A stretch of 47,795 nt of DNA, taken from positions 1 to 47,795 of the forward strand of contig DRBO01000022.1 of assembly GCA_011039385.1 (NCBI GenBank). Direction: 5' to 3'. The stretch comes from Chloroflexota bacterium (GTDB taxonomy: Bacteria; Chloroflexota; Anaerolineae; Anaerolineales; UBA11858). Position numbers and translations under genes: made by a program. Below the pieces are notes generated by a model that saw nothing but the letters and a program-made list of their open reading frames with translations, had not been told where the DNA came from and searched no databases. How positions within the stretch are numbered: position 1 is the stretch's first letter; the number at the start of each line of letters is the position of its first letter. Positions 1 through 47,795 of the stretch are shown piece after piece.

Positions 1-205
1 AAAGTTCCAGCCCTGATAATCCAGGCAAGCCCACATCTGCAATTAACAGGTCAATCCCTGTGCCAACCACTTCAACGATGGCTTCCTCGCCCGAGGGCAC
101 ATCCAGCAAATCAAGATCCACTTCAAGTGTTTCCAGGGCCGCACGCAGCACAGTGCGAATTTCCTGGTGATCATCTACGATCAACACCCGGGTTTTATCA
201 CTCAT
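1..205 (-). CDS. response regulator receiver (REC) domain protein, N-terminal part; the gene runs off the left edge
   Basis: Reverse translation from the ATG at 205-203 gives MSDKTRVLIVDDHQEIRTVLRAALETLEVDLDLLDVPSGEEAIVEVVGTGIDLLIADVGLPGLSGLEL. This has the CheY-like DD pair and the LLIADvxLPG phospho-acceptor context. It is absent from the ORF track because it is truncated by the window edge. Confidence 0.75.
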   Translation of the reverse strand, partial: MSDKTRVLIVDDHQEIRTVLRAALETLEVDLDLLDVPSGEEAIVEVVGTGIDLLIADVGLPGLSGLEL

Positions 206-422
206 GCTGATATCATAACACGTCCGTTGAAAAGAAAAACCATCCGGAGATGTTTTTTTACCTTGCAGTTTTATTAAGTGAGGAGGATGCACTCCAGGAT
301 CCAACGAACAAGCAAGAAAAATGCCGCTCCATATTTCATTGAATCTGGAGGGAGACAACCACCAATCCCAAGGATTTTTCCTTCATTCTTATCGCTTGCA
401 GGAGGGAGCCAAATTGATTTAT

Positions 423-431
423 TGATATAAT
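423..431 (+). promoter_or_regulatory. candidate extended -10 promoter element (TGATATAAT) for the DUF58 gene
   Basis: TGaTATAAT at 423-431. Only 6 nt separate TATAAT from the ATG at 438, and there is no Shine-Dalgarno sequence in between. No good -35 element is visible. Confidence 0.35.
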
Positions 432-437
432 AATTCA

Positions 438-1736
438 ATGCCGTCACCCAATCCGCCACTGCGGTCCCTGAGAGTCAATTCCTATCTGATTCCCGCTTTC
501 GGACTGATCATGGCTCTGGTGCAATTGTTCTTCCCCTTTAAAAGCTGGGCCATCCTGGCTTCCTCCTTTCTCGGATTGACTCTGTTCTCATACATCTGGG
601 CCTGGAGTTTAAAGGGAAACATTTCCCTGGAAAGAGAAATGCGCTTCGGCTGGATGCAGGTAGGCGATCGGGTTCAGGAGCGGATCGGGGTTGAGAACGA
701 CAGCAAGTTGCCCGCCCTCTGGGTCAGGATCATTGACCATTCCTATATGCCAGGATACACAGCCAGTGCGATCGTTAATGTCCGCAGCCAATGGTACACA
801 CATTGGCACACTTTTGGGATTTGCGACCAACGCGGTATTTACACCCTGGGCCCGACCAGTCTTGAGACGCATGATCCGCTGGGAATCTTCACGGTCAGGA
901 TCGATTACAGCGAGACAGTCAACATGATGGTTGTTCCCCGGGTTGTTCCCCTGCCCCAGATTGAAATTGCCCCGGGTGGAAGGACTGGTGAAGGAAAATC
1001 AACCAGCACTGGGCTGGAAAGGACCATAGTCGCCGGGGGTGTCAGGGAATATATACCCGGGGACAGCCTGCGGTGGCTGCACTGGCCAACAACCGCCCGC
1101 CTGAATAAACCCTATGTACGCGTATTTGATTTCTCCCCAGCCAGCAATTGGTGGGTGCTGCTGGATATGGATCCAGCAGTCCATACAGGGGAAGGCCAGA
1201 ATTCAACAGAAGAATACAGTGTTATCCTGGCAGCTTCCCTGGTCCATGAAGGGCTGCAGCAAGGCAAAATGGCGGGTTTGATCGCCATGGGTGACGAGTT
1301 GATCTGGCATGTGCCAGACAGGGGAGATGCCCATCTGTGGAGAGTCCTGCGATCCCTGGCCCTTATCCGACCCACCGGCCCCCCGCTTCCAGAGATGTTG
1401 AAACACCTCCGCCTGACACTGGAACAGCGTACCAGTCTGGTGGTGATCACGCCTAACATGGATACTGAATGGGCCAACGAATTAGGCTTACTGCTCAGGA
1501 AAGGTATCGTACCCACTGTATTGCTCCTCAATCCTTCTGCCTTTGGCGGAACACAGGACCCCAACGCCATCCAGAATCGCTTGTTGAACATGAATATCAA
1601 ACACTACAACTTCAGTGACTCGCTTCAGGACCTGGCTCAATTTGAACCGCTGGGACAGGAACACCAACCCGGTAATCAAATGAGAGAATACGTTAAAACC
1701 CTCCCCAGGCAATCCAGCGAATGGAGAGCACTGTGA
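438..1736 (+). CDS. DUF58 domain protein (MoxR-system partner, vWA-like fold)
   Basis: 432-aa ORF with two N-terminal TM helices and the DUF58 hallmark GVREYIPGDSLRWLHWPTTARLNKPYVRVFD. It sits next to transglutaminase and MoxR genes. Confidence 0.85.
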   Translation: MPSPNPPLRSLRVNSYLIPAFGLIMALVQLFFPFKSWAILASSFLGLTLFSYIWAWSLKGNISLEREMRFGWMQVGDRVQERIGVENDSKLPALWVRIIDHSYMPGYTASAIVNVRSQWYTHWHTFGICDQRGIYTLGPTSLETHDPLGIFTVRIDYSETVNMMVVPRVVPLPQIEIAPGGRTGEGKSTSTGLERTIVAGGVREYIPGDSLRWLHWPTTARLNKPYVRVFDFSPASNWWVLLDMDPAVHTGEGQNSTEEYSVILAASLVHEGLQQGKMAGLIAMGDELIWHVPDRGDAHLWRVLRSLALIRPTGPPLPEMLKHLRLTLEQRTSLVVITPNMDTEWANELGLLLRKGIVPTVLLLNPSAFGGTQDPNAIQNRLLNMNIKHYNFSDSLQDLAQFEPLGQEHQPGNQMREYVKTLPRQSSEWRAL

Positions 1737-4165
1737 TGTTGGCTTCCATCCGCAAGTTCGCTGAGAAGAACTTGTCCAGGCAGATACTCAGGAACATCGC
1801 CTTGATCTATCTGCTGTTCATCCTGCTGGTCAACGTTCTGCGAGATTCCATCCAGGGAGTAGAAACCAGCCTCTTGACCCTGATGATCACCATGGGGCTG
1901 GTACTGGCGTGGGCGCTGGCGGTCTCTGAAATTGAAGAATGGAAAACCGGTTTGATCGCCTTTCTGAGTGGAGGTACGATCCTGGTGATTCGGATTGGCA
2001 GATTAGGCGACCTGATCTTTTCCTTGTTCCGGGAAATGTGGGGGTTAGGATCCCAAACTCTCTCCTATCTATCCGGGCATGGTGAGATTACCAGGTCCGA
2101 TGCTATCCCGGCAGGGATTTCCGAGCTTGGGTCCCGAATCGCCACCCTGGGTTCACGCCTGGGAGTCTGGATCCTGAGCCTGTTCCGAGGAAAACCAATC
2201 TACGATCCAGTTGCCACGGCATTTATCTGGGGCATCTTTGTCTGGTTGATTGCGGTCTGGGCGATGTGGATCACCATCCGCCATAAGAAACCTCTGTGGG
2301 GGATCATCCCCACCCTGGTGCTGACCAGCTTGAGCCTGGTTTATACCGGCACATCGGTCTACAACCTGGTTCCCATGTTGGGGATCATGATCGGTCTGGT
2401 GATAATGGGCAGGTACGATGCCCATGAGAACCAATGGAAATCAGAGCAGATCAAATTTGCCGGAATCATCCGGGAACGAATGGTGTTCTTGGCTGTGATC
2501 ATGGCCGTGGCGTTGATGCTGTTCGCGGCCATCAGCCCCTCAATTACAATCCGGGGCATCGTGGATTTCATTGACAGGATCACTTCTGATCATGTCAACG
2601 AAGATGACCTTGTCCGCTCTTTAGGACTAGAACCTGTCGGAAAAGAAGGTGCTGTAAGTGTGCTTGACAACCGCCAGAGCGGCGGCCTTCCCAATCGCCA
2701 CCTGATCGGCTCGGGAGAAGAGCTTGGCACCCAGCTGGTGATGATTATCCAGGTGCAGGATCTTAGCGGTCCCAGCCTGGAGGAAATCGATCCTGCAGAA
2801 CAGGTCTATTACTGGCGCAGCCTGACCTATGACCAATATGTAAGCAGGGGCTGGGTATCGCGGGACAGCATAATCCGGGAATACGCACCTGGACAGAGAA
2901 CCCTCTCCAACTGGTCTGATACCTATCAGATCATCCGCCAGAAAGTTGATACTGTGGAAGATCTAGATGGATTGCTGTTCAGTGCTGGCATCCCACTTAG
3001 TGCGGATCAAGATTTTGAAATTGCCTGGAGAGTCCAGAACACCAATGAATGGACCTTCGATATCTTTGGAGCCTCATTGGAGGCCGAATCCTACATCGTG
3101 GATTCGCTTCAGCCCCGGGCAAGTATAGAGGAACTTCAGGAAGCCGGACAGGATTACCCCCAATGGATCCGGAACCGCTACCTGGGCTTGCCGCCTACCG
3201 TACCGGATCGGGTAATCGGTCTGGCAAGAGACATCACCGCTACCGAACCCAATCCCTATGATCGGGCGCTGGCAATTGAGGGGTTTTTGCGCCGATTCCC
3301 CTACACCCTGGACCTTCCCCAACCCCCCATGGAACGGGATATCACAGATTATTTCCTGTTCAGTGCCAAACGGGGCTACTGCGATTATTACGCCACCGCC
3401 ATGGTGGTTCTATCCCGGGCAGCTGGCCTGCCAGCCCGTCTGGTAACAGGCTATATTGGGGGTTATTATGATCCAAATCTTGATGCTTACCTGGTAACGG
3501 CAGATCTTGCTCACGCCTGGCCAGAGATCTACTTCCCGGAGTACGGCTGGATCATTTTCGAGCCAACCGGCGGCAGGTCCGAGATCGAAAGGCCAGAAGG
3601 TCCAATACCTAAATTCGCCCAGGACTATCCCACCGCATTCGATCCCCTGGTCCAAGAAAAAGAACCCCTACCGGTAAACTGGTGGTTAGTCGGGCTGGGC
3701 TTCCTGATTGGAATTCCCCTGATCGGGTTCCTGGTCTACCTGGCGGATGACCTCTACCTCAAGCGTATGGTCCCCGATAAACAGTTCCAACGAGTCTTCC
3801 GGCGGGTGTACCGTTATGCCCGCTGGTTGGGCCTTGACACCAAACCCGGTGATACGCCGCACGAATTCAGCACCAAGCTGATCCACCAATTAACTCAATT
3901 TGGAAGAGGCAGCAAACAAGCAGAATGGCTTCTGTATGGTTCTCATATCATCCGGGAAATCACCAGGCAATATTATCTGGTCCTGTATAGCCCGGATCAG
4001 GGCGCCGGGATAAACAGTCAGGAAACAGCGATCCTCTTCCGCGATCTGCGGAGTCGTTTATGGTACCTGTGGCTGTTGATCAAGGCTTACCCTTACAGAA
4101 TACCGCGCTTCTTCTTGTGGGATTCCGCTCCCATGTTAATCAGTTCAAAGCCTAATAAGTCATAA
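1721..4165 (+). CDS. transglutaminase-like domain membrane protein (TgpA-like)
   Basis: 814-aa ORF with a multi-TM N-terminal half. The transglutaminase core carries the catalytic Cys context (KRGYCDYYATAMVVLSRAAGLPARLVTGY), followed by AHAWPEIYF and a C-terminal TM. An alternative start ATG at 1736 overlaps the DUF58 stop (TGATG). Confidence 0.85.
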   Translation: MESTVMLASIRKFAEKNLSRQILRNIALIYLLFILLVNVLRDSIQGVETSLLTLMITMGLVLAWALAVSEIEEWKTGLIAFLSGGTILVIRIGRLGDLIFSLFREMWGLGSQTLSYLSGHGEITRSDAIPAGISELGSRIATLGSRLGVWILSLFRGKPIYDPVATAFIWGIFVWLIAVWAMWITIRHKKPLWGIIPTLVLTSLSLVYTGTSVYNLVPMLGIMIGLVIMGRYDAHENQWKSEQIKFAGIIRERMVFLAVIMAVALMLFAAISPSITIRGIVDFIDRITSDHVNEDDLVRSLGLEPVGKEGAVSVLDNRQSGGLPNRHLIGSGEELGTQLVMIIQVQDLSGPSLEEIDPAEQVYYWRSLTYDQYVSRGWVSRDSIIREYAPGQRTLSNWSDTYQIIRQKVDTVEDLDGLLFSAGIPLSADQDFEIAWRVQNTNEWTFDIFGASLEAESYIVDSLQPRASIEELQEAGQDYPQWIRNRYLGLPPTVPDRVIGLARDITATEPNPYDRALAIEGFLRRFPYTLDLPQPPMERDITDYFLFSAKRGYCDYYATAMVVLSRAAGLPARLVTGYIGGYYDPNLDAYLVTADLAHAWPEIYFPEYGWIIFEPTGGRSEIERPEGPIPKFAQDYPTAFDPLVQEKEPLPVNWWLVGLGFLIGIPLIGFLVYLADDLYLKRMVPDKQFQRVFRRVYRYARWLGLDTKPGDTPHEFSTKLIHQLTQFGRGSKQAEWLLYGSHIIREITRQYYLVLYSPDQGAGINSQETAILFRDLRSRLWYLWLLIKAYPYRIPRFFLWDSAPMLISSKPNKS

Positions 4166-4170
4166 GAAGG

Positions 4171-5130
4171 ATGACCATGAAAAATATCAAAGACGTCTCG
4201 GATAAGATCATAAATAACATAAACCAGGTAATTCTCGGGAAGAACGATACCGTAGAGCTGGCCGTTATCTGTTTGCTCAGCAAGGGGCATTTGCTGATCG
4301 AGGATATTCCTGGCGTTGGGAAAACCATGTTAGCCCGCAGTCTGGCCCGCTCTCTGGACGCCTCATTTGGTCGCATCCAATTTACTCCGGATATGCTCCC
4401 AAGTGATATCACCGGGGTGTCAATCTACAACCAGGCTAACCAGGATTTCGAATACCGACCCGGCCCGGTGACATCGGAAATCGTTCTGGCTGACGAGATC
4501 AATCGAGCAACACCAAAAACCCAGTCCGCCCTGTTGGAAGCCATGCAGGAGAGGACAGTGACGGTTGACGGTGTCACCCATCAACTGCCAGAATTGTTCA
4601 TGGTCATAGCTACCCAGAATCCCATTGAGCATGAAGGCACCTTCCGACTACCAGAAGCCCAGCTGGACAGGTTTCTCATGCGAATCCGGCTTGGGTATCC
4701 CCAGCTCAACGATGAATTGAATATTCTGGATGGACAGCAATATCAGCACCCTATCGATGAATTGAAAGCAGTGGTGTCGGTTGAAGAAGTGCAGCAAGCT
4801 CAGGAAGCTGTCAAGGAGATTCATATCGCACCCCCGGTTAAACGCTATATCGTGGAAATGGTCCAGTACACCCGGGAACACAATGACGTTTACCTGGGAT
4901 CCAGTCCCCGCGGCAGCTTGGGTATCTACCGGGCCAGCCAGGCCAGGGCAGCCATCCGGGGGCGTGATTACGTCACGCCAGATGATATCCAGGGGATTGC
5001 AGAGCCGATCCTGGGCCACCGCCTGATCCTGGCGCCGGGTGCTCGGCTGCAAAACAGAAATGAAGACAACATCCTCGAAGAATTACTGCAAAGAGTCCAG
5101 GTTCCTGGCGGGGATATCTATTCCAAGTGA
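4171..5130 (+). CDS. MoxR-family AAA+ ATPase
   Basis: 319 aa with Walker A (GVGKT), Walker B (LADEINR), and the typical MoxR motifs ATQNPIEHEGTFRLPEAQLDRF and SPRGS. Confidence 0.9.
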   Translation: MTMKNIKDVSDKIINNINQVILGKNDTVELAVICLLSKGHLLIEDIPGVGKTMLARSLARSLDASFGRIQFTPDMLPSDITGVSIYNQANQDFEYRPGPVTSEIVLADEINRATPKTQSALLEAMQERTVTVDGVTHQLPELFMVIATQNPIEHEGTFRLPEAQLDRFLMRIRLGYPQLNDELNILDGQQYQHPIDELKAVVSVEEVQQAQEAVKEIHIAPPVKRYIVEMVQYTREHNDVYLGSSPRGSLGIYRASQARAAIRGRDYVTPDDIQGIAEPILGHRLILAPGARLQNRNEDNILEELLQRVQVPGGDIYSK

Positions 5131-5150
5131 CCAGAGACATCGCCAAACCA

Positions 5151-5185
5151 AAGAACTCCCTCCCAAAAAGAGGGGGTTCTTTTTA
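5151..5185 (+). terminator. rho-independent terminator after the MoxR gene
   Basis: AAGAACTCCCTC-ccaaaaa-GAGGGGGTTCTT forms a 12-bp stem (one G-U pair) and runs directly into TTTTT. Confidence 0.6.
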
Positions 5186-5234
5186 GCAGGTCGGAGATTC
5201 ATTCCCAGATGTCTTAAGAGATCTATTCTCTTTA

Positions 5235-5267
5235 AGAGACGAAGTCTCTTAAAAAGACTTCGTCTCT
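5235..5267. terminator. perfect 12-bp hairpin in a convergent intergenic region; candidate terminator of uncertain direction
   Basis: AGAGACGAAGTC-tcttaaaaa-GACTTCGTCTCT lies 4 nt from the stop of the 1469-aa gene. It is followed by AATTTTAAT on the plus strand and embedded in further CTTAAG-type palindromes (5211-5240). Confidence 0.4.
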
Positions 5268-5271
5268 AATT

Positions 5272-8200
5272 TTAATAATTCAATTCGTAACCCATCACCA
5301 TCACACCCAGGCTGAGAACTTCGCCAGCTTGCTGGAGTTTTTCCAGGTCAATAGTGTCCATGTTATCATCCATCGTGCCGCCAGTATCCCACCACTCTTC
5401 CCAGTGGACCCCAACAAAGGATGCCTCTGCAACCGGGACATTATTGCCTTCATTAAAGAGGATACTCAAATCTACCTGGCTGTCTGCTTTAGTGACCGGG
5501 ATTCCCAACTTCCTGGCAGAGGATTCAAACAGCTCAACCAGGCGCAGGCTGCCCTGGGTAGATAACATCACTTCCTCTCCCCCGCCCGCGCCTACACCCC
5601 GTATCCCGATTATGGCTTCAAGATCCAGGTACTTGGAGAACCCCCCTTTGGCCTGGAGGAACTTGGATATATCCGGGTATACCCATTCACCGCCTTCTTG
5701 CCCTTCCCCGGCATAAGCAATGAAGAGGAAGGTCCGGTTGGGCTGATAGCCTGATTCCTGCATAGTGCGGATCAGCTCCAGCATCAGGGCAACGCCAGAA
5801 GCATTATTGTTGGCTGCTTGAGGAGCGGATGCCCCCCTTATCAGAGGCGGGCTGTCATACTGGGCCATGACCACAACCAGCTTGTTATCCATCTGAGCTT
5901 TGGGATCTCCCTTGTTTCCAGGCAGGTGTCCGATCACGTTGCGGACTTCAAAGTCCTCCACAACACTTCCCTGGACAGTCATCGCAGCCTCAATTCCAGT
6001 AGGAATGATCAGGCATTCATCTTGTTTGAGGTCATCCACACGGATTTTCAGGGAGTTCACCTGGTAGCCCGTGCCTTCCAGCAAGTTATTAGCGACCTCA
6101 GTGCTGATCCGCAGGATGGGCGTATTCTGGCCGATGGTCTCAGTCGAACCAAAGGGGTTAAAGAAAGGAGATCGGGCAGACAGGGTGGTGCGCTGATTGA
6201 TGAGAGATTCATCTTCGGTGACAATCAACAAGCCATCTTTAGGGATATCATGGAGGATGCCTGCATCCCTTTCGTTCAGGACAACGACGATCTGCCCACT
6301 GAAATCCAACTCATCCAGGGCAGGGAAGTTCCGGAACCACTGTCCCGTCTGCATCAGGTCGCCCAATCCCAGAAAGACCATTTCTCCTTTTGCAGACCCC
6401 AAGTTCTGATAGTAACCGACAAATTCCACGAAATCCTCATGATAGACTAATTCAGGGCTGCCATCATAGAACTTCAAAGTTGGCTCCCGTGTCAGGTACT
6501 CGAATTCCCTGGTCCGGGTTTGAAAATAAGTAAATTCCTCTCCAGCCGGCTGCAGGCCCAGCGCCTCGAATTCCCCGGCGATATACGCTGCCGCTTGATC
6601 CATCCCCGCTGTACCCAGAGAGCGTCCTTCCCAGCGGGGATCAGATAGGATATCCAGGTAAGCGTACGCCCGCTCACCCTGGAAGCTTTCTGCCTGTTGG
6701 ATGAAAATTGCCGTCGATCCAGTGGTTCCCCTGAACCAGAAGAACACACCTGCCAGCAGGCCAAATACTGCCAGCGTATATTTGTTGATGATCAACCGGG
6801 TAGCTGCAATACCCACAGTTTCAATGAATCTGCGAATCCCTTCACCCAGGAAATTGAATCCAGTGATCGCTACAAAGAAAGCCCCGGCAGGATACAACGC
6901 AGTCCAGGGGTAGGAGCGAGCATACAGGCGGATATTGCTCAATAAGGCGCCCCATTCTGGAACATCAGAATAATGATAGGGCGGACCCCAGATCTCAATT
7001 TCCGCAAAAGCTCCCCCTCCGATGAAAATGCCGATAAAACCCAGCTCACCCAGCAGCATCAGCACGGCCCCCATTTCCAAAGAAAGGATCGAAACCAACC
7101 CCGGAATGATGTTGGGAAAAACGTGTTTGCCAAGGATCCTGCCTGAATGAGCGCCTGCTGCTTCAGCGCTTTCAATGAACAGCTGGGGCTTGATTTCCAG
7201 CACCTTGCTGCGCACATACTGCATGATCTCACTCCAACCTATAAAGCTCATGGCGATGATAAATGGTTGCATACCCTGGCGGATGCCAATCCCCAGGATC
7301 AGCACCATCACCAGCAGCAAAGCCGGGAAAGCCGCAATGGTTTCTGACGCCCCTAACACAAATCGGTCCAACCAGCTCCCTGAAAACCAGCCAGCCAGAG
7401 CACCCAGGAGGAAGCCAACCACCAGGCGAACAACTACAACAAAGATAGCCAGTGTGAATGTCTGCTGCGCGCCGGAAAGGATCAAGCTCATGATATCCCG
7501 ACCCAAGGGATCTGTTCCCCAAGGATAGACTTTGTCGGGCTTAAAAGGCGGCACAAGCAGCTCCCCGTCCTCAATAGTTAAGCCCTGGGTTTGGTAAGGA
7601 CTATGAGGGGACAGCTGGGGACTGAAAAACATGACCAGTGCTAAACTCGTTACGATAACCACGCCAATCAGCAGGGCGGGGTTTCCTAATGTGCCCTTAA
7701 GCCAGACCCGGAGCCGAGCCTTGCCCATTGCCAGCGTATCGTAGTAGGTAAACCCATCCTCTCTTTGATCAATAATTTCTCTAAAAGGGCTCTGACTGGC
7801 TTCTTTTTTCCCGGGCAGCCAGCGCAGCCAGGGTTTATCAGCCAAGAAAGTTCGAACATTCTTTATAAGGTTTTTCCAGAATCCCCAAAATCCTTTCTTC
7901 CCTCCCCGAACATTCGCCCCCTGATCCCGCAAGCGGGGGTCAATTAGTATATAAGACCAATCGAGGAATAAATTGACCAGGATGAACAGGATTCCCAGGC
8001 ACAGCGCCAGCCCGATAGTCAGGTCATCATCGCGATTGGAGATGGATTGCAGCAAGGTATAACCGAGTCCCTGCCAGCCAAAGAAATACTCCACTATCGG
8101 CAAACTGCTTAGGGCAAACCGCAAAGAAAGGCCGATTGTGGTCAGGACAGGAACAGCGGCATTCCGGGTGATATGAACTGCCATGACATAAATGGACCGC

Positions 8201-9681
8201 AAGCCCTTGCTGTAGGCAGTCCTGACATAATCCTGTTTGAGAATATCCTCAACCGTGATATAGGTGACCCGGGTAATTTGTGCCAGTGGTCTGGCTGCCA
8301 ACACCAAAACGGGAAGGATGAGATGATCATCCCAGCCAAATCCCCCTACCGGCAGCAAGGATTTACCATAGAACTGAGTCAGTTTGATCGTACCCATTTG
8401 CAGCAGCAGTGCCGCAAAGAAGCTGGGCACGGACACACCAACAATGGACACCATCAGGGCTGCCAGCGTGATCCCGGAGCGTCTTCCAGCGATTAATACA
8501 GCCAGAATCACGCCTACCACAGCTGAGACCAGCAGCGATACGCCCAGCAAACCCAGGCTGCGGATCAGGACGTCAGGGATGACTTCCACAACTGGTTTGG
8601 ACAGCAGAGAGACGCTCCCTGAACTGGTTTCCCCTAAATCCCCCCGCAAGGCATCAGAGGCATAATCCATGGTTTTAACAACGCTGTCCCCAGCCGCCTG
8701 TTTAAAAGGCACTCCCCTGGCCATATCCAAACCCAGGAAGCTGGCGTAGGTGATAAAAGCCAGGACTAAAAGCCCAAAGACCAGCCGGGGAAATAGGAAA
8801 GAAACCGACTGATTCAGACGGCGCAGGAAAGGAATATCATGTTCTGTTTTATCAGCGCTGTGATGAAAGCTCAACTTCCATCCTCCTTCCCCAATAACCC
8901 TGTTGTCCCGTATCAAGAAAAGATACCAGCCCAGCAGCAGGAACAGTACCACCAGCTCGGCCAGAATGATTAACCAATCTGTGTTAAGACCGGAGATAGC
9001 CTTCCCTCCTTGATAGATATGGATGGGGGTGATTCGAGAGATCTTCTCCAGGTCAGGATAGATATTGGCCAGGCCTACCAGCAAATAATTTCCAACCAGG
9101 GCTGCCCCGGTGAACATACTGGCCATGCGCGAGGATGGCAATACCTGGCTGAGCAGGATAGCCAGAAAGCCAAATAGAGCCAGCTGGGCTAGCAACGGCA
9201 GAAACGGTCGAGCTAATTCCAGGGCTGTGAGGTCCAACCCTGAAGCCCCCGCAGGAATGGCCCAGCTCAACCAGGCAATCGTCAGGAGTATGACCAGGGT
9301 TGCCAGGAAGCCCAGGACCCTGCCCCAGAATATCCCTGACCTGCCAGCCGGATAGGACAGGATCGGATCCGGGACGCCATCTCCCTCACCCTGGCTCAAC
9401 AGCTTGGCTCCCGCGCCAACAGCCAGGATGCCCATGATCACCATCATGATATTAAAGAAACAGACATCCAGGTAACCTTCCGGAGCAGAAAGAGAGGTAA
9501 AACTGCTCCCGAGGAAGGCCATCAGCTCCTCCGGGAAGGAAGCCAGATAACCAGAAAAATCTATCAGGGCAATGTCACTGTAAATGCCAACCATCAGCAG
9601 ACTGTAGACAGCCAGCCCAATGCCCCAACCAATGATAATTCCTCGAAATTTTCTTATAGTACGTGTGAACTCTACAAACAC
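5272..9681 (-). CDS. four-module fusion protein: ABC-2-type permease-like domain + OppB/DppB-like permease + OppC/DppC-like permease + extra TM + PA/M28 peptidase-like domain
   Basis: Uninterrupted 1469-aa ORF with a GTG start after GGGAGGG.
- aa 1-260: 6-TM ABC-2-like domain (degenerate E-x-E-x-GT...LLS-P-x-R region as QGEGDGVPDPILSYPAGRSG, ending FLIRD).
- aa ~285-586: BPD_transp_1 type with the EAA loop (DYVRTAYSKGL), ending LIDPRLR.
- aa ~660-955: OppC-like (YPWGTDPLGRDI, ESAEAAGA).
- aa 967-983: extra TM helix.
- aa ~990-1469: PA + M28-like region (NNNASGVALMLELIR, TFLFIAY). Confidence 0.8.
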   Translation of the reverse strand: MFVEFTRTIRKFRGIIIGWGIGLAVYSLLMVGIYSDIALIDFSGYLASFPEELMAFLGSSFTSLSAPEGYLDVCFFNIMMVIMGILAVGAGAKLLSQGEGDGVPDPILSYPAGRSGIFWGRVLGFLATLVILLTIAWLSWAIPAGASGLDLTALELARPFLPLLAQLALFGFLAILLSQVLPSSRMASMFTGAALVGNYLLVGLANIYPDLEKISRITPIHIYQGGKAISGLNTDWLIILAELVVLFLLLGWYLFLIRDNRVIGEGGWKLSFHHSADKTEHDIPFLRRLNQSVSFLFPRLVFGLLVLAFITYASFLGLDMARGVPFKQAAGDSVVKTMDYASDALRGDLGETSSGSVSLLSKPVVEVIPDVLIRSLGLLGVSLLVSAVVGVILAVLIAGRRSGITLAALMVSIVGVSVPSFFAALLLQMGTIKLTQFYGKSLLPVGGFGWDDHLILPVLVLAARPLAQITRVTYITVEDILKQDYVRTAYSKGLRSIYVMAVHITRNAAVPVLTTIGLSLRFALSSLPIVEYFFGWQGLGYTLLQSISNRDDDLTIGLALCLGILFILVNLFLDWSYILIDPRLRDQGANVRGGKKGFWGFWKNLIKNVRTFLADKPWLRWLPGKKEASQSPFREIIDQREDGFTYYDTLAMGKARLRVWLKGTLGNPALLIGVVIVTSLALVMFFSPQLSPHSPYQTQGLTIEDGELLVPPFKPDKVYPWGTDPLGRDIMSLILSGAQQTFTLAIFVVVVRLVVGFLLGALAGWFSGSWLDRFVLGASETIAAFPALLLVMVLILGIGIRQGMQPFIIAMSFIGWSEIMQYVRSKVLEIKPQLFIESAEAAGAHSGRILGKHVFPNIIPGLVSILSLEMGAVLMLLGELGFIGIFIGGGAFAEIEIWGPPYHYSDVPEWGALLSNIRLYARSYPWTALYPAGAFFVAITGFNFLGEGIRRFIETVGIAATRLIINKYTLAVFGLLAGVFFWFRGTTGSTAIFIQQAESFQGERAYAYLDILSDPRWEGRSLGTAGMDQAAAYIAGEFEALGLQPAGEEFTYFQTRTREFEYLTREPTLKFYDGSPELVYHEDFVEFVGYYQNLGSAKGEMVFLGLGDLMQTGQWFRNFPALDELDFSGQIVVVLNERDAGILHDIPKDGLLIVTEDESLINQRTTLSARSPFFNPFGSTETIGQNTPILRISTEVANNLLEGTGYQVNSLKIRVDDLKQDECLIIPTGIEAAMTVQGSVVEDFEVRNVIGHLPGNKGDPKAQMDNKLVVVMAQYDSPPLIRGASAPQAANNNASGVALMLELIRTMQESGYQPNRTFLFIAYAGEGQEGGEWVYPDISKFLQAKGGFSKYLDLEAIIGIRGVGAGGGEEVMLSTQGSLRLVELFESSARKLGIPVTKADSQVDLSILFNEGNNVPVAEASFVGVHWEEWWDTGGTMDDNMDTIDLEKLQQAGEVLSLGVMVMGYELNY

Positions 9682-9817
9682 GATCCCTCCCGAAATCTTC
9701 AGTGATCAAAATGCGGCTCTGCAATGTTATCCGGTTAGGAGTTCCCCTCGGCAATTAATGAGAAGGCCAGCAATACCCAAAATCGGAACATGATACTTGC
9801 TTCTGTGAAATTTCTCC

Positions 9818-11590
9818 TTAATATTCACCCAGGAAGATCACGCCATAAATGGACAACGTCAACACCGTATCCACAATCACTGCAGTCATGTAGTACCCCA
9901 GTGAAGAGGTCACAGAATTGCGGTGGCGCCGGCGCCATTCTGCTGTAGCGATACCTAGGCCGATAATGATGATCGGCACTCCAACCCGTAAAACTGATCC
10001 CAATCCTTGTGGGACATCCAGCCAGGCAGAAAAAGGCACATAGATCAATATGTCAGGCAGGAACAGCAGCTTGGAAACCTGGTAAGAGAGCAGCGCAAGC
10101 ACCACCAAGGCTATAGACAGGGGCTGAGTGACATCTTCATCGTTGCGGGCTAATCGCAAGGCAATCGTTATCACCAGCCCTATGGCCATCCAGGGGAAGG
10201 CAAAAGGGAAGAGCAGGATGCCAGTGATCGCTTCCAGTCCCCCTGAAAAGATCAGCGTAGAGAAATCACCCAGTGCAACCCGGTCTAATCTCTCCCTGGC
10301 GATAGGAGCAGTGGTGGCATAAAAGACCCGATTCCCAGCAAAGCCTTCCTGCCAGATCAAATGCAGATTTCCTCCAGCATCAAGGGAGATGCTCGGGTTC
10401 TGAGAGATCTCAGTTGTGCGCGTTCCCACAACGTAGCTATCATAGACCCCTTCCTCAAAGATCCCTACCATGATCTGCATATGGAAGTCGAGTCGATTGA
10501 CCTGGCGGGCAGAAACAGCGACGAGCATTACGTCTTGGGCCGGGGTTGCCAACGTCTGGGGATTAAGGATATGATCGGTGCTCAGGTAATCCTCAGGAGG
10601 TGCAGGGACAGCCTGGGAGAGAGACAAGGACCCTTGATAGGGCTGAAGGAAATCCTCGCTTACCGGGAAAATCGTTACCAGTCCTCGGCGGGCTTGGCCC
10701 ATTTCACTCTTTGGAAATACCAGGTATTCCGTGATCGCAGTCCCGGCTTCCAGACCAGTCTGCCGCAAAATGGACCAGAACAAGTATACCTGGCTGTCAG
10801 TGATACTTATCACAGGGCCATCCAATCTATTTCCCAGGGCAACCTTGATGGTGGCCATTGCTTCTCCTTCTAACGGGAAAGAAGTATCTTCATAAATTGA
10901 AGCATAGAACAGCTGATCTCCCTGCATCCAGGCGACATGAGTCCCTTCCTGATCTGCTATCAGCGCAGGTAATTCCCCCTCTGCTACCATTAACTTCGGA
11001 GGTGAAATGAGATTTCCTTGTTTTGATATTCTAGTGAAATAGAGGGAATTGGCATTACCATCCTCCCAGACGATGGTCAAATTTCCTTGATCATCCTCAG
11101 TTCCTTCAAATTGGCTGACCCTTTCCGTCCCCATGGAAACCAGTTTGGGAGTTGATGTGACCTCAGCATCCGCGTTGATAATGGCATGCCACAGCTCCCA
11201 GTTTTCCTGGGTTGATTCCCGGGCAGCCCACACCAGGTGCAGTTCTTCTCCAATCGCAATCACTTGGGGGGAGCGCACATAAGGAGCCAACTCAAGATCC
11301 AGCTCCTGGTCCATGACAATCCCGGCCTCCTGGTCGAGGCGAATATACTGGAAGGAATTCCCGGTTTCTCCATTCTGCCCGGGAATGACTACCTGGATCA
11401 GGTCTCCCTCGGGGTTTACAGCCGCAGAAGGAGAGCCAATGGCCTCGGCGGAGAGGAGCATCCCCCGGCTGAAGTCACCAGCTGGTTTGCGGGTTTTCTG
11501 CCCCTCGCTCCCACAGCCAGTCAGCAGAATGACTGCCAGCAGGATAAAAGGGATAATTGGTGTTTTGTGTATTATTCTGGTCTTAATCAT
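9818..11590 (-). CDS. hypothetical lipoprotein with a beta-propeller-like repeat ectodomain and a C-terminal multi-TM domain
   Basis: Start re-called to ATG 11590 (MIKTRIIHK...), preceded by AAGGA, because the upstream 21 codons of the track ORF cover a terminator hairpin. Lipobox LLTGC. Repeated strand motifs LHLVW, LTIVW, THVAW, VYLFW and LHLIW resemble sialidase/BNR-like propellers. The last ~150 aa contain 4-5 TM helices. Confidence 0.6.
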   Translation of the reverse strand: MIKTRIIHKTPIIPFILLAVILLTGCGSEGQKTRKPAGDFSRGMLLSAEAIGSPSAAVNPEGDLIQVVIPGQNGETGNSFQYIRLDQEAGIVMDQELDLELAPYVRSPQVIAIGEELHLVWAARESTQENWELWHAIINADAEVTSTPKLVSMGTERVSQFEGTEDDQGNLTIVWEDGNANSLYFTRISKQGNLISPPKLMVAEGELPALIADQEGTHVAWMQGDQLFYASIYEDTSFPLEGEAMATIKVALGNRLDGPVISITDSQVYLFWSILRQTGLEAGTAITEYLVFPKSEMGQARRGLVTIFPVSEDFLQPYQGSLSLSQAVPAPPEDYLSTDHILNPQTLATPAQDVMLVAVSARQVNRLDFHMQIMVGIFEEGVYDSYVVGTRTTEISQNPSISLDAGGNLHLIWQEGFAGNRVFYATTAPIARERLDRVALGDFSTLIFSGGLEAITGILLFPFAFPWMAIGLVITIALRLARNDEDVTQPLSIALVVLALLSYQVSKLLFLPDILIYVPFSAWLDVPQGLGSVLRVGVPIIIIGLGIATAEWRRRHRNSVTSSLGYYMTAVIVDTVLTLSIYGVIFLGEY

Positions 11591-11606
11591 CAACCTGTTC
11601 CTTAGA

Positions 11607-11641
11607 TAATAAAAATACTGCGGATGCCCTGGCATCCGCAG
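11607..11641 (-). terminator. rho-independent terminator/attenuator after oppC-like gene
   Basis: On the minus strand, CTGCGGATGCC-AG-GGCATCCGCAG (11-bp perfect inverted repeat) is followed by TATTTTTATTAT. It lies 42 nt after the oppC-like stop and 17 nt before the next start codon. Confidence 0.7.
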
Positions 11642-11682
11642 CGAGTTTTTCACACTCAGGACGAACTTGGTTTCTGTGATCC

Positions 11683-12693
11683 TTATTTGTCTATCTGTCG
11701 AGGATCGAACGCGTCCCGGAGGCCATCGCCCAGGAAGTTAAAAGCGAGGGTAGTCAAGGAGAGCGCAATGGCAGGTAACAACACCTGGTTGGGATAAGAG
11801 CGCAGTGCCTGAACACCCTCCTGGATCATAATGCCCCAACTGGGAGTGGGCGCGTTGACGCCCAGGCCAATGAAACTCAAGAATGCCTCCGTGAAGATAT
11901 AACCGGGAATAGCCATTGTTTCCGCCACGATCAGCGGTCCTAAAATATTAGGCAGCAGGTGCTTGAACATGATCCGGGTATCATTAGCGCCCAGGGCATG
12001 CGCTGCTTCCACAAATTCCATCTGTTTGTAGGACAGCACCTGCCCCCGGGCAATGCGGGCCATTCCCAGCCAGTTGATCAGCCCGATGGCAATGAACAGG
12101 AACAGCAAACCTCCCATCTGGTTATTCAAGTTGATAAAAGCCCCCCCCATACCTTCTCCCCCACTGCGGCTGGCGATGGCTTTGAAGTAGGTTTGCAAAA
12201 GAATAACTACGATTAGAAACGGGAAGGCCCACAGGAAATCCACCACCCGCATCATGAGGTTGTCCACCCTGCCGCCAGCATAACCCGAGATCATCCCATA
12301 GACAATCCCGATCAATAAACTAACCAAGGATCCTGCAAATGCGATCGTCAGCGAAACACGGGCGCCGAATATTGTCCTGGTTAAGAGATCCCGGCCCAGA
12401 TGATCTGCCGCGAGAGGAAATTTATCACTGAAATTGGCGTAATTCTCCGCTCCTTCCGGCATTATGAACAGCATCCATTTCGGAATAGCGTTATTGGCTA
12501 TTAAATCCTGTTCGGCATAGGTATAGGGTGTGAGCTGTTTCGCAAATACTGCCACCAGGACCATGAGGATAATGAAGATCCCGCTGATAACTGCCAATTT
12601 GTTCCTCAGCAGCCTATCCATGGATTTCTGCCACAAACTGCGTTCTTTTTGTTGGGTTATCGATGAGTTCAATTCTAAATCTGCAACTGCCAT
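11683..12693 (-). CDS. peptide/nickel ABC transporter permease (OppC/DppC type)
   Basis: 336 aa with the N-terminal OppC_N-type segment, LGRDLLTR, EAA loop (EFVEAAHALGA), and the C-terminal NFLGDGLRDAFDPR. Confidence 0.9.
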   Translation of the reverse strand: MAVADLELNSSITQQKERSLWQKSMDRLLRNKLAVISGIFIILMVLVAVFAKQLTPYTYAEQDLIANNAIPKWMLFIMPEGAENYANFSDKFPLAADHLGRDLLTRTIFGARVSLTIAFAGSLVSLLIGIVYGMISGYAGGRVDNLMMRVVDFLWAFPFLIVVILLQTYFKAIASRSGGEGMGGAFINLNNQMGGLLFLFIAIGLINWLGMARIARGQVLSYKQMEFVEAAHALGANDTRIMFKHLLPNILGPLIVAETMAIPGYIFTEAFLSFIGLGVNAPTPSWGIMIQEGVQALRSYPNQVLLPAIALSLTTLAFNFLGDGLRDAFDPRQIDK

Positions 12694-12726
12694 ACAATCC
12701 TCCCAGCCACCTTGGAGTAGTTTTGA

Positions 12727-13737
12727 TTAATCATAACGAATGCGTGGATCCAGCCAGGCATAGGTGATATCCACCACTAAATTGGCGATCACCAGGACCA
12801 CGGCGTAGAGCAGGGTCACGCTGGTGATCACTTGATAATCGCGGTTCCCCACGCTGGTCACGAAATGCTTGCCCATGCCATTAATGCCGAAGATCTGCTC
12901 CACGATGAACGTCCCTGTCAGCAAAGCTGCAAAAGCCGGTCCCAGAATGGTCACTACCGGGATCAGGCTGTTCTTGAGAGCGTGGATAACGATCACTGCC
13001 CGCTCCCTGAGGCCTTTGGCCCGGGCGGTGCGGATGTAATCCTCACCAATCACCTGCAGCAGGCTGGCCCGTGTCAACCGGGCGATGCCTGCCGCCGAGC
13101 CGGTGCCCAGGGCAAAGACAGGCATGATTGCGTGGCTGAAGAATTCCTTATTTAATGCAGTGGGCAGGAAACCCAATAAATAGGGTGGTTTGGCACCCCA
13201 ACCTGCCACCGGGAACCAGCCCAGTATCAAGGCAAAGATCCAGATCAGGATTGGTGCCAGGACCATGTTGGGGATGGACACGAACATCACTGCCCCGAAG
13301 GTGGTGGTGTAATCGATCCAACTGTTTTGATTGAGGGCAGCAATGATCCCGGCCGGGATGCCGATGATGATCGCCAGCAGGAGTGACATAAATCCCAATT
13401 GGGCTGAGACTGGCAGGGTGATCTTGATGATATCCGCCACAGTTTGTCCCCGGAAATGATAGGATGGACCGAAGTCACCCCGAATCACCCCCCGGGATCC
13501 GCCTTCCTCGCCCAAAATATCGTCTCCTATCATATAAGATAGATACTGTTTCCACATCGGCCAATCCAGGTGGTATTTGGCTTCCAGGTTGGCGACAATG
13601 GTGGGCGGCAGGCTGCGGTCGCCCGCAAAATCAAACGGGCCGCCCGGGATAGCCTGCATGAGCACAAAAGTGAACAGGCTGATCGCGATTAATACCGGGA
13701 TAAATTGCAGAATTCTGCGAAATATGTAGCGGGCCAT
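12727..13737 (-). CDS. peptide/nickel ABC transporter permease (OppB/DppB type)
   Basis: Start re-called to ATG 13737 (MARYIFRRILQFIP...), which is the canonical OppB N-terminus. EAA loop DYIRTARAKGL; C-terminal LDPRIRY. The 18 upstream codons of the track ORF are the translated hairpin at 13761-13789. Confidence 0.9.
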   Translation of the reverse strand: MARYIFRRILQFIPVLIAISLFTFVLMQAIPGGPFDFAGDRSLPPTIVANLEAKYHLDWPMWKQYLSYMIGDDILGEEGGSRGVIRGDFGPSYHFRGQTVADIIKITLPVSAQLGFMSLLLAIIIGIPAGIIAALNQNSWIDYTTTFGAVMFVSIPNMVLAPILIWIFALILGWFPVAGWGAKPPYLLGFLPTALNKEFFSHAIMPVFALGTGSAAGIARLTRASLLQVIGEDYIRTARAKGLRERAVIVIHALKNSLIPVVTILGPAFAALLTGTFIVEQIFGINGMGKHFVTSVGNRDYQVITSVTLLYAVVLVIANLVVDITYAWLDPRIRYD

Positions 13738-13751
13738 AAAATAATTCCTTT

Positions 13752-13789
13752 GTGAAAATTGGAGACTGGAGGAGGAACCTCCAGTCTCC
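13752..13789 (-). terminator. intra-operon hairpin plus U-tract between the SBP gene and oppB (partial terminator / mRNA stabiliser)
   Basis: GGAGACTGGAGG-ttcct-CCTCCAGTCTCC forms a perfect 12-bp GC-rich stem, followed by AATTTTCAC on the minus strand. Confidence 0.6.
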
Positions 13790-13813
13790 AAGAGTTGCTA
13801 CAACTAGTCTGGA

Positions 13814-15604
13814 TTATTGAGCTGCCAGTTTGGCATCCATGTCAACTGTCCAGTTGTAGATGTCAATGCCGCCGATGGCCGGGAAGTTCCGGGTCAGCCA
13901 AGGCTTGCTGACGTTTACGCTGGTGTAGTGATAGATCGGGGCGTAAGCGGTTTCAACTTCAGTCAGCAGTCTCTCAGCTTCAGCGTACATCTCAGCTCGC
14001 TTTGCTGGATCAGGTTCGATACCAGCCGCTGCGGTCAGCGCATCAAATTCACCAGCTTCACGGCGAAGGCGATTGGCGCCTGCATCAGCGTTGAAGACTT
14101 CGTGGACCCAGTTGTTCTCATCCGGGTAGTCCGCGCACCAGCCGAGGCGCCAAATATGAGGCATATCCTCGAGCGGGGTGGTGTTCTTGAGGGTGTCCAG
14201 ATAGACAGCCCATTCCTGGTTCTCAACACGCACTGTGACACCGAGCACGTCAGCCCACATCTGCTGGATGGCAGCGGCGATCCGGGCGTGGCCCTCACTG
14301 GTGTTGTGCATCAACACCACATCCAGGGCGTTGAACTCATCGATGGTCATGCCCTTTTCATCCAGGTACTCCTGGAGGGAAGCTTTAGCAGCTGCGGCAT
14401 CGTAGCCCAAGCCAACTGTTCCTGGTTCGGGAGCGCCGAAGATTCCGGGAGGCGCAAAGGAGGTGGCAGGAATCTGCCCGCCCTTCAACACGTTGTCGGC
14501 CAAGCTCTGGCGGTCGATCGCCTGGGAGAATGCCCGGCGGACGCGCACGTCATCCAGGGGCGGTTTGCTGTTGGTGAAGCCGTAGTAGTAGGTGCAGGGC
14601 ACTGGAGCGATGCGGAGTTCTTCGCTGAGGACCGGATCAGCCTTGACGCGGTCCATCTCGGGGAGAGGAACGCCAGTGCTGTCCAGCTCATTGTTCTCGT
14701 AGAGAGCGAATGAGGTGGAGGCTTCCGTGATCATCACGAAGTCTACGCGCTCGATCTGAACACTGTCAGCGGCGATCCACAGGGGGTTCTTGACCAGGCT
14801 CAGCTCACCACCGTGAATCCAGCTTTCTAGGACGTAAGGACCGCTGGTAACGATCAGGCCAGCCTCAGTCCACTTGTCGCCCCACTCATCAATGGCCCAG
14901 GCCGGCATCGGTTTCACGATCCACATAGTGCTGATGCCATCGAAGTAGCCAGCAGGATATTCAAGGGTGAATTCAACCGTGGTTTCATCAAGAGCTTTCA
15001 CGCCCAGGTCATCAATGGTCAGCTCTTCATCGCCGCCGTTGATGGCTGCAGCATTCTTGATCACGTAGGTAACATAGGCATAGTCAGAGCCTGTGGCGGG
15101 GTCAACGGTTCTCTTCACACCATATTCCACATCGTAGGCATTGACAAAGCGGGGGTTACCGTCTGCGTCAACTTCCTGCGTGGTTTCGCCAGAAATTGGA
15201 TCATATTTCACCCAGGGAACGTCGTCCCGCAGGTGGAAGGTCCAGGTCTGCTCGCCGTCAGCGTTCTCGGCGATGTCCCAGGAGGTTGCCAGGTAAGGCT
15301 CAACTTCGTTGGTGACCGGGTTGAAATTGGTCAGACCAATGAAGAGGTTCTCCTGAATATCCACGGAGGTGGTGTCTGTGGCCAGGGAAGGATCCAGGGT
15401 TGGGGGTTCAGTGCCCAGGTTCAGATTCAGAGTAACGGGGATCTCTCCCGCTTCCGCTTCTTTCTCGACGACAACGGTCTCAATAATTGTCTCGCCCTCT
15501 TTCTCGACGATGACGGTCTCGACCACTGTCTCTCCGCCGCAGGCGGAAAGCACAAGCGCGCCGACGATCAGAACGGAAAATAGTGCTAATAATCTTTTCC
15601 TCAT
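13814..15604 (-). CDS. ABC transporter substrate-binding lipoprotein, family 5 (OppA/DppA type)
   Basis: 596 aa. Signal peptide plus lipobox (LVLSAC), a repetitive E/T/V-rich tether, then a typical SBP_bac_5 core (GPYVLESW..GGELSLVKNPLW). Confidence 0.9.
   Translation of the reverse strand: MRKRLLALFSVLIVGALVLSACGGETVVETVIVEKEGETIIETVVVEKEAEAGEIPVTLNLNLGTEPPTLDPSLATDTTSVDIQENLFIGLTNFNPVTNEVEPYLATSWDIAENADGEQTWTFHLRDDVPWVKYDPISGETTQEVDADGNPRFVNAYDVEYGVKRTVDPATGSDYAYVTYVIKNAAAINGGDEELTIDDLGVKALDETTVEFTLEYPAGYFDGISTMWIVKPMPAWAIDEWGDKWTEAGLIVTSGPYVLESWIHGGELSLVKNPLWIAADSVQIERVDFVMITEASTSFALYENNELDSTGVPLPEMDRVKADPVLSEELRIAPVPCTYYYGFTNSKPPLDDVRVRRAFSQAIDRQSLADNVLKGGQIPATSFAPPGIFGAPEPGTVGLGYDAAAAKASLQEYLDEKGMTIDEFNALDVVLMHNTSEGHARIAAAIQQMWADVLGVTVRVENQEWAVYLDTLKNTTPLEDMPHIWRLGWCADYPDENNWVHEVFNADAGANRLRREAGEFDALTAAAGIEPDPAKRAEMYAEAERLLTEVETAYAPIYHYTSVNVSKPWLTRNFPAIGGIDIYNWTVDMDAKLAAQ
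15461..15538 (-). repeat. imperfect tandem duplication of 39 bp inside the SBP gene (linker repeat)
   Basis: 15461-15499 (tttctcgacgacaacggtctcaataattgtctcgccctc) versus 15500-15538 (tttctcgacgatgacggtctcgaccactgtctctccgcc). These encode ETVVETVIVEKEG / ETIIETVVVEKEA directly after the lipobox Cys. Confidence 0.8.
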
Positions 15605-15729
15605 GGTTGTTCTTCTCCTTCTAAATGTGTCTGCAATTACTTGCTAACAAAAGTAAGTCTGAGCGGCATCACCTCCTTACCAGTAGATTCCCTCGCCTTA
15701 AGGATACGAGTGAATTGCGAGGGGATATA

Positions 15730-16734
15730 TCAGAGCATTTCTTCCTGGGCCTTTTTTGTGAAATGACAGGCAACCCAGTGTCCTGGTGTCTTTTCTTCAA
15801 AGGGTGGATCCTCAACCTTGCAGATATCTTGCGCTATTGGACAGCGGGTGTGGAAGCGGCAGCCAGAAGGCGGTTTCGCGGGGCTTGGCACATCACCTTC
15901 CAGGATGATCCGCTTGCGCTGGCGCTCTTTGACTGGATCCGGGATCGGTACAGCCGACAGCAGTGCGATGGCATAGGGGTGCATTTTATTATAAAAGAGT
16001 TCATCCTTATCGGCAAGTTCAACCAACTTGCCCAGATACATGACTGCAATCCTGTCAGAGATATGCCTCACCATGGACAGATCGTGAGCGATAAACAGGT
16101 AAGTCAAATCGAATTTTTCCTGCAGTTCTTCCAGCAGGTTGACCACCTGGGCCTGAACAGAGACATCCAGGGCAGAAATGGGTTCATCGCAGACAATGAA
16201 ATTCGGATTCAATGCCAAAGCCCGGGCAACGCCAATCCTCTGTCGCTGTCCGCCGGAAAATTCGTGGGGGTAGCGTTTGATGAAAAACGGATTCAAGCGC
16301 ACCAGGTTGAGCAGCTCCTGCACTCGTTCTAAACGTTCCTTGGCCGTACCGATCTTATGGATATCCAGTGGTTCGCCGATGATATCTCCAATCGTCATCC
16401 GGGGATTGAGCGAAGCGTAAGGATCCTGGAAGATGATCTGCATTTCACGGCGCAGTCTGCGCAGATCGCTTTCTCCCATGGTGGTGAGGTCTTCGCCGTC
16501 ATAATAAACCTTCCCGGCCGTGGGTTCGTGGAGCTGCAGGATGGTTCTGCCCGTGGTGGATTTACCGCAGCCGCTTTCCCCTACCAGACCCAAGGTCTCA
16601 CCGTGTTTAATGTCAAAGCTGATACCATCAACAGCCTTGACCGCGCCAACTTGGCGCTGGATAATAACGCCCTGGGTGATGGGAAAATGTTTAACCAGTT
16701 TTTCTACGCGTACCAATGAGTTGTTTTCAGCCAT
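15730..16734 (-). CDS. peptide ABC transporter ATP-binding protein (OppF/DppF type)
   Basis: 334 aa with Walker A (GESGCGKST), signature (FSGGQRQR), Walker B ([12 protein letters not shown]), and the C-terminal oligopeptide-type Cys-containing tail. Its ATG overlaps the oppD stop (TAATG). Confidence 0.9.
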
Positions 16735-17729
16735 TATCTTAACTCCCCGGTCTTAATGTCAACCCAGCAGGCTATTTTGTGGTCGGGGCCGACCGCTTCC
16801 AGCAGCGGGTTACTTTCCTTGCACTTGGGCTTGGCAAATTCACAGCGCGGCTCGAACGGGCAGCTCTGTGGGCGTTCCAGCAGGCTGGGCGGCAGTCCCT
16901 CAATGGTGGCCAGTGCTTCTTCCTTACGCTGATCCAACCGGGGAAGGGATTTCAGCAGTGCCAATGTATAGGGATGCAAAGGGTTCCCATAGAGCTCATC
17001 TATCTGGGCGTCTTCCACCACAAAACCAGCATACATGACAATCACCCGTTCAGCCAGGCCAGCCACAACGCCCAGGTCATGGGTGATCCAGATCAAAGCC
17101 ATGCCCAGTTTGGCCTGGATCCCCTTGACCAGCTCAACCAGCTGGGCCTGAATAGTGACATCCAGGGCAGTGGTGGGTTCGTCAGCTATCAGCAAGGTGG
17201 GATTGCAGGCTAAGGCTATGGCCACCATGGCCCGCTGCCTCATGCCGCCCGAGAATTGGTGAGGAAAATCAGATAGGCGGTTTTCAGCTTCAGGGATATT
17301 CACCAATTCCAGCAGCTCCGCCGCTCTTTTGGTAGCCTCTTCATCACTCATGCCCAGGTGTAGTTTCAGGGGTTCTTTGATCTGGAATCCAACTGTCAGC
17401 ACGGGATTCAGAGAGGTCATCGGGTCCTGAAAGATCATGGTCATGTTGGATCCCCGGACCTTGCGCATCTCAGCCTGCGAAAAATGCTGTAAATCTTCCC
17501 CTTTGAATAATATCGCTTCTGCCTGTACTTCGGCTGGTGGTTTGGCTAGCAAATCCATCACGGAGAGCATGGACACGCTTTTCCCACAGCCGCTTTCCCC
17601 CACAATTCCTAATGTCTCACCAGCATGAACCTGGTAAGTAATTCCATTGACCGCATGAACCACTCCATCCTGGGTGTGAAATCGTGCATGCAGGTCCTGA
17701 ATATCAAGTATGACCTCTCGATTATCCAA
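16734..17729 (-). CDS. peptide ABC transporter ATP-binding protein (OppD/DppD type)
   Basis: 331 aa with Walker A (GESGCGKSV), signature (FSGGMRQR) and Walker B ([12 protein letters not shown]). TTG start preceded by GGAGGAGAGAA. Confidence 0.9.
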
Positions 17730-17904
17730 TTCTCTCCTCCAGTCACAAAAATGGCGCTTTGTACTAAATTGAGTTACAAAGTTTGCTGAATTATTCTTTA
17801 AATATACAACCTATATTATCGAAATTCAATCTTTTGATCAAGAACATAATAACAATCGAATCCTGAACAAGAATTCTACCATAAAGACTACCCTTTTCCG
17901 ACCA

Positions 17905-17918
17905 ATTATCTAGATAAT
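17905..17918. promoter_or_regulatory. perfect 14-bp palindrome in the AT-rich region upstream of oppD; candidate operator
   Basis: ATTATCTAGATAAT is self-complementary and lies in the 240-bp AT-rich gap 17730-17969. A candidate minus-strand promoter, TTGATC(17841-17836)-17 nt-TAATAT(17818-17813), lies downstream of it. Confidence 0.3.
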
Positions 17919-17969
17919 ATAGATGCTTCCCGGTTTGGTAATATTATCATATCTGGGAGCAGTCTACAA

Positions 17970-19868
17970 CTAATTAATATACTCAATAGTCACTAATGGA
18001 AGGTTACTTCCCTCCTGTAAACCCTCCAATCCCGGGCGGAAAATCAGCATCTCCCTGCGGAAGAACAACGGCAGGGCTGGCAGATCTTCCTCAAAGATGG
18101 ATTGCACGGTCAGAATTTCCTGCCTGGACTCCACTGAATCAGGCAGAGAGGTGAGGATTGTGCTGCAAGCCTGATCGAAGCTCTCCCGGCTGTAGCCGGT
18201 CGCGTTGGCTCCTCCCCAACCTTTGGGAAAATCGGGGTACAACCCGGGAATCTCATCTGTCTGGAAAATCTGGCACAGAGGGTAGCTGCCAGTAGTCCAG
18301 GCGAACAAGGCCAGGTCGAACTGGCGTCCAAAAACAGGACCTTCTGGACCTGACGCCAGCATCTCCGCTGCGGTTTGGTAGTCGATCTCTACCGCCACCC
18401 CACAACGAGCAAACTGCTCTTTGATCATCTCCGCCGTGGGTGAATCCCCTTCTGCCCCCGGCACCAGGAGGGACAACTGCAAGGGTGTTCCCCAGGGAAC
18501 ACCGGGGACGCCCCCTGACGTCCGGGCCGTGGCAGGGTCCTGGTCAGCATCGATCCAGCCCAGTGATTCAAGAATATTCTCCGCCTCTACTGGCTGGTAC
18601 GCCAGGGGGGAATTCTGGGGGCTGTAGCGAGGATCCAGGGGATGATAGAGGTTATTGGCTATTGAACCCGCATCCTTCCGCCTGGCAGCGATAGCCTCTT
18701 TGTCGACACACATGGCAAGAGCAGTCCGAACCCGGGAATCGCTCAGCAGCCGGCGGGATCGGTCCAAAGAGTTGACACCAAAACTAATCTGCTCCCAGAC
18801 TGGTTGATCGATGGAGATCAAATTCAAATCTCCGCGTTCCTCAAGGGTATAAATATCAGGGAAGTAGTTGGCCAAATCGGGTGTGTTAGCAACCAGGTCA
18901 CACTCACCAGAAGCATAGGCAGCCAACGCTTCCTGCCCATCTTTCACAAAGCGAAACACCAGAAAATCAAAGACGGGCCAGCCTTCCTCAGCAAGACGAT
19001 AGAGATCATTCCTTTCCAGGGAAATATGATCCCCCCTGACCCACTCCAGGAATCGATAAGGTCCCCAACCTGGAGGAGAGAGGGTTGTTTGGGGGGAGGT
19101 AAGCAGCTCTTCCCGGGTATAGTTAGCCAACAGGTGCTCCGGAAGGGGTGTAAAGAACAGCTCGGCGTAATCGTGGATTCCCAGGTAGCCCGGGAGACCG
19201 GTCCACTGGATCTCCCCTTCTTCAAGGACCTGGTAGTCCGCTGCGTAGCGGAGCTTGGCAGGCCCCTTGGATCCATATACCTTCCCGGCTGCCTGATAGG
19301 AGAACAGGGAATCTTCCGGCCTTACCCGAGCCCCATCAGACCAGAGGAGGTCAGCAATGAGGGAAAAACGGACGGATACCTGATCCAGGAAGATGGAAGG
19401 CTGATCCTCATAAACCTCCCTGCATTCAGGACTAGAGCATCCGGAAGGCCTGAATTCCACGCCATTGGTCAGAATAGTAACGTTGCCCTGGGCGTCCACC
19501 AGGCGCTGCCCGGGAAAGACCTCGATCTGGTTGAGGGAAACCAGCCCATTTTCCTGCGAGGGTATCTCCTCCAGGATAATGGGCTGAAACTGGAAATTGA
19601 TCTGGTCAATCGGACCATCATAGATCGCCTGGCGGATGATTTCCGCGGACTCAGACAGATCGCCATACAGGAAGAGAGATTCCGGCTCTTTGCCGAGGCA
19701 GATCGACAATACCCTGGAAGGGATTGGAGAGGGCCAAGGAGTGGGGTCTAAAACGGATTGATCTTCATCCGGTAATTTCAGGTCGCTTAAACCCTCAGGA
19801 CTGCAGGCTGCCAGCCCGATAACCGCTGCAAGGTAAATGGCCATAATGAGCCGCCTGGTTAGAACCAT
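17970..19868 (-). CDS. ABC transporter substrate-binding lipoprotein, family 5 (second paralog)
   Basis: 632 aa with lipobox GLAAC and SBP_bac_5-like segments (GWGPYRFLEWVRGDHISLERNDLY). The alternative start ATG 19844 avoids the 10-nt overlap with rsgA. Confidence 0.8.
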   Translation of the reverse strand: MVLTRRLIMAIYLAAVIGLAACSPEGLSDLKLPDEDQSVLDPTPWPSPIPSRVLSICLGKEPESLFLYGDLSESAEIIRQAIYDGPIDQINFQFQPIILEEIPSQENGLVSLNQIEVFPGQRLVDAQGNVTILTNGVEFRPSGCSSPECREVYEDQPSIFLDQVSVRFSLIADLLWSDGARVRPEDSLFSYQAAGKVYGSKGPAKLRYAADYQVLEEGEIQWTGLPGYLGIHDYAELFFTPLPEHLLANYTREELLTSPQTTLSPPGWGPYRFLEWVRGDHISLERNDLYRLAEEGWPVFDFLVFRFVKDGQEALAAYASGECDLVANTPDLANYFPDIYTLEERGDLNLISIDQPVWEQISFGVNSLDRSRRLLSDSRVRTALAMCVDKEAIAARRKDAGSIANNLYHPLDPRYSPQNSPLAYQPVEAENILESLGWIDADQDPATARTSGGVPGVPWGTPLQLSLLVPGAEGDSPTAEMIKEQFARCGVAVEIDYQTAAEMLASGPEGPVFGRQFDLALFAWTTGSYPLCQIFQTDEIPGLYPDFPKGWGGANATGYSRESFDQACSTILTSLPDSVESRQEILTVQSIFEEDLPALPLFFRREMLIFRPGLEGLQEGSNLPLVTIEYIN

Positions 19869-20785
19869 GGTATTTTATCTTCTTCCACTTCCCGCATGCG
19901 CAGGTAGGATTGGTAGCGTTCGGGGTGGATCTTTTTCTTTTTAATAGCCTCGATGACTGCGCAGCCAGGTTCATGAGTGTGAGTACAATCGCTGAAGCGG
20001 CAGTGTTTAAGGGCCTGGCTGATCTCCCTAAAATAGCCATCCACTTCTTCCGGTGTGATATCCCAAAGATCCAGCGCCTTAAGTCCGGGGGTGTCTGCCA
20101 CATAGCCACCCTCTTCCAGGGGCAATAGTTTGCGGGAAACAGTTGTGTGTTTACCCTTGTTGGTAGCTTCACTGACCTCTTTTACCGCCAGCCCCAGTCC
20201 TGGTTGGATGGCATTCAAGAGGCTGGATTTACCCGCACCCGATGGCCCGGCAAAGACACTTGTTCTACCGATCAGTTGTTTGTGAAGTGCCCGCAGTCCG
20301 ATTTTCTTGGGGACCGAGGTGTAGAATACCGGATAGCCAATTTTCTGATAGCGCTGGAATAAAATCTGGGCTTGCCTGCGGCCGGATAGATCGATCTTGT
20401 TTGCTACAATAAAAGATTCGATTTTTTCTTTTTCCGTGATTGCCAGAAATCGATCCAGCATTCGCAAACGTGGTTCAGGCTCCTGAACGGAAAACACAAA
20501 AACAGCCTGGTCCGGGTTAGCTATGATTATTTGTTGATATTCTCCCCGGGGTGTAGGAGCCATCCGATACAACATGGTACTCCGGGGCTCAACTTCCTCG
20601 ATCATGCCTTTGCCTGGTTCCTGAAGGGTGATCCTCACCCAATCGCCAATGGCAGCGATGTCTCCCAGTTTGCGCCCTTTTTTTAAGCGGCCGCGCAGCT
20701 GGCAAACGAGGATGCCCTGATCTGTTTCCACGTTATAGAAGCCAGACTGAGCCTGGACGATCCTTCCACGAATTTCATCACTCAA
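19859..20785 (-). CDS. rsgA: ribosome small-subunit-dependent GTPase A
   Basis: 308 aa with an OB-fold N-terminus, circularly permuted GTPase motifs (NKIDL ... GPSGAGKSSLLNAI), and a C-terminal zinc knuckle (CRFSDCTHTHEPGCAV). Confidence 0.9.
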   Translation of the reverse strand: MSDEIRGRIVQAQSGFYNVETDQGILVCQLRGRLKKGRKLGDIAAIGDWVRITLQEPGKGMIEEVEPRSTMLYRMAPTPRGEYQQIIIANPDQAVFVFSVQEPEPRLRMLDRFLAITEKEKIESFIVANKIDLSGRRQAQILFQRYQKIGYPVFYTSVPKKIGLRALHKQLIGRTSVFAGPSGAGKSSLLNAIQPGLGLAVKEVSEATNKGKHTTVSRKLLPLEEGGYVADTPGLKALDLWDITPEEVDGYFREISQALKHCRFSDCTHTHEPGCAVIEAIKKKKIHPERYQSYLRMREVEEDKIPWF

Positions 20786-20803
20786 GGTGCACTCCCTGAT
20801 TTC

Positions 20804-23047
20804 TTATTCTTCGACATCTTCTTCCGGAACATACCAGACACCAATCTCAGCTTCCCAGGGATAAGGTTTCAGCACCTGGTTGAAATACAGCTCAACCACC
20901 CGCCGGAAAATCGGGGCCGCAATATCGGATCCCTCCCCAGCGTTTTCCGCAATCACCACCACTGCAATATCCGGTTTGTTCGGATTCTGGACATTGGTGT
21001 AACCTGCAAACCAAGCATGGGATTCACCCGAGCCAGATTCGGCCGTGCCGGTTTTACCGGCAATCGGAATCCGGTCTGTCAATCCCCTGAATCGGTGCGA
21101 GGCGGTGCCTGGGTTGGGCGCTGGTTTTTCCACAACCTGGATCATGGCATTGATGATAATGTTCCGCGTGGACTCGCTGATCGGCAGTTCGCCAACAACC
21201 TCAGGTTCAAATTTAAATAACTCTTCCCCACTGGCCGAGCGGATGCTCTCCACAAACTGCGGGCGGTAAAGAGTGCCGCCGTTCCCCAGGGCCGCAATGA
21301 AGCGGGCTACCTGAAGGGGGGTGACCAGCGTATCACCCTGGCCGATCGCCAAATTTGTAGCGTCCAGCTCTGAACCCGGCACGGGGATATCGCCGGCTTC
21401 CTCTTCCAGGGTTTCAATGCCCGTCAGGGCACCCAGCCCAAATCCCTTGGCCATATCCGAAACAGCTTCTGTTAAGCCATTCCGATACAACTGCAATCCG
21501 ATATGCCAGAAATATGGATTGCAGGAACGTATCAAGCCTTCAGATAAAGTTAAGGTACCGCTGGGTAGTTGTTTGCCATCTTCTAGAAAATGATCGTAGG
21601 TCCAATCGTTCAGCGTGACACCGGGGAGCTCCTCAAAGAAATAATCACAATCGTAGGTATCACTAGCTTGAAATTCTCCTGTTTCCAGGGCAGCTGCCAT
21701 AGTGATGATTTTAAACACCGAACCAAGGGGATATAAACCCTGGGTTGCCCGGTTCAGGAAGGGGGATTTTTGGTCTGCCTTGTAGTATTCCTGCAGTAAA
21801 AATGAGGAATTGTAATAGTTAGAATTAAATGCATTGGGATCGAAGTGGGGATTGGATACCATAGCCAGAATTCGGCCGGTGTCCATCTCCATCACTACAA
21901 CAGCACCGTTAAAACCATAGAGGGCTTTCTGGACTTGAACCTGGAATTCCTTTTCAAAGGTCGTATAGATTTCCGATGCTGGCGCAGCCTCTTCTCGAGC
22001 CAGCTGGGTCAGGATCTCCCCTTCTGCGTCAACCACATATAGGATCCCGCCCCGGTCTCCTGCCAGATAGGGTTCACCCCACATTTCTAGGCCCTGGCCT
22101 CCCACTTTTTCTCCCTTTGAATACCCCTGAATGCGGTAAGCGTCCAGTTCTGGTTCCTGGATCCAGCGCACATAACCAATGGCTTGGGGTGCTACTCCCC
22201 CATCATAATAATAACGACCATCAAAATACCTCATCAGCAGCCCGGTGGTCGTGTAACCCTCCAAGATCCCTAACCTGGGTTCCATCTCACTCTGGGCCAG
22301 GGCACCCAGGGGAAGATACCAATTCACTCCCGGAGGGTAGTCCTTATACATGGCATAGATAACTTCCGGAGGCATATCCAGGTCTCTGCCAAGTTCATTC
22401 AGCAGGTTATCTTCTCTCTCGGGATCGATCTGGGAAGGTATTAATCCCAAGGCGATCGCTTCAGCGTAGGAAACGACCACGCTGCCATTCCGGTCGTAGA
22501 TATTTCCCCGGGAGGGAAGAAGCCGGGTAAGTTGAAGTTGGTTTTCACCTTCGAGTTCAGGAAAGATCATTCCCCTGGACCAATCCACTTTCCACTCCCC
22601 ACCTGTAATGCTCAACTCCAAAATGATATCTCGTTGAATCCCTTCGATCAGCCGGCTGTGATAGACAACCGAGACCGCTACCTGGGCCTGGCTGGGATCA
22701 ACGAAGGAGGAGAGGATTGTATAATCCAATGATTCCAGGGCCAATTCAACTGCCAGCGTATGGTATTCCAGGGAAAAATCTTCTTCGCTGATCTGGGACT
22801 GACTTTCCCGGCTCAGCATGGCATACATCGCTGAGTAATCACTAGCCCTCCAATATTCCAGGAACTCAACGGCTGCGCTTTCAACATCTGGGGCCGGGGT
22901 TGTCTGAACCACTGGAGTTGCCAATCCAGGAGTAGGCGTATCCTGTGCCGTTAAAGTACCTTCCGGCGTGCTTTGACTGCAGCCGGTCAGCACAACCAGC
23001 AGGAGAACGATGACGATTGGTCTTTTCGTAAACAATTTCATTCTCAT
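20804..23047 (-). CDS. class B penicillin-binding protein (PBP2-type transpeptidase) with an NTF2-like N-terminal domain
   Basis: Contains SxxK (GSVFKI), SxN (RSCNPYF) and KTG (GKTGTAE), plus an N-terminal MecA_N/NTF2-like segment after a lipobox-like LTGC. Start re-called to ATG 23047 (MRMKLF), which overlaps the maf stop as ATGA. Confidence 0.85.
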   Translation of the reverse strand: MRMKLFTKRPIVIVLLLVVLTGCSQSTPEGTLTAQDTPTPGLATPVVQTTPAPDVESAAVEFLEYWRASDYSAMYAMLSRESQSQISEEDFSLEYHTLAVELALESLDYTILSSFVDPSQAQVAVSVVYHSRLIEGIQRDIILELSITGGEWKVDWSRGMIFPELEGENQLQLTRLLPSRGNIYDRNGSVVVSYAEAIALGLIPSQIDPEREDNLLNELGRDLDMPPEVIYAMYKDYPPGVNWYLPLGALAQSEMEPRLGILEGYTTTGLLMRYFDGRYYYDGGVAPQAIGYVRWIQEPELDAYRIQGYSKGEKVGGQGLEMWGEPYLAGDRGGILYVVDAEGEILTQLAREEAAPASEIYTTFEKEFQVQVQKALYGFNGAVVVMEMDTGRILAMVSNPHFDPNAFNSNYYNSSFLLQEYYKADQKSPFLNRATQGLYPLGSVFKIITMAAALETGEFQASDTYDCDYFFEELPGVTLNDWTYDHFLEDGKQLPSGTLTLSEGLIRSCNPYFWHIGLQLYRNGLTEAVSDMAKGFGLGALTGIETLEEEAGDIPVPGSELDATNLAIGQGDTLVTPLQVARFIAALGNGGTLYRPQFVESIRSASGEELFKFEPEVVGELPISESTRNIIINAMIQVVEKPAPNPGTASHRFRGLTDRIPIAGKTGTAESGSGESHAWFAGYTNVQNPNKPDIAVVVIAENAGEGSDIAAPIFRRVVELYFNQVLKPYPWEAEIGVWYVPEEDVEE

Positions 23048-23727
23048 TCCTTCCCACGGATTCCAGATAAAATCCTGGAGAATATGGGGCACTGATATTG
23101 GATCGATTCCTGGCATCTTTGAGCCACATCGGAATAACCCGGGCAGCCCATCTCATGCAAGAGCACTGCCAGGTTGCAAAGAGGCAAACCCATCACATTA
23201 GCATAGCAATGGTTGAAATCCGGCGCAGGGTCGAAATGATGATTTTGGATAGCATAGGCGCCAGCCTTATCCAGGGGGTCTCTGCTGGCAACATAGGCAG
23301 AGATCTCTTCTTCAGTATACTCCCTCATGAGGACTTCGGAAGACACCATCCTGGTTTGTATCTCCTCCCGGGAAAGATCATACACGGCAAGCCCCGAATA
23401 CACGGTGTGCGATCCGCCGCGCAGGTCGGTCAACATCTGTACCGCCTGGGACTCATCCGCCGGTTTGCCAAGAATTCTATCACCAGCGACGACAATGGTA
23501 TCAGCCGCGATGACCACCCAACCATTCTTGGGCGAAGAACTGACCAATTTCGCAACAGCCAGTGCTTTTAACTCGGAAATCCGCCGGACGTAGTTTTCGG
23601 GTTCTTCTCCCTTTTTGCGAGCTTCTTGAATTTCGGGATTGATGATAACAAAACTCTCAATCAGATTCCGAAGCAGGGCTTTTCGCCGGGGTGATTTGGA
23701 TGCCAGAAGGTATTCTTTCATAGCCAA
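23044..23727 (-). CDS. maf: Maf-family nucleoside triphosphate pyrophosphatase with a Cys-rich C-terminal extension
   Basis: LASKSPRRKALL, IAADTIVV and AGAYAIQ...NVMGLP are Maf motifs. About 30 extra C-terminal residues carry 4 Cys. Confidence 0.85.
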   Translation of the reverse strand: MAMKEYLLASKSPRRKALLRNLIESFVIINPEIQEARKKGEEPENYVRRISELKALAVAKLVSSSPKNGWVVIAADTIVVAGDRILGKPADESQAVQMLTDLRGGSHTVYSGLAVYDLSREEIQTRMVSSEVLMREYTEEEISAYVASRDPLDKAGAYAIQNHHFDPAPDFNHCYANVMGLPLCNLAVLLHEMGCPGYSDVAQRCQESIQYQCPIFSRILSGIRGKE

Positions 23728-23886
23728 CTGATAATAAGTTTAAGCCAGGTTTTGTTTTATTCAATACAACAAATTCTATCACACAGAGAAATCATCCTTT
23801 TTCTCCAGGTTGTTATTTTACTTTTTTCTGTTAATTAAACGCAAACCTCAGCTACTCCCTTTTTGGTACAATGGCAGTGATTAACT

Positions 23887-25770
23887 ATGAAAAAAAGAAA
23901 TCATCTCTCCTGCCTTTTTCGGACCTTCCTGCTCAGCCTGATCCTGCTTTCTGGCACATCCGGAGCCAGCGCGCAGTCAGAGAAATCTGTTCACATTTCC
24001 ATCCCGGATACCTCAGCCTATCCTATAATCACCGTTTACATCGATCCGCTGGACAGGGATGGCAACCGTCTTGAAAATCTCCAGCTTGATCAAATCACCC
24101 TCCTTGAGGACAGCATCAACAGGGATCTGCTTGAAATCCAGGCTTTAAATCCAGGAATCCAGCTGGTGACTGCGTTAAATCTGTCTTCCCCCTTTGCAAT
24201 ACAGGACATAAATCGTCGATCGCGGTTCGACTATATCAAGGAATCTCTCCTCAACTGGGCAGCCCAATCGCTGGATACAGCTCCCGATGATTTGAGTATC
24301 ATCGATAGCCTGGGCCTGGAACTGATCCACACAGAAAAGAAATCAGATTGGGTCAAAGCCCTGGAAGAATTGGACCCTGATCTAAGAGAGATAGAATCAA
24401 ATTTCAATGTTCTCGCCCGTGCGATCGAGATCGCCTCAGACCCTGTCCCTCAACCTGGCATGAAGAAAGTTGTCCTTTTCTTCTCTCCCCAGCCTTCCTC
24501 GGATGGGTTTGAACCCATCGACAATTTGATCTCCCTGGCAAAAGATAATCAGGTTCAGGTTTACACGGTACTGGTCTCCTCGCCAGCCTATTTCGAAACA
24601 GCGGGAGCGGCGAAACTCCAAACCTTATCGGAGGAAACCGGAGGGGAATATCTAACCTTCTCTGGAGCGGAATCCCTGTTAGATATTGGTCAGCTCCTGG
24701 CCCCTCTCCGGACCACGTATTTGCTGCGATATCAATCCAGCATCGTGACCTCAGGAACCCATACCCTGGAGGTATCAATCGCTTCAACTCCCTCAAAAAT
24801 CGAGGGGCTTCGAGAATTTACACTCGATGTCCAACCTCCAAACCCGATCTTCATCACCCCACCCCAAACCATCACCAGAACTCCACTTGAAGAGAGCCTC
24901 GAAGACAGTGTGACTGCCAGCTTCGAGCCAACTTCAATTAGCTTGCCAATATTGGTCGAATTCCCTGATCACCACCCCCGAGAATTGGAAGAATTGATTT
25001 TCAGAGTGGATGGGGAAATCTTTGAGTCCAAGACCACCCCCCCATATGACCATTTCATATGGGATCTTGATCGGTACCAAATCAGCGGGACACACTACCT
25101 CACTCTAGAAGCTGTGGACAAGATGGGATTAAGTAGATTAAGTGTAGAAACGCCTATTCGGGTTGAAGTCATTCTCCCGATCCAAGACACTTGGGATATT
25201 GCTAGAAAAAACAGCTCTGCCATGCTGGGATTGGCATTGATCCTGCTGCTGGGGCTGACCTTTATCGGGTTAATCAGGCAGGGAAAGATCCACCCGGGCA
25301 ACAATCGTGTTTCCAGCCAGATCAAGAACCTGGGCAGTCGGTCTGTTGGAACCTACAGGAAGTTATTCCACTTTTTTAATAGGCCGCCCCTCCCAGCAGA
25401 GAATATGGAATTCAGTCCTTACCGCCTGATACCGGTCAGTGATTTATCCCAGCAGCTTTTCACCGAGCCCCTTCAGATAAATGATCCTGTGATTACTCTC
25501 GGGAATTCTGCCCGGGAGGATGTCATACGCATTCAGCATCCATCGATCACTGCGGACCATGCTCGAATCTCCTTGCAGAAAGAAAATCAATACCAGATCA
25601 CAGATCTTGGGTCAATTGCTGGAACCTGGATAAATTACCAACAAATAGCCCCAGCCAGCCCCCACATACTAAAAGATGGTGATATTATAAACATTGGGGA
25701 AGCGGCCTTTCGTTTTCAGATCAAGAATAGACCCAACTCCCAGGCAGCACACGAGGAGAATTCACATTGA
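23887..25770 (+). CDS. single-pass membrane protein: extracytoplasmic vWA-like domain + cytoplasmic FHA domain
   Basis: 627 aa. Signal peptide (LLSGTSGASA), vWA-like region (KKVVLFFSPQ...VQVYTVLV...ETGGEY), TM helix (AMLGLALILLLGLTFIGLI), and a C-terminal FHA domain (ITLGNS...ITADHARISL...YQITDLGSIAGTWIN...GDIINIGEAAFRF). Confidence 0.7.
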   Translation: MKKRNHLSCLFRTFLLSLILLSGTSGASAQSEKSVHISIPDTSAYPIITVYIDPLDRDGNRLENLQLDQITLLEDSINRDLLEIQALNPGIQLVTALNLSSPFAIQDINRRSRFDYIKESLLNWAAQSLDTAPDDLSIIDSLGLELIHTEKKSDWVKALEELDPDLREIESNFNVLARAIEIASDPVPQPGMKKVVLFFSPQPSSDGFEPIDNLISLAKDNQVQVYTVLVSSPAYFETAGAAKLQTLSEETGGEYLTFSGAESLLDIGQLLAPLRTTYLLRYQSSIVTSGTHTLEVSIASTPSKIEGLREFTLDVQPPNPIFITPPQTITRTPLEESLEDSVTASFEPTSISLPILVEFPDHHPRELEELIFRVDGEIFESKTTPPYDHFIWDLDRYQISGTHYLTLEAVDKMGLSRLSVETPIRVEVILPIQDTWDIARKNSSAMLGLALILLLGLTFIGLIRQGKIHPGNNRVSSQIKNLGSRSVGTYRKLFHFFNRPPLPAENMEFSPYRLIPVSDLSQQLFTEPLQINDPVITLGNSAREDVIRIQHPSITADHARISLQKENQYQITDLGSIAGTWINYQQIAPASPHILKDGDIINIGEAAFRFQIKNRPNSQAAHEENSH

Positions 25771-26606
25771 TTCCCAGTAAACAACACCATCTCAATGTTT
25801 TTGCGATCACAGACCCGGGCAGCCAGGGACGGATCAACGAGGATTCCTACCAGATCTCATCTTTTACGATCAGCGAGGACGATGATACCCCAGTTCTAGT
25901 TGCTGTTATCGCCGATGGAATAGGGGGGCACAAAGCTGGCGAGATCGCATCAAAAATTGCCGTTGCTACCATCATTTCTGCCATCGCAGAAAGTGATGGT
26001 TCAGATCCCACCTGGATACTAAAAAGCGCGCTGCTTGAGGCCAACCACAGCATCACTGCTGAATCAGCGGAGGATGATTCCCACCGCGGTATGGGATCTA
26101 CTGTGGTCTGTGCGCTGGTCATCGACCAGGCCCTCTATATCGCCACCCTGGGGGATTCGAGAATCTACTTGATCCGTGACCAAATTGTCCAACAGCTGAA
26201 TGTTGACCACACCTGGGTGCAGGAAGCGCTGGATTCAGGTGTAATCAATGAGGAAGAAGCCCGCAATCACCCCCGCCGTCATCTAATCCGAAGTTATCTG
26301 GGCTCTGCTGACCCTATCAAACCTGACTTGCGTCTTTATTTGGACTTTAATGAGAATCAAGAACAAGCCAAAGCCAACCAGGGTTTGCCCCTAATCCCTG
26401 GTGACCAGTTGCTGCTCTGTACAGATGGGCTGACAGATTTGGTTGCAAATGAGGAATTCCTGGAAATCCTGGAAAGCGGTGGCAGTGAGGACGAACGCCT
26501 GGGCAAATTGGTTGACCTGGCAAATCTACGGGGAGGGCATGATAATATCACAATTATCCTGCTCCAGTCTCCCGATACAGAACTCTTTGAAGAAGAGGAA
26601 GATTAG
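25767..26606 (+). CDS. PP2C-family Ser/Thr protein phosphatase (Stp/PstP-like)
   Basis: 279 aa with ADGIGGHKAGEIAS, GDSRIYL, LLLCTDGL and GGHDNITIILL. The TTG start overlaps the FHA gene stop (TTGA) and is preceded by GAGGAG. Confidence 0.9.
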   Translation: MIPSKQHHLNVFAITDPGSQGRINEDSYQISSFTISEDDDTPVLVAVIADGIGGHKAGEIASKIAVATIISAIAESDGSDPTWILKSALLEANHSITAESAEDDSHRGMGSTVVCALVIDQALYIATLGDSRIYLIRDQIVQQLNVDHTWVQEALDSGVINEEEARNHPRRHLIRSYLGSADPIKPDLRLYLDFNENQEQAKANQGLPLIPGDQLLLCTDGLTDLVANEEFLEILESGGSEDERLGKLVDLANLRGGHDNITIILLQSPDTELFEEEED

Positions 26607-26644
26607 ACTCCGATCTCTTTTTATTAAAATAGGAATGATCCCCC

Positions 26645-28966
26645 TCAGGGAAGAAGTTGGGCCGTATAAACTTGGTCATCCACTCCTAAAAATACCCGAT
26701 CGCTCATTGTTACGGTAAACGCAGTGGCAGGTTGATCGATGATACCCTCCACCGGGCGGAATTGTTCCTGCAATTCCAACTGGGTGCTGAACCTGTACAG
26801 AGCCAGGATCTCTGCATCAAGCATGTACAAGGCAATTCCCGGAGAACCTTTGATGGTGAAAGAATCAAAACTCGCTCCGGCGATAAATGGGCCTGGTTCA
26901 CGTCCTGGTCTGGTATCTGAAAAATTGAACGGCGTTGTACAGAGTGGATCAGAATCTGCTCTGTCTGTAACGCATTTTGTGATATAGCCATCCTGATGCA
27001 AGATGAATAGCTCACTGCCGCTGGTTACCAAATCAACCGCGTCAGCCATCTCTGGTGAGTCAATCGCTCCAAAATACTCGGATCCTTCATGGTAATTCTG
27101 ACTCTGGTATTCAATCCAGATAGCCCTCTTTTCGGGATCCAGAATATATAAATTATATGGAGCGCTGCTGGCCATCGTGATGGCCTTGACCGGTCCCCTG
27201 CCCAGCGTGTAAGACGTATCTTCAAAGATCACAGGAGATTCGGAAAGATCTGCATAGCAGAATATCATCGTATGGTTCTCATCGATCCCCAGAATGGTTG
27301 CCTGGTCCTGCTGTGAGGTGGGAAGGGCAGCAATATCCACCAATGGTCCTACCGTCACATGTCCTTCGATGGGCCCACAAGTGAAATCATCAATGATTCG
27401 GTATCCATCTGGATTGGACTGCGCCCAGATGACAGTACCCTTGTCTGCATTCAGCATATAGAGGTCATTCCATGCTGTCACCACGATTTCAGATATGGTC
27501 ACATCAACACCCAGGCCCCGACTGAATAAAGGCTGATATTCCAAGCGTGTGATCCGATCCAGTGTGTCAAGTTCAAGCCGCAAGGAGGAGAATAACTCCT
27601 CAACCTCCTCTGTTTGCTGGTAACTCCTGGCTTCCTGGACTTCTTGCATAGCCTCTGAGATGGTTTGGTAATAATCTGGAGAATCAAGCTGGGTTAGCGC
27701 TAAGGCCATTAATGTCTGAGCCTGCGAGAAATGATCCTCATAGAGATGATTCCGTCCGCGGCGGATGTAAAACACACTCCCAATGATCACCATCAGAAGC
27801 GGAACAAGAATGGCAATCAAGCTTAATGTCCAGGAGGGCAGATCCAGGACTTGATCATCTGGCAGGGTCCTGCTGATCAATCCCAGTAATCCATGCCAGG
27901 CTTTCTTGATCTGATTCCCTGCCTGCCCGCTGATTTCACCGAGCTTTCCCCAGATTTTGGAGGCCTGGATTTCTTCCAGCTTCGGTGCGATCCCAACCGC
28001 GACTTGCGCAGCCAGATCGGGATTCTTTTCTTCCACAGACACCAATTTCTCGTTGTCCAAAGGAGGGGTTGCAATCGCGCCTGCTACCTCAGGGATATCC
28101 AGGGGAGGGAGATCTTTTTCTTCCTTCAACTCGACTGCTGGTTCTTCGATAACTGGCGCTGGGGCCTGTTCGGCTTCAACCACCCTCTCAACTGTTCTTT
28201 CCTGCTGGCGGGTTTCTACCGCAGTGTCTTCCAGATCAGGTAGATTGATAATCCTGCCATCAGCAGCCCAAATTGGCTCAATGACCTTAAGTTGGGATTC
28301 ACCTTCCAATGGGAAGAGCACAACCGCTTCAAGGTTGCCTTCAATTTTATGCAGCAAACGCCTGATCAATGCGCCGAATTTCAACCGCGGCAGGGTCTTG
28401 AAAAGGTTTTCTGTCCAGGTAGGGGGTTTCTCCGCTGCCAGGATCAGGATCTGGTTTTGCTGGAGGTAGATCTGGTGGTAACGGACCTTGAATGATTTCC
28501 CGAGTCCCAGTCCTGCTCCAGAAAGGTCAGGGTCATGCAGATCCACGACTGTCTCAGGTGTGACATGATAAATATAGGTCGGTCCACACTGGGCATATAA
28601 GATCCGGTCTTCCCTGAGGACCACCTGGGTCAAATATCCAACTGCCTTTAATCCCCGGGAAGCAGCCCGGTAGTTTCGGTCCAGAAGATACTTATTGAGA
28701 ACATCTGTAACATTTCTAAGAGCAGAGGTGGTTGAACCTTCAGTCTCGTAGTAGACTTCCGCCAATTTGGTGAGAAGCTGTCCCATTGCCGTGTCAGATA
28801 ACGGCGCATTCCCTTCCAGGCGCAGGTGCAGGAGAAGTTTTTCCTGTGTCCTCCTCCTCGGGGAGCGCCGGGGAGGGCTGGCTGTTAACAATCCGGGCAG
28901 CTTTGAGACAGTTTTTCCCATCTGGTGATTTATGGGCAAAATGTTGAGATCAAAACGGGTAGTCAT
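26645..28966 (-). CDS. hypothetical membrane protein: cytoplasmic N-domain (possibly a degenerate PP2C-like fold), acidic linker, one TM, extracytoplasmic beta-propeller-like domain
   Basis: 773-aa ORF with a TM helix at WTLSLIAILVPLLMVIIGSVFYI. The C-terminal ~330 aa contain repeated hhhLD..G.I strand motifs (LYMLNADKGTVIW, YNLYILDPEKRAIW, SELFILHQDGYI, IALYMLDAEILALY, RVFLGVDDQVY). No clean family motif was recognised. Confidence 0.5.
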   Translation of the reverse strand: MTTRFDLNILPINHQMGKTVSKLPGLLTASPPRRSPRRRTQEKLLLHLRLEGNAPLSDTAMGQLLTKLAEVYYETEGSTTSALRNVTDVLNKYLLDRNYRAASRGLKAVGYLTQVVLREDRILYAQCGPTYIYHVTPETVVDLHDPDLSGAGLGLGKSFKVRYHQIYLQQNQILILAAEKPPTWTENLFKTLPRLKFGALIRRLLHKIEGNLEAVVLFPLEGESQLKVIEPIWAADGRIINLPDLEDTAVETRQQERTVERVVEAEQAPAPVIEEPAVELKEEKDLPPLDIPEVAGAIATPPLDNEKLVSVEEKNPDLAAQVAVGIAPKLEEIQASKIWGKLGEISGQAGNQIKKAWHGLLGLISRTLPDDQVLDLPSWTLSLIAILVPLLMVIIGSVFYIRRGRNHLYEDHFSQAQTLMALALTQLDSPDYYQTISEAMQEVQEARSYQQTEEVEELFSSLRLELDTLDRITRLEYQPLFSRGLGVDVTISEIVVTAWNDLYMLNADKGTVIWAQSNPDGYRIIDDFTCGPIEGHVTVGPLVDIAALPTSQQDQATILGIDENHTMIFCYADLSESPVIFEDTSYTLGRGPVKAITMASSAPYNLYILDPEKRAIWIEYQSQNYHEGSEYFGAIDSPEMADAVDLVTSGSELFILHQDGYITKCVTDRADSDPLCTTPFNFSDTRPGREPGPFIAGASFDSFTIKGSPGIALYMLDAEILALYRFSTQLELQEQFRPVEGIIDQPATAFTVTMSDRVFLGVDDQVYTAQLLP

Positions 28967-29054
28967 ATGGTTTTTTCCAGGTGGAATTGGTTGCTGCTTT
29001 TATTATACTGGTAAAATGAGGGGCGGAGCCACAACCACCTTTTCCGAGGACTGA

Positions 29055-30062
29055 ATGAGCATTGAATTAATCCAATCTGCGCCGGACTTCCTGGCCCTGA
29101 AAGAGGATTGGAACAGACTGCTACTCTCCAGTGCAAGTCGCGTGCCGTTCTTGCGCCACGAATATCTATCCAGCTGGTGGAACACCCTGGGAGGAGGTGA
29201 ATGGAATCAAGGAACCCTGGCTATCCTGGCTGACCGGGATGCGGATGGTTCACTGACTGCCATCGCTCCCCTATTTCTGAATGGGGAGCGGTTAATGTTC
29301 CTGGGAAGTTTTGAAATCTCAGATTATCTTGATTTCATTGCCTCACAGGATAAACTAAACTCATTCATTACAGCTCTCTTCACTTATCTGCAGGATGAGA
29401 AATTCCCAACCTGGAAAGCCTTGGACTTATACAACCTGCGGGAAGATTCTCCCTCCCTGCCATTCCTTGAGGAAAGGGCCTCCCAGGCAGGGTACCAGGT
29501 CAAGCAAGAGGTGATCTCACCTGCGCCTTACCTCCAGCTGCCTGGTAGTTGGGAGGACTATCTTGGCACACTCAAAAACCGCTATCGGCGTGAAATCGAA
29601 AAGAAGATCACCAAAGCCGAAAACTACTTCCTGCCTGTCTCCTGGTACATTGTTAAAGAGGAAGATTCCCTCACTGACGAGCTGGACGCATTTCTGAAGC
29701 TCATGGCCAATCACCCCCAGAAAGAGATCTTCTTGACTGAAAAGATGGTTGAACAAATGAAAATCTCTGCCAGGGAAGCGTTTCGGGAAGGATGGCTGCA
29801 GCTGGCTTTTTTGCTAGTCGGGGATATCAAGGCGGCCGGTTACCTGAATTTTGATTTCAACGATCAAATCTGGGTCTATAATTCTGGCATCGACCCGCTG
29901 TTTGAGAACATTTCCCCCGGTTGGGTCCTGCTGGGCAAGATCATCAATTGGGCAATCGATCATGGGCGAGCAGGTCTGGACTTCATGCGCGGAGACGAGA
30001 GCTATAAATACCAGTTCGGTGGGATTGAGAAGAACATCCTCCGGCTGGAGATCTTAAAATAA
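29055..30062 (+). CDS. GNAT-fold acetyltransferase, CelD/BcsL (BioF2-like) type
   Basis: 335 aa. The C-terminal half (GDIKAAGYLNFDF...VYNSGIDP...SPGWVLLGKIINWAIDHGRAGLDFMRGDESYKYQFG) is typical of this family. Confidence 0.65.
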   Translation: MSIELIQSAPDFLALKEDWNRLLLSSASRVPFLRHEYLSSWWNTLGGGEWNQGTLAILADRDADGSLTAIAPLFLNGERLMFLGSFEISDYLDFIASQDKLNSFITALFTYLQDEKFPTWKALDLYNLREDSPSLPFLEERASQAGYQVKQEVISPAPYLQLPGSWEDYLGTLKNRYRREIEKKITKAENYFLPVSWYIVKEEDSLTDELDAFLKLMANHPQKEIFLTEKMVEQMKISAREAFREGWLQLAFLLVGDIKAAGYLNFDFNDQIWVYNSGIDPLFENISPGWVLLGKIINWAIDHGRAGLDFMRGDESYKYQFGGIEKNILRLEILK

Positions 30063-30108
30063 CCCGCTCAGGAAACATTCTGAATATCTGTCTGCTGGGA
30101 AATCCAAA

Positions 30109-31170
30109 CTAACGCCAATACCCAGGAATCTTCGTTCCGCACTCGGGGCATTTGCCTTCACTTGTAATGCGATACTGCTGGATTGAAAATCCCCAGCGTT
30201 TGATCAGCACAGCCTGGCAGTTGTGGCAGGAGGTATGTTCATATTTACCAAGACTGCCTGGTAGGTTCCCCCCATACACATACTGCAGACCGGTTTGATA
30301 ACCAATTTCAACGGCATCAAGAATTTGCCTGACCGTCGTCCTGGGCTTAGCGCGCATTTTGTACTCGGGCCGAAAAGCGGTTACATGCCAGGGTATTTCC
30401 GGTGAAACAGAGTGAATAAAGCTGGCCAGATCTTTTAGCTCTTCTTCTGAATCATTGAATCCAGGCACAAGGAGAGTCACAATTTCAACCCACATACCCA
30501 GTTCAAATGCATAGGCGATGCTGTCCAGAACAGGCTGCAAACCCCCGCCCAGCTCACGGTAATGTGCCGGCTGCATGGTTTTTAGATCAACCTTAAAGCC
30601 CTGCAAACAGGGCTTAAGGTAGTCCAGCACTTCCCTGGTGGCAAACCCATTGGAAACATAGACGTTTTTCATTCCCACCTTGGTCGACAGGTCAAAAATA
30701 TCTCTGGCCCACTCAGAGGTGATCAGTGGTTCGTTATAAGAAGAAGCCACCACTTCAGCACCCAGCCGCACTCCATGATCCACGACTTCCTCCGGCTGGA
30801 GAACTCGCAAATAATCCGCCAGATGGTCCGTGCCTTCCTCCCTCAAGGCCTGGGACGTTAGCCAATTTTGGCAGTAATCACAGCGAAGATTACATCCCAA
30901 CATGCCGAATGTCAACGCGTCAGCTCCAGCGAGAAAATGGTAGAAGGGTTTTTTTTCGATCGGGTCAACCTGCAGTGAGGAAACGTAGCCCCAGGGAACC
31001 CGGAGCTGGCCATCCTGGTTGTAACGGATCTTGCAGACACCTCGCCCCCCAGGTTTAAGGCGGCAGGAATGGGCGCAGGCCAGGCAGCGCACGACATCGT
31101 TATCAAGTTTTTCAGCCAACCCCCCAATTCTTGTGAATTGATCCAGATAGTCCTGAAGTCTCATAGCCAT
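30109..31170 (-). CDS. AmmeMemoRadiSam-system-type radical SAM enzyme
   Basis: CNLRCDYCQNW (CxxxCxxC) and an N-terminal Cys cluster (CLACAHSCRLKPGGRGVCKIR). The C-terminus has CHNC...CPEC. The start is likely ATG 31170 or, with better SD spacing, ATG 31164 (MRLQDYL), after GGGGGAGGG. Confidence 0.8.
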   Translation of the reverse strand: MAMRLQDYLDQFTRIGGLAEKLDNDVVRCLACAHSCRLKPGGRGVCKIRYNQDGQLRVPWGYVSSLQVDPIEKKPFYHFLAGADALTFGMLGCNLRCDYCQNWLTSQALREEGTDHLADYLRVLQPEEVVDHGVRLGAEVVASSYNEPLITSEWARDIFDLSTKVGMKNVYVSNGFATREVLDYLKPCLQGFKVDLKTMQPAHYRELGGGLQPVLDSIAYAFELGMWVEIVTLLVPGFNDSEEELKDLASFIHSVSPEIPWHVTAFRPEYKMRAKPRTTVRQILDAVEIGYQTGLQYVYGGNLPGSLGKYEHTSCHNCQAVLIKRWGFSIQQYRITSEGKCPECGTKIPGYWR

Positions 31171-31220
31171 CCCTCCCCCTTCTCCAATGATAAAACACAC
31201 CATAACCTTCTGTTTGTCAT

Positions 31221-31226
31221 TATAAT
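31221..31226 (+). promoter_or_regulatory. candidate -10 box (TATAAT) placed 6 nt before the mobA ATG
   Basis: tataat-ctgaat-ATG with no SD. This is the same geometry as at 426-440. Confidence 0.3.
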
Positions 31227-31232
31227 CTGAAT

Positions 31233-31838
31233 ATGCTGACAATCGTACTCCAGGCAGGCGGGAAGTCTACCCGGATGGGCACAGACAAAAGCTTGATGCC
31301 ATTCCTGGGAGTCCCCCTGATAGAACGTTTGCGAGATCGTTTCACAGATCTGGAAAGCGAGATCCGGGTTATCTGTAATGATTGTTCGGGGTATGAATAC
31401 CTGGGACTCCCGCTGCACAGGGATGTCCTTCCCGACAGAGGTGCCCTGGGAGGGCTGCTTACTGCGCTTACAGTTGCCGAGACGCCTTATATGGGGTTGA
31501 TCGCCGCAGATATGCCCTTTGCCAGTCCGCCGCTGATGGTTCACCTTCTGGAACAAATCCGGATCTCGGGCGCAGATGCGGTGCTTCCCAGCACCAGCCA
31601 GGGCATGGAACCACTGCACGGCTTGTACCGGGTCAGCACTTGTTTATCCATTGTTCAGGATGCTGTCGGCAGGGATCTATGGCGGATGAATTCCTGGCAT
31701 GACCAGGCCAGGGTCGAGATTCTGGATCCTCTGGAAACCATCGAAGCCGCCGGCGTAGAACATACTTTTCTCAACCTCAACACAGCGGATGAGTTCTCCG
31801 CTGCCGAGAAGCTAGCCTTAATATTTAATCTGCTCTAG
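31233..31838 (+). CDS. mobA: molybdenum cofactor guanylyltransferase
   Basis: 201 aa. The N-terminus LQAGGKSTRMGTDKSLMPF is the MobA signature. LIAADMPF is also present. Confidence 0.85.
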   Translation: MLTIVLQAGGKSTRMGTDKSLMPFLGVPLIERLRDRFTDLESEIRVICNDCSGYEYLGLPLHRDVLPDRGALGGLLTALTVAETPYMGLIAADMPFASPPLMVHLLEQIRISGADAVLPSTSQGMEPLHGLYRVSTCLSIVQDAVGRDLWRMNSWHDQARVEILDPLETIEAAGVEHTFLNLNTADEFSAAEKLALIFNLL

Positions 31839-31850
31839 GGCAAACCGGTT

Positions 31851-32210
31851 TTACTTGGCGGGCAGTGAGACCAGCGTTTGCCCCAGCCAAACCGCCGCCA
31901 ATCCCAAAACCAGATGCAGACCAATGTTCAGCAAGGAAAGGATGTCTTCCCCCTCCCTGAACAAGCTGACAGTATCATTCCCAAAGGTTGAAAAGGTGGT
32001 AAACGCGCCCAGCAGGCCTATAAAAATAAATGACCTGGCTTCAGCGCTCAGCAAACCGCGCAGCTCAGCCGCGTGAGATAACCCACCAATCAGGAAGCAG
32101 CCCAATAAATTGACTGCCAGGGTGCCGTAGGGAAAATTGACGCTCTTGAACCATTGCTGGATAAACCCGCTCACAGAAAAACGCAGAATAGCCCCCATAA
32201 ATCCACCCAA
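31851..32210 (-). CDS. crcB: fluoride ion channel CrcB; the intact ORF lacks its natural N-terminus
   Basis: Contains GGFMGAILRF, FPYGTLAVNLLGCFLIG and GLLGAFTTFSTF. The track ORF starts at a TTG. The riboswitch-controlled SD instead serves an ATG at 32233 that is 1 nt out of frame. See findings. Confidence 0.85.
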   Translation of the reverse strand: MGGFMGAILRFSVSGFIQQWFKSVNFPYGTLAVNLLGCFLIGGLSHAAELRGLLSAEARSFIFIGLLGAFTTFSTFGNDTVSLFREGEDILSLLNIGLHLVLGLAAVWLGQTLVSLPAK

Positions 32211-32243
32211 ACCGATTAAAAAAGGTTTCGCATATCTCTGATT

Positions 32244-32305
32244 CTCCTAGTGAGAAGATCTAGGAGTCATCAGCAGAATGGCGGTTTTCGGTGGACTCCA
32301 GCACC
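32244..32305 (-). promoter_or_regulatory. fluoride riboswitch (crcB RNA motif) with an SD-sequestering expression platform
   Basis: Minus strand: GGUGCUGGAGUCCACCGAAAACCGCCAUUCUGCUGAUGACUCCUAG. It matches the class by P1 (GGUG/CACC), pseudoknot (GGAGUC/GACUCC), AAAC and GAUGACUCCUA. It lies directly 5' of crcB. P3 looks short. Confidence 0.75.
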
Positions 32306-32468
32306 ATTAAACAGGGGATATTCTATCACAATTACTGGGGAGTGAATCAATCCAGAAGTCAACAATTGGGGGGAGAAAATCCACAGAACTCTTGCTATTT
32401 TCCTTCACCTGTTGTAGATTATACGGAATATGCAATCAGGTCTAATTTCTTGTTTGTAGAAGAGAAAG

Positions 32469-33848
32469 TTGATTATGGGTTATCTAGATATCAGTATCAG
32501 CTATGGATCTCAAAGAATAAATCGATTTTTACCAGACAACAGGGGGATAATCCGGATTATCGATGCGCCTGATACTCAATCCGGAATCAGTGATATACCA
32601 GCCGCGCTCATCAAGGCTCTTGAAAACGCCGTGGATTCCCTTCCTCTGTTCGAGATGGTCAAGCGCAATTATCCCGGATCAGGGAAAAAAGTACTCCTTA
32701 TCGCCGACGATAATACGCGGCCCAATCTCCACACCCGGATACTGTATCCCCATCTTCTAGGTTATTTGATCCACAATTGCGGCGTTAAAAAGGAAGATCT
32801 GGGCATTTTGATAGCCAGCGGGACCCACCGTCCCCCTACAGAACAGGAGATCCGGGACAGTATCCTGGGTGATGAAATCTTCGAGGAATACAGGAACCAG
32901 ATCCTGATCCACAACGATCAGGAAAATCTAGTAGACCTGGGAATTTCAACCAGCAACACACCCATCACCATCAACCAGGATGCATATCATGCCTGCCTCT
33001 TGATCCCCGTTACGGATTCCGAATACCATTATTTTGCCGGTTTGGCAGGGACCGTCAAACAACTCTTCCCCGGTGTAGCGGGCAGGATCACTACCAATAC
33101 CAACCACACGCGCATGTTTGATATCGATCTTGGGTTCAAATCCGTATGCCGTCTGGGGAATACAGCCGGCAACCCGGTGATCGCTGACATGAAAGAGATG
33201 GCTCAGAAGGTACAGGAACACACAGCTGTCTTCTGCATTGACGCCATCATGGATCATGACATAATCACCAGGATCAACGCCGGCAACATCATCTCCCTGC
33301 ACGAATTGGCCGGTAAACAGCTCCAGCAGCGACGCGAGATCCAGGTTGATCGGCCAGCTGATCTGGTGATCATTTCCGCAGGAGAACTCGGCATCAACCT
33401 CTACCAGGCCGGCAAAGCCATTCATGCCGCCTGGAATGCCGCCAGAAAGCCCGGTGGAACGATCTTGTTGCTGGCCCCCTGCCAGGACGGGGTGGGGACT
33501 GAGGGCTATCAAGAAAGCATGCAAGCCGTTCAGGGGATGGATCTGGGCCCAGCCATGGATTGGATCATTAACAATAAATGCGGCCTGGACACTTTTCGAA
33601 TTGGCAATCAAAAACCGGTCGATACCTTGAGAATATTAAAATCTCTGGGGGAAGGCCAGATCAAGATCCTCTCAGAAATGGATCCAGTGGAATTAAAAGA
33701 GGTCTACCGTTTGGACCCCCTGAAGGAAAAAGGATCACCCCAGCAAACCCTGCGGGATTTCCTGGACCAGTTCCTGAAAGTCAACCCAGAGGCCCTGATT
33801 TACGTGCTCCGCGATGCGGGTCTGTATGTTGTTCCCGATCATCAATAA
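32469..33848 (+). CDS. LarA-like (lactate racemase family / DUF2088) protein
   Basis: 459 aa with DDNTRPN, ASGTHRPPT, EYHYFAGLAGTVKQLFPG and NTNHTRMF. These resemble the LarA nickel-pincer cofactor site. The start is TTG 32469 or ATG 32475. Confidence 0.75.
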   Translation: MIMGYLDISISYGSQRINRFLPDNRGIIRIIDAPDTQSGISDIPAALIKALENAVDSLPLFEMVKRNYPGSGKKVLLIADDNTRPNLHTRILYPHLLGYLIHNCGVKKEDLGILIASGTHRPPTEQEIRDSILGDEIFEEYRNQILIHNDQENLVDLGISTSNTPITINQDAYHACLLIPVTDSEYHYFAGLAGTVKQLFPGVAGRITTNTNHTRMFDIDLGFKSVCRLGNTAGNPVIADMKEMAQKVQEHTAVFCIDAIMDHDIITRINAGNIISLHELAGKQLQQRREIQVDRPADLVIISAGELGINLYQAGKAIHAAWNAARKPGGTILLLAPCQDGVGTEGYQESMQAVQGMDLGPAMDWIINNKCGLDTFRIGNQKPVDTLRILKSLGEGQIKILSEMDPVELKEVYRLDPLKEKGSPQQTLRDFLDQFLKVNPEALIYVLRDAGLYVVPDHQ

Positions 33849-33903
33849 GCCAGCAGCTGCTACCCCTTTCAAATCTTTTTTACATATTTGAGAAGGAAAG
33901 GCA

Positions 33904-34557
33904 TCACTCAAAAATCACCTTGGTGTAGCCCAGATCCACAAACAGGCGTCCCAGGAAACTTTCTGCGTTCTGCGCTGCCAGATCCAAGATCCCATCCTCG
34001 AGAGCGCTTGCTTCAATTTCCAACTCAGCTGCCCGGCGGGCTTCAGTTTCCAGATCGACTTCTCCCTGAGTGAAGATCCCAGTTTCCCGATCATAGACAT
34101 AGGATTTCTGGTTATCGATCGCCACGACAAATATTTCCGCTTCCGGGAGAGTGACAAAAAGGACATCATCTTCCAGACGGAGATCCTCCGGATTGAGCTT
34201 GATCAAATCCACACCTGCGATCACCTCGCCATGGGCGACAAACAACAACCGATCGCCAACCAGCCATTCAAATACTCCCTGACGGGTTTCCGCAGTGATG
34301 ATCTTTTCCAAGGAAAATTTAATGGTTTCCAGGCGGGCCAGGCTGCGAACTTCATGAATGATTGTCACCGGATCTGGAATGATCGTAGGTGTAGGATGCA
34401 ATACCTCAGCCACCTGGGTGGATAAGGAACCTGCCATTTCCTTCACCGGCAGCAGCTGGTTAGAAAGGGTTCTCTGAAAGGAATTCACCAGGTAAACCCC
34501 TGTCCCAACCAGCAGGAGCAGGAGAACCATTTGCACGATCCACTGCCATTTTTTCAT
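33904..34557 (-). CDS. DUF4230 domain membrane-anchored protein
   Basis: Start re-called to ATG 34557 (MKKWQWIVQMVLLLLLV), preceded by AGGAG. N-terminal TM plus the typical LARLETIKFSLEKI...VAHGEVIAGVDL pattern. Confidence 0.65.
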   Translation of the reverse strand: MKKWQWIVQMVLLLLLVGTGVYLVNSFQRTLSNQLLPVKEMAGSLSTQVAEVLHPTPTIIPDPVTIIHEVRSLARLETIKFSLEKIITAETRQGVFEWLVGDRLLFVAHGEVIAGVDLIKLNPEDLRLEDDVLFVTLPEAEIFVVAIDNQKSYVYDRETGIFTQGEVDLETEARRAAELEIEASALEDGILDLAAQNAESFLGRLFVDLGYTKVIFE

Positions 34558-34620
34558 GCCAACTCCTTTGGAATCATTAACACTACTATCCCTGCCAGGT
34601 TTCTGCACTCCCCCCTGGAT

Positions 34621-35040
34621 TTACTCCGAGAGTTTATCCTGCCAGAGTGTCAGGGTCTCGATCGCCGCTTGGACCTGGTGAGACTGCACATAAAGATGGT
34701 CATGATAGAACGCTGAGACCACATTGACGCTGATCCCCTGCGCTGCTAAAACCTCGCTAATCCTGGCCAGGAATCCCACTGCTCCCAGGCTTGAGAGAAC
34801 ATCCAGTGTGATCCTTTTAAATACGAAGTCGTAATGAAGGCCATCCAGGTCTGCCAGGTGCCTGCCTATAATGACGGTAATCCCCTCTCGCTCACGATAA
34901 TAGCCCTGGCAGAGAGGGAAATACTTTTCTGCCTGATCAGGGGGCAGGCTGCAAAAAACCAGCTCCTCTTCCTCCAGGACAGGCTGCATGTTTTCCAGGA
35001 GATAATCGAGATCAAAATTACCTTTTTCCGGCATAGGCAC
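34621..35040 (-). CDS. ACT-domain protein (small, ACT_7-like)
   Basis: 139-aa ORF. The pattern of tandem small ligand-binding lobes (LVFCSL...; TLDVLSSLGAVGFLARISEVLAAQGISVNVVSAFYHDHLYV) is ACT-like. Confidence 0.5.
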   Translation of the reverse strand: MPMPEKGNFDLDYLLENMQPVLEEEELVFCSLPPDQAEKYFPLCQGYYREREGITVIIGRHLADLDGLHYDFVFKRITLDVLSSLGAVGFLARISEVLAAQGISVNVVSAFYHDHLYVQSHQVQAAIETLTLWQDKLSE

Positions 35041-35260
35041 TCCTTACTATCAACCAGACCCACTACAATTACTGATTATGTTGGCGTTCTCACCTGTAAG
35101 CAGCAGAAAGAGAAAATCGATGACCGTTATCCCCACAAGCACTCTCTGGAAAAAATCAATTTCATAACAGGTCAGGATGATATAAGCCAATTATAGCCAA
35201 TTTCTACCCTAAATCCGCGCACCAATTGAATCAATATTGAGATCAGTTAAGGATTAGCTC

Positions 35261-35289
35261 TTGACAGGGCTGAGACAATTTGATATATT
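35261..35289 (+). promoter_or_regulatory. near-consensus sigma70-type promoter
   Basis: TTGACA (35261-35266), a 17-nt spacer, then TATATT (35284-35289) with an upstream TG (TGaTATATT). About 45 nt before the ATG at 35335, which has a GGAGGA SD. Confidence 0.55.
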
Positions 35290-35308
35290 TACTTTGTTTT
35301 TCAAAGTA
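35290..35308. promoter_or_regulatory. 7-bp inverted repeat over the predicted transcription start; candidate operator
   Basis: TACTTTG-ttttt-CAAAGTA lies immediately after the -10 box. The downstream operon encodes a wHTH regulator. Confidence 0.35.
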
Positions 35309-35334
35309 CTTTTATTTCGAAACAGAATGGAGGA

Positions 35335-35961
35335 ATGATGACTGCCCCCACCAGCCTAAAAGACCTTGAACGCAAAATTTTCCGAGCTTCCACTCAGGAC
35401 GGGATCATTGACATTCATATTGGTTGCCTGCTGCTGATGTTTTCAATTGCCCCCCTGCTTAGCGAGACCATGGGGGATTTCTGGTCCTCAGCCGTCTTTT
35501 TGCCATTCTGGGGACTGGTCTATCTTGGCCTCCGGGCTTTACGCAAAAATCACCTACAACCCCGGATCGGGCAGATCGAATTCGGAGCCTATCGTGTCAA
35601 ACGCCTCAAACACCTCAACCTGGTGATCCTTGTTTTTAACCTGGCTGCTCTTGGGTTGGGTTTACTAGCCTTTATTGGTATCCTCAATCTTCCAGGATGG
35701 CTGCCTCTCTCTATTCTGCTCCTGATCGGATTCAGCCTGGGCGGGTACATGATCGAGAATCCCCGCTTCTATCTCTACGGCGTATTTTCTGCGCTCACGC
35801 CATTTGTCGGTGAATATCTCTACCAGAACCATGGTTTTTCTCACCACGGTTGGCCAGTTGTTTTTGGTGTCTTGGCTGGGGGCATCATCCTCTGGGGATT
35901 ATTTCTCATGCTGCGAGTTATTCAGACATATCCCTTAACCGATCAGGCGGGGCTGGAATGA
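35335..35961 (+). CDS. hypothetical integral membrane protein (about 5 TM)
   Basis: 208-aa hydrophobic ORF. Its stop overlaps the start of the next gene (ATGA). Confidence 0.6.
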   Translation: MMTAPTSLKDLERKIFRASTQDGIIDIHIGCLLLMFSIAPLLSETMGDFWSSAVFLPFWGLVYLGLRALRKNHLQPRIGQIEFGAYRVKRLKHLNLVILVFNLAALGLGLLAFIGILNLPGWLPLSILLLIGFSLGGYMIENPRFYLYGVFSALTPFVGEYLYQNHGFSHHGWPVVFGVLAGGIILWGLFLMLRVIQTYPLTDQAGLE

Positions 35962-36284
35962 AAGAGCAGCAAAAGTTCCCCGACAATCAACCCCTGGGTG
36001 AGATTGACCTCATCATTCATGCCCCGGCTCGTTTAACTATCCTGATGATCCTCTATGTCGTGGAAAGCCTGGATTATGTCTTCCTCAAGAATCAAACTGG
36101 TTTATCCTGGGGTAATCTGGCCACGCATCTCGGAAAATTAGAGGCTGCAGGGTATGTCAAGGTCCAAAAAGGTTACCAGGGTAAAAAGCCCCAGAGTAAG
36201 ATACAACTCACTCCCCAGGGCCGTTCTGCGTTCCAGGAATATAAAAACACAATCCAGCAGCTTCTGGATGATTTGCCAGAGTAG
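35958..36284 (+). CDS. winged-helix transcriptional regulator (MarR/ArsR-like small wHTH)
   Basis: Start re-called to ATG 35958 (MKEQQKF...). HAPARLTILMIL...LKNQTGLSWGNLATHLGKLEAAGYVKVQK is a typical wHTH recognition helix and wing. Confidence 0.7.
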   Translation: MKEQQKFPDNQPLGEIDLIIHAPARLTILMILYVVESLDYVFLKNQTGLSWGNLATHLGKLEAAGYVKVQKGYQGKKPQSKIQLTPQGRSAFQEYKNTIQQLLDDLPE

Positions 36285-36590
36285 CTATACAAAAAAATAT
36301 TGGAAAAGGAGAACCGTGCAGATCGATCCTGCCATCACCAGGGTGATATGCAGGTTCAACAAGGACAAACCCAGCGCAGCAGCTCCGCCCAGCAAGCCGA
36401 TCAGCGGCTGTTCCTTATCAACCAATAGCACACCCGGGAAGATCAATGCTCCCAGAGCGGCATAAGGGATGCTCTTCAGCCAAGTTTGGAACCAGGCCGG
36501 AAATTGAAATCGATCCAGGAAGATTGCCGGCAGCAGCCTGGGAAGATAGGTAACCAGAGCCATGCCTAGAATTAGCAGGAGTATTTTCAT
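36285..36590 (-). CDS. azlD: branched-chain amino acid transport protein AzlD
   Basis: Start re-called to ATG 36590 (MKILLLILGMALVTYLPRLLP), which overlaps the azlC stop (ATGA). About 101 aa and 3-4 TM. Confidence 0.8.
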   Translation of the reverse strand: MKILLLILGMALVTYLPRLLPAIFLDRFQFPAWFQTWLKSIPYAALGALIFPGVLLVDKEQPLIGLLGGAAALGLSLLNLHITLVMAGSICTVLLFQYFFV

Positions 36591-37282
36591 TCCTCTCCTC
36601 CAATTATAAGAACCCCCACTCCTGCTGCCAGAACGGTAGCAAGCACAACAGACCATCCGCTTTCCACCCAATGTCCTAACCCCCAATTTATAACCATGCT
36701 CAGAACCGCAATCACAGCGAAGGGGCGTGATTTTTTTGCAGCCGGGACCAGCAAGCCAATAAAGAGTCCATACAAACCCACCGTCATCCCTGTTGTGATC
36801 TGAGCGGGAATAAAGCCCGCACTCAATCCTCCCACCAGGGTGCCAGACACCCAGCCCAGGTAAGCGGTTATCATCAACCCGGCTATAAAGGCAGCTGTCC
36901 GGGGGGGAGAGTTCTCACCTTCTCCCAGGGTTAACAAGGCAAAGGTCTCATCGGTGATAAAAAAGGACAGCCCCCTCTTCCAGGCCGGCGGGAAACCTCG
37001 CATTTGGTCATTCACTGCCAGGCTCATGATCAAATGCCGCATATTCAGGAAAAATGTGGCTGCAATAATCTGCAGGTACCCGGTCCCGGCCAGCAGCAAG
37101 CTGACTCCCACAAACTGGCTTGCCCCCGCGAAAACCAGGCAAGACATCAGCACTGCTTCCAGCCAGCTCAGCTGGGCCTGGCCTGCCAGGGCACCGAAAG
37201 CGATCGCAATGGGAAAATATCCCAGGGCGATGGGCAGCCCGGCCTGGATTCCTCGCTTGAGTTGAGAGTCATTAGCTAACAT
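36587..37282 (-). CDS. azlC: branched-chain amino acid exporter subunit AzlC
   Basis: 231 aa. GIQAGLPIALGYFPIAIAFG and FAGASQF are AzlC motifs. Confidence 0.85.
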   Translation of the reverse strand: MLANDSQLKRGIQAGLPIALGYFPIAIAFGALAGQAQLSWLEAVLMSCLVFAGASQFVGVSLLLAGTGYLQIIAATFFLNMRHLIMSLAVNDQMRGFPPAWKRGLSFFITDETFALLTLGEGENSPPRTAAFIAGLMITAYLGWVSGTLVGGLSAGFIPAQITTGMTVGLYGLFIGLLVPAAKKSRPFAVIAVLSMVINWGLGHWVESGWSVVLATVLAAGVGVLIIGGEE

Positions 37283-37313
37283 AACTGAACGGATATCATT
37301 CGGGATGGCAGGA

Positions 37314-38102
37314 TCAGGAGATCCGGTAGCGCTGAATAGTTTTGTTCTCTAAATCGATCACCGGCAGGGCCATTTTTCCATCTTCGCCCCGCTCTACTGT
37401 CTGGCCAGAGGAAAAGATCAGATCAATCCCGTATAAGTCCTCTTTATTGTCTTCCGGATCGTTGAAGCGGTGATCCAGATGCTTATGGCCAAACAGCAGG
37501 GCATTCACGCGGGGAGGTCGTCCCTCCCTGCGGGAGATGACTCCTTTTAGATCAGCGTGATCGCGCAGGCCATGGTAGAACAAATAATCAAAGGGATGAT
37601 GGTGCAGGACCAAAATGACATTCTCAACCGCGGGATTCTCAGCCAGTTCATCCAGCAGCAGATCCAGCTTCTGCAGTTGGCGCAAGCCCAGATAGCCCTG
37701 TGCGCTCCACAGTTCTCCCTTTTCCATCTCAGCTTCCATTGAATCCAGCAGCACAAATGCCTGCCCTGATTTGATAATAACCGCGGGATATTCAGCGACT
37801 TGAGAGATCATTTCCCGGAAATCGCGTTTGCTAGCCTGATTTTCGCGGATGCCGTTCGGCCCACAATCATGGTTACCTGGAACTGTCAGCACAATATAAC
37901 CAGCTTCGCGCAAGCGGTTTATGAGATCCCTGGCCTTTTTGAACTGCCAGGTTTCCCCATCATCGACTATGTCACCGCTGATAACCACCAGGTTCGATTG
38001 ATGAAGATCTTGATTCCCAATGATCCATTCAATAATTCGGTGTGCTTTTATTAGATTATTGGATTTTCCAATGTGCAGGTCTGAAAGATGAATGATGTTC
38101 AC
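37314..38102 (-). CDS. metallophosphoesterase (calcineurin-like)
   Basis: Contains HLSDLHIG, SGDIVDDG, GNHD, LHHHP and GHKH. The likely start is GTG 38102 (xNIIHLSDLH) after GGGGAGAA. The track ORF begins at TTG 38123. Confidence 0.85.
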   Translation of the reverse strand: MNIIHLSDLHIGKSNNLIKAHRIIEWIIGNQDLHQSNLVVISGDIVDDGETWQFKKARDLINRLREAGYIVLTVPGNHDCGPNGIRENQASKRDFREMISQVAEYPAVIIKSGQAFVLLDSMEAEMEKGELWSAQGYLGLRQLQKLDLLLDELAENPAVENVILVLHHHPFDYLFYHGLRDHADLKGVISRREGRPPRVNALLFGHKHLDHRFNDPEDNKEDLYGIDLIFSSGQTVERGEDGKMALPVIDLENKTIQRYRIS

Positions 38103-38194
38103 AGGAGATTCTCCCCGATCCAACCTGCTGCCTTTCTGGTAGATTTTTCACAATCAGTTTTCTAACTTCCTAAGCATACCATAGGAAAAGCGCT

Positions 38195-39565
38195 TCAGCG
38201 GTCAATTTCCCAGACATGGATGAGTGATTTGTATTCATCCGCCAGCCTCTCGGTCAGGTAGATTAAGCCGTTCTCTCTGTCAAACGCCATGGCTCCCACC
38301 AGGTCCCTCTTATAGATCGCTGGATCCAGCTCTGGTGCCAACAAATACTGATCCAGTACCAATGTGGCATAAGGCTGGGGCACCCAGCTATCCATCTCAC
38401 CGCGGGCAACCGCGGCCAGCTCTGCCGGATCAAAGAAGATCATTTGGGCCTGGAAATCCTCCGCCCAGAAACCCCGGTCGTCAAAAGGCCATTCTGGTAC
38501 ATCCGGACAGGTGGGCGGCTGGCTCCCGGCACAGTCGTGCTCCCATACCACGCCATTGGCAAACCCATACCATTCCTCCCCCACGGCTTTGGTTCCCGCC
38601 AAAACCACCGCGGCTGCATCTCCGGCCGTCAACCAGGCCCCACCCCACCAATGGTCTGCCTCATGGTAGTCAATGACGGACTGGGATGGATCACTGACGA
38701 TATCAGGCTGTCCCAGCAGCTGTTCTCCATACAGCAGCAGGGGAAGGATTCCGCTCAATGTCTCTCCAGGAACAGGAGGATTCCCAACTCCAGCCGGGTT
38801 GTACGCGAACAAGGCGGGGCCTCTGCCGCTCCACAACCCTTCCCGGGCCCGACCGCTGGCCAGCATAGGTCCAGGGGTGATCGCTTCCGCCCAGGAGGAA
38901 GGGATCTCAAACAGATAATCGTTGGTGACATAATTGCTATATTCGCCAAAAAGCCAGGCTCCCCGAGCATCTGGTTGGCTTAAATCAAGGCCAGCCCAGC
39001 CGTGTGAGGGTTCAAAATCCTGAAAGTGCTGTCCAAACGTGAAGTGCAGCCTGGGTTCTGGATGAGATAGATAAGCCAACCCTGCCCTGGGGAGGGTCAT
39101 CTGCTCAATCGGGAAAACTCCCTCAGTCAGATCGGTAAAAGCCTGCAGGGTAGCAGCCGTGGGGGCATCCGCCAGATTCCCGGATATCACTGGAGCTGGA
39201 ATGCTGATCTCTGAAACCTGAAGCTGGTGATCATGGCCAAAACCGAACAGGGACCCCGGAAAGCCATCCGCCTCCCCAGCCGGGTCTCCACCTGGATAAT
39301 AGGTCAATCCCTGACCGCTGTATTCCCAATTTGATTCCCCCGATCCTGAGGGCAGTCTGAAAAAACCACGATAGACCAGGTCGTCTGGCCGGATCAGGCT
39401 GCCTGCTGGAATGGGGGCTTGCCTTGGATCAGATTCTTCTGCCAGGGCTTCCTGGCTTGTTTGGTGATCAGCACTGTTTTCCGGCGTATTGGAAGGAGAT
39501 GCCTGGCAGGAAATGCATAGCACTAAAACCATAAAACTAACGGCCAGGGATTTTTTTACGCGCAT
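38195..39565 (-). CDS. secreted/lipoprotein-like hypothetical protein
   Basis: 456-aa ORF with a signal peptide (MRVKKSLAVSFMVLVLCISCQ) and a Pro/Gly/Trp-rich mature part. No recognisable catalytic motif. Confidence 0.5.
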   Translation of the reverse strand: MRVKKSLAVSFMVLVLCISCQASPSNTPENSADHQTSQEALAEESDPRQAPIPAGSLIRPDDLVYRGFFRLPSGSGESNWEYSGQGLTYYPGGDPAGEADGFPGSLFGFGHDHQLQVSEISIPAPVISGNLADAPTAATLQAFTDLTEGVFPIEQMTLPRAGLAYLSHPEPRLHFTFGQHFQDFEPSHGWAGLDLSQPDARGAWLFGEYSNYVTNDYLFEIPSSWAEAITPGPMLASGRAREGLWSGRGPALFAYNPAGVGNPPVPGETLSGILPLLLYGEQLLGQPDIVSDPSQSVIDYHEADHWWGGAWLTAGDAAAVVLAGTKAVGEEWYGFANGVVWEHDCAGSQPPTCPDVPEWPFDDRGFWAEDFQAQMIFFDPAELAAVARGEMDSWVPQPYATLVLDQYLLAPELDPAIYKRDLVGAMAFDRENGLIYLTERLADEYKSLIHVWEIDR

Positions 39566-39574
39566 ATTATGCTC

Positions 39575-40531
39575 TCAACCGCGGGCAAGCCATCTCAACC
39601 AGGGGGGAAGAAGGGAATATCTCGGCACGGCATCAAACCTTAACGGGGAACAGCCGAGGATCGCATCCGCAGCCAGCAGGCCGCTCAGGATCGCAGGCCC
39701 AATGCCCTCCCCCATATCCAATGTAGCCAAACCGGCAGCATCGCCTATGAGATAAAGATTGTCTGCAGGCGCTTTGAAATCATTCCCCCTCAAGTGATAC
39801 ACATAACCACGGGGGTTCAGGTTGTCTTTCTCAACCAATCCCATCCTGCGAATTTTCGCCACCAGGTACTCCCACTGTCCTTGGATCGTCGCACCCCGCT
39901 GCTGGAGAATTTCCGCGTTCCCTCCCACTCCGATGTTGACAAATCCTCCTTTCTTGGGCACATACCAGGCATAACCGGGGAGGCCGTTTTCAAAAAACCA
40001 CAGGCGGCAGACCTGGTCAGTCCAATCGTGCTGGAATTCATCCTCCAGGGCGACGATCTTTGCGCCGCTGCGGGGCTGCGTGCCCGCATAGAATCTCCGA
40101 TAGACAGGGCAATGTGTTCCCCCTGCGCCGACTAGGATCTCGGCTTCGATCTGCCCATCCAGGCAGTATCCTCGTTCACAGGGCTGAATGCTTTTAACTT
40201 CATGGTGGATGACTTCCGCCCCTGATCGCTCCAACAGCCAGTGATCGAATTCCAGCCGGCGGATGGCGTACTGCTTTCCTCGGCGGCGGATCGGAAAACC
40301 ATGCAGATACACTTTCAAATAGGGAAAGACACTCAAGTCGGCCGGATACTCTTCGGGGCGCACTCCCAGGGATTCGAACGCCCCCGGTGTCAGCCAACCG
40401 GCACAGATTTTCTGGCGGGGAAAGGTTTGCTTATCCACCACCAGGGGTTCCAGACCAGCCTTAATGAGCTTTCCCGCACAGGCTGCCCCTGCGGGGCCGC
40501 CGCCAACAATCACAACCCGATATTTTTTCAT
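39575..40531 (-). CDS. FAD-dependent oxidoreductase, geranylgeranyl-reductase-like family
   Basis: Start re-called to ATG 40531 (MKKYRVVIVGGGPAGAACA), a GxGxxG Rossmann motif. It overlaps the cfa stop as ATGA. The C-terminal LIGDAAG motif is present. Confidence 0.8.
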   Translation of the reverse strand: MKKYRVVIVGGGPAGAACAGKLIKAGLEPLVVDKQTFPRQKICAGWLTPGAFESLGVRPEEYPADLSVFPYLKVYLHGFPIRRRGKQYAIRRLEFDHWLLERSGAEVIHHEVKSIQPCERGYCLDGQIEAEILVGAGGTHCPVYRRFYAGTQPRSGAKIVALEDEFQHDWTDQVCRLWFFENGLPGYAWYVPKKGGFVNIGVGGNAEILQQRGATIQGQWEYLVAKIRRMGLVEKDNLNPRGYVYHLRGNDFKAPADNLYLIGDAAGLATLDMGEGIGPAILSGLLAADAILGCSPLRFDAVPRYSLLPPWLRWLARG

Positions 40532-41646
40532 GACAAACGACAATCCGGTTGCGGATCCCCCAGGCGCGTAAATACAACCTGCCAGAGCTGATTGGATCTG
40601 GACCGGAATCCTCCCGCGGAACTGAGCAAATAATAGCGCCACATGCGATAAAACCGCTCTGAATATCTATTCTCCAGCCCTGGCCAGGCTTCCTCAAAAT
40701 TCTTATGCCAGGCCATCAAGGTAGGATCATAATCCGGACCAAAATTGTGCCAGTCTTCAATGATAAACAAATTCTCCATTGCGGCAGCGAGCTGAGCGAT
40801 CGAGGGCAGCATCCCATTGGGGAAGATATATTTCTGAGTCCAGGCATTTGTTCGTCTTTGGCTGGTGTTGGCGCCAATCGTGTGGAAAAACCCGATCCCT
40901 CCCGGCTTCAGGGTGCGGTCAACAACTTCCATATAAGTGCGGTAATTCTTACATCCCACGTGCTCCATAACGCCAATGGAAAGCACTCGATCAAATTGCC
41001 CGGAAACTTCCCGGTAATCCTGGAGGCGCAGTTCTACAGGCAAGCCCCGGCAGAGCTCCATCCCCAGTTCCACCTGTTCCCTGGAGACAGTAACACCCTG
41101 CACTTCAACACCATATTTTTCAGCCGCATATTTCGCGAAGCTTCCCCACCCGCAACCCAGTTCCAGCACCGTCATCCCCGGCTCTAAACCGATCTTCTGG
41201 CAGACCAATTCCAACTTCGCTTCCTGGGCCTCATCCAGGGTGCTGGCGTTCTTCCAGTAAGCGCAAGTGTAATTCAGGCGGCTGTCCAACATTACCCGAT
41301 AGAGATCATTGCCCAGGTCATAATGTTTTTCACCGACCTCAAAGGACCGTTTTGGAGACTGCAGATTCAACACCTGAGCCCGCAGTAACTGCAGCAAGAT
41401 TTTCCAATTTCCCCGGATCTCCTGATCCAACCGGGCTCGCAAAACCCGATCAATCAACTGGTCGATTGCCTGGCAATCCCACCAGCCATCCATATAAGAT
41501 TCCCCCAATCCCAGGGCCGCTTCCCGCAGCACGCGGTCAAAAAATCGGCTGTCATGGACCTGGATATCCCAGGGATCCTGTCCTCCGATCTCAATGCCAG
41601 CTCTGGATAGCAGGTCTTTGACAAGTCGTTCAGAATCTGCTGGCAT
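40528..41646 (-). CDS. cfa: cyclopropane-fatty-acyl-phospholipid synthase
   Basis: 372 aa and collinear with E. coli Cfa from memory: GESYMDGWW, HYDLGNDLY, YTCAYW, VLELGCGWG, IGVMEHVG, YIFPNGMLPS, EDWHNFGPDYDPTLMAW, LWQVVF. Confidence 0.9.
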   Translation of the reverse strand: MPADSERLVKDLLSRAGIEIGGQDPWDIQVHDSRFFDRVLREAALGLGESYMDGWWDCQAIDQLIDRVLRARLDQEIRGNWKILLQLLRAQVLNLQSPKRSFEVGEKHYDLGNDLYRVMLDSRLNYTCAYWKNASTLDEAQEAKLELVCQKIGLEPGMTVLELGCGWGSFAKYAAEKYGVEVQGVTVSREQVELGMELCRGLPVELRLQDYREVSGQFDRVLSIGVMEHVGCKNYRTYMEVVDRTLKPGGIGFFHTIGANTSQRRTNAWTQKYIFPNGMLPSIAQLAAAMENLFIIEDWHNFGPDYDPTLMAWHKNFEEAWPGLENRYSERFYRMWRYYLLSSAGGFRSRSNQLWQVVFTRLGDPQPDCRLS

Positions 41647-41731
41647 GTTCCCCTCCCCAATCTAGCAACATATTTATATATAACCGAGATCCCCCCGTTC
41701 AGTTACCGAGTTCTCCTGTTTGCCCTCGCAG

Positions 41732-42121
41732 TCACTCTTCCAGCATTTTCATCACGCCCGGGCCAACAACATCCCAGTCCACGCAGGGCCGCTCAAAGCC
41801 ATCCGGCTGGATCAGCGGGCATCCGAAGGCAGCGTCATCGATATAAAGCTGTCCGTAAGCCTTTGGACTGCTGGTCCAGTGAATCTGGGTGGGGTTTTTA
41901 TTGATCCCATAGAGCTGGATACCATTATCCTGCAAGTAAGTTACAGCGGCGGTCAGCACATCCCCATTGCGCCCTCCATCAGAGCGCATCGTGAACAGGA
42001 TCAGTCTAGCCCCGGCGTTCTGGAATTTCCCCAGCCATTCCAGGGCACCGGGCACTGGCGGGCCAATTTCCGGAAAGCGGTGGTCGACAATGGTGCCGTC
42101 AAAATCAATACAAATGTACAT
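41732..42121 (-). CDS. small HAD-superfamily hydrolase-like protein
   Basis: MYICIDFDGTIV carries the DxDGT nucleophile motif. About 129 aa. ATG 42121 has AAGGA 6 nt upstream. Confidence 0.6.
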   Translation of the reverse strand: MYICIDFDGTIVDHRFPEIGPPVPGALEWLGKFQNAGARLILFTMRSDGGRNGDVLTAAVTYLQDNGIQLYGINKNPTQIHWTSSPKAYGQLYIDDAAFGCPLIQPDGFERPCVDWDVVGPGVMKMLEE

Positions 42122-42145
42122 AAACAATCCTTATATTCCAGATCA

Positions 42146-42258
42146 GGGGAATCCAAACCAAGTATACCAATAACAACCGCCAGTTACAGGGCTGGCACCG
42201 CGGCCGGACTCCGGAATTCCTTACTGCTCTGATTGAATTAAATGTAATTGGATTCCCC
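42146..42258. repeat. 11-bp perfect inverted repeats bracketing a 91-bp intergenic spacer
   Basis: GGGGAATCCAA (42146-42156) and TTGGATTCCCC (42248-42258). An internal small palindrome, CCGGACTCCGG, is also present. Confidence 0.7.
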
Positions 42259-42260
42259 AA

Positions 42261-44396
42261 CTAGACTGTCTGGAGCAGTCGGATCATTTGATCCGGGTCT
42301 GTGGTTGGTTGGGAGCACCGGAAATCCCGGCACACATAAGCGGTCGCTTTTCCATCCAGGGAGGTTTGTTCTTTGAGTATGGGAATCAGATCGAGCAAGA
42401 CCTCATCCGGGTGGTCAGGGCGAAGGAGCACTGCTTTAGAAGGGAAATAGTGTGATTGCAGCCTGCGGATCATTTCTTGGGTATCAGGGTCCTCTGGGTT
42501 CCCGGATATCACCACCTGACAGGGTGGGCTCTCCCCTGCCAGCAAGCCGACCATCAGCTGGGTATGACCCAGGGGGATTTGATTGACCTGAGCAGAAAAA
42601 GCTTCCCGGATTGAGAGAGCCATATCTTCGAATTCCGGTCTGGCAAGCATGCGTCCCAACCAGATCAGGATATTATGAGCGACCGAATTTCCGGAGGGAA
42701 TAGCGCCATCATAGATTTCCTTGCGGCGTTGGATAAGATCGGATTGGCCCCTGGCAGTGAAGAAAAATCCCCCATTTTCCTGATCCCAAAAATCATCTAC
42801 CATGATCTCTGTCAGGTCGAGGGCCCTTTCCAGATGCCCGGTCTGAAAATCAGCCTGATGCAGTTCCAGCAATCCCCAAATCAGAAAAGCATAGTCATCC
42901 AGGTGGGCTGGTAGCCCGGCTTCTCCATCCCGGTAGCGTTTGAGCAGTTTTCCGTTTTCATCCCGTAGATGGGTCCAGATGAAATCGGCTGCCCTACTGG
43001 CCGCCTGGATATAAGCGCTTTCCCCAAGTCCTGCACCAGCTTTCGCCAGCGCTGCAATCATCAAGCCATTCCAATCCGTTAATATTTTATCGTCCTTAAG
43101 GGGGTGTTCCCGTCTTTCCCGGATAGCGAAAAGCTGTGCCCGGAGGTCTTCCCATAACCGTGCCAGCCCTTCCGGCTGGAAATTGACTTCGCCTGCCAGC
43201 TTTTCCAGGGGATCGCTCAAATACAGCAAATTCCTTCCTGTCAGGCTGCGCGTGGCTTCATCTGCATAATTCCCTTCTTCCTGGAAATTAAACAGGGAGG
43301 AAAAAAGCTGATCTGCTTCTGGACCGAGGTGTTCCTGGAATTCATCCTTGGTCCAGAGATAAAACAAGCCCTCCTCCCCTTCGCTGTCCGCATCCTCAGC
43401 AGAATAAAAACCTCCTCCTGGAGCGGTCATATCCCGCAGGACGTAAGTAAGCACTTCACGGACAACCCGGGCATACTCTTCCTTTCTTGTGGCAAGAAAG
43501 CCTTCCATATAAGCCATCGTAAGCATGGCCTGATCGTAAAGCATTTTTTCAAAGTGGGGAAGACGCCAGGCAGCGTCCGTAGAATAGCGATGGAAACCGT
43601 AGCCAATCTGATCGAAAATTCCACCCAGGCGCATTTTCCGGAGTGTTTTTTCAACCATCTCTAAAGCTTGCCTATCACCTGTCTGCTGCCAATAGCGGGT
43701 TAAAAACAACAGATTATGAGGAGAGGGAAATTTCGGTGCCGTCCCAAACCCTCCCTGGACAGGATCAAAGCGCCCGCTCAGCTGGTCAAACGCCTGGCGG
43801 ACGACATCCGGATCCATTTCTCCCCGGGGTTTCTGAGTAGTTTCCTGCAAATGCCTGGTGATCATCTCAGCGCTTCCCAGCAGCTCATCCCTTTTCTTCT
43901 GCCATAAATCCGCCACTTTGGGGATCAATTCCATCAAACCCGTTCTGCCGGAGCGGCCTTCAGGGGGGAGATAAGTCCCTGCAAAAAAGGGCTTCTTGTC
44001 CGGCGCCAGGAGAACTGTCAGCGGCCAGCCTCCCGTACCAGTGACAGCCTGGCAAACTGCCATGTAGATCTGGTCGATATCCGGGCGCTCCTCCCGATCC
44101 ACTTTAATCGGGATAAAGTGCTTGTTGATCAGGTTCGCCACCACCGGGTTTTCAAAGGATTCTCTCTCCATAACATGGCACCAGTGACAGGTGGCATAAC
44201 CAATGGAAAGGAAAACAGGTTTGTCCTCTTGCTGAGCTTGCTGAAATGCGTCCTCTCCCCAGGGATACCAATCCACAGGGTTGGCAGCGTGCTGCAGAAG
44301 ATAAGGGGATTTCTCAAATATCAGCCGGTTGTATTTTTCCCCGCCATGGGGGGGGAGGTGGTTGATTTCCTCTATGGGGGGCAAATTCAGCTGCAT
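42261..44396 (-). CDS. thioredoxin-domain protein, DUF255/YyaL family (N-terminal Trx-like + six-hairpin glycosidase-like domain)
   Basis: 711 aa. [16 protein letters not shown]...[23 protein letters not shown] is the family signature. Confidence 0.85.
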
Positions 44397-44449
44397 GGGC
44401 AGAACCTCTTTTTGAAATGATTAAATTAGCCCACTGGACAGCAGTTTTG

Positions 44450-45211
44450 TCAGGACAGGGATTCCAATCCATGAGCGAGCAGCAAATCCTCATCTTTTAG
44501 AAGCAGCTGGGTTTGGCCATCAGCCACAATCTTTCCCTCATCCATGATGACCATGCGCGGGAACAGATCAGCTACCATCCGCAGGTCATGCGTGGAAACC
44601 AGCATGGTAATCGGCAGATCCCGCAGGAAATTTATCAGCGAGCGCCTGGCCCGGGGATCCAATCCCGCGGTAGGTTCATCCAGCACCAGGATCTGGGGAT
44701 GCATGGCGAGCACCGTGGCGATGGAGATCCTTTTCTTTTGGCCCATGGATAAATGGTGGGACAGCCGGCTTCCAAAATTATCCATCCCCACTGCCGCAAG
44801 GGCTTCTTCCACGCGCAACCGGACTTCTTCCTCAGGCAATCCCATATGCAGGGGGCCAAAAGCTACATCCTCGAAAACAGTGGGCGAAAAAAGCTGATCA
44901 TCTGGATTCTGGAAAACCAGCCCTACCAGGGCTCGAATCAGCGGCAGATTTCCCTTCTCCAGCTTAAGACCAGCAATGGTGATCGGGGTGTCCTCTCCCA
45001 GTATCCCGTTCAAATGCAGCATTAAGGTGGATTTTCCCGCTCCATTCGGGCCAACCAGGGCAATTTTCTCTCCCTCGCAAATAGACAGGTTGATGCCCCG
45101 CAGGGCTTGATGTCCATCCGGGTAGGCAAAATGCAGATCCTGGATCTGCAGCAGATCCCCTTCACACTCAGGAATGATCAATTCAAAGGGAGTTTTATGT
45201 TTAACTGGCAT
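44450..45211 (-). CDS. ECF transporter ATPase (CbiO/NikO type)
   Basis: Walker A (GPNGAGKST), signature (LSMGQKKR) and Walker B (ILVLDEPTAGLD). The likely start ATG 45211 overlaps the cbiQ stop by 1 nt (TAATG). An alternative start is ATG 45223. Confidence 0.85.
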   Translation of the reverse strand: MPVKHKTPFELIIPECEGDLLQIQDLHFAYPDGHQALRGINLSICEGEKIALVGPNGAGKSTLMLHLNGILGEDTPITIAGLKLEKGNLPLIRALVGLVFQNPDDQLFSPTVFEDVAFGPLHMGLPEEEVRLRVEEALAAVGMDNFGSRLSHHLSMGQKKRISIATVLAMHPQILVLDEPTAGLDPRARRSLINFLRDLPITMLVSTHDLRMVADLFPRMVIMDEGKIVADGQTQLLLKDEDLLLAHGLESLS

Positions 45212-46014
45212 TAGAGAATCCATCCTACGAGTTGAATCAAGATCAGCATCCCGGCGGAAATCCCCAGCACCAGCCAATCCTGGCTCTTGACCTGGTGAGG
45301 GTTCAAAGTCCGGATATGACCGGTATACCCACGGGAGATCATGGCCTGGTAAATACGGTCGGAGCGTTCATAACTGCGGGTGAAGAGCTGCCCGACCATG
45401 CTGCCTGTCGTTTTGATCCGCCAACCCAAATTTCCACCTCCACGGACATTGGGCAAACGGGCGCTGCGGGATTTTCGAGCCCGCTGGATCCGGTGAACCT
45501 CATTGGTGAGTACAAACAGGTAGCGGAATAAAAAGGCAATGATGGTGGTCAGCGTCCGGGGCAGGCGCAGATGCTCCAGGGCATGAATTAGATCAGGGAA
45601 TTGCGTGGTTGCCACCAGCAGAATTGCGATCTGGACCGACAGCCAGGATCGGAGCATGATGCTGGCAAATCGGATCAAGCCGGCATCCGTAGGAACCAGG
45701 ATCATAAAACCCAGATCCCAATCTGCCAGCGGTTCTCCCAGGGGGGAGAAGATCGCACTCACAGCGACCAGGGCAAATGGCAGGGCTATCAAAGAGCGCT
45801 TCAAAGTAAAACCCAGTCCCAGATTTGACAGGTCGTTCCCCAGCAGGAGAAACAACCAGGCCAGCGCCAGGGCAAGCCAGCTGCCATCAGGCAGAATGGC
45901 GTTGGACAAAATAAAGGCTACCGTAATAACCACTTTCACGCGAGGATCAAGCGAGTGCACTCTGCTTTCTGAGAAATGGAATTGATCAAAAACATCAACG
46001 TGCATAAAAGGCAA
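45211..46014 (-). CDS. ECF transporter transmembrane T component (CbiQ/NikQ type)
   Basis: 267 aa and multi-TM, with LDPRVKV and ARxxR-like motifs (QRARKSRSARL). The start is TTG 46014 or ATG 46005. Confidence 0.8.
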   Translation of the reverse strand: MPFMHVDVFDQFHFSESRVHSLDPRVKVVITVAFILSNAILPDGSWLALALAWLFLLLGNDLSNLGLGFTLKRSLIALPFALVAVSAIFSPLGEPLADWDLGFMILVPTDAGLIRFASIMLRSWLSVQIAILLVATTQFPDLIHALEHLRLPRTLTTIIAFLFRYLFVLTNEVHRIQRARKSRSARLPNVRGGGNLGWRIKTTGSMVGQLFTRSYERSDRIYQAMISRGYTGHIRTLNPHQVKSQDWLVLGISAGMLILIQLVGWIL

Positions 46015-46090
46015 CCTTCAAACAACTGAGTTTATCCATCCAATCCATCCTTCTGAATGCGGCAGTCAGGTTCAATCAAAGTATCCCCGG

Positions 46091-47032
46091 CTAGACCTCC
46101 GTCCGCCTGCGCAGGTTTCTACCCACCAGGATCAAGAGGCCCATCAAGATCACTGCACCGACCACGCCAGCCAGAATGGTTGAAACAGCCGTTTCCCCGA
46201 GAAAGGGAATCGTGTAATCAGGCAGGATCTGGTAAGGCGCATCCTGACCGCTGCCCAGGAAGCCCAGGTTTTCAGCCACACGCTCCAGTCCATCGGGACT
46301 GCCGGAGGCGAGCGGAGAGATCAGCACAGCCGCCAGGGTTACCAGGACACTTCCCACAATCCATCCCCTACCTCCTTCCCGGGTAGTTTTTTCCGCGTTA
46401 AGCAGGTCTGGGCGAGTTTGTTCAATGTAGGCCAGAGCGGCAACCGTGATCAACCCTTCACCGACGCCAATCAGGGCGTGAACGCCCAGCATGGCCGGCA
46501 GAACAATTTCCAGCCTGGTAGTCCCACTCAGCCAGAGCTGGAGCGAAGCGGCCAGGGCTGCGGCCATGGTGGCAATCCAGGCTCCTCCCCCTGCAACTAC
46601 AAGCCGAACACCACGCTTCTGGTGTACCACAAGCCGGTACAGACCAAAACCAATCACGGCGGTTAGGATCCCCATGTTAAAGATATTGGCACCCATCACC
46701 AGCAGGCCGCCATCCTGGAACAGCAAACCCTGAACACCCACAACCGCGGTCATCACCAGGATGCCGGCCCAGGGACCCAGCACGATCGCAGCCAGTGCTC
46801 CCCCTAGAAAATGGCCGGATGTTCCGCCGGCAATAGGGAAGTTGAGCATCTGGGCAGCAAAAATGAAAGCCGCCATCACACCCATCAACGGGACCTGCTT
46901 CTCACCCAGGCTCTTGTTGGTCTTTGAGACTGCCAGCCCAACCATTACGATGGTGATCAGCCAGAATATCAAGGAAACAATAATCGTTAAGAAACCATCA
47001 GGGATATGAAGATTTGTTGGTGCGTACAACAT
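46091..47032 (-). CDS. ECF metal (Ni/Co) substrate-capture component: CbiM/NikM fused to a PDGLE (CbiN/NikN-like) domain
   Basis: 313 aa. LHIPDGFL near the N-terminus and 6-7 TM, followed by SPDGLERVAENLGF and a terminal TM. Confidence 0.85.
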   Translation of the reverse strand: MLYAPTNLHIPDGFLTIIVSLIFWLITIVMVGLAVSKTNKSLGEKQVPLMGVMAAFIFAAQMLNFPIAGGTSGHFLGGALAAIVLGPWAGILVMTAVVGVQGLLFQDGGLLVMGANIFNMGILTAVIGFGLYRLVVHQKRGVRLVVAGGGAWIATMAAALAASLQLWLSGTTRLEIVLPAMLGVHALIGVGEGLITVAALAYIEQTRPDLLNAEKTTREGGRGWIVGSVLVTLAAVLISPLASGSPDGLERVAENLGFLGSGQDAPYQILPDYTIPFLGETAVSTILAGVVGAVILMGLLILVGRNLRRRTEV

Positions 47033-47053
47033 GATACTCTCCTCCTATAAGAA

Positions 47054-47096
47054 TGTTCGGAATGGCATGATCTTACTGATCCTGACATTCCGAACA
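47054..47096 (-). promoter_or_regulatory. 11-bp perfect inverted repeat spanning the fur-family stop codon, just upstream of the nikMN RBS
   Basis: TGTTCGGAATG (47054-47064) and CATTCCGAACA (47086-47096), 21 nt apart. On the mRNA the stem is followed by UUCUUAUAGGAGGAG and the ATG. Confidence 0.5.
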
Positions 47097-47498
47097 AACA
47101 CCAAAGATTGAAAAATGATCCAGATTCGGGTCGAAACCATACTTCTCACGCAGCTTATTTCCCAGCGTGCTTAACACCCCAATATCCGCGTCAATCACCT
47201 GATTGCACTTGCGACAAACCAGGTGGACGTGGGGGCCATGCAGCAAAGTTGCATAGACCGTTTTTCCCTCACTTAAATCGTTCCGGCAGGCAAATCCTTC
47301 CTGCCACAGCCAATCAAGCGTGCGGTAGATCGTAGCGATATTGATCGCGTGCGTGTGTTCCTGAAGATGAACTGCTATCTCTTCCGCAGTGATATGCTTT
47401 GGGCTGTGGGCAATGGCCCCAATGATCATTTCCCGCTGGGGAGTGATCCTGTAGCCCCTCTTGCGCAGCTCGGCAATAATCGTATCGCTATGTGACAT
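47073..47498 (-). CDS. Fur-family metal-responsive transcriptional repressor
   Basis: 141 aa with an N-terminal wHTH (ITPQREMIIGAI...ITAEEI...ATIYRTLDWL), HVHLVCRKC and C-terminal CSEC. Confidence 0.85.
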   Translation of the reverse strand: MSHSDTIIAELRKRGYRITPQREMIIGAIAHSPKHITAEEIAVHLQEHTHAINIATIYRTLDWLWQEGFACRNDLSEGKTVYATLLHGPHVHLVCRKCNQVIDADIGVLSTLGNKLREKYGFDPNLDHFSIFGVCSECQDQ

Positions 47499-47626
47499 AG
47501 ACTGTCCTGTTGCGAATACTTGTAATAACTAATATTATATTTTGATTAATAGGAAGTGTCAATTGGAAATCCAGTAAAAACCCCCTGTTCTCGAGAGGCT
47601 GATCCAACCTAAAGAAACCAAACCCA

Positions 47627-47795
47627 TCAGCCTGTAGAGTCAGACAGAAGGATGATCTCTCCCTGGTGGAATATTGGGCCAATCTGCAAATTCAAGGAAG
47701 GATGGGCGAATAATCCGGGTGGCACACCGATATCCGCCAGATAGAGCTCCCCCACTATATCTTCCGGGGCCTCCTGAAATCCAGTCTTGGGCAGC
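47627..47795 (-). CDS. C-terminal fragment of a gene entering from the right edge; possibly a YjeF_N-type NAD(P)H-hydrate epimerase
   Basis: Reverse frame reads LPKTGFQEAPEDIVGELYLADIGVPPGLFAHPSLNLQIGPIFHQGEIILLSDSTG, then a stop at 47629-47627. The xDIGxP motif close to a C-terminus is reminiscent of YjeF_N. The ORF is too short for the ORF track. Confidence 0.4.
   Translation of the reverse strand, partial: LPKTGFQEAPEDIVGELYLADIGVPPGLFAHPSLNLQIGPIFHQGEIILLSDSTG

Follow-up and report, generated by a model that had tools for sequence, protein, structure and literature searches.

A single-chain OppB/OppC-type permease of Anaerolineae with a predicted pseudo-peptidase ectodomain and a clade-specific ABC-2 module

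In the window (the whole stretch of DNA analyzed, 47,795 nucleotides), the gene at 5272-9681 on the reverse strand encodes a real, conserved 1,469-residue membrane protein of an uncultured member of the Anaerolineales (Chloroflexota). Its frame opens with GTG and runs without interruption, as an earlier sequence-only reading had reported for this 4.4-kb ORF, and an open frame of 1,469 codons at 52% GC cannot be chance; the motifs quoted in that reading (DYVRTAYSKGL, YPWGTDPLGRDI, and ESAEAAGA) are all found in the translation. The encoded modules follow each other in the order ABC-2 transmembrane domain, OppB-like domain (OppB′), OppC-like domain (OppC′), extra helix, and PA/M28 ectodomain, and the features of the locus are as follows.

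5235..5267, no strand assigned: hairpin with a 13-bp stem and T-runs on both sides (consensus scan only), just past the stop codon of the fused gene and between convergent genes
5272..9681, reverse: whole fused gene, 1,469 aa (stop codon 5272-5274)
5275..6723, reverse: PA-containing M28 fold, predicted to be extracytoplasmic and catalytically degenerate, aa 987-1469
5701..5865, reverse: former active-site motifs AQYD, ANNNASG, and GEG (alignments and column counts)
6724..6807, reverse: extra transmembrane helix, aa about 963-986 (hydropathy peak 963-981)
6808..7701, reverse: OppC-like permease module, aa 661-958 (Pfam, NCBIfam, Foldseek)
7102-7206, reverse: EAA loop of OppC′, aa 826-860
7702..7911, reverse: cytoplasmic linker between OppB′ and OppC′, aa 591-660, basic and weakly conserved
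7912..8796, reverse: OppB-like permease module, aa 296-590 (Pfam, NCBIfam, Foldseek)
8146-8250, reverse: EAA loop of OppB′, aa 478-512
8887..9681, reverse: ABC-2-type six-helix membrane module, aa 1-265 (Pfam PF12679)
9337..9396, reverse: eroded motif of the TM2-TM3 cytoplasmic loop, aa 96-115, SQGEGDGVPDPILSYPAGRS
9685..9691, reverse: Shine-Dalgarno-like GGGAGGG, its end 3 nt from the GTG (read from the sequence)
9818..11590, reverse: gene X, 590 aa, lipoprotein-like beta-propeller with five C-terminal membrane helices
11617..11642, reverse: terminator-like hairpin, 11-bp stem followed by a T-rich tail, between canonical oppC and X (scan)
11683..17729, reverse: canonical Opp gene set, upstream of the fusion and on its strand
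11683-12693, reverse: canonical OppC (ORF)
12727-13791, reverse: canonical OppB (ORF)
13814-15604, reverse: binding protein of the Opp set (ORF)
15730-16734, reverse: OppF (ORF)
16734-17729, reverse: OppD (ORF)
17970..19868, reverse: second family-5 binding-protein gene, 632 aa, lipoprotein-like (SBP_bac_5 in an orthologous locus, L001)

The four modules and the extra helix proposed from the sequence are borne out by Pfam, NCBIfam, hydropathy, AlphaFold, and Foldseek. Pfam detects two BPD_transp_1 stretches (145.5 bits; the best is 390-585) and Peptidase_M28 at aa 1248-1456 (E = 5e-11), with OppC_N at aa 667-699 under its cut-off (20 bits against 23.9), while NCBIfam OppB-type models cover aa 335-589 and OppC/NikC-type models aa 664-954, all with Opp-type scores far under the equivalog cut-offs. 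The membrane part matches cryo-EM chains of DppB/DppC and OppB/OppC (Foldseek, E of about 1e-9), and the linker between the two permease modules has a mean conservation of 0.42 and low pLDDT. By hydropathy there are roughly three sets of six helices and a further one at 963-981; in the AlphaFold model (overall pTM 0.53) this last helix occupies model residues 698-717, that is, aa 967-986, and is followed by the alpha/beta ectodomain. OppB and OppC have an N-in/C-in topology, and we infer from this homology, together with the positive-inside distribution, that the extra helix brings the chain out of the cell, placing the M28-like domain outside, in agreement with the earlier proposal.

The fused core shares only about 25 to 27% identity with the canonical OppB and OppC of the same window. 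Across 120 homologues, whose overall identity is only about 50%, the EAA-loop residues D.VRTA..KGL...H..RNAA.P of OppB′ and IESA.A.G....RI...H..PN of OppC′ are each at least 90% conserved. Measured against an 87%-identical orthologue, dN/dS is 0.07 to 0.23 in every structured module, with the strongest purifying selection on the permease modules (0.07 to 0.12) and the highest value on the ABC-2 module (0.23). Full-length relatives of 1,440 to 1,471 aa occur in about 16 to 19 independent clusters (56 to 87% identity) from differing data sources. A search for the same domain order also corrects the impression of rarity: the OppB′-OppC′-helix-PA/M28 core of about 1,200 aa forms a large family, present in no fewer than 115 species representatives and almost exclusively in Anaerolineae. 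The claim of an undescribed architecture stands insofar as our literature searches found no paper on it; the core family is already in databases, annotated as "ABC transporter permease subunit." What precedes the core varies: some members have nothing there, others have TPR or an ATPase-like domain whose Walker A, signature, and Walker B motifs are degenerate, and only the clade of this protein has ABC-2.

This ABC-2 module, which Pfam detects as ABC2_membrane_2 (PF12679) at aa 24-222 with 30.2 bits (cut-off 27.2), has its origin in an exporter permease coupled to an ATPase. It is 57 to 59% identical to stand-alone ABC-2 permeases of 278 to 280 aa that are encoded in two-gene ATPase-permease operons of Anaerolineales, one of which shares a genome bin with a fused copy, and it keeps 72 of their 85 conserved membrane residues; a sequence search yielded no homologue of solved structure. 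Unlike these two-gene exporters, it is fused to an importer, has no adjacent ATPase gene, and has lost much of the loop motif KDEE.G.LDL..YP.SR. This motif is about 100% conserved in the stand-alone relatives, whereas each of its residues is kept in only 5 to 11 of 16 fused modules, and it is eroded in the present protein and most of its fused relatives. Judging from topology and general knowledge, the TM2-TM3 loop would be the ATPase-coupling element, and its erosion makes it unlikely that the module is an active exporter half. The combination of exporter and importer suggested earlier is therefore better seen as an importer-type core with a clade-specific addition that probably no longer serves in export.

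The ectodomain (pLDDT mostly above 85) matches the PA-domain M28 aminopeptidases of Aneurinibacillus AM-1 (2EK8), Bacillus subtilis (BSAP/YwaD, 6HC6), and Pseudomonas aeruginosa (PaAP, 8AC7), as well as the transferrin receptor (TfR1) and GCPII (Foldseek, E of about 1e-16). With the aminopeptidases it shares the fold and the domain order, with the PA insert within M28, at a target-normalized TM-score of up to 0.68; these enzymes, however, are soluble or secreted and keep a His-Asp-Glu-Asp-His di-zinc site, of which the membrane-tethered ectodomain retains none of the five ligands. The former active-site motifs, aligned to positions 105-159 of the Vibrio/Aeromonas aminopeptidase chain, show His replaced by Gln (AQYD), the bridging Asp by Asn (ANNNASG), and a Glu-Glu pair reduced to one Glu (GEG). 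Counted over the 120 homologues in Aeromonas aminopeptidase numbering, the His97 position is Gln in 106 and His in none, the Glu151-Glu152 pair has become a single Glu followed by Gly, and the place of His256 is taken by Gly, Arg, or varying residues; in the clade of this protein, Asp117 is also changed to Asn and Asp179 to Gly. The wider family keeps at most two of the five ligand positions, and intact M28 domains in a parallel alignment keep all five. By these substitutions the domain is a predicted pseudo-peptidase rather than a functional di-zinc aminopeptidase. Even so, conservation within the ectodomain is highest at the former active-site motifs, and the most likely role of the ectodomain is therefore to hold or dock a ligand. 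The transferrin receptor, one of the top Foldseek matches and a noncatalytic M28B member that uses the M28 fold as a binding module, is likewise a membrane-tethered PA and M28 fold without catalysis; it is anchored once, at the N terminus, and its chain closes with a helical dimerization domain, whereas the fusion ends with the M28 fold, attached C-terminally to a transporter.

The gene neighborhood is richer than first described. No ATPase or binding-protein gene immediately adjoins the fusion, as had been noted; a complete same-strand Opp set lies upstream, and the gene directly upstream of the fusion is X, whose conserved pairing with it had been missed. About 30 related loci likewise have X beside the fusion, encoded on either strand. 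Its homologues are called at the same 590 aa, its model is confident (pLDDT 87, pTM 0.83), and it has no Pfam family and only generic propeller matches in Foldseek. The predicted terminator at 11617..11642 suggests that X and the fusion form their own transcription unit, a separation from the OppDF operon that counts against the explanation we prefer below. Besides the window, about 20 related loci have the full OppDF-binding protein-OppBC set next to the fusion; in L001 its genes carry the Pfam labels ABC_tran plus oligo_HPY, SBP_bac_5, and BPD_transp_1, and the OppD and OppF of the window have intact Walker A, signature, and Walker B motifs. In five loci (L021, L024, L030, L032, and L041) a single canonical OppD-type ATPase gene (ABC_tran plus oligo_HPY; GESGCGKT, LSGGQ, and IIADEP) lies directly 3′ of the fusion; in L021 and L024 no binding-protein gene was found downstream of it. 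The product of 17970..19868 may be the binding protein that works with the fused permease, and eight loci (L002, L015, L022, L025, L033, L052, L056, and L075) have comparable orphan genes no more than 10 kb from the fusion.

We consider it about an even bet that the fusion is the membrane component of a lineage-specific Opp/Dpp-type ABC transporter whose dead-peptidase ectodomain holds a ligand. The conserved EAA loops, the OppD-like ATPase encoded in cis in some relatives, and the upstream OppD/OppF argue that it is still part of an ATP-driven Opp-type transporter; the structural match to Dpp/Opp permease chains and the ATPase-like domain at the N terminus of some relatives point the same way. 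Such a type I transporter of Anaerolineae would combine OppB-like and OppC-like domains in a single chain, with a further helix leading the C terminus outside and a linker of a few residues tethering the PA/M28 fold. Next to the permease, the ectodomain could act as a built-in receptor or give a separate binding protein a place to dock; since a second binding-protein gene is often nearby, it need not replace one. Energy would come from separate Opp-type ATPases, in this window most likely the upstream OppD/OppF, and the stand-alone family members without nearby ATPase genes would need ATPases acting in trans. The ABC-2 domain would be a late addition, copied in this clade only from an ATPase-coupled exporter permease and probably serving as an accessory membrane domain, and the membrane-anchored propeller X would be a conserved partner.

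The closest known systems are the type I importers of the Opp/Dpp group (PepT family, TC 3.A.1.5), such as Mycobacterium tuberculosis OppABCD and Escherichia coli DppBCDF/OppBCDF. The fusion shares with them two BPD_transp_1 domains with conserved EAA loops, an OppC_N-type first helix, the structural match to solved DppB/C and OppB/C chains, and oligo_HPY-bearing ATPases encoded nearby; it differs in having both membrane domains in one chain and in adding a helix, a 480-aa ectodomain, and the six-helix ABC-2 module. Covalent tethering of an extracytoplasmic domain to a type I importer membrane domain is also seen in GlnPQ and OpuA, where the tethered domain has the classical bilobed binding-protein fold and has been shown to deliver substrate (PMC8025302, PMC11065425), whereas the fusion carries a peptidase fold with putative ligand binding.

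Two other readings appear unlikely to a similar degree. In the first, a regulatory or mechanotransmission device, ATP-driven motion of the permease would be passed to the dead-peptidase ectodomain and to X, and these would control an extracytoplasmic process such as cell wall or surface-protein remodeling. By analogy, FtsEX acts via the catalytically dead EnvC domain, and the pseudo-enzyme ectodomain, the conserved propeller neighbor, the frequent absence of a binding-protein gene, and the MoxR-DUF58-transglutaminase-like genes that repeatedly adjoin fusion loci are all consistent with it. However, no such mechanotransmission is known for type I importer folds, the conservation of the EAA loops and the permease core is that of ordinary importers, and a complete Opp set often adjoins. 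The second treats the protein as a relic whose permease fold persists without moving any substrate and which would serve as a scaffold or sensor in the membrane. Many members, especially in a second paralogous clade, stand alone without ATPase, binding protein, or X nearby; the degenerate fused ATPase-like domains of some relatives suggest that the family might have left ordinary transport, and both the peptidase and the ABC-2 loop are degenerate. Against this speak the greatest purifying selection falling on the permease modules, the nearly invariant EAA loops, and the dedicated canonical ATPase encoded in cis in one subclade.

Transport with a ligand-holding ectodomain also fits the data better than the processing machine envisaged in the sequence-only reading, in which an active M28 domain trims peptides at the importer mouth in a chain that includes a working exporter half. 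Fold and topology are consistent with it (Pfam, AlphaFold, Foldseek), and one relative of 1,679 aa (P0272) carries, after the degenerate M28 domain, a second one with all five ligands, indicating that trimming is coupled to such a permease somewhere in the family. In the present protein, however, the two-zinc site is lost, so that peptides would not be cut. The ABC-2 loop is eroded as well, and the examined ORFs of the window included no ATPase gene of the ABC-2 type; we regard this reading as very improbable. That separate genes were joined artificially, because a stop codon was lost or a frameshift collapsed, is barely conceivable: the ABC-2 part of a close relative (L001/L009) is called as a separate 231-aa gene, but there the homologous frame continues through the junction, the split being a frame change just upstream on a contig that splits X too. 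A sister long-read bin has many broken genes, and the independent assemblies of full-length relatives, with purifying selection on all modules, show that the fusion is no assembly artifact.

All the modules that the sequence-only reading had named in the fusion were recovered by Pfam, NCBIfam, hydropathy, AlphaFold2 and Foldseek, including the two BPD_transp_1 stretches and the M28 fold on whose detection by profile search that reading had made itself depend. The reading frame runs for 1,469 codons without interruption from a GTG start, with a GGGAGGG Shine-Dalgarno sequence 5′ of it at a gap of 3 nt. Pfam placed ABC2_membrane_2 (PF12679) at aa 24-222 (30.2 bits, cut-off 27.2), BPD_transp_1 in two stretches, one OppB-like and one OppC-like (145.5 bits, cut-off 26.4), a sub-threshold OppC_N at aa 667-699 and Peptidase_M28 at aa 1248-1456 (E = 5e-11). 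The OppB-type and OppC-type NCBIfam models aligned to aa 335-589 and 664-954 with scores far under their equivalog cut-offs: no named Opp, Dpp, Nik, Gsi, Sap or Cnt equivalog was reached (25 of 25 NCBIfam models listed were below cut-off), and the nearest models, those of peptide and nickel permeases, were all far sub-threshold, the best of them, Opp2B, reaching 168.5 of the 350 bits required. Hydropathy shows three blocks of about six helices plus a single helix at aa 963-981, and an AlphaFold2 model of aa 270-1469, built from 83 aligned sequences (mean pLDDT 76, pTM 0.53, ectodomain mostly above 85), leads from two helical bundles through a helix at aa 967-986 into an alpha/beta domain. Foldseek matched the modeled membrane part to DppB/C and OppB/C cryo-EM chains (E ~1e-9) and the modeled ectodomain to 2EK8, PaAP, BSAP, the transferrin receptor and GCPII (E ~1e-16).

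The EAA loop of both OppB′ and OppC′ is at least 90% conserved among 120 homologues, in a family that is about 50% identical overall, and the permease modules are under the strongest constraint in the fusion: Nei-Gojobori dN/dS, calculated per module in comparison with the orthologue at locus L085 (87% identity), is 0.12 for OppB′ and 0.07 for OppC′, with 0.23 for the ABC-2 module, 0.14 for the extra helix and 0.14-0.18 for parts of the ectodomain. Judged from sequence, the fusion still looks like a transporter. Two less likely rival readings make it a mechanotransmission device or a non-transporting relic. At L021, L024, L030, L032 and L041, a single OppD-type ATPase gene (ABC_tran plus oligo_HPY) lies directly 3′ of the fusion; the L024 ATPase has canonical motifs (GESGCGKT, LSGGQ and IIADEP), and the genes further downstream at L021 and L024 are unrelated housekeeping genes with no binding-protein gene among them. 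In the window, a same-strand array reads, in order, binding protein 2, OppD, OppF, binding protein 1, OppB, OppC, X (the membrane-anchored beta-propeller protein) and the fusion, which makes two binding proteins, two permease sets and one ATPase pair, the OppD and OppF with intact ATPase motifs. The features are as follows.

438-5130, plus strand: cluster of DUF58, transglutaminase-like membrane protein (814 aa) and MoxR AAA+ genes, adjoining the fusion
5272..9681, minus strand: the fusion
9818-11590, minus strand: X, 590 aa from Met22 (start 11590), as its homologues are called
11617-11642: terminator-like hairpin between oppC and X
17970-19868, minus strand: second family-5 binding-protein gene, ahead of oppD
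44450-47032, minus strand: ECF-type CbiM(+PDGLE)-CbiQ-CbiO cobalt/nickel uptake module, unrelated to the fusion

Since OppB′ and OppC′ are only about 25-27% identical to the neighboring canonical OppB and OppC, the fused modules are not a recent copy of these. A second, strong hairpin lies just 3′ of the fusion stop codon, and because hairpins thus flank the pair, X and the fusion may form a transcription unit of their own.

The open reading frame of X extends over 9818-11653 on the minus strand (611 aa), the additional N-terminal stretch containing the hairpin, and Met22 is probably the start, giving 590 aa. X matched no Pfam family. Its AlphaFold model (pLDDT 87, pTM 0.83) has a beta-propeller, with a signal or lipobox segment and, at the C terminus, five membrane helices, and Foldseek returned only generic propeller enzymes and lectins. 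Within the window's paralogous clade, a profile of X located it next to the fusion at about 30 loci, on either strand; it had no hit in the second clade, where the fusion genes are orphans or tandem duplicates. At L032, a 317-aa PD40 (TolB-like) beta-propeller (6820-7773, plus strand) occupies the position of X between the canonical oppC and the fusion. A relationship between X and the BNR-like protein encoded close to the stand-alone ABC-2 operon at L084 was considered and discarded, as the two share no similarity.

A further rival, which makes the fusion an active peptide-processing machine, corresponds to the transport or processing machine that the sequence-only reading had put forward. 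The M28 fold is present (by Pfam and by Foldseek), but the zinc ligands are substituted. In the Vibrio/Aeromonas aminopeptidase the metals are bound by His97, Asp117, Glu152, Asp179 and His256, and Glu151 serves as general base. HMMER aligned the window's ANNNASG with GADDDASG and its AYAGE-G with AYAAEEVG of the Vibrio/Aeromonas aminopeptidase.

Residues at the metal-ligand and general-base positions of the M28 ectodomain, counted over 120 homologues
His97: Gln in 106 of 120, never His; Gln in the window and its clade
Asp117: Asp in 104 of 120; Asn in the window's clade (14 sequences)
Glu151-Glu152: one Glu, then Gly, in 119 of 120; the same in the window and its clade
Asp179: mostly Asp or Glu in the family; Gly in the window
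His256: Arg, Gly or variable in the family; Gly in the window and its clade

The window thus carries Gln, Asn, Gly (with one Glu left), Gly and Gly at the five zinc-ligand sites, and the complete set of His-Asp-Glu-Asp-His plus the catalytic Glu is lacking, which speaks against a processing machine. In an alignment with Pfam-strong M28 domains taken from the exhaustive ectodomain search, these keep H.D, DD/DN.SG, EE, D and H, whereas the window and the related protein P0077 do not. An aminopeptidase sequence served in this alignment only as a guide row, and the conclusions rest on tool-derived sequences and the HMMER alignments. By these residues, the window's M28 domain is a predicted pseudo-peptidase and fails to qualify as an active di-zinc aminopeptidase. 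Even so, no other ectodomain columns are as conserved as the motif remnants, which argues for a retained pocket with a putative noncatalytic role. As for the PA part, Pfam's PA domain gave no match in the fusion at E ≤ 0.01; a beta-rich insert of about 155 aa (aa ~1086-1240) aligns with PA-containing M28 structures, over some 500 columns.

The closest relatives of the ABC-2 module are stand-alone PF12679 permeases of 278-280 aa (57-59% identity), encoded directly behind an ABC ATPase gene (L083 and L084). One such stand-alone gene (L083) and a fused copy (L004) occur in the same genome bin, which points to an origin of the fused module by duplication. Divergence is faster among the fused modules, which fall to as little as 33% identity with one another, and the ABC-2 module is the least conserved of the structured modules. 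The loop between TM2 and TM3 bears a motif, KDEE.G.LDL..YP.SR, that is almost invariant in 60 stand-alone proteins; each of its residues is kept in only 5 to 11 of 16 fused modules. In the window the loop reads SQGEGDGVPDPILSYPAGRS and lacks the motif, and that of the 87%-identical orthologue retains KDEEDGVLDLILSYPAGRS. Solved ABC-2 (type V) exporters have a coupling helix between helices 2 and 3. By analogy, the TM2-TM3 loop, which is cytoplasmic provided that the N terminus is inside, would be the ATPase-coupling element of the module; a PDB sequence search with the module found no match. From the eroded motif and the known position of the coupling helix, we infer that modules, once fused, are repeatedly losing their coupling to an ATPase, and on that reading the ABC-2 module is not an active exporter half. 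No cognate ABC-2 ATPase gene lies beside the fusion, and among the window ORFs scanned, a subset of the whole, the only other ATPase was the CbiO-type one of the ECF module. Of the exporter-type permease proposed earlier, the PF12679 match and the six helices therefore hold, but the adjacent ATPase and the loop motif are missing.

That the fusion is an artefact of assembly is the rival we reject: relatives of 1,440-1,471 aa with 56-87% identity, clustered from a word-indexed protein search, come from JGI, ENA and Logan assemblies (16 of them entered later alignments as full-length sequences), and with the dN/dS of 0.07-0.23 in every module they bear out the earlier view of one gene as opposed to genes joined in assembly. 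In a close relative (L001/L009) the ABC-2 part is annotated as a separate 231-aa gene; the homologous frame is continuous across the junction, and it is a change of frame a little way upstream that separates the two. The ABC-2 module of this relative (9301-10001) is truncated by the frame change and just 59-60% identical, in a relative that is 83-92% identical. The break could be a long-read error, genuine decay of the module or both; X is split too on this long-read contig, and a sister bin has many broken genes.

The word-indexed search yielded about 100 further proteins of ~1160-1370 aa (mostly ~1200 aa) that span about 80% of the query and have BPD_transp_1 and Peptidase_M28 without ABC-2; sources that name them use “ABC transporter permease subunit” and assign them to Chloroflexi or Anaerolineae. 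With the ectodomain as query, an exhaustive search retrieved 110 representatives at E ≤ 1e-30, and an ectodomain profile scan of one genome per GTDB species confirmed 115 loci, nearly all in Anaerolineales, Anaerolineaceae, Caldilineaceae or Thermoflexia bins, a few probably on mis-binned contigs. OppB′, OppC′ and the ectodomain occur together and in unchanged order in all 79 loci fetched. The N terminus of the core is a hot spot of module addition: the ~1200-aa forms have no addition, others (e.g., P0075) have TPR repeats, P0283, P0297 and P0343 (1443-1530 aa) have an ABC_tran domain, and only the window's closest clade (L001/9, L003, L004, L006, L007, L010 and L027) has the ABC-2 domain. The ABC_tran domains are degenerate in Walker A, signature and Walker B-Glu, which amounts to a putative pseudo-ATPase on the same core; they are just 24-29% identical to ATPases of the ABC-2 type and of the Opp type alike. 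This variable N terminus (none, TPR, degenerate ATPase or ABC-2) offers a natural series of module gain in ABC transporters followed by decay.

Other forms were also seen. P0272 (1679 aa, JGI metagenome) has, after the degenerate M28, a second one with all five metal ligands intact. An “OppC-only plus M28” ancestor, suggested by the 820-aa P0300, was dropped because P0300 turned out to be an incomplete entry for a protein of 1200 aa; a true OppC-M28 form may exist in P0376 (841 aa). The OppB′-OppC′-M28 gene is in tandem copies at L033, L036, L037, L043, L069 and L070, and several genome bins hold two copies on separate contigs, one per paralogous clade. P0298, P0313 and about 30 further representatives of 1500-2180 aa are giant membrane proteins of another architecture, distantly related to the ectodomain; the two scanned, P0298 and P0313, combine DUF418 and PA with a pair of intact-looking M28 domains and a Peptidase_MA_2 region.

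By its sequence the fusion fails as an active M28 peptidase, as any named Opp equivalog and as a working ABC-2 exporter. Its closest functional analogy would be an Opp/Dpp importer to which an extracytoplasmic domain is tethered, and it shares with the Opp/Dpp (PepT) type I importers the two BPD_transp_1 domains with an EAA loop in each membrane domain. The fused OppB′-OppC′ pair would form the translocation pathway, powered by Opp-type ATPases, for which OppD/OppF, working in trans, are the likeliest candidates in the window. Kept at the membrane surface by a linker only a few residues long that follows the extra helix, the dead PA/M28 domain would bind or dock a ligand for the permease, possibly with X, and the ABC-2 domain would be a decaying accessory membrane anchor. 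The minimal loci of fusion and ATPase favor an ectodomain that substitutes for the binding protein; the frequent orphan family-5 binding-protein genes nearby favor one that would aid a separate binding protein. GlnPQ and OpuA are importers with a tethered extracytoplasmic domain (PMC8025302, PMC11065425), but theirs has the bilobed periplasmic-binding-protein fold and that of the fusion a PA/M28 peptidase fold. Full-text literature searches returned such general comparators (GlnPQ, OpuA) and no paper on the OppB′-OppC′-M28 architecture; the sequences of the family are already public, under generic names only. The nearest analogy to the tethered peptidase fold is the noncatalytic transferrin receptor. 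The C-terminal helical dimerization domain of the transferrin receptor and GCPII (M28B) is, however, absent from the fusion, whose chain ends at the last M28 helix (model residues 1177-1196 of 1200).

The general view is that type I ABC importers rely on bilobed substrate-binding proteins. We consider it possible, though rather unlikely, that the Anaerolineae family is a new class of type I ABC importer in which a membrane-tethered, metal-free pseudo-aminopeptidase (PA/M28) is the receptor in place of the bilobed binding protein, may act with a membrane-anchored beta-propeller and, in the window's clade, has been joined by a recruited, decaying exporter membrane domain. If true, a large, vertically inherited family with a tethered dead peptidase fold would broaden the substrate-feeding modes of type I importers and be a clear example of a transporter that has recruited a pseudo-enzyme. 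Anaerolineae are abundant filamentous degraders of peptides and debris in sludge, sediments and soils, and an unrecognized uptake or envelope system in more than 100 of their species would be relevant to their feeding.

The adjacency of the DUF58/transglutaminase-like/MoxR cluster may be a functional link or mere lineage synteny: the cluster lies beside the fusion, in varied orientation, at no fewer than 18 loci, including L008, L015, L018, L022, L025, L028, L033, L052, L056 and L062.

Follow-up and report, generated by a model that had tools for sequence, protein, structure and literature searches.

The locus and its genes

The window, i.e., the whole stretch of DNA that was analysed (47,795 nucleotides of contig DRBO01000022.1, from a Chloroflexota bacterium), carries on its minus strand a long ORF in which an ABC-2-like domain with six transmembrane (TM) helices, an OppB-like domain, an OppC-like domain, an extra TM helix and an M28-fold ectodomain follow one another in that order. 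The following features can be distinguished in this ORF:

5272..9681, minus strand: complete ORF of 1469 aa and a stop codon, encoding the membrane part of an ABC importer in one chain, with the ectodomain at its C-terminus
8857..9681, minus strand: N-terminal ABC-2-like 6-TM domain, aa 1-275 (Pfam PF12679 and hydropathy)
7882..8814, minus strand: OppB-like permease domain, aa ~290-600 (BPD_transp_1 and NCBIfam Opp2B-like matches)
8143-8232, minus strand: EAA/ATPase-coupling loop of the OppB-like domain, aa 484-513 (residue conservation)
7717..7881, minus strand: Lys/Arg-rich cytoplasmic linker joining both permease halves, aa 601-655 (K+R content)
6802..7716, minus strand: OppC-like permease domain, aa ~656-960 (Pfam, NCBIfam and structure matches)
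7093-7179, minus strand: EAA loop of the OppC-like domain, aa 835-863 (residue conservation)
6727..6795, minus strand: extra TM helix, aa 963-985 (hydropathy peak at aa 963-981)
5275..6714, minus strand: extracytoplasmic domain of M28 fold with a probable PA insert, aa 990-1469, the last 480 aa of the ORF (Pfam, AF2 and Foldseek)

Judging from its profile matches, the central region is a type I ABC importer permease (BPD_transp_1; Opp/Dpp/Nik group) made of two domains, each with a conserved EAA loop. PF00528 matches it in two stretches (E 1.9e-42) and it also matches DppC and OppC structures, while the NCBIfam OppB-like and OppC-like matches all lie under their equivalog cut-offs. The EAA residues are 92-100% conserved in both halves, and R487, A489, K492, G493 and H503 of the OppB-like loop (80 sequences) and A839, H853 and P856 of the OppC-like loop (86 sequences) are 100% conserved. 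This residue conservation shows that near-invariant ATPase-coupling loops have been retained in both permease halves. The linker between them lies within an 86-residue loop (aa 573-658) that contains 17 K+R and precedes the first OppC-like TM helix.

The extra TM helix puts the downstream domain on the outer side of the cell. At this OppC/ectodomain junction, an NRYT motif followed by a hydrophobic stretch was seen in the 18 family members inspected; the segment is present in 80 of the 80 sequences scanned, in 54 of which the best 19-residue hydropathy window exceeds 1.5. The N-terminal domain, on the other hand, matches PF12679 (ABC-2 type membrane domain) at aa 24-222 with 30.2 bits, against a gathering score of 27.2, and is confined to the subclade of the window (loci L001/L004, L005, L007-L010 and L019). 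An ABC-2 domain was also considered for the representatives of 1440-1460 aa, and rejected: these carry an N-terminal ABC ATPase instead, and fused ATPases of this kind are found in the relatives P0125, P0133 and P0190.

Since the closest protein in the databases is annotated with 695 aa, the possibility of the 1469-aa ORF being an artefact was considered. This possibility was rejected, since the contig of that protein is full of frameshifts and the intact single ORF is found in other assemblies; the independent assemblies L005, L007, L008 and L010 have the same single-ORF architecture.

Upstream of the fusion, on the same strand and with intergenic gaps of -1 to 240 bp, lies a canonical Opp cluster, and a set of genes converges on the fusion from the other side (Pfam assignments unless otherwise indicated):

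11683..19868, minus strand: canonical Opp cluster
17970-19868, minus strand: SBP1, family-5 substrate-binding protein (SBP), lipoprotein with lipobox
16734-17729, minus strand: OppD
15730-16734, minus strand: OppF
13814-15604, minus strand: SBP2, family-5 SBP lipoprotein with lipobox
12727-13791, minus strand: OppB
11683-12693, minus strand: OppC
9818..11653, minus strand: conserved 611-aa protein with a lipoprotein signal, a beta-propeller and a C-terminal TM helix bundle (AF2)
438-1736, plus strand: DUF58 protein, convergent to the fusion
1721-4165, plus strand: transglutaminase TgpA-like protein, convergent to the fusion
4171-5130, plus strand: MoxR AAA+ protein, convergent to the fusion

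The fusion thus lies in a tight same-strand cluster with two family-5 SBP lipoprotein genes, OppD and OppF, the last two of which adjoin the canonical OppBC pair. At the 28 well-flanked homologous loci (i.e., those flanked by 5 kb or more on either side), an SBP gene was found at 15, no family-5 SBP gene within the flanks at 13, an ATPase gene nearby at 13, and neither of them nearby at 10; in consequence, the link to Opp rests on homology and not always on gene context. In about 8 loci, a gene of the SBP1 type is again found downstream of the fusion. The propeller-TM gene adjoins the fusion in 25 loci; its product (AF2 pLDDT 86.8) gave generic propeller fold matches alone, and a search of Pfam and PDB sequences for it returned no match. 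The convergent set (438..5130) is likewise recurrent, with DUF58 and TgpA beside the fusion at 13 loci and MoxR at 6.

Fold of the ectodomain

The assignment of the ectodomain to family M28 is beyond chance, according to both its profile match and its modelled fold. Pfam M28 (PF04389) matches aa 1248-1456 with an E-value of 5e-11 (43.1 bits; the cut-off is 21.3), hhalign to a canonical M28 profile gives a probability of 99.6%, and the AF2 model (pLDDT 89.5, pTM 0.88) finds PaAP as its best Foldseek match (E 1.7e-23), together with 2EK8, BSAP, TfR1 and GCPII. No Pfam PA domain was found in the ORF at E<=0.01. A beta-rich insert is nevertheless modelled with high confidence, and the best fold matches, with ~500-530 columns aligned, all contain a PA domain. 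Among solved structures, the best non-enzyme sequence match is nicalin (E 3.8e-10), over the whole core. The scaffold motifs xYDS, NASG-helix, FxAYxxE and DTxxxI are common to the ectodomain and the bacterial aminopeptidases. In Pfam and Foldseek, M28 was the only family matched by the ectodomain, with no match to an SBP family.

The zinc-ligand positions

Ligand positions are numbered after AAP (Vibrio; 1AMP was the catalytic reference). The AAP and SGAP reference sequences were accepted since the published ligand numbers fell on H/D/E/E/D/H and alignments to PDB sequences agreed. The following residues occupy the positions of the site:

5860..5862, minus strand: Q1274 (codon CAG) at the position of ligand His97 (hhalign and hmmsearch alignments)
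5806..5808, minus strand: N1292 (codon AAT) in place of the bridging ligand Asp117 (profile and structure-sequence alignments)
5701..5706, minus strand: E1326-G1327 (codons GAA, GGG) at the positions of Glu151-Glu152; general base retained, ligand Glu gone
5599..5601, minus strand: R1361 at the position of ligand Asp179 (hhalign to a four-sequence canonical profile; hmmalign of the canonical protein P0080)
5377..5379, minus strand: G1435 at the position of ligand His256 (alignment to 6HC6, in which the Arg of the family stands opposite His; hhalign)

According to the profile alignments, all five zinc ligands have been replaced: H97 by Q1274, D117 by N1292, E152 by G1327, D179 by R1361, and H256 by G1435. 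Read at these six HMM columns, 21 domains of related giant multi-domain proteins, taken as a positive control, gave HDEEDH. MAFFT with AAP alone and hhalign with a two-sequence AAP+SGAP profile set E1355 opposite Asp179. This placement was rejected in favour of R1361 on the basis of (i) the four-sequence profile; (ii) the hmmalign of P0080; (iii) the motif register (AMINLDMIG versus AIIGIRGVG); and (iv) the strand-end position in the model; the HDEEDH reading of canonical relatives at the same columns also backs R1361.

A previous reading of the DNA, made by eye from the sequence alone, had proposed that this domain is a pseudo-peptidase that lost four of its five metal ligands. Those of its strings that were checked do occur where it put them in the minus-strand ORF: AQYDS (aa 1273-1277), AANNNASG (1289-1296), RTFLFIAY (1316-1323), AGEGQEGGE (1324-1332), IGIRGVG (1358-1364) and GGTMDDNMDTID (1434-1445). 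The Gln codon was correctly located at 5860-5862, and so was the change from Asp to Arg, upheld by the four-sequence profile, P0080 and the control columns; the three Asn codons are present but lie at 5803-5811, one nucleotide away from the 5804-5812 given. Mapping the five ligand positions by profile, which this sequence-only reading had put forward as a check, placed non-ligand residues, and no His, Asp or Glu, at all of them. The loss is thus real and, at five of five ligands, goes further than was claimed, while the Glu-Glu pair described as ambiguous resolves to Glu-Gly, with the general base E1326 kept and the ligand lost (G1327). The proposal of a pseudo-peptidase is therefore borne out: judging from the alignments, the canonical co-catalytic zinc site cannot form in the ectodomain.

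Conservation of the remodelled site

The census comprised 82 species-level homologues of the ectodomain. The His97 position holds Gln in 72 of them, Lys in 4, Pro in 4 and His in none; the Asp117 position, Asp in 68 and Asn in 10; the Glu151 (general-base) position, Glu in 80; the Glu152 position, Gly in 81; the Asp179 position, Arg in 74 and Asp in none; and the His256 position, Arg in 38, Gly in 20 and His in 8. The canonical ligand at the H97, E152 and D179 positions is absent from all 82 relatives, the commonest pattern of the site being QDEGRR (32 sequences). Together with the non-ligand residues (Q, N, G, R, G) at the five positions of the window protein, this absence shows, at the level of sequence, that the ectodomain is a non-peptidase homologue in which the fold of an M28 aminopeptidase, with a probable PA insert, has been kept.

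The aligned homologues show that few parts of the domain are as conserved as the remodelled site, in which Gln, Asp or Asn, the retained general-base Glu and Gly are joined by one Arg or two at former metal-ligand positions; D287 is conserved in 82 of 82 sequences. The window protein itself departs from the family at two conserved residues of the site, with N1292 for Asp and G1435 for Arg. A covariation between Asp or Asn at 1292 and Arg or non-Arg at 1435 was unconvincing (~7/10 versus ~33/68) and no claim is made of it.

Measured against the closest homologue, the ectodomain has a dN/dS of 0.078 in its M28 core and of 0.105 in its PA part; the two permease halves have 0.12 and 0.043. The substitution ratios show that the ectodomain evolves under purifying selection, and a value of about 0.08 argues for a functional non-peptidase homologue and not for a relic. 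The domain is found at full length in 124 species-level genomes, the design being spread over more than 100 species of Anaerolineae (Chloroflexota), and matches with E<=1e-30 were obtained for 159 clusters at 50% identity. Among the 50%-identity representatives, every full-length permease fusion is degenerate at the ligand site. Tandem paralogues share 43-50% identity in the PA part, 51-60% in the core and 58-78% in the permease, so that the ectodomain diverges faster. A faster divergence is also to be expected of any soluble domain in comparison with a membrane domain.

Possible roles of the ectodomain

The fusion is probably part of a working peptide importer driven by OppDF, in which the dead M28 domain would most likely be a module for binding or docking, without catalysis, on the outer face of the transporter. 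The lipoprotein SBPs would probably still serve the fused permease. As for the site itself, the Arg side chains may replace the zinc ions, paired with the retained acidic residues, and the resulting pocket could accommodate, without hydrolysing it, a partner protein, a peptide terminus or a different ligand of anionic or zwitterionic nature. Alternatively, the conserved Arg-Asp/Glu set may be purely structural, as salt bridges filling the former metal site.

Other explanations have to be weighed against this binding or docking module. It is possible, if unlikely, that the dead domain brings onto the transporter an active PA-M28 aminopeptidase whose gene lies elsewhere, a pairing of pseudoenzyme and enzyme that would couple extracellular trimming to uptake. 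Related giant proteins do combine canonical (HDEEDH) and degenerate (HDQEDN) M28 domains in one chain; P0114 carries, besides OppB'-OppC' and a degenerate M28 domain, one more domain, which reads HDEED-; and in L002 the gene directly after an OppC-pseudoM28 gene encodes a protein of 2058 aa that has a canonical M28 domain. These cases, however, belong to other clades, and no active M28 gene was found in the window or within 10 kb of the fusion at the 79 genome loci of the main clade.

In the sequence-only reading, the ectodomain was seen as a covalently tethered capture module that takes over the job of a soluble or lipoprotein SBP and delivers peptides to the fused OppBC. Such a role is doubtful. 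The layout is the same as that of the SBP-fused importers OpuA and GlnPQ, 13 of the 28 well-flanked loci lack a family-5 SBP gene in their flanks, and paralogues diverge fastest in the ectodomain, all of which would suit it; but the cluster in the window includes two SBP lipoprotein genes together with OppD and OppF, an SBP gene is present at the other 15 loci, an SBP1-type gene follows the fusion in about 8, and the fold is that of M28 and not of a Venus-flytrap SBP. The replacement of a soluble SBP is thus not supported by these data, and a receptor or substrate-capture role can only be inferred. The boldest form of the idea, held to be just as doubtful, is a new class of ABC importer in which a zinc-free aminopeptidase domain, with Arg in place of metals, would be the tethered primary receptor, passing uncut peptide termini to OppBC and working free of SBPs in orphan loci.

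It is improbable that the domain is still an enzyme with a non-canonical chemistry, either metal-independent or with another metal site, based on the general-base Glu, the Asp/Asn and the conserved Arg. The strong conservation of E1326, D287, R1361 and Q1274 and the low dN/dS could be understood in this way. Two cationic Arg in the site nonetheless speak against metal binding, and other fused clades (YDGESH, PGGGDG and others) also lack the general base, so that no catalytic set is common to the fused proteins.

Even less probable is a mechanotransmission like that of FtsEX-EnvC, where a degenerate peptidase acts as an ABC-coupled regulator. Here, ATP-driven membrane motion would control, via the dead domain, a partner such as the propeller-membrane protein or TgpA. 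This precedent and the recurrence of both neighbours (25 loci for the propeller-TM gene, 13 for DUF58/TgpA) are opposed by the membrane domains, whose folds are of type I importer (BPD_transp_1) and not MacB/FtsX type, and by the absence of these neighbours from most loci. Finally, a decaying relic or an assembly or frameshift artefact without function, suggested by the lost ligands and the frameshifts that break assemblies L001, L004 and L019, is refuted by the conservation data: dN/dS of ~0.08-0.1, the full-length domain in 124 species-level genomes, and intact single ORFs in many independent assemblies and 159 clusters.

Significance

Type I ABC importers are thought to need Venus-flytrap binding proteins for substrate capture, and none is known to be gated by a non-SBP fold; if the receptor reading were true, this would be the first non-SBP-fold receptor for such an importer. 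In any case, over 100 Anaerolineae species have, with several paralogues per genome, a dead aminopeptidase domain of ~50 kDa that is fixed on the outer face of OppBC and preserved by purifying selection, which implies an undescribed accessory function at the entrance of the transporter. The family also offers a natural case of metal-site remodelling, where three zinc ligands have given way to a conserved Gln, Gly and Arg, and a fourth, in about half of the sequences, to another Arg. The pairing of active and dead M28 domains in one chain among its relatives provides a testable route to function. A literature search for the OppBC-pseudoM28 architecture found no paper that describes it, and names in the sources are generic. 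Automatic names are "M28 family peptidase" or "permease", the first of which misleads metabolic reconstructions of peptide-degrading Chloroflexota.

Comparison with known systems

The bacterial PA-M28 aminopeptidases PaAP (8ACK), that of Aneurinibacillus (2EK8) and BSAP/YwaD of B. subtilis (6HC6) have the same fold (Foldseek E 1e-23 to 1e-21); they carry a PA domain inside the M28 core, the order that is probable here too. But while those enzymes are secreted, here the five zinc ligands are replaced and a TM helix ties the domain covalently to an ABC permease.

The likeness to the transferrin receptor pointed out in the sequence-only reading is genuine in structural terms (TfR1 is Foldseek rank 10, E 1.8e-22). 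TfR1 and other M28B non-peptidase homologues likewise combine an M28-like ectodomain, a membrane anchor and a lost metal site; their ectodomains contain a PA domain, as this one probably does, and are used in binding. Nevertheless, the C-terminal helical dimerisation domain of TfR1 is absent here, the profile alignment meeting the C-terminus of AAP at residue 479/480 with nothing after the M28 core, and hence the ectodomain is to be regarded as an analogue of TfR and not as a member of its subfamily. Moreover, the anchor is a bacterial 19-TM transporter instead of a single-pass type II helix, and the ectodomain sequence is nearer to bacterial aminopeptidases and nicalin than to TfR1.

Nicalin and nicastrin also place a dead M28-like ectodomain on a multi-pass membrane machine, and nicastrin, as the substrate gatekeeper of gamma-secretase, offers a functional analogy. 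Both are, however, found in eukaryotes, as subunits bound non-covalently in a translocon or a protease complex, without fusion to an ABC transporter.

Importers of the OpuA and GlnPQ type are built as a permease, an extra TM helix and an ectodomain of ~50 kDa. The fusion shares with them the tethered ectodomain of about SBP size and the extra TM helix needed for topology. Their tethered domain, in contrast, is a Venus-flytrap SBP, whereas here it has the M28 fold, and SBPs still have genes of their own.

The C39-like domain of HlyB is a peptidase domain without catalytic residues which, fused to an ABC transporter, serves substrate recognition. Degenerate C39-like domains have been reviewed (PMC8277102). 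The domain of HlyB, from the cysteine-peptidase family C39, lies on the cytoplasmic side at the N-terminus of an exporter, while the one described here, from the metallopeptidase family M28, is extracytoplasmic and C-terminal and is carried by an importer-type permease.

Architecture and fold of the fusion protein

The stretch 5275-6714 lies on the minus strand within one ORF (5272-9681, 1469 codons), in which Pfam places the following domains, in this order:
aa 24-222: ABC-2-type membrane domain (30.2 bits, cut-off 27.2)
two BPD_transp_1 permease domains (E 1.9e-42)
OppC_N, a weak match only
aa 1248-1456: Peptidase_M28 (E 5e-11; 43.1 bits, cut-off 21.3)

By NCBIfam, the two permease halves are (i) OppB/NikB-like (aa ~335-589) and (ii) OppC/NikC-like (aa ~667-953), with scores far under the equivalog cut-offs. 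According to hydropathy, the membrane part contains approximately 6 + 6 + 6 TM helices, and the loop that joins the OppB-like to the OppC-like half is rich in Lys/Arg; past the OppC-like domain comes one more TM helix (aa 963-981) and, in consequence, the last 480 residues are extracytoplasmic. Family members show 'NRYT' followed by a hydrophobic stretch at the junction of the OppC-like domain and the ectodomain. Since the EAA coupling loops are near-invariant in both halves, the membrane part looks like that of a working, ATPase-coupled importer.

In almost all loci, OppB'-OppC'-TM-PA/M28 is a single ORF of ~1200 aa. The ABC-2-like N-terminus is an addition of the window's subclade (homologous loci L005, L007, L008, L010 and, frameshifted, L001/L004, L009, L019); in the window, this 6-TM domain, restricted to that subclade, occupies 8857-9681 (-), ahead of the OppB-like half. 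In other clades an N-terminal ABC ATPase takes its place (representative proteins P0125, P0133, P0190). The syntenic MFD MAG contigs L001/L004 and L019 are frameshift-rich, with most genes in 2-4 pieces, which is why the nearest database homologue is called at just 695 aa.

An AF2 model of the ectodomain, built from an alignment of 50 sequences, is confident (pLDDT 89.5, pTM 0.88). The PDB structures closest to it are three M28 aminopeptidases with a PA domain, PaAP (E 1.7e-23), 2EK8 and BSAP, followed by transferrin receptor 1 and GCPII. These matches point to a PA+M28 fold, in line with the sequence-only reading; the PA insert receives no Pfam call.

The former zinc site

Ligand positions are numbered after Vibrio AAP (1AMP): His97, Asp117, Glu151 (the general base), Glu152, Asp179 and His256. 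In searches of the PDB, whether by the protein alone or by family profiles, AANNNASG...FIAYAGE pairs with GADDDASG...FMAYAAE, so that Asp117 corresponds to N1292 and Glu151 to E1326. The longer profile match and hhalign set AQYDS opposite GHLDS (Q1274 in place of His97; structural Asp99 retained) and Glu152 opposite G1327. As the family motif 'TSRxxxDT' stands opposite 'WYHTPEDS' of BSAP (6HC6), His256 becomes Arg in the family consensus and G1435 in the window protein.

For Asp179, hhalign with a canonical profile of four sequences (probability 99.6%) and hmmalign of the canonical PA-M28 protein P0080 agree on R1361, as do the motif register (AMINLDMIG vs AIIGIRGVG) and the point where the strand ends in the model. 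These two alignments overruled E1355, which MAFFT and a two-sequence hhalign had placed there. As a positive control, 150 distant representatives were projected onto the family HMM and the six columns read out: 21 domains of related giant proteins gave H-D-E-E-D-H, which settles the mapping, and permease-fused domains gave Q-D-E-G-R-R and variants.

Judged from these alignments, the window protein lacks all five zinc ligands and keeps the general base; a canonical zinc site cannot form. The earlier proposal of a pseudo-peptidase that has lost its zinc ligands is thereby supported, with 5/5 ligand positions replaced. Its Gln codon (5860-5862) was located exactly; its Asn triplet is present, at 5803-5811 rather than 5804-5812.

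Conservation across the family

A scan with one genome per species found relatives in 124 genomes, nearly all of them Anaerolineae or other Chloroflexota MAGs. Among 82 sequences, the residues are: (i) Q72/K4/P4 and no His at His97; (ii) Gly in 81 at Glu152; (iii) Arg in 74 and Asp in none at Asp179; and (iv) R38/G20/H8 at His256. Asp117 survives in 68 sequences, Glu151 in 80. The most frequent pattern is QDEGRR (32 sequences), and QNEGRG of the window is a minority form. Furthermore, when 1.84 billion representatives were searched exhaustively with a profile, 159 clusters reached E<=1e-30, with lengths of 1160-1330 aa in many. Every full-length permease fusion among them has a degenerate site, with clade-specific forms (YDGESH, HDGESH and others). 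Ligand loss is a family-wide property, not a one-off.

Compared with the closest homologue (L009, ~81% identity), and at a dS of ~1.2, near saturation, which makes the values rough, the M28 core has a dN/dS of 0.078, the N-terminal/PA part one of 0.105, and the permease halves 0.12 and 0.043. Residues at the remodelled active site (Q, Y-D, N-x-N-A-S-G, G-E-G, R-G-x-G) occupy invariant or near-invariant columns. To go by these substitution patterns, the ectodomain is maintained rather than decaying.

The fusion gene is often duplicated in tandem (L029, L031, L034, L043) or present at two separate loci of one MAG (L016/L039, L025/L063, L028/L066, L044/L065). Tandem copies share 43-60% identity in the ectodomain and 58-78% in the permease parts, so the ectodomain is the faster to diverge.

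Genomic context

The features of the window around and beyond the fusion are:
438-5130 (+): DUF58 - TgpA-like transglutaminase (- MoxR) set
9818-11653 (-): conserved 611-aa ORF, probably 590 aa counted from an internal Met
23887-26606 (+): 627-aa protein ending in an FHA domain, then an overlapping PP2C phosphatase, a typical Ser/Thr signalling pair
31851-32210 (-): CrcB/FluC-like ORF of 119 aa, directly downstream of the riboswitch, an ordinary arrangement
32254-32314 (-): fluoride riboswitch (Rfam RF01734, 37.9 bits, gathering score 34)

Pfam gave no match for the ORFs 26645-28966 (-; 773 aa), 38195-39565 (-; 456 aa) and 35335-35961 (+; 208 aa).

A compact gene cluster on one strand (gaps of -1 to 240 bp) ends with the fusion; it reads SBP1, OppD, OppF, SBP2, OppB, OppC, the 611-aa protein and the fusion, with lipoboxes on both SBPs. 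Across the loci, the most frequent neighbour of the fusion is the 611-aa protein (25 loci), followed by a canonical SBP-OppB-OppC set (23 loci), OppD/F (20 loci) and DUF58 plus TgpA-like transglutaminase (13 loci). The 611-aa protein carries a lipobox; a beta-propeller is confidently predicted at aa ~40-426, and ~4-5 TM helices form a bundle at the C-terminus. Sequence searches of Pfam and the PDB gave no match for it, and its fold matches are generic propellers only. The DUF58-TgpA-like(-MoxR) set, also found at L003, L015, L020, L021, L024, L029, L033, L048 and L052, stands next to the fusion in two different orientations, often with an SBP1-type gene just past the DUF58/TgpA pair.

Possible role of the ectodomain

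A conserved, extracytoplasmic ectodomain is thus carried by an importer-type permease, where it probably serves as a non-catalytic binding or docking module. With R1361 at the Asp179 position, a second Arg in place of His256 in roughly half of the sequences (38/82), and the bridging Asp and general-base Glu retained, it is suggested that guanidinium groups fill the former metal sites. Such a site might offer a pocket to a peptide terminus or an anion; alternatively, it could do no more than stabilise the fold.

In a rival, less probable reading, the dead M28 domain would pair with an active M28 enzyme. In its favour, related giant proteins join a canonical and a degenerate M28 domain in one chain, one representative unites permease, degenerate and canonical-like domains, and at L002 a canonical multi-M28 protein follows an OppC-pseudoM28 gene; against this, main-clade loci have no active M28 partner nearby. 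The giant proteins (L002 12594-18770, which also has DUF418, and representatives P0158-P0221) are 1400-2180 aa long, with two to four M28-like stretches each; typically the first domain is canonical (HDEEDH) and the second degenerate (HDQEDN), as if enzyme and pseudoenzyme were paired within one polypeptide.

The suggestion that the ectodomain replaces the SBP finds no support in the window, given SBP1 and SBP2 in the cluster, nor in about half of the family (among 28 loci with >=5 kb on both sides: SBP and ATPase genes 10, SBP only 5, ATPase only 3, neither 10), and is conceivable in orphan loci.

Comparison with known systems

A literature search found no paper on a permease-pseudoM28 fusion, and database names are generic only. 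By fold, the ectodomain is a non-peptidase homologue within family M28, with transferrin receptor 1, nicalin and nicastrin as analogues; it is not a TfR subfamily member, since the TfR helical domain is absent. SBP-fused importers show similar tethering but a different fold, and in concept HlyB-type exporters, with their degenerate C39-like domain, offer the closest precedent.
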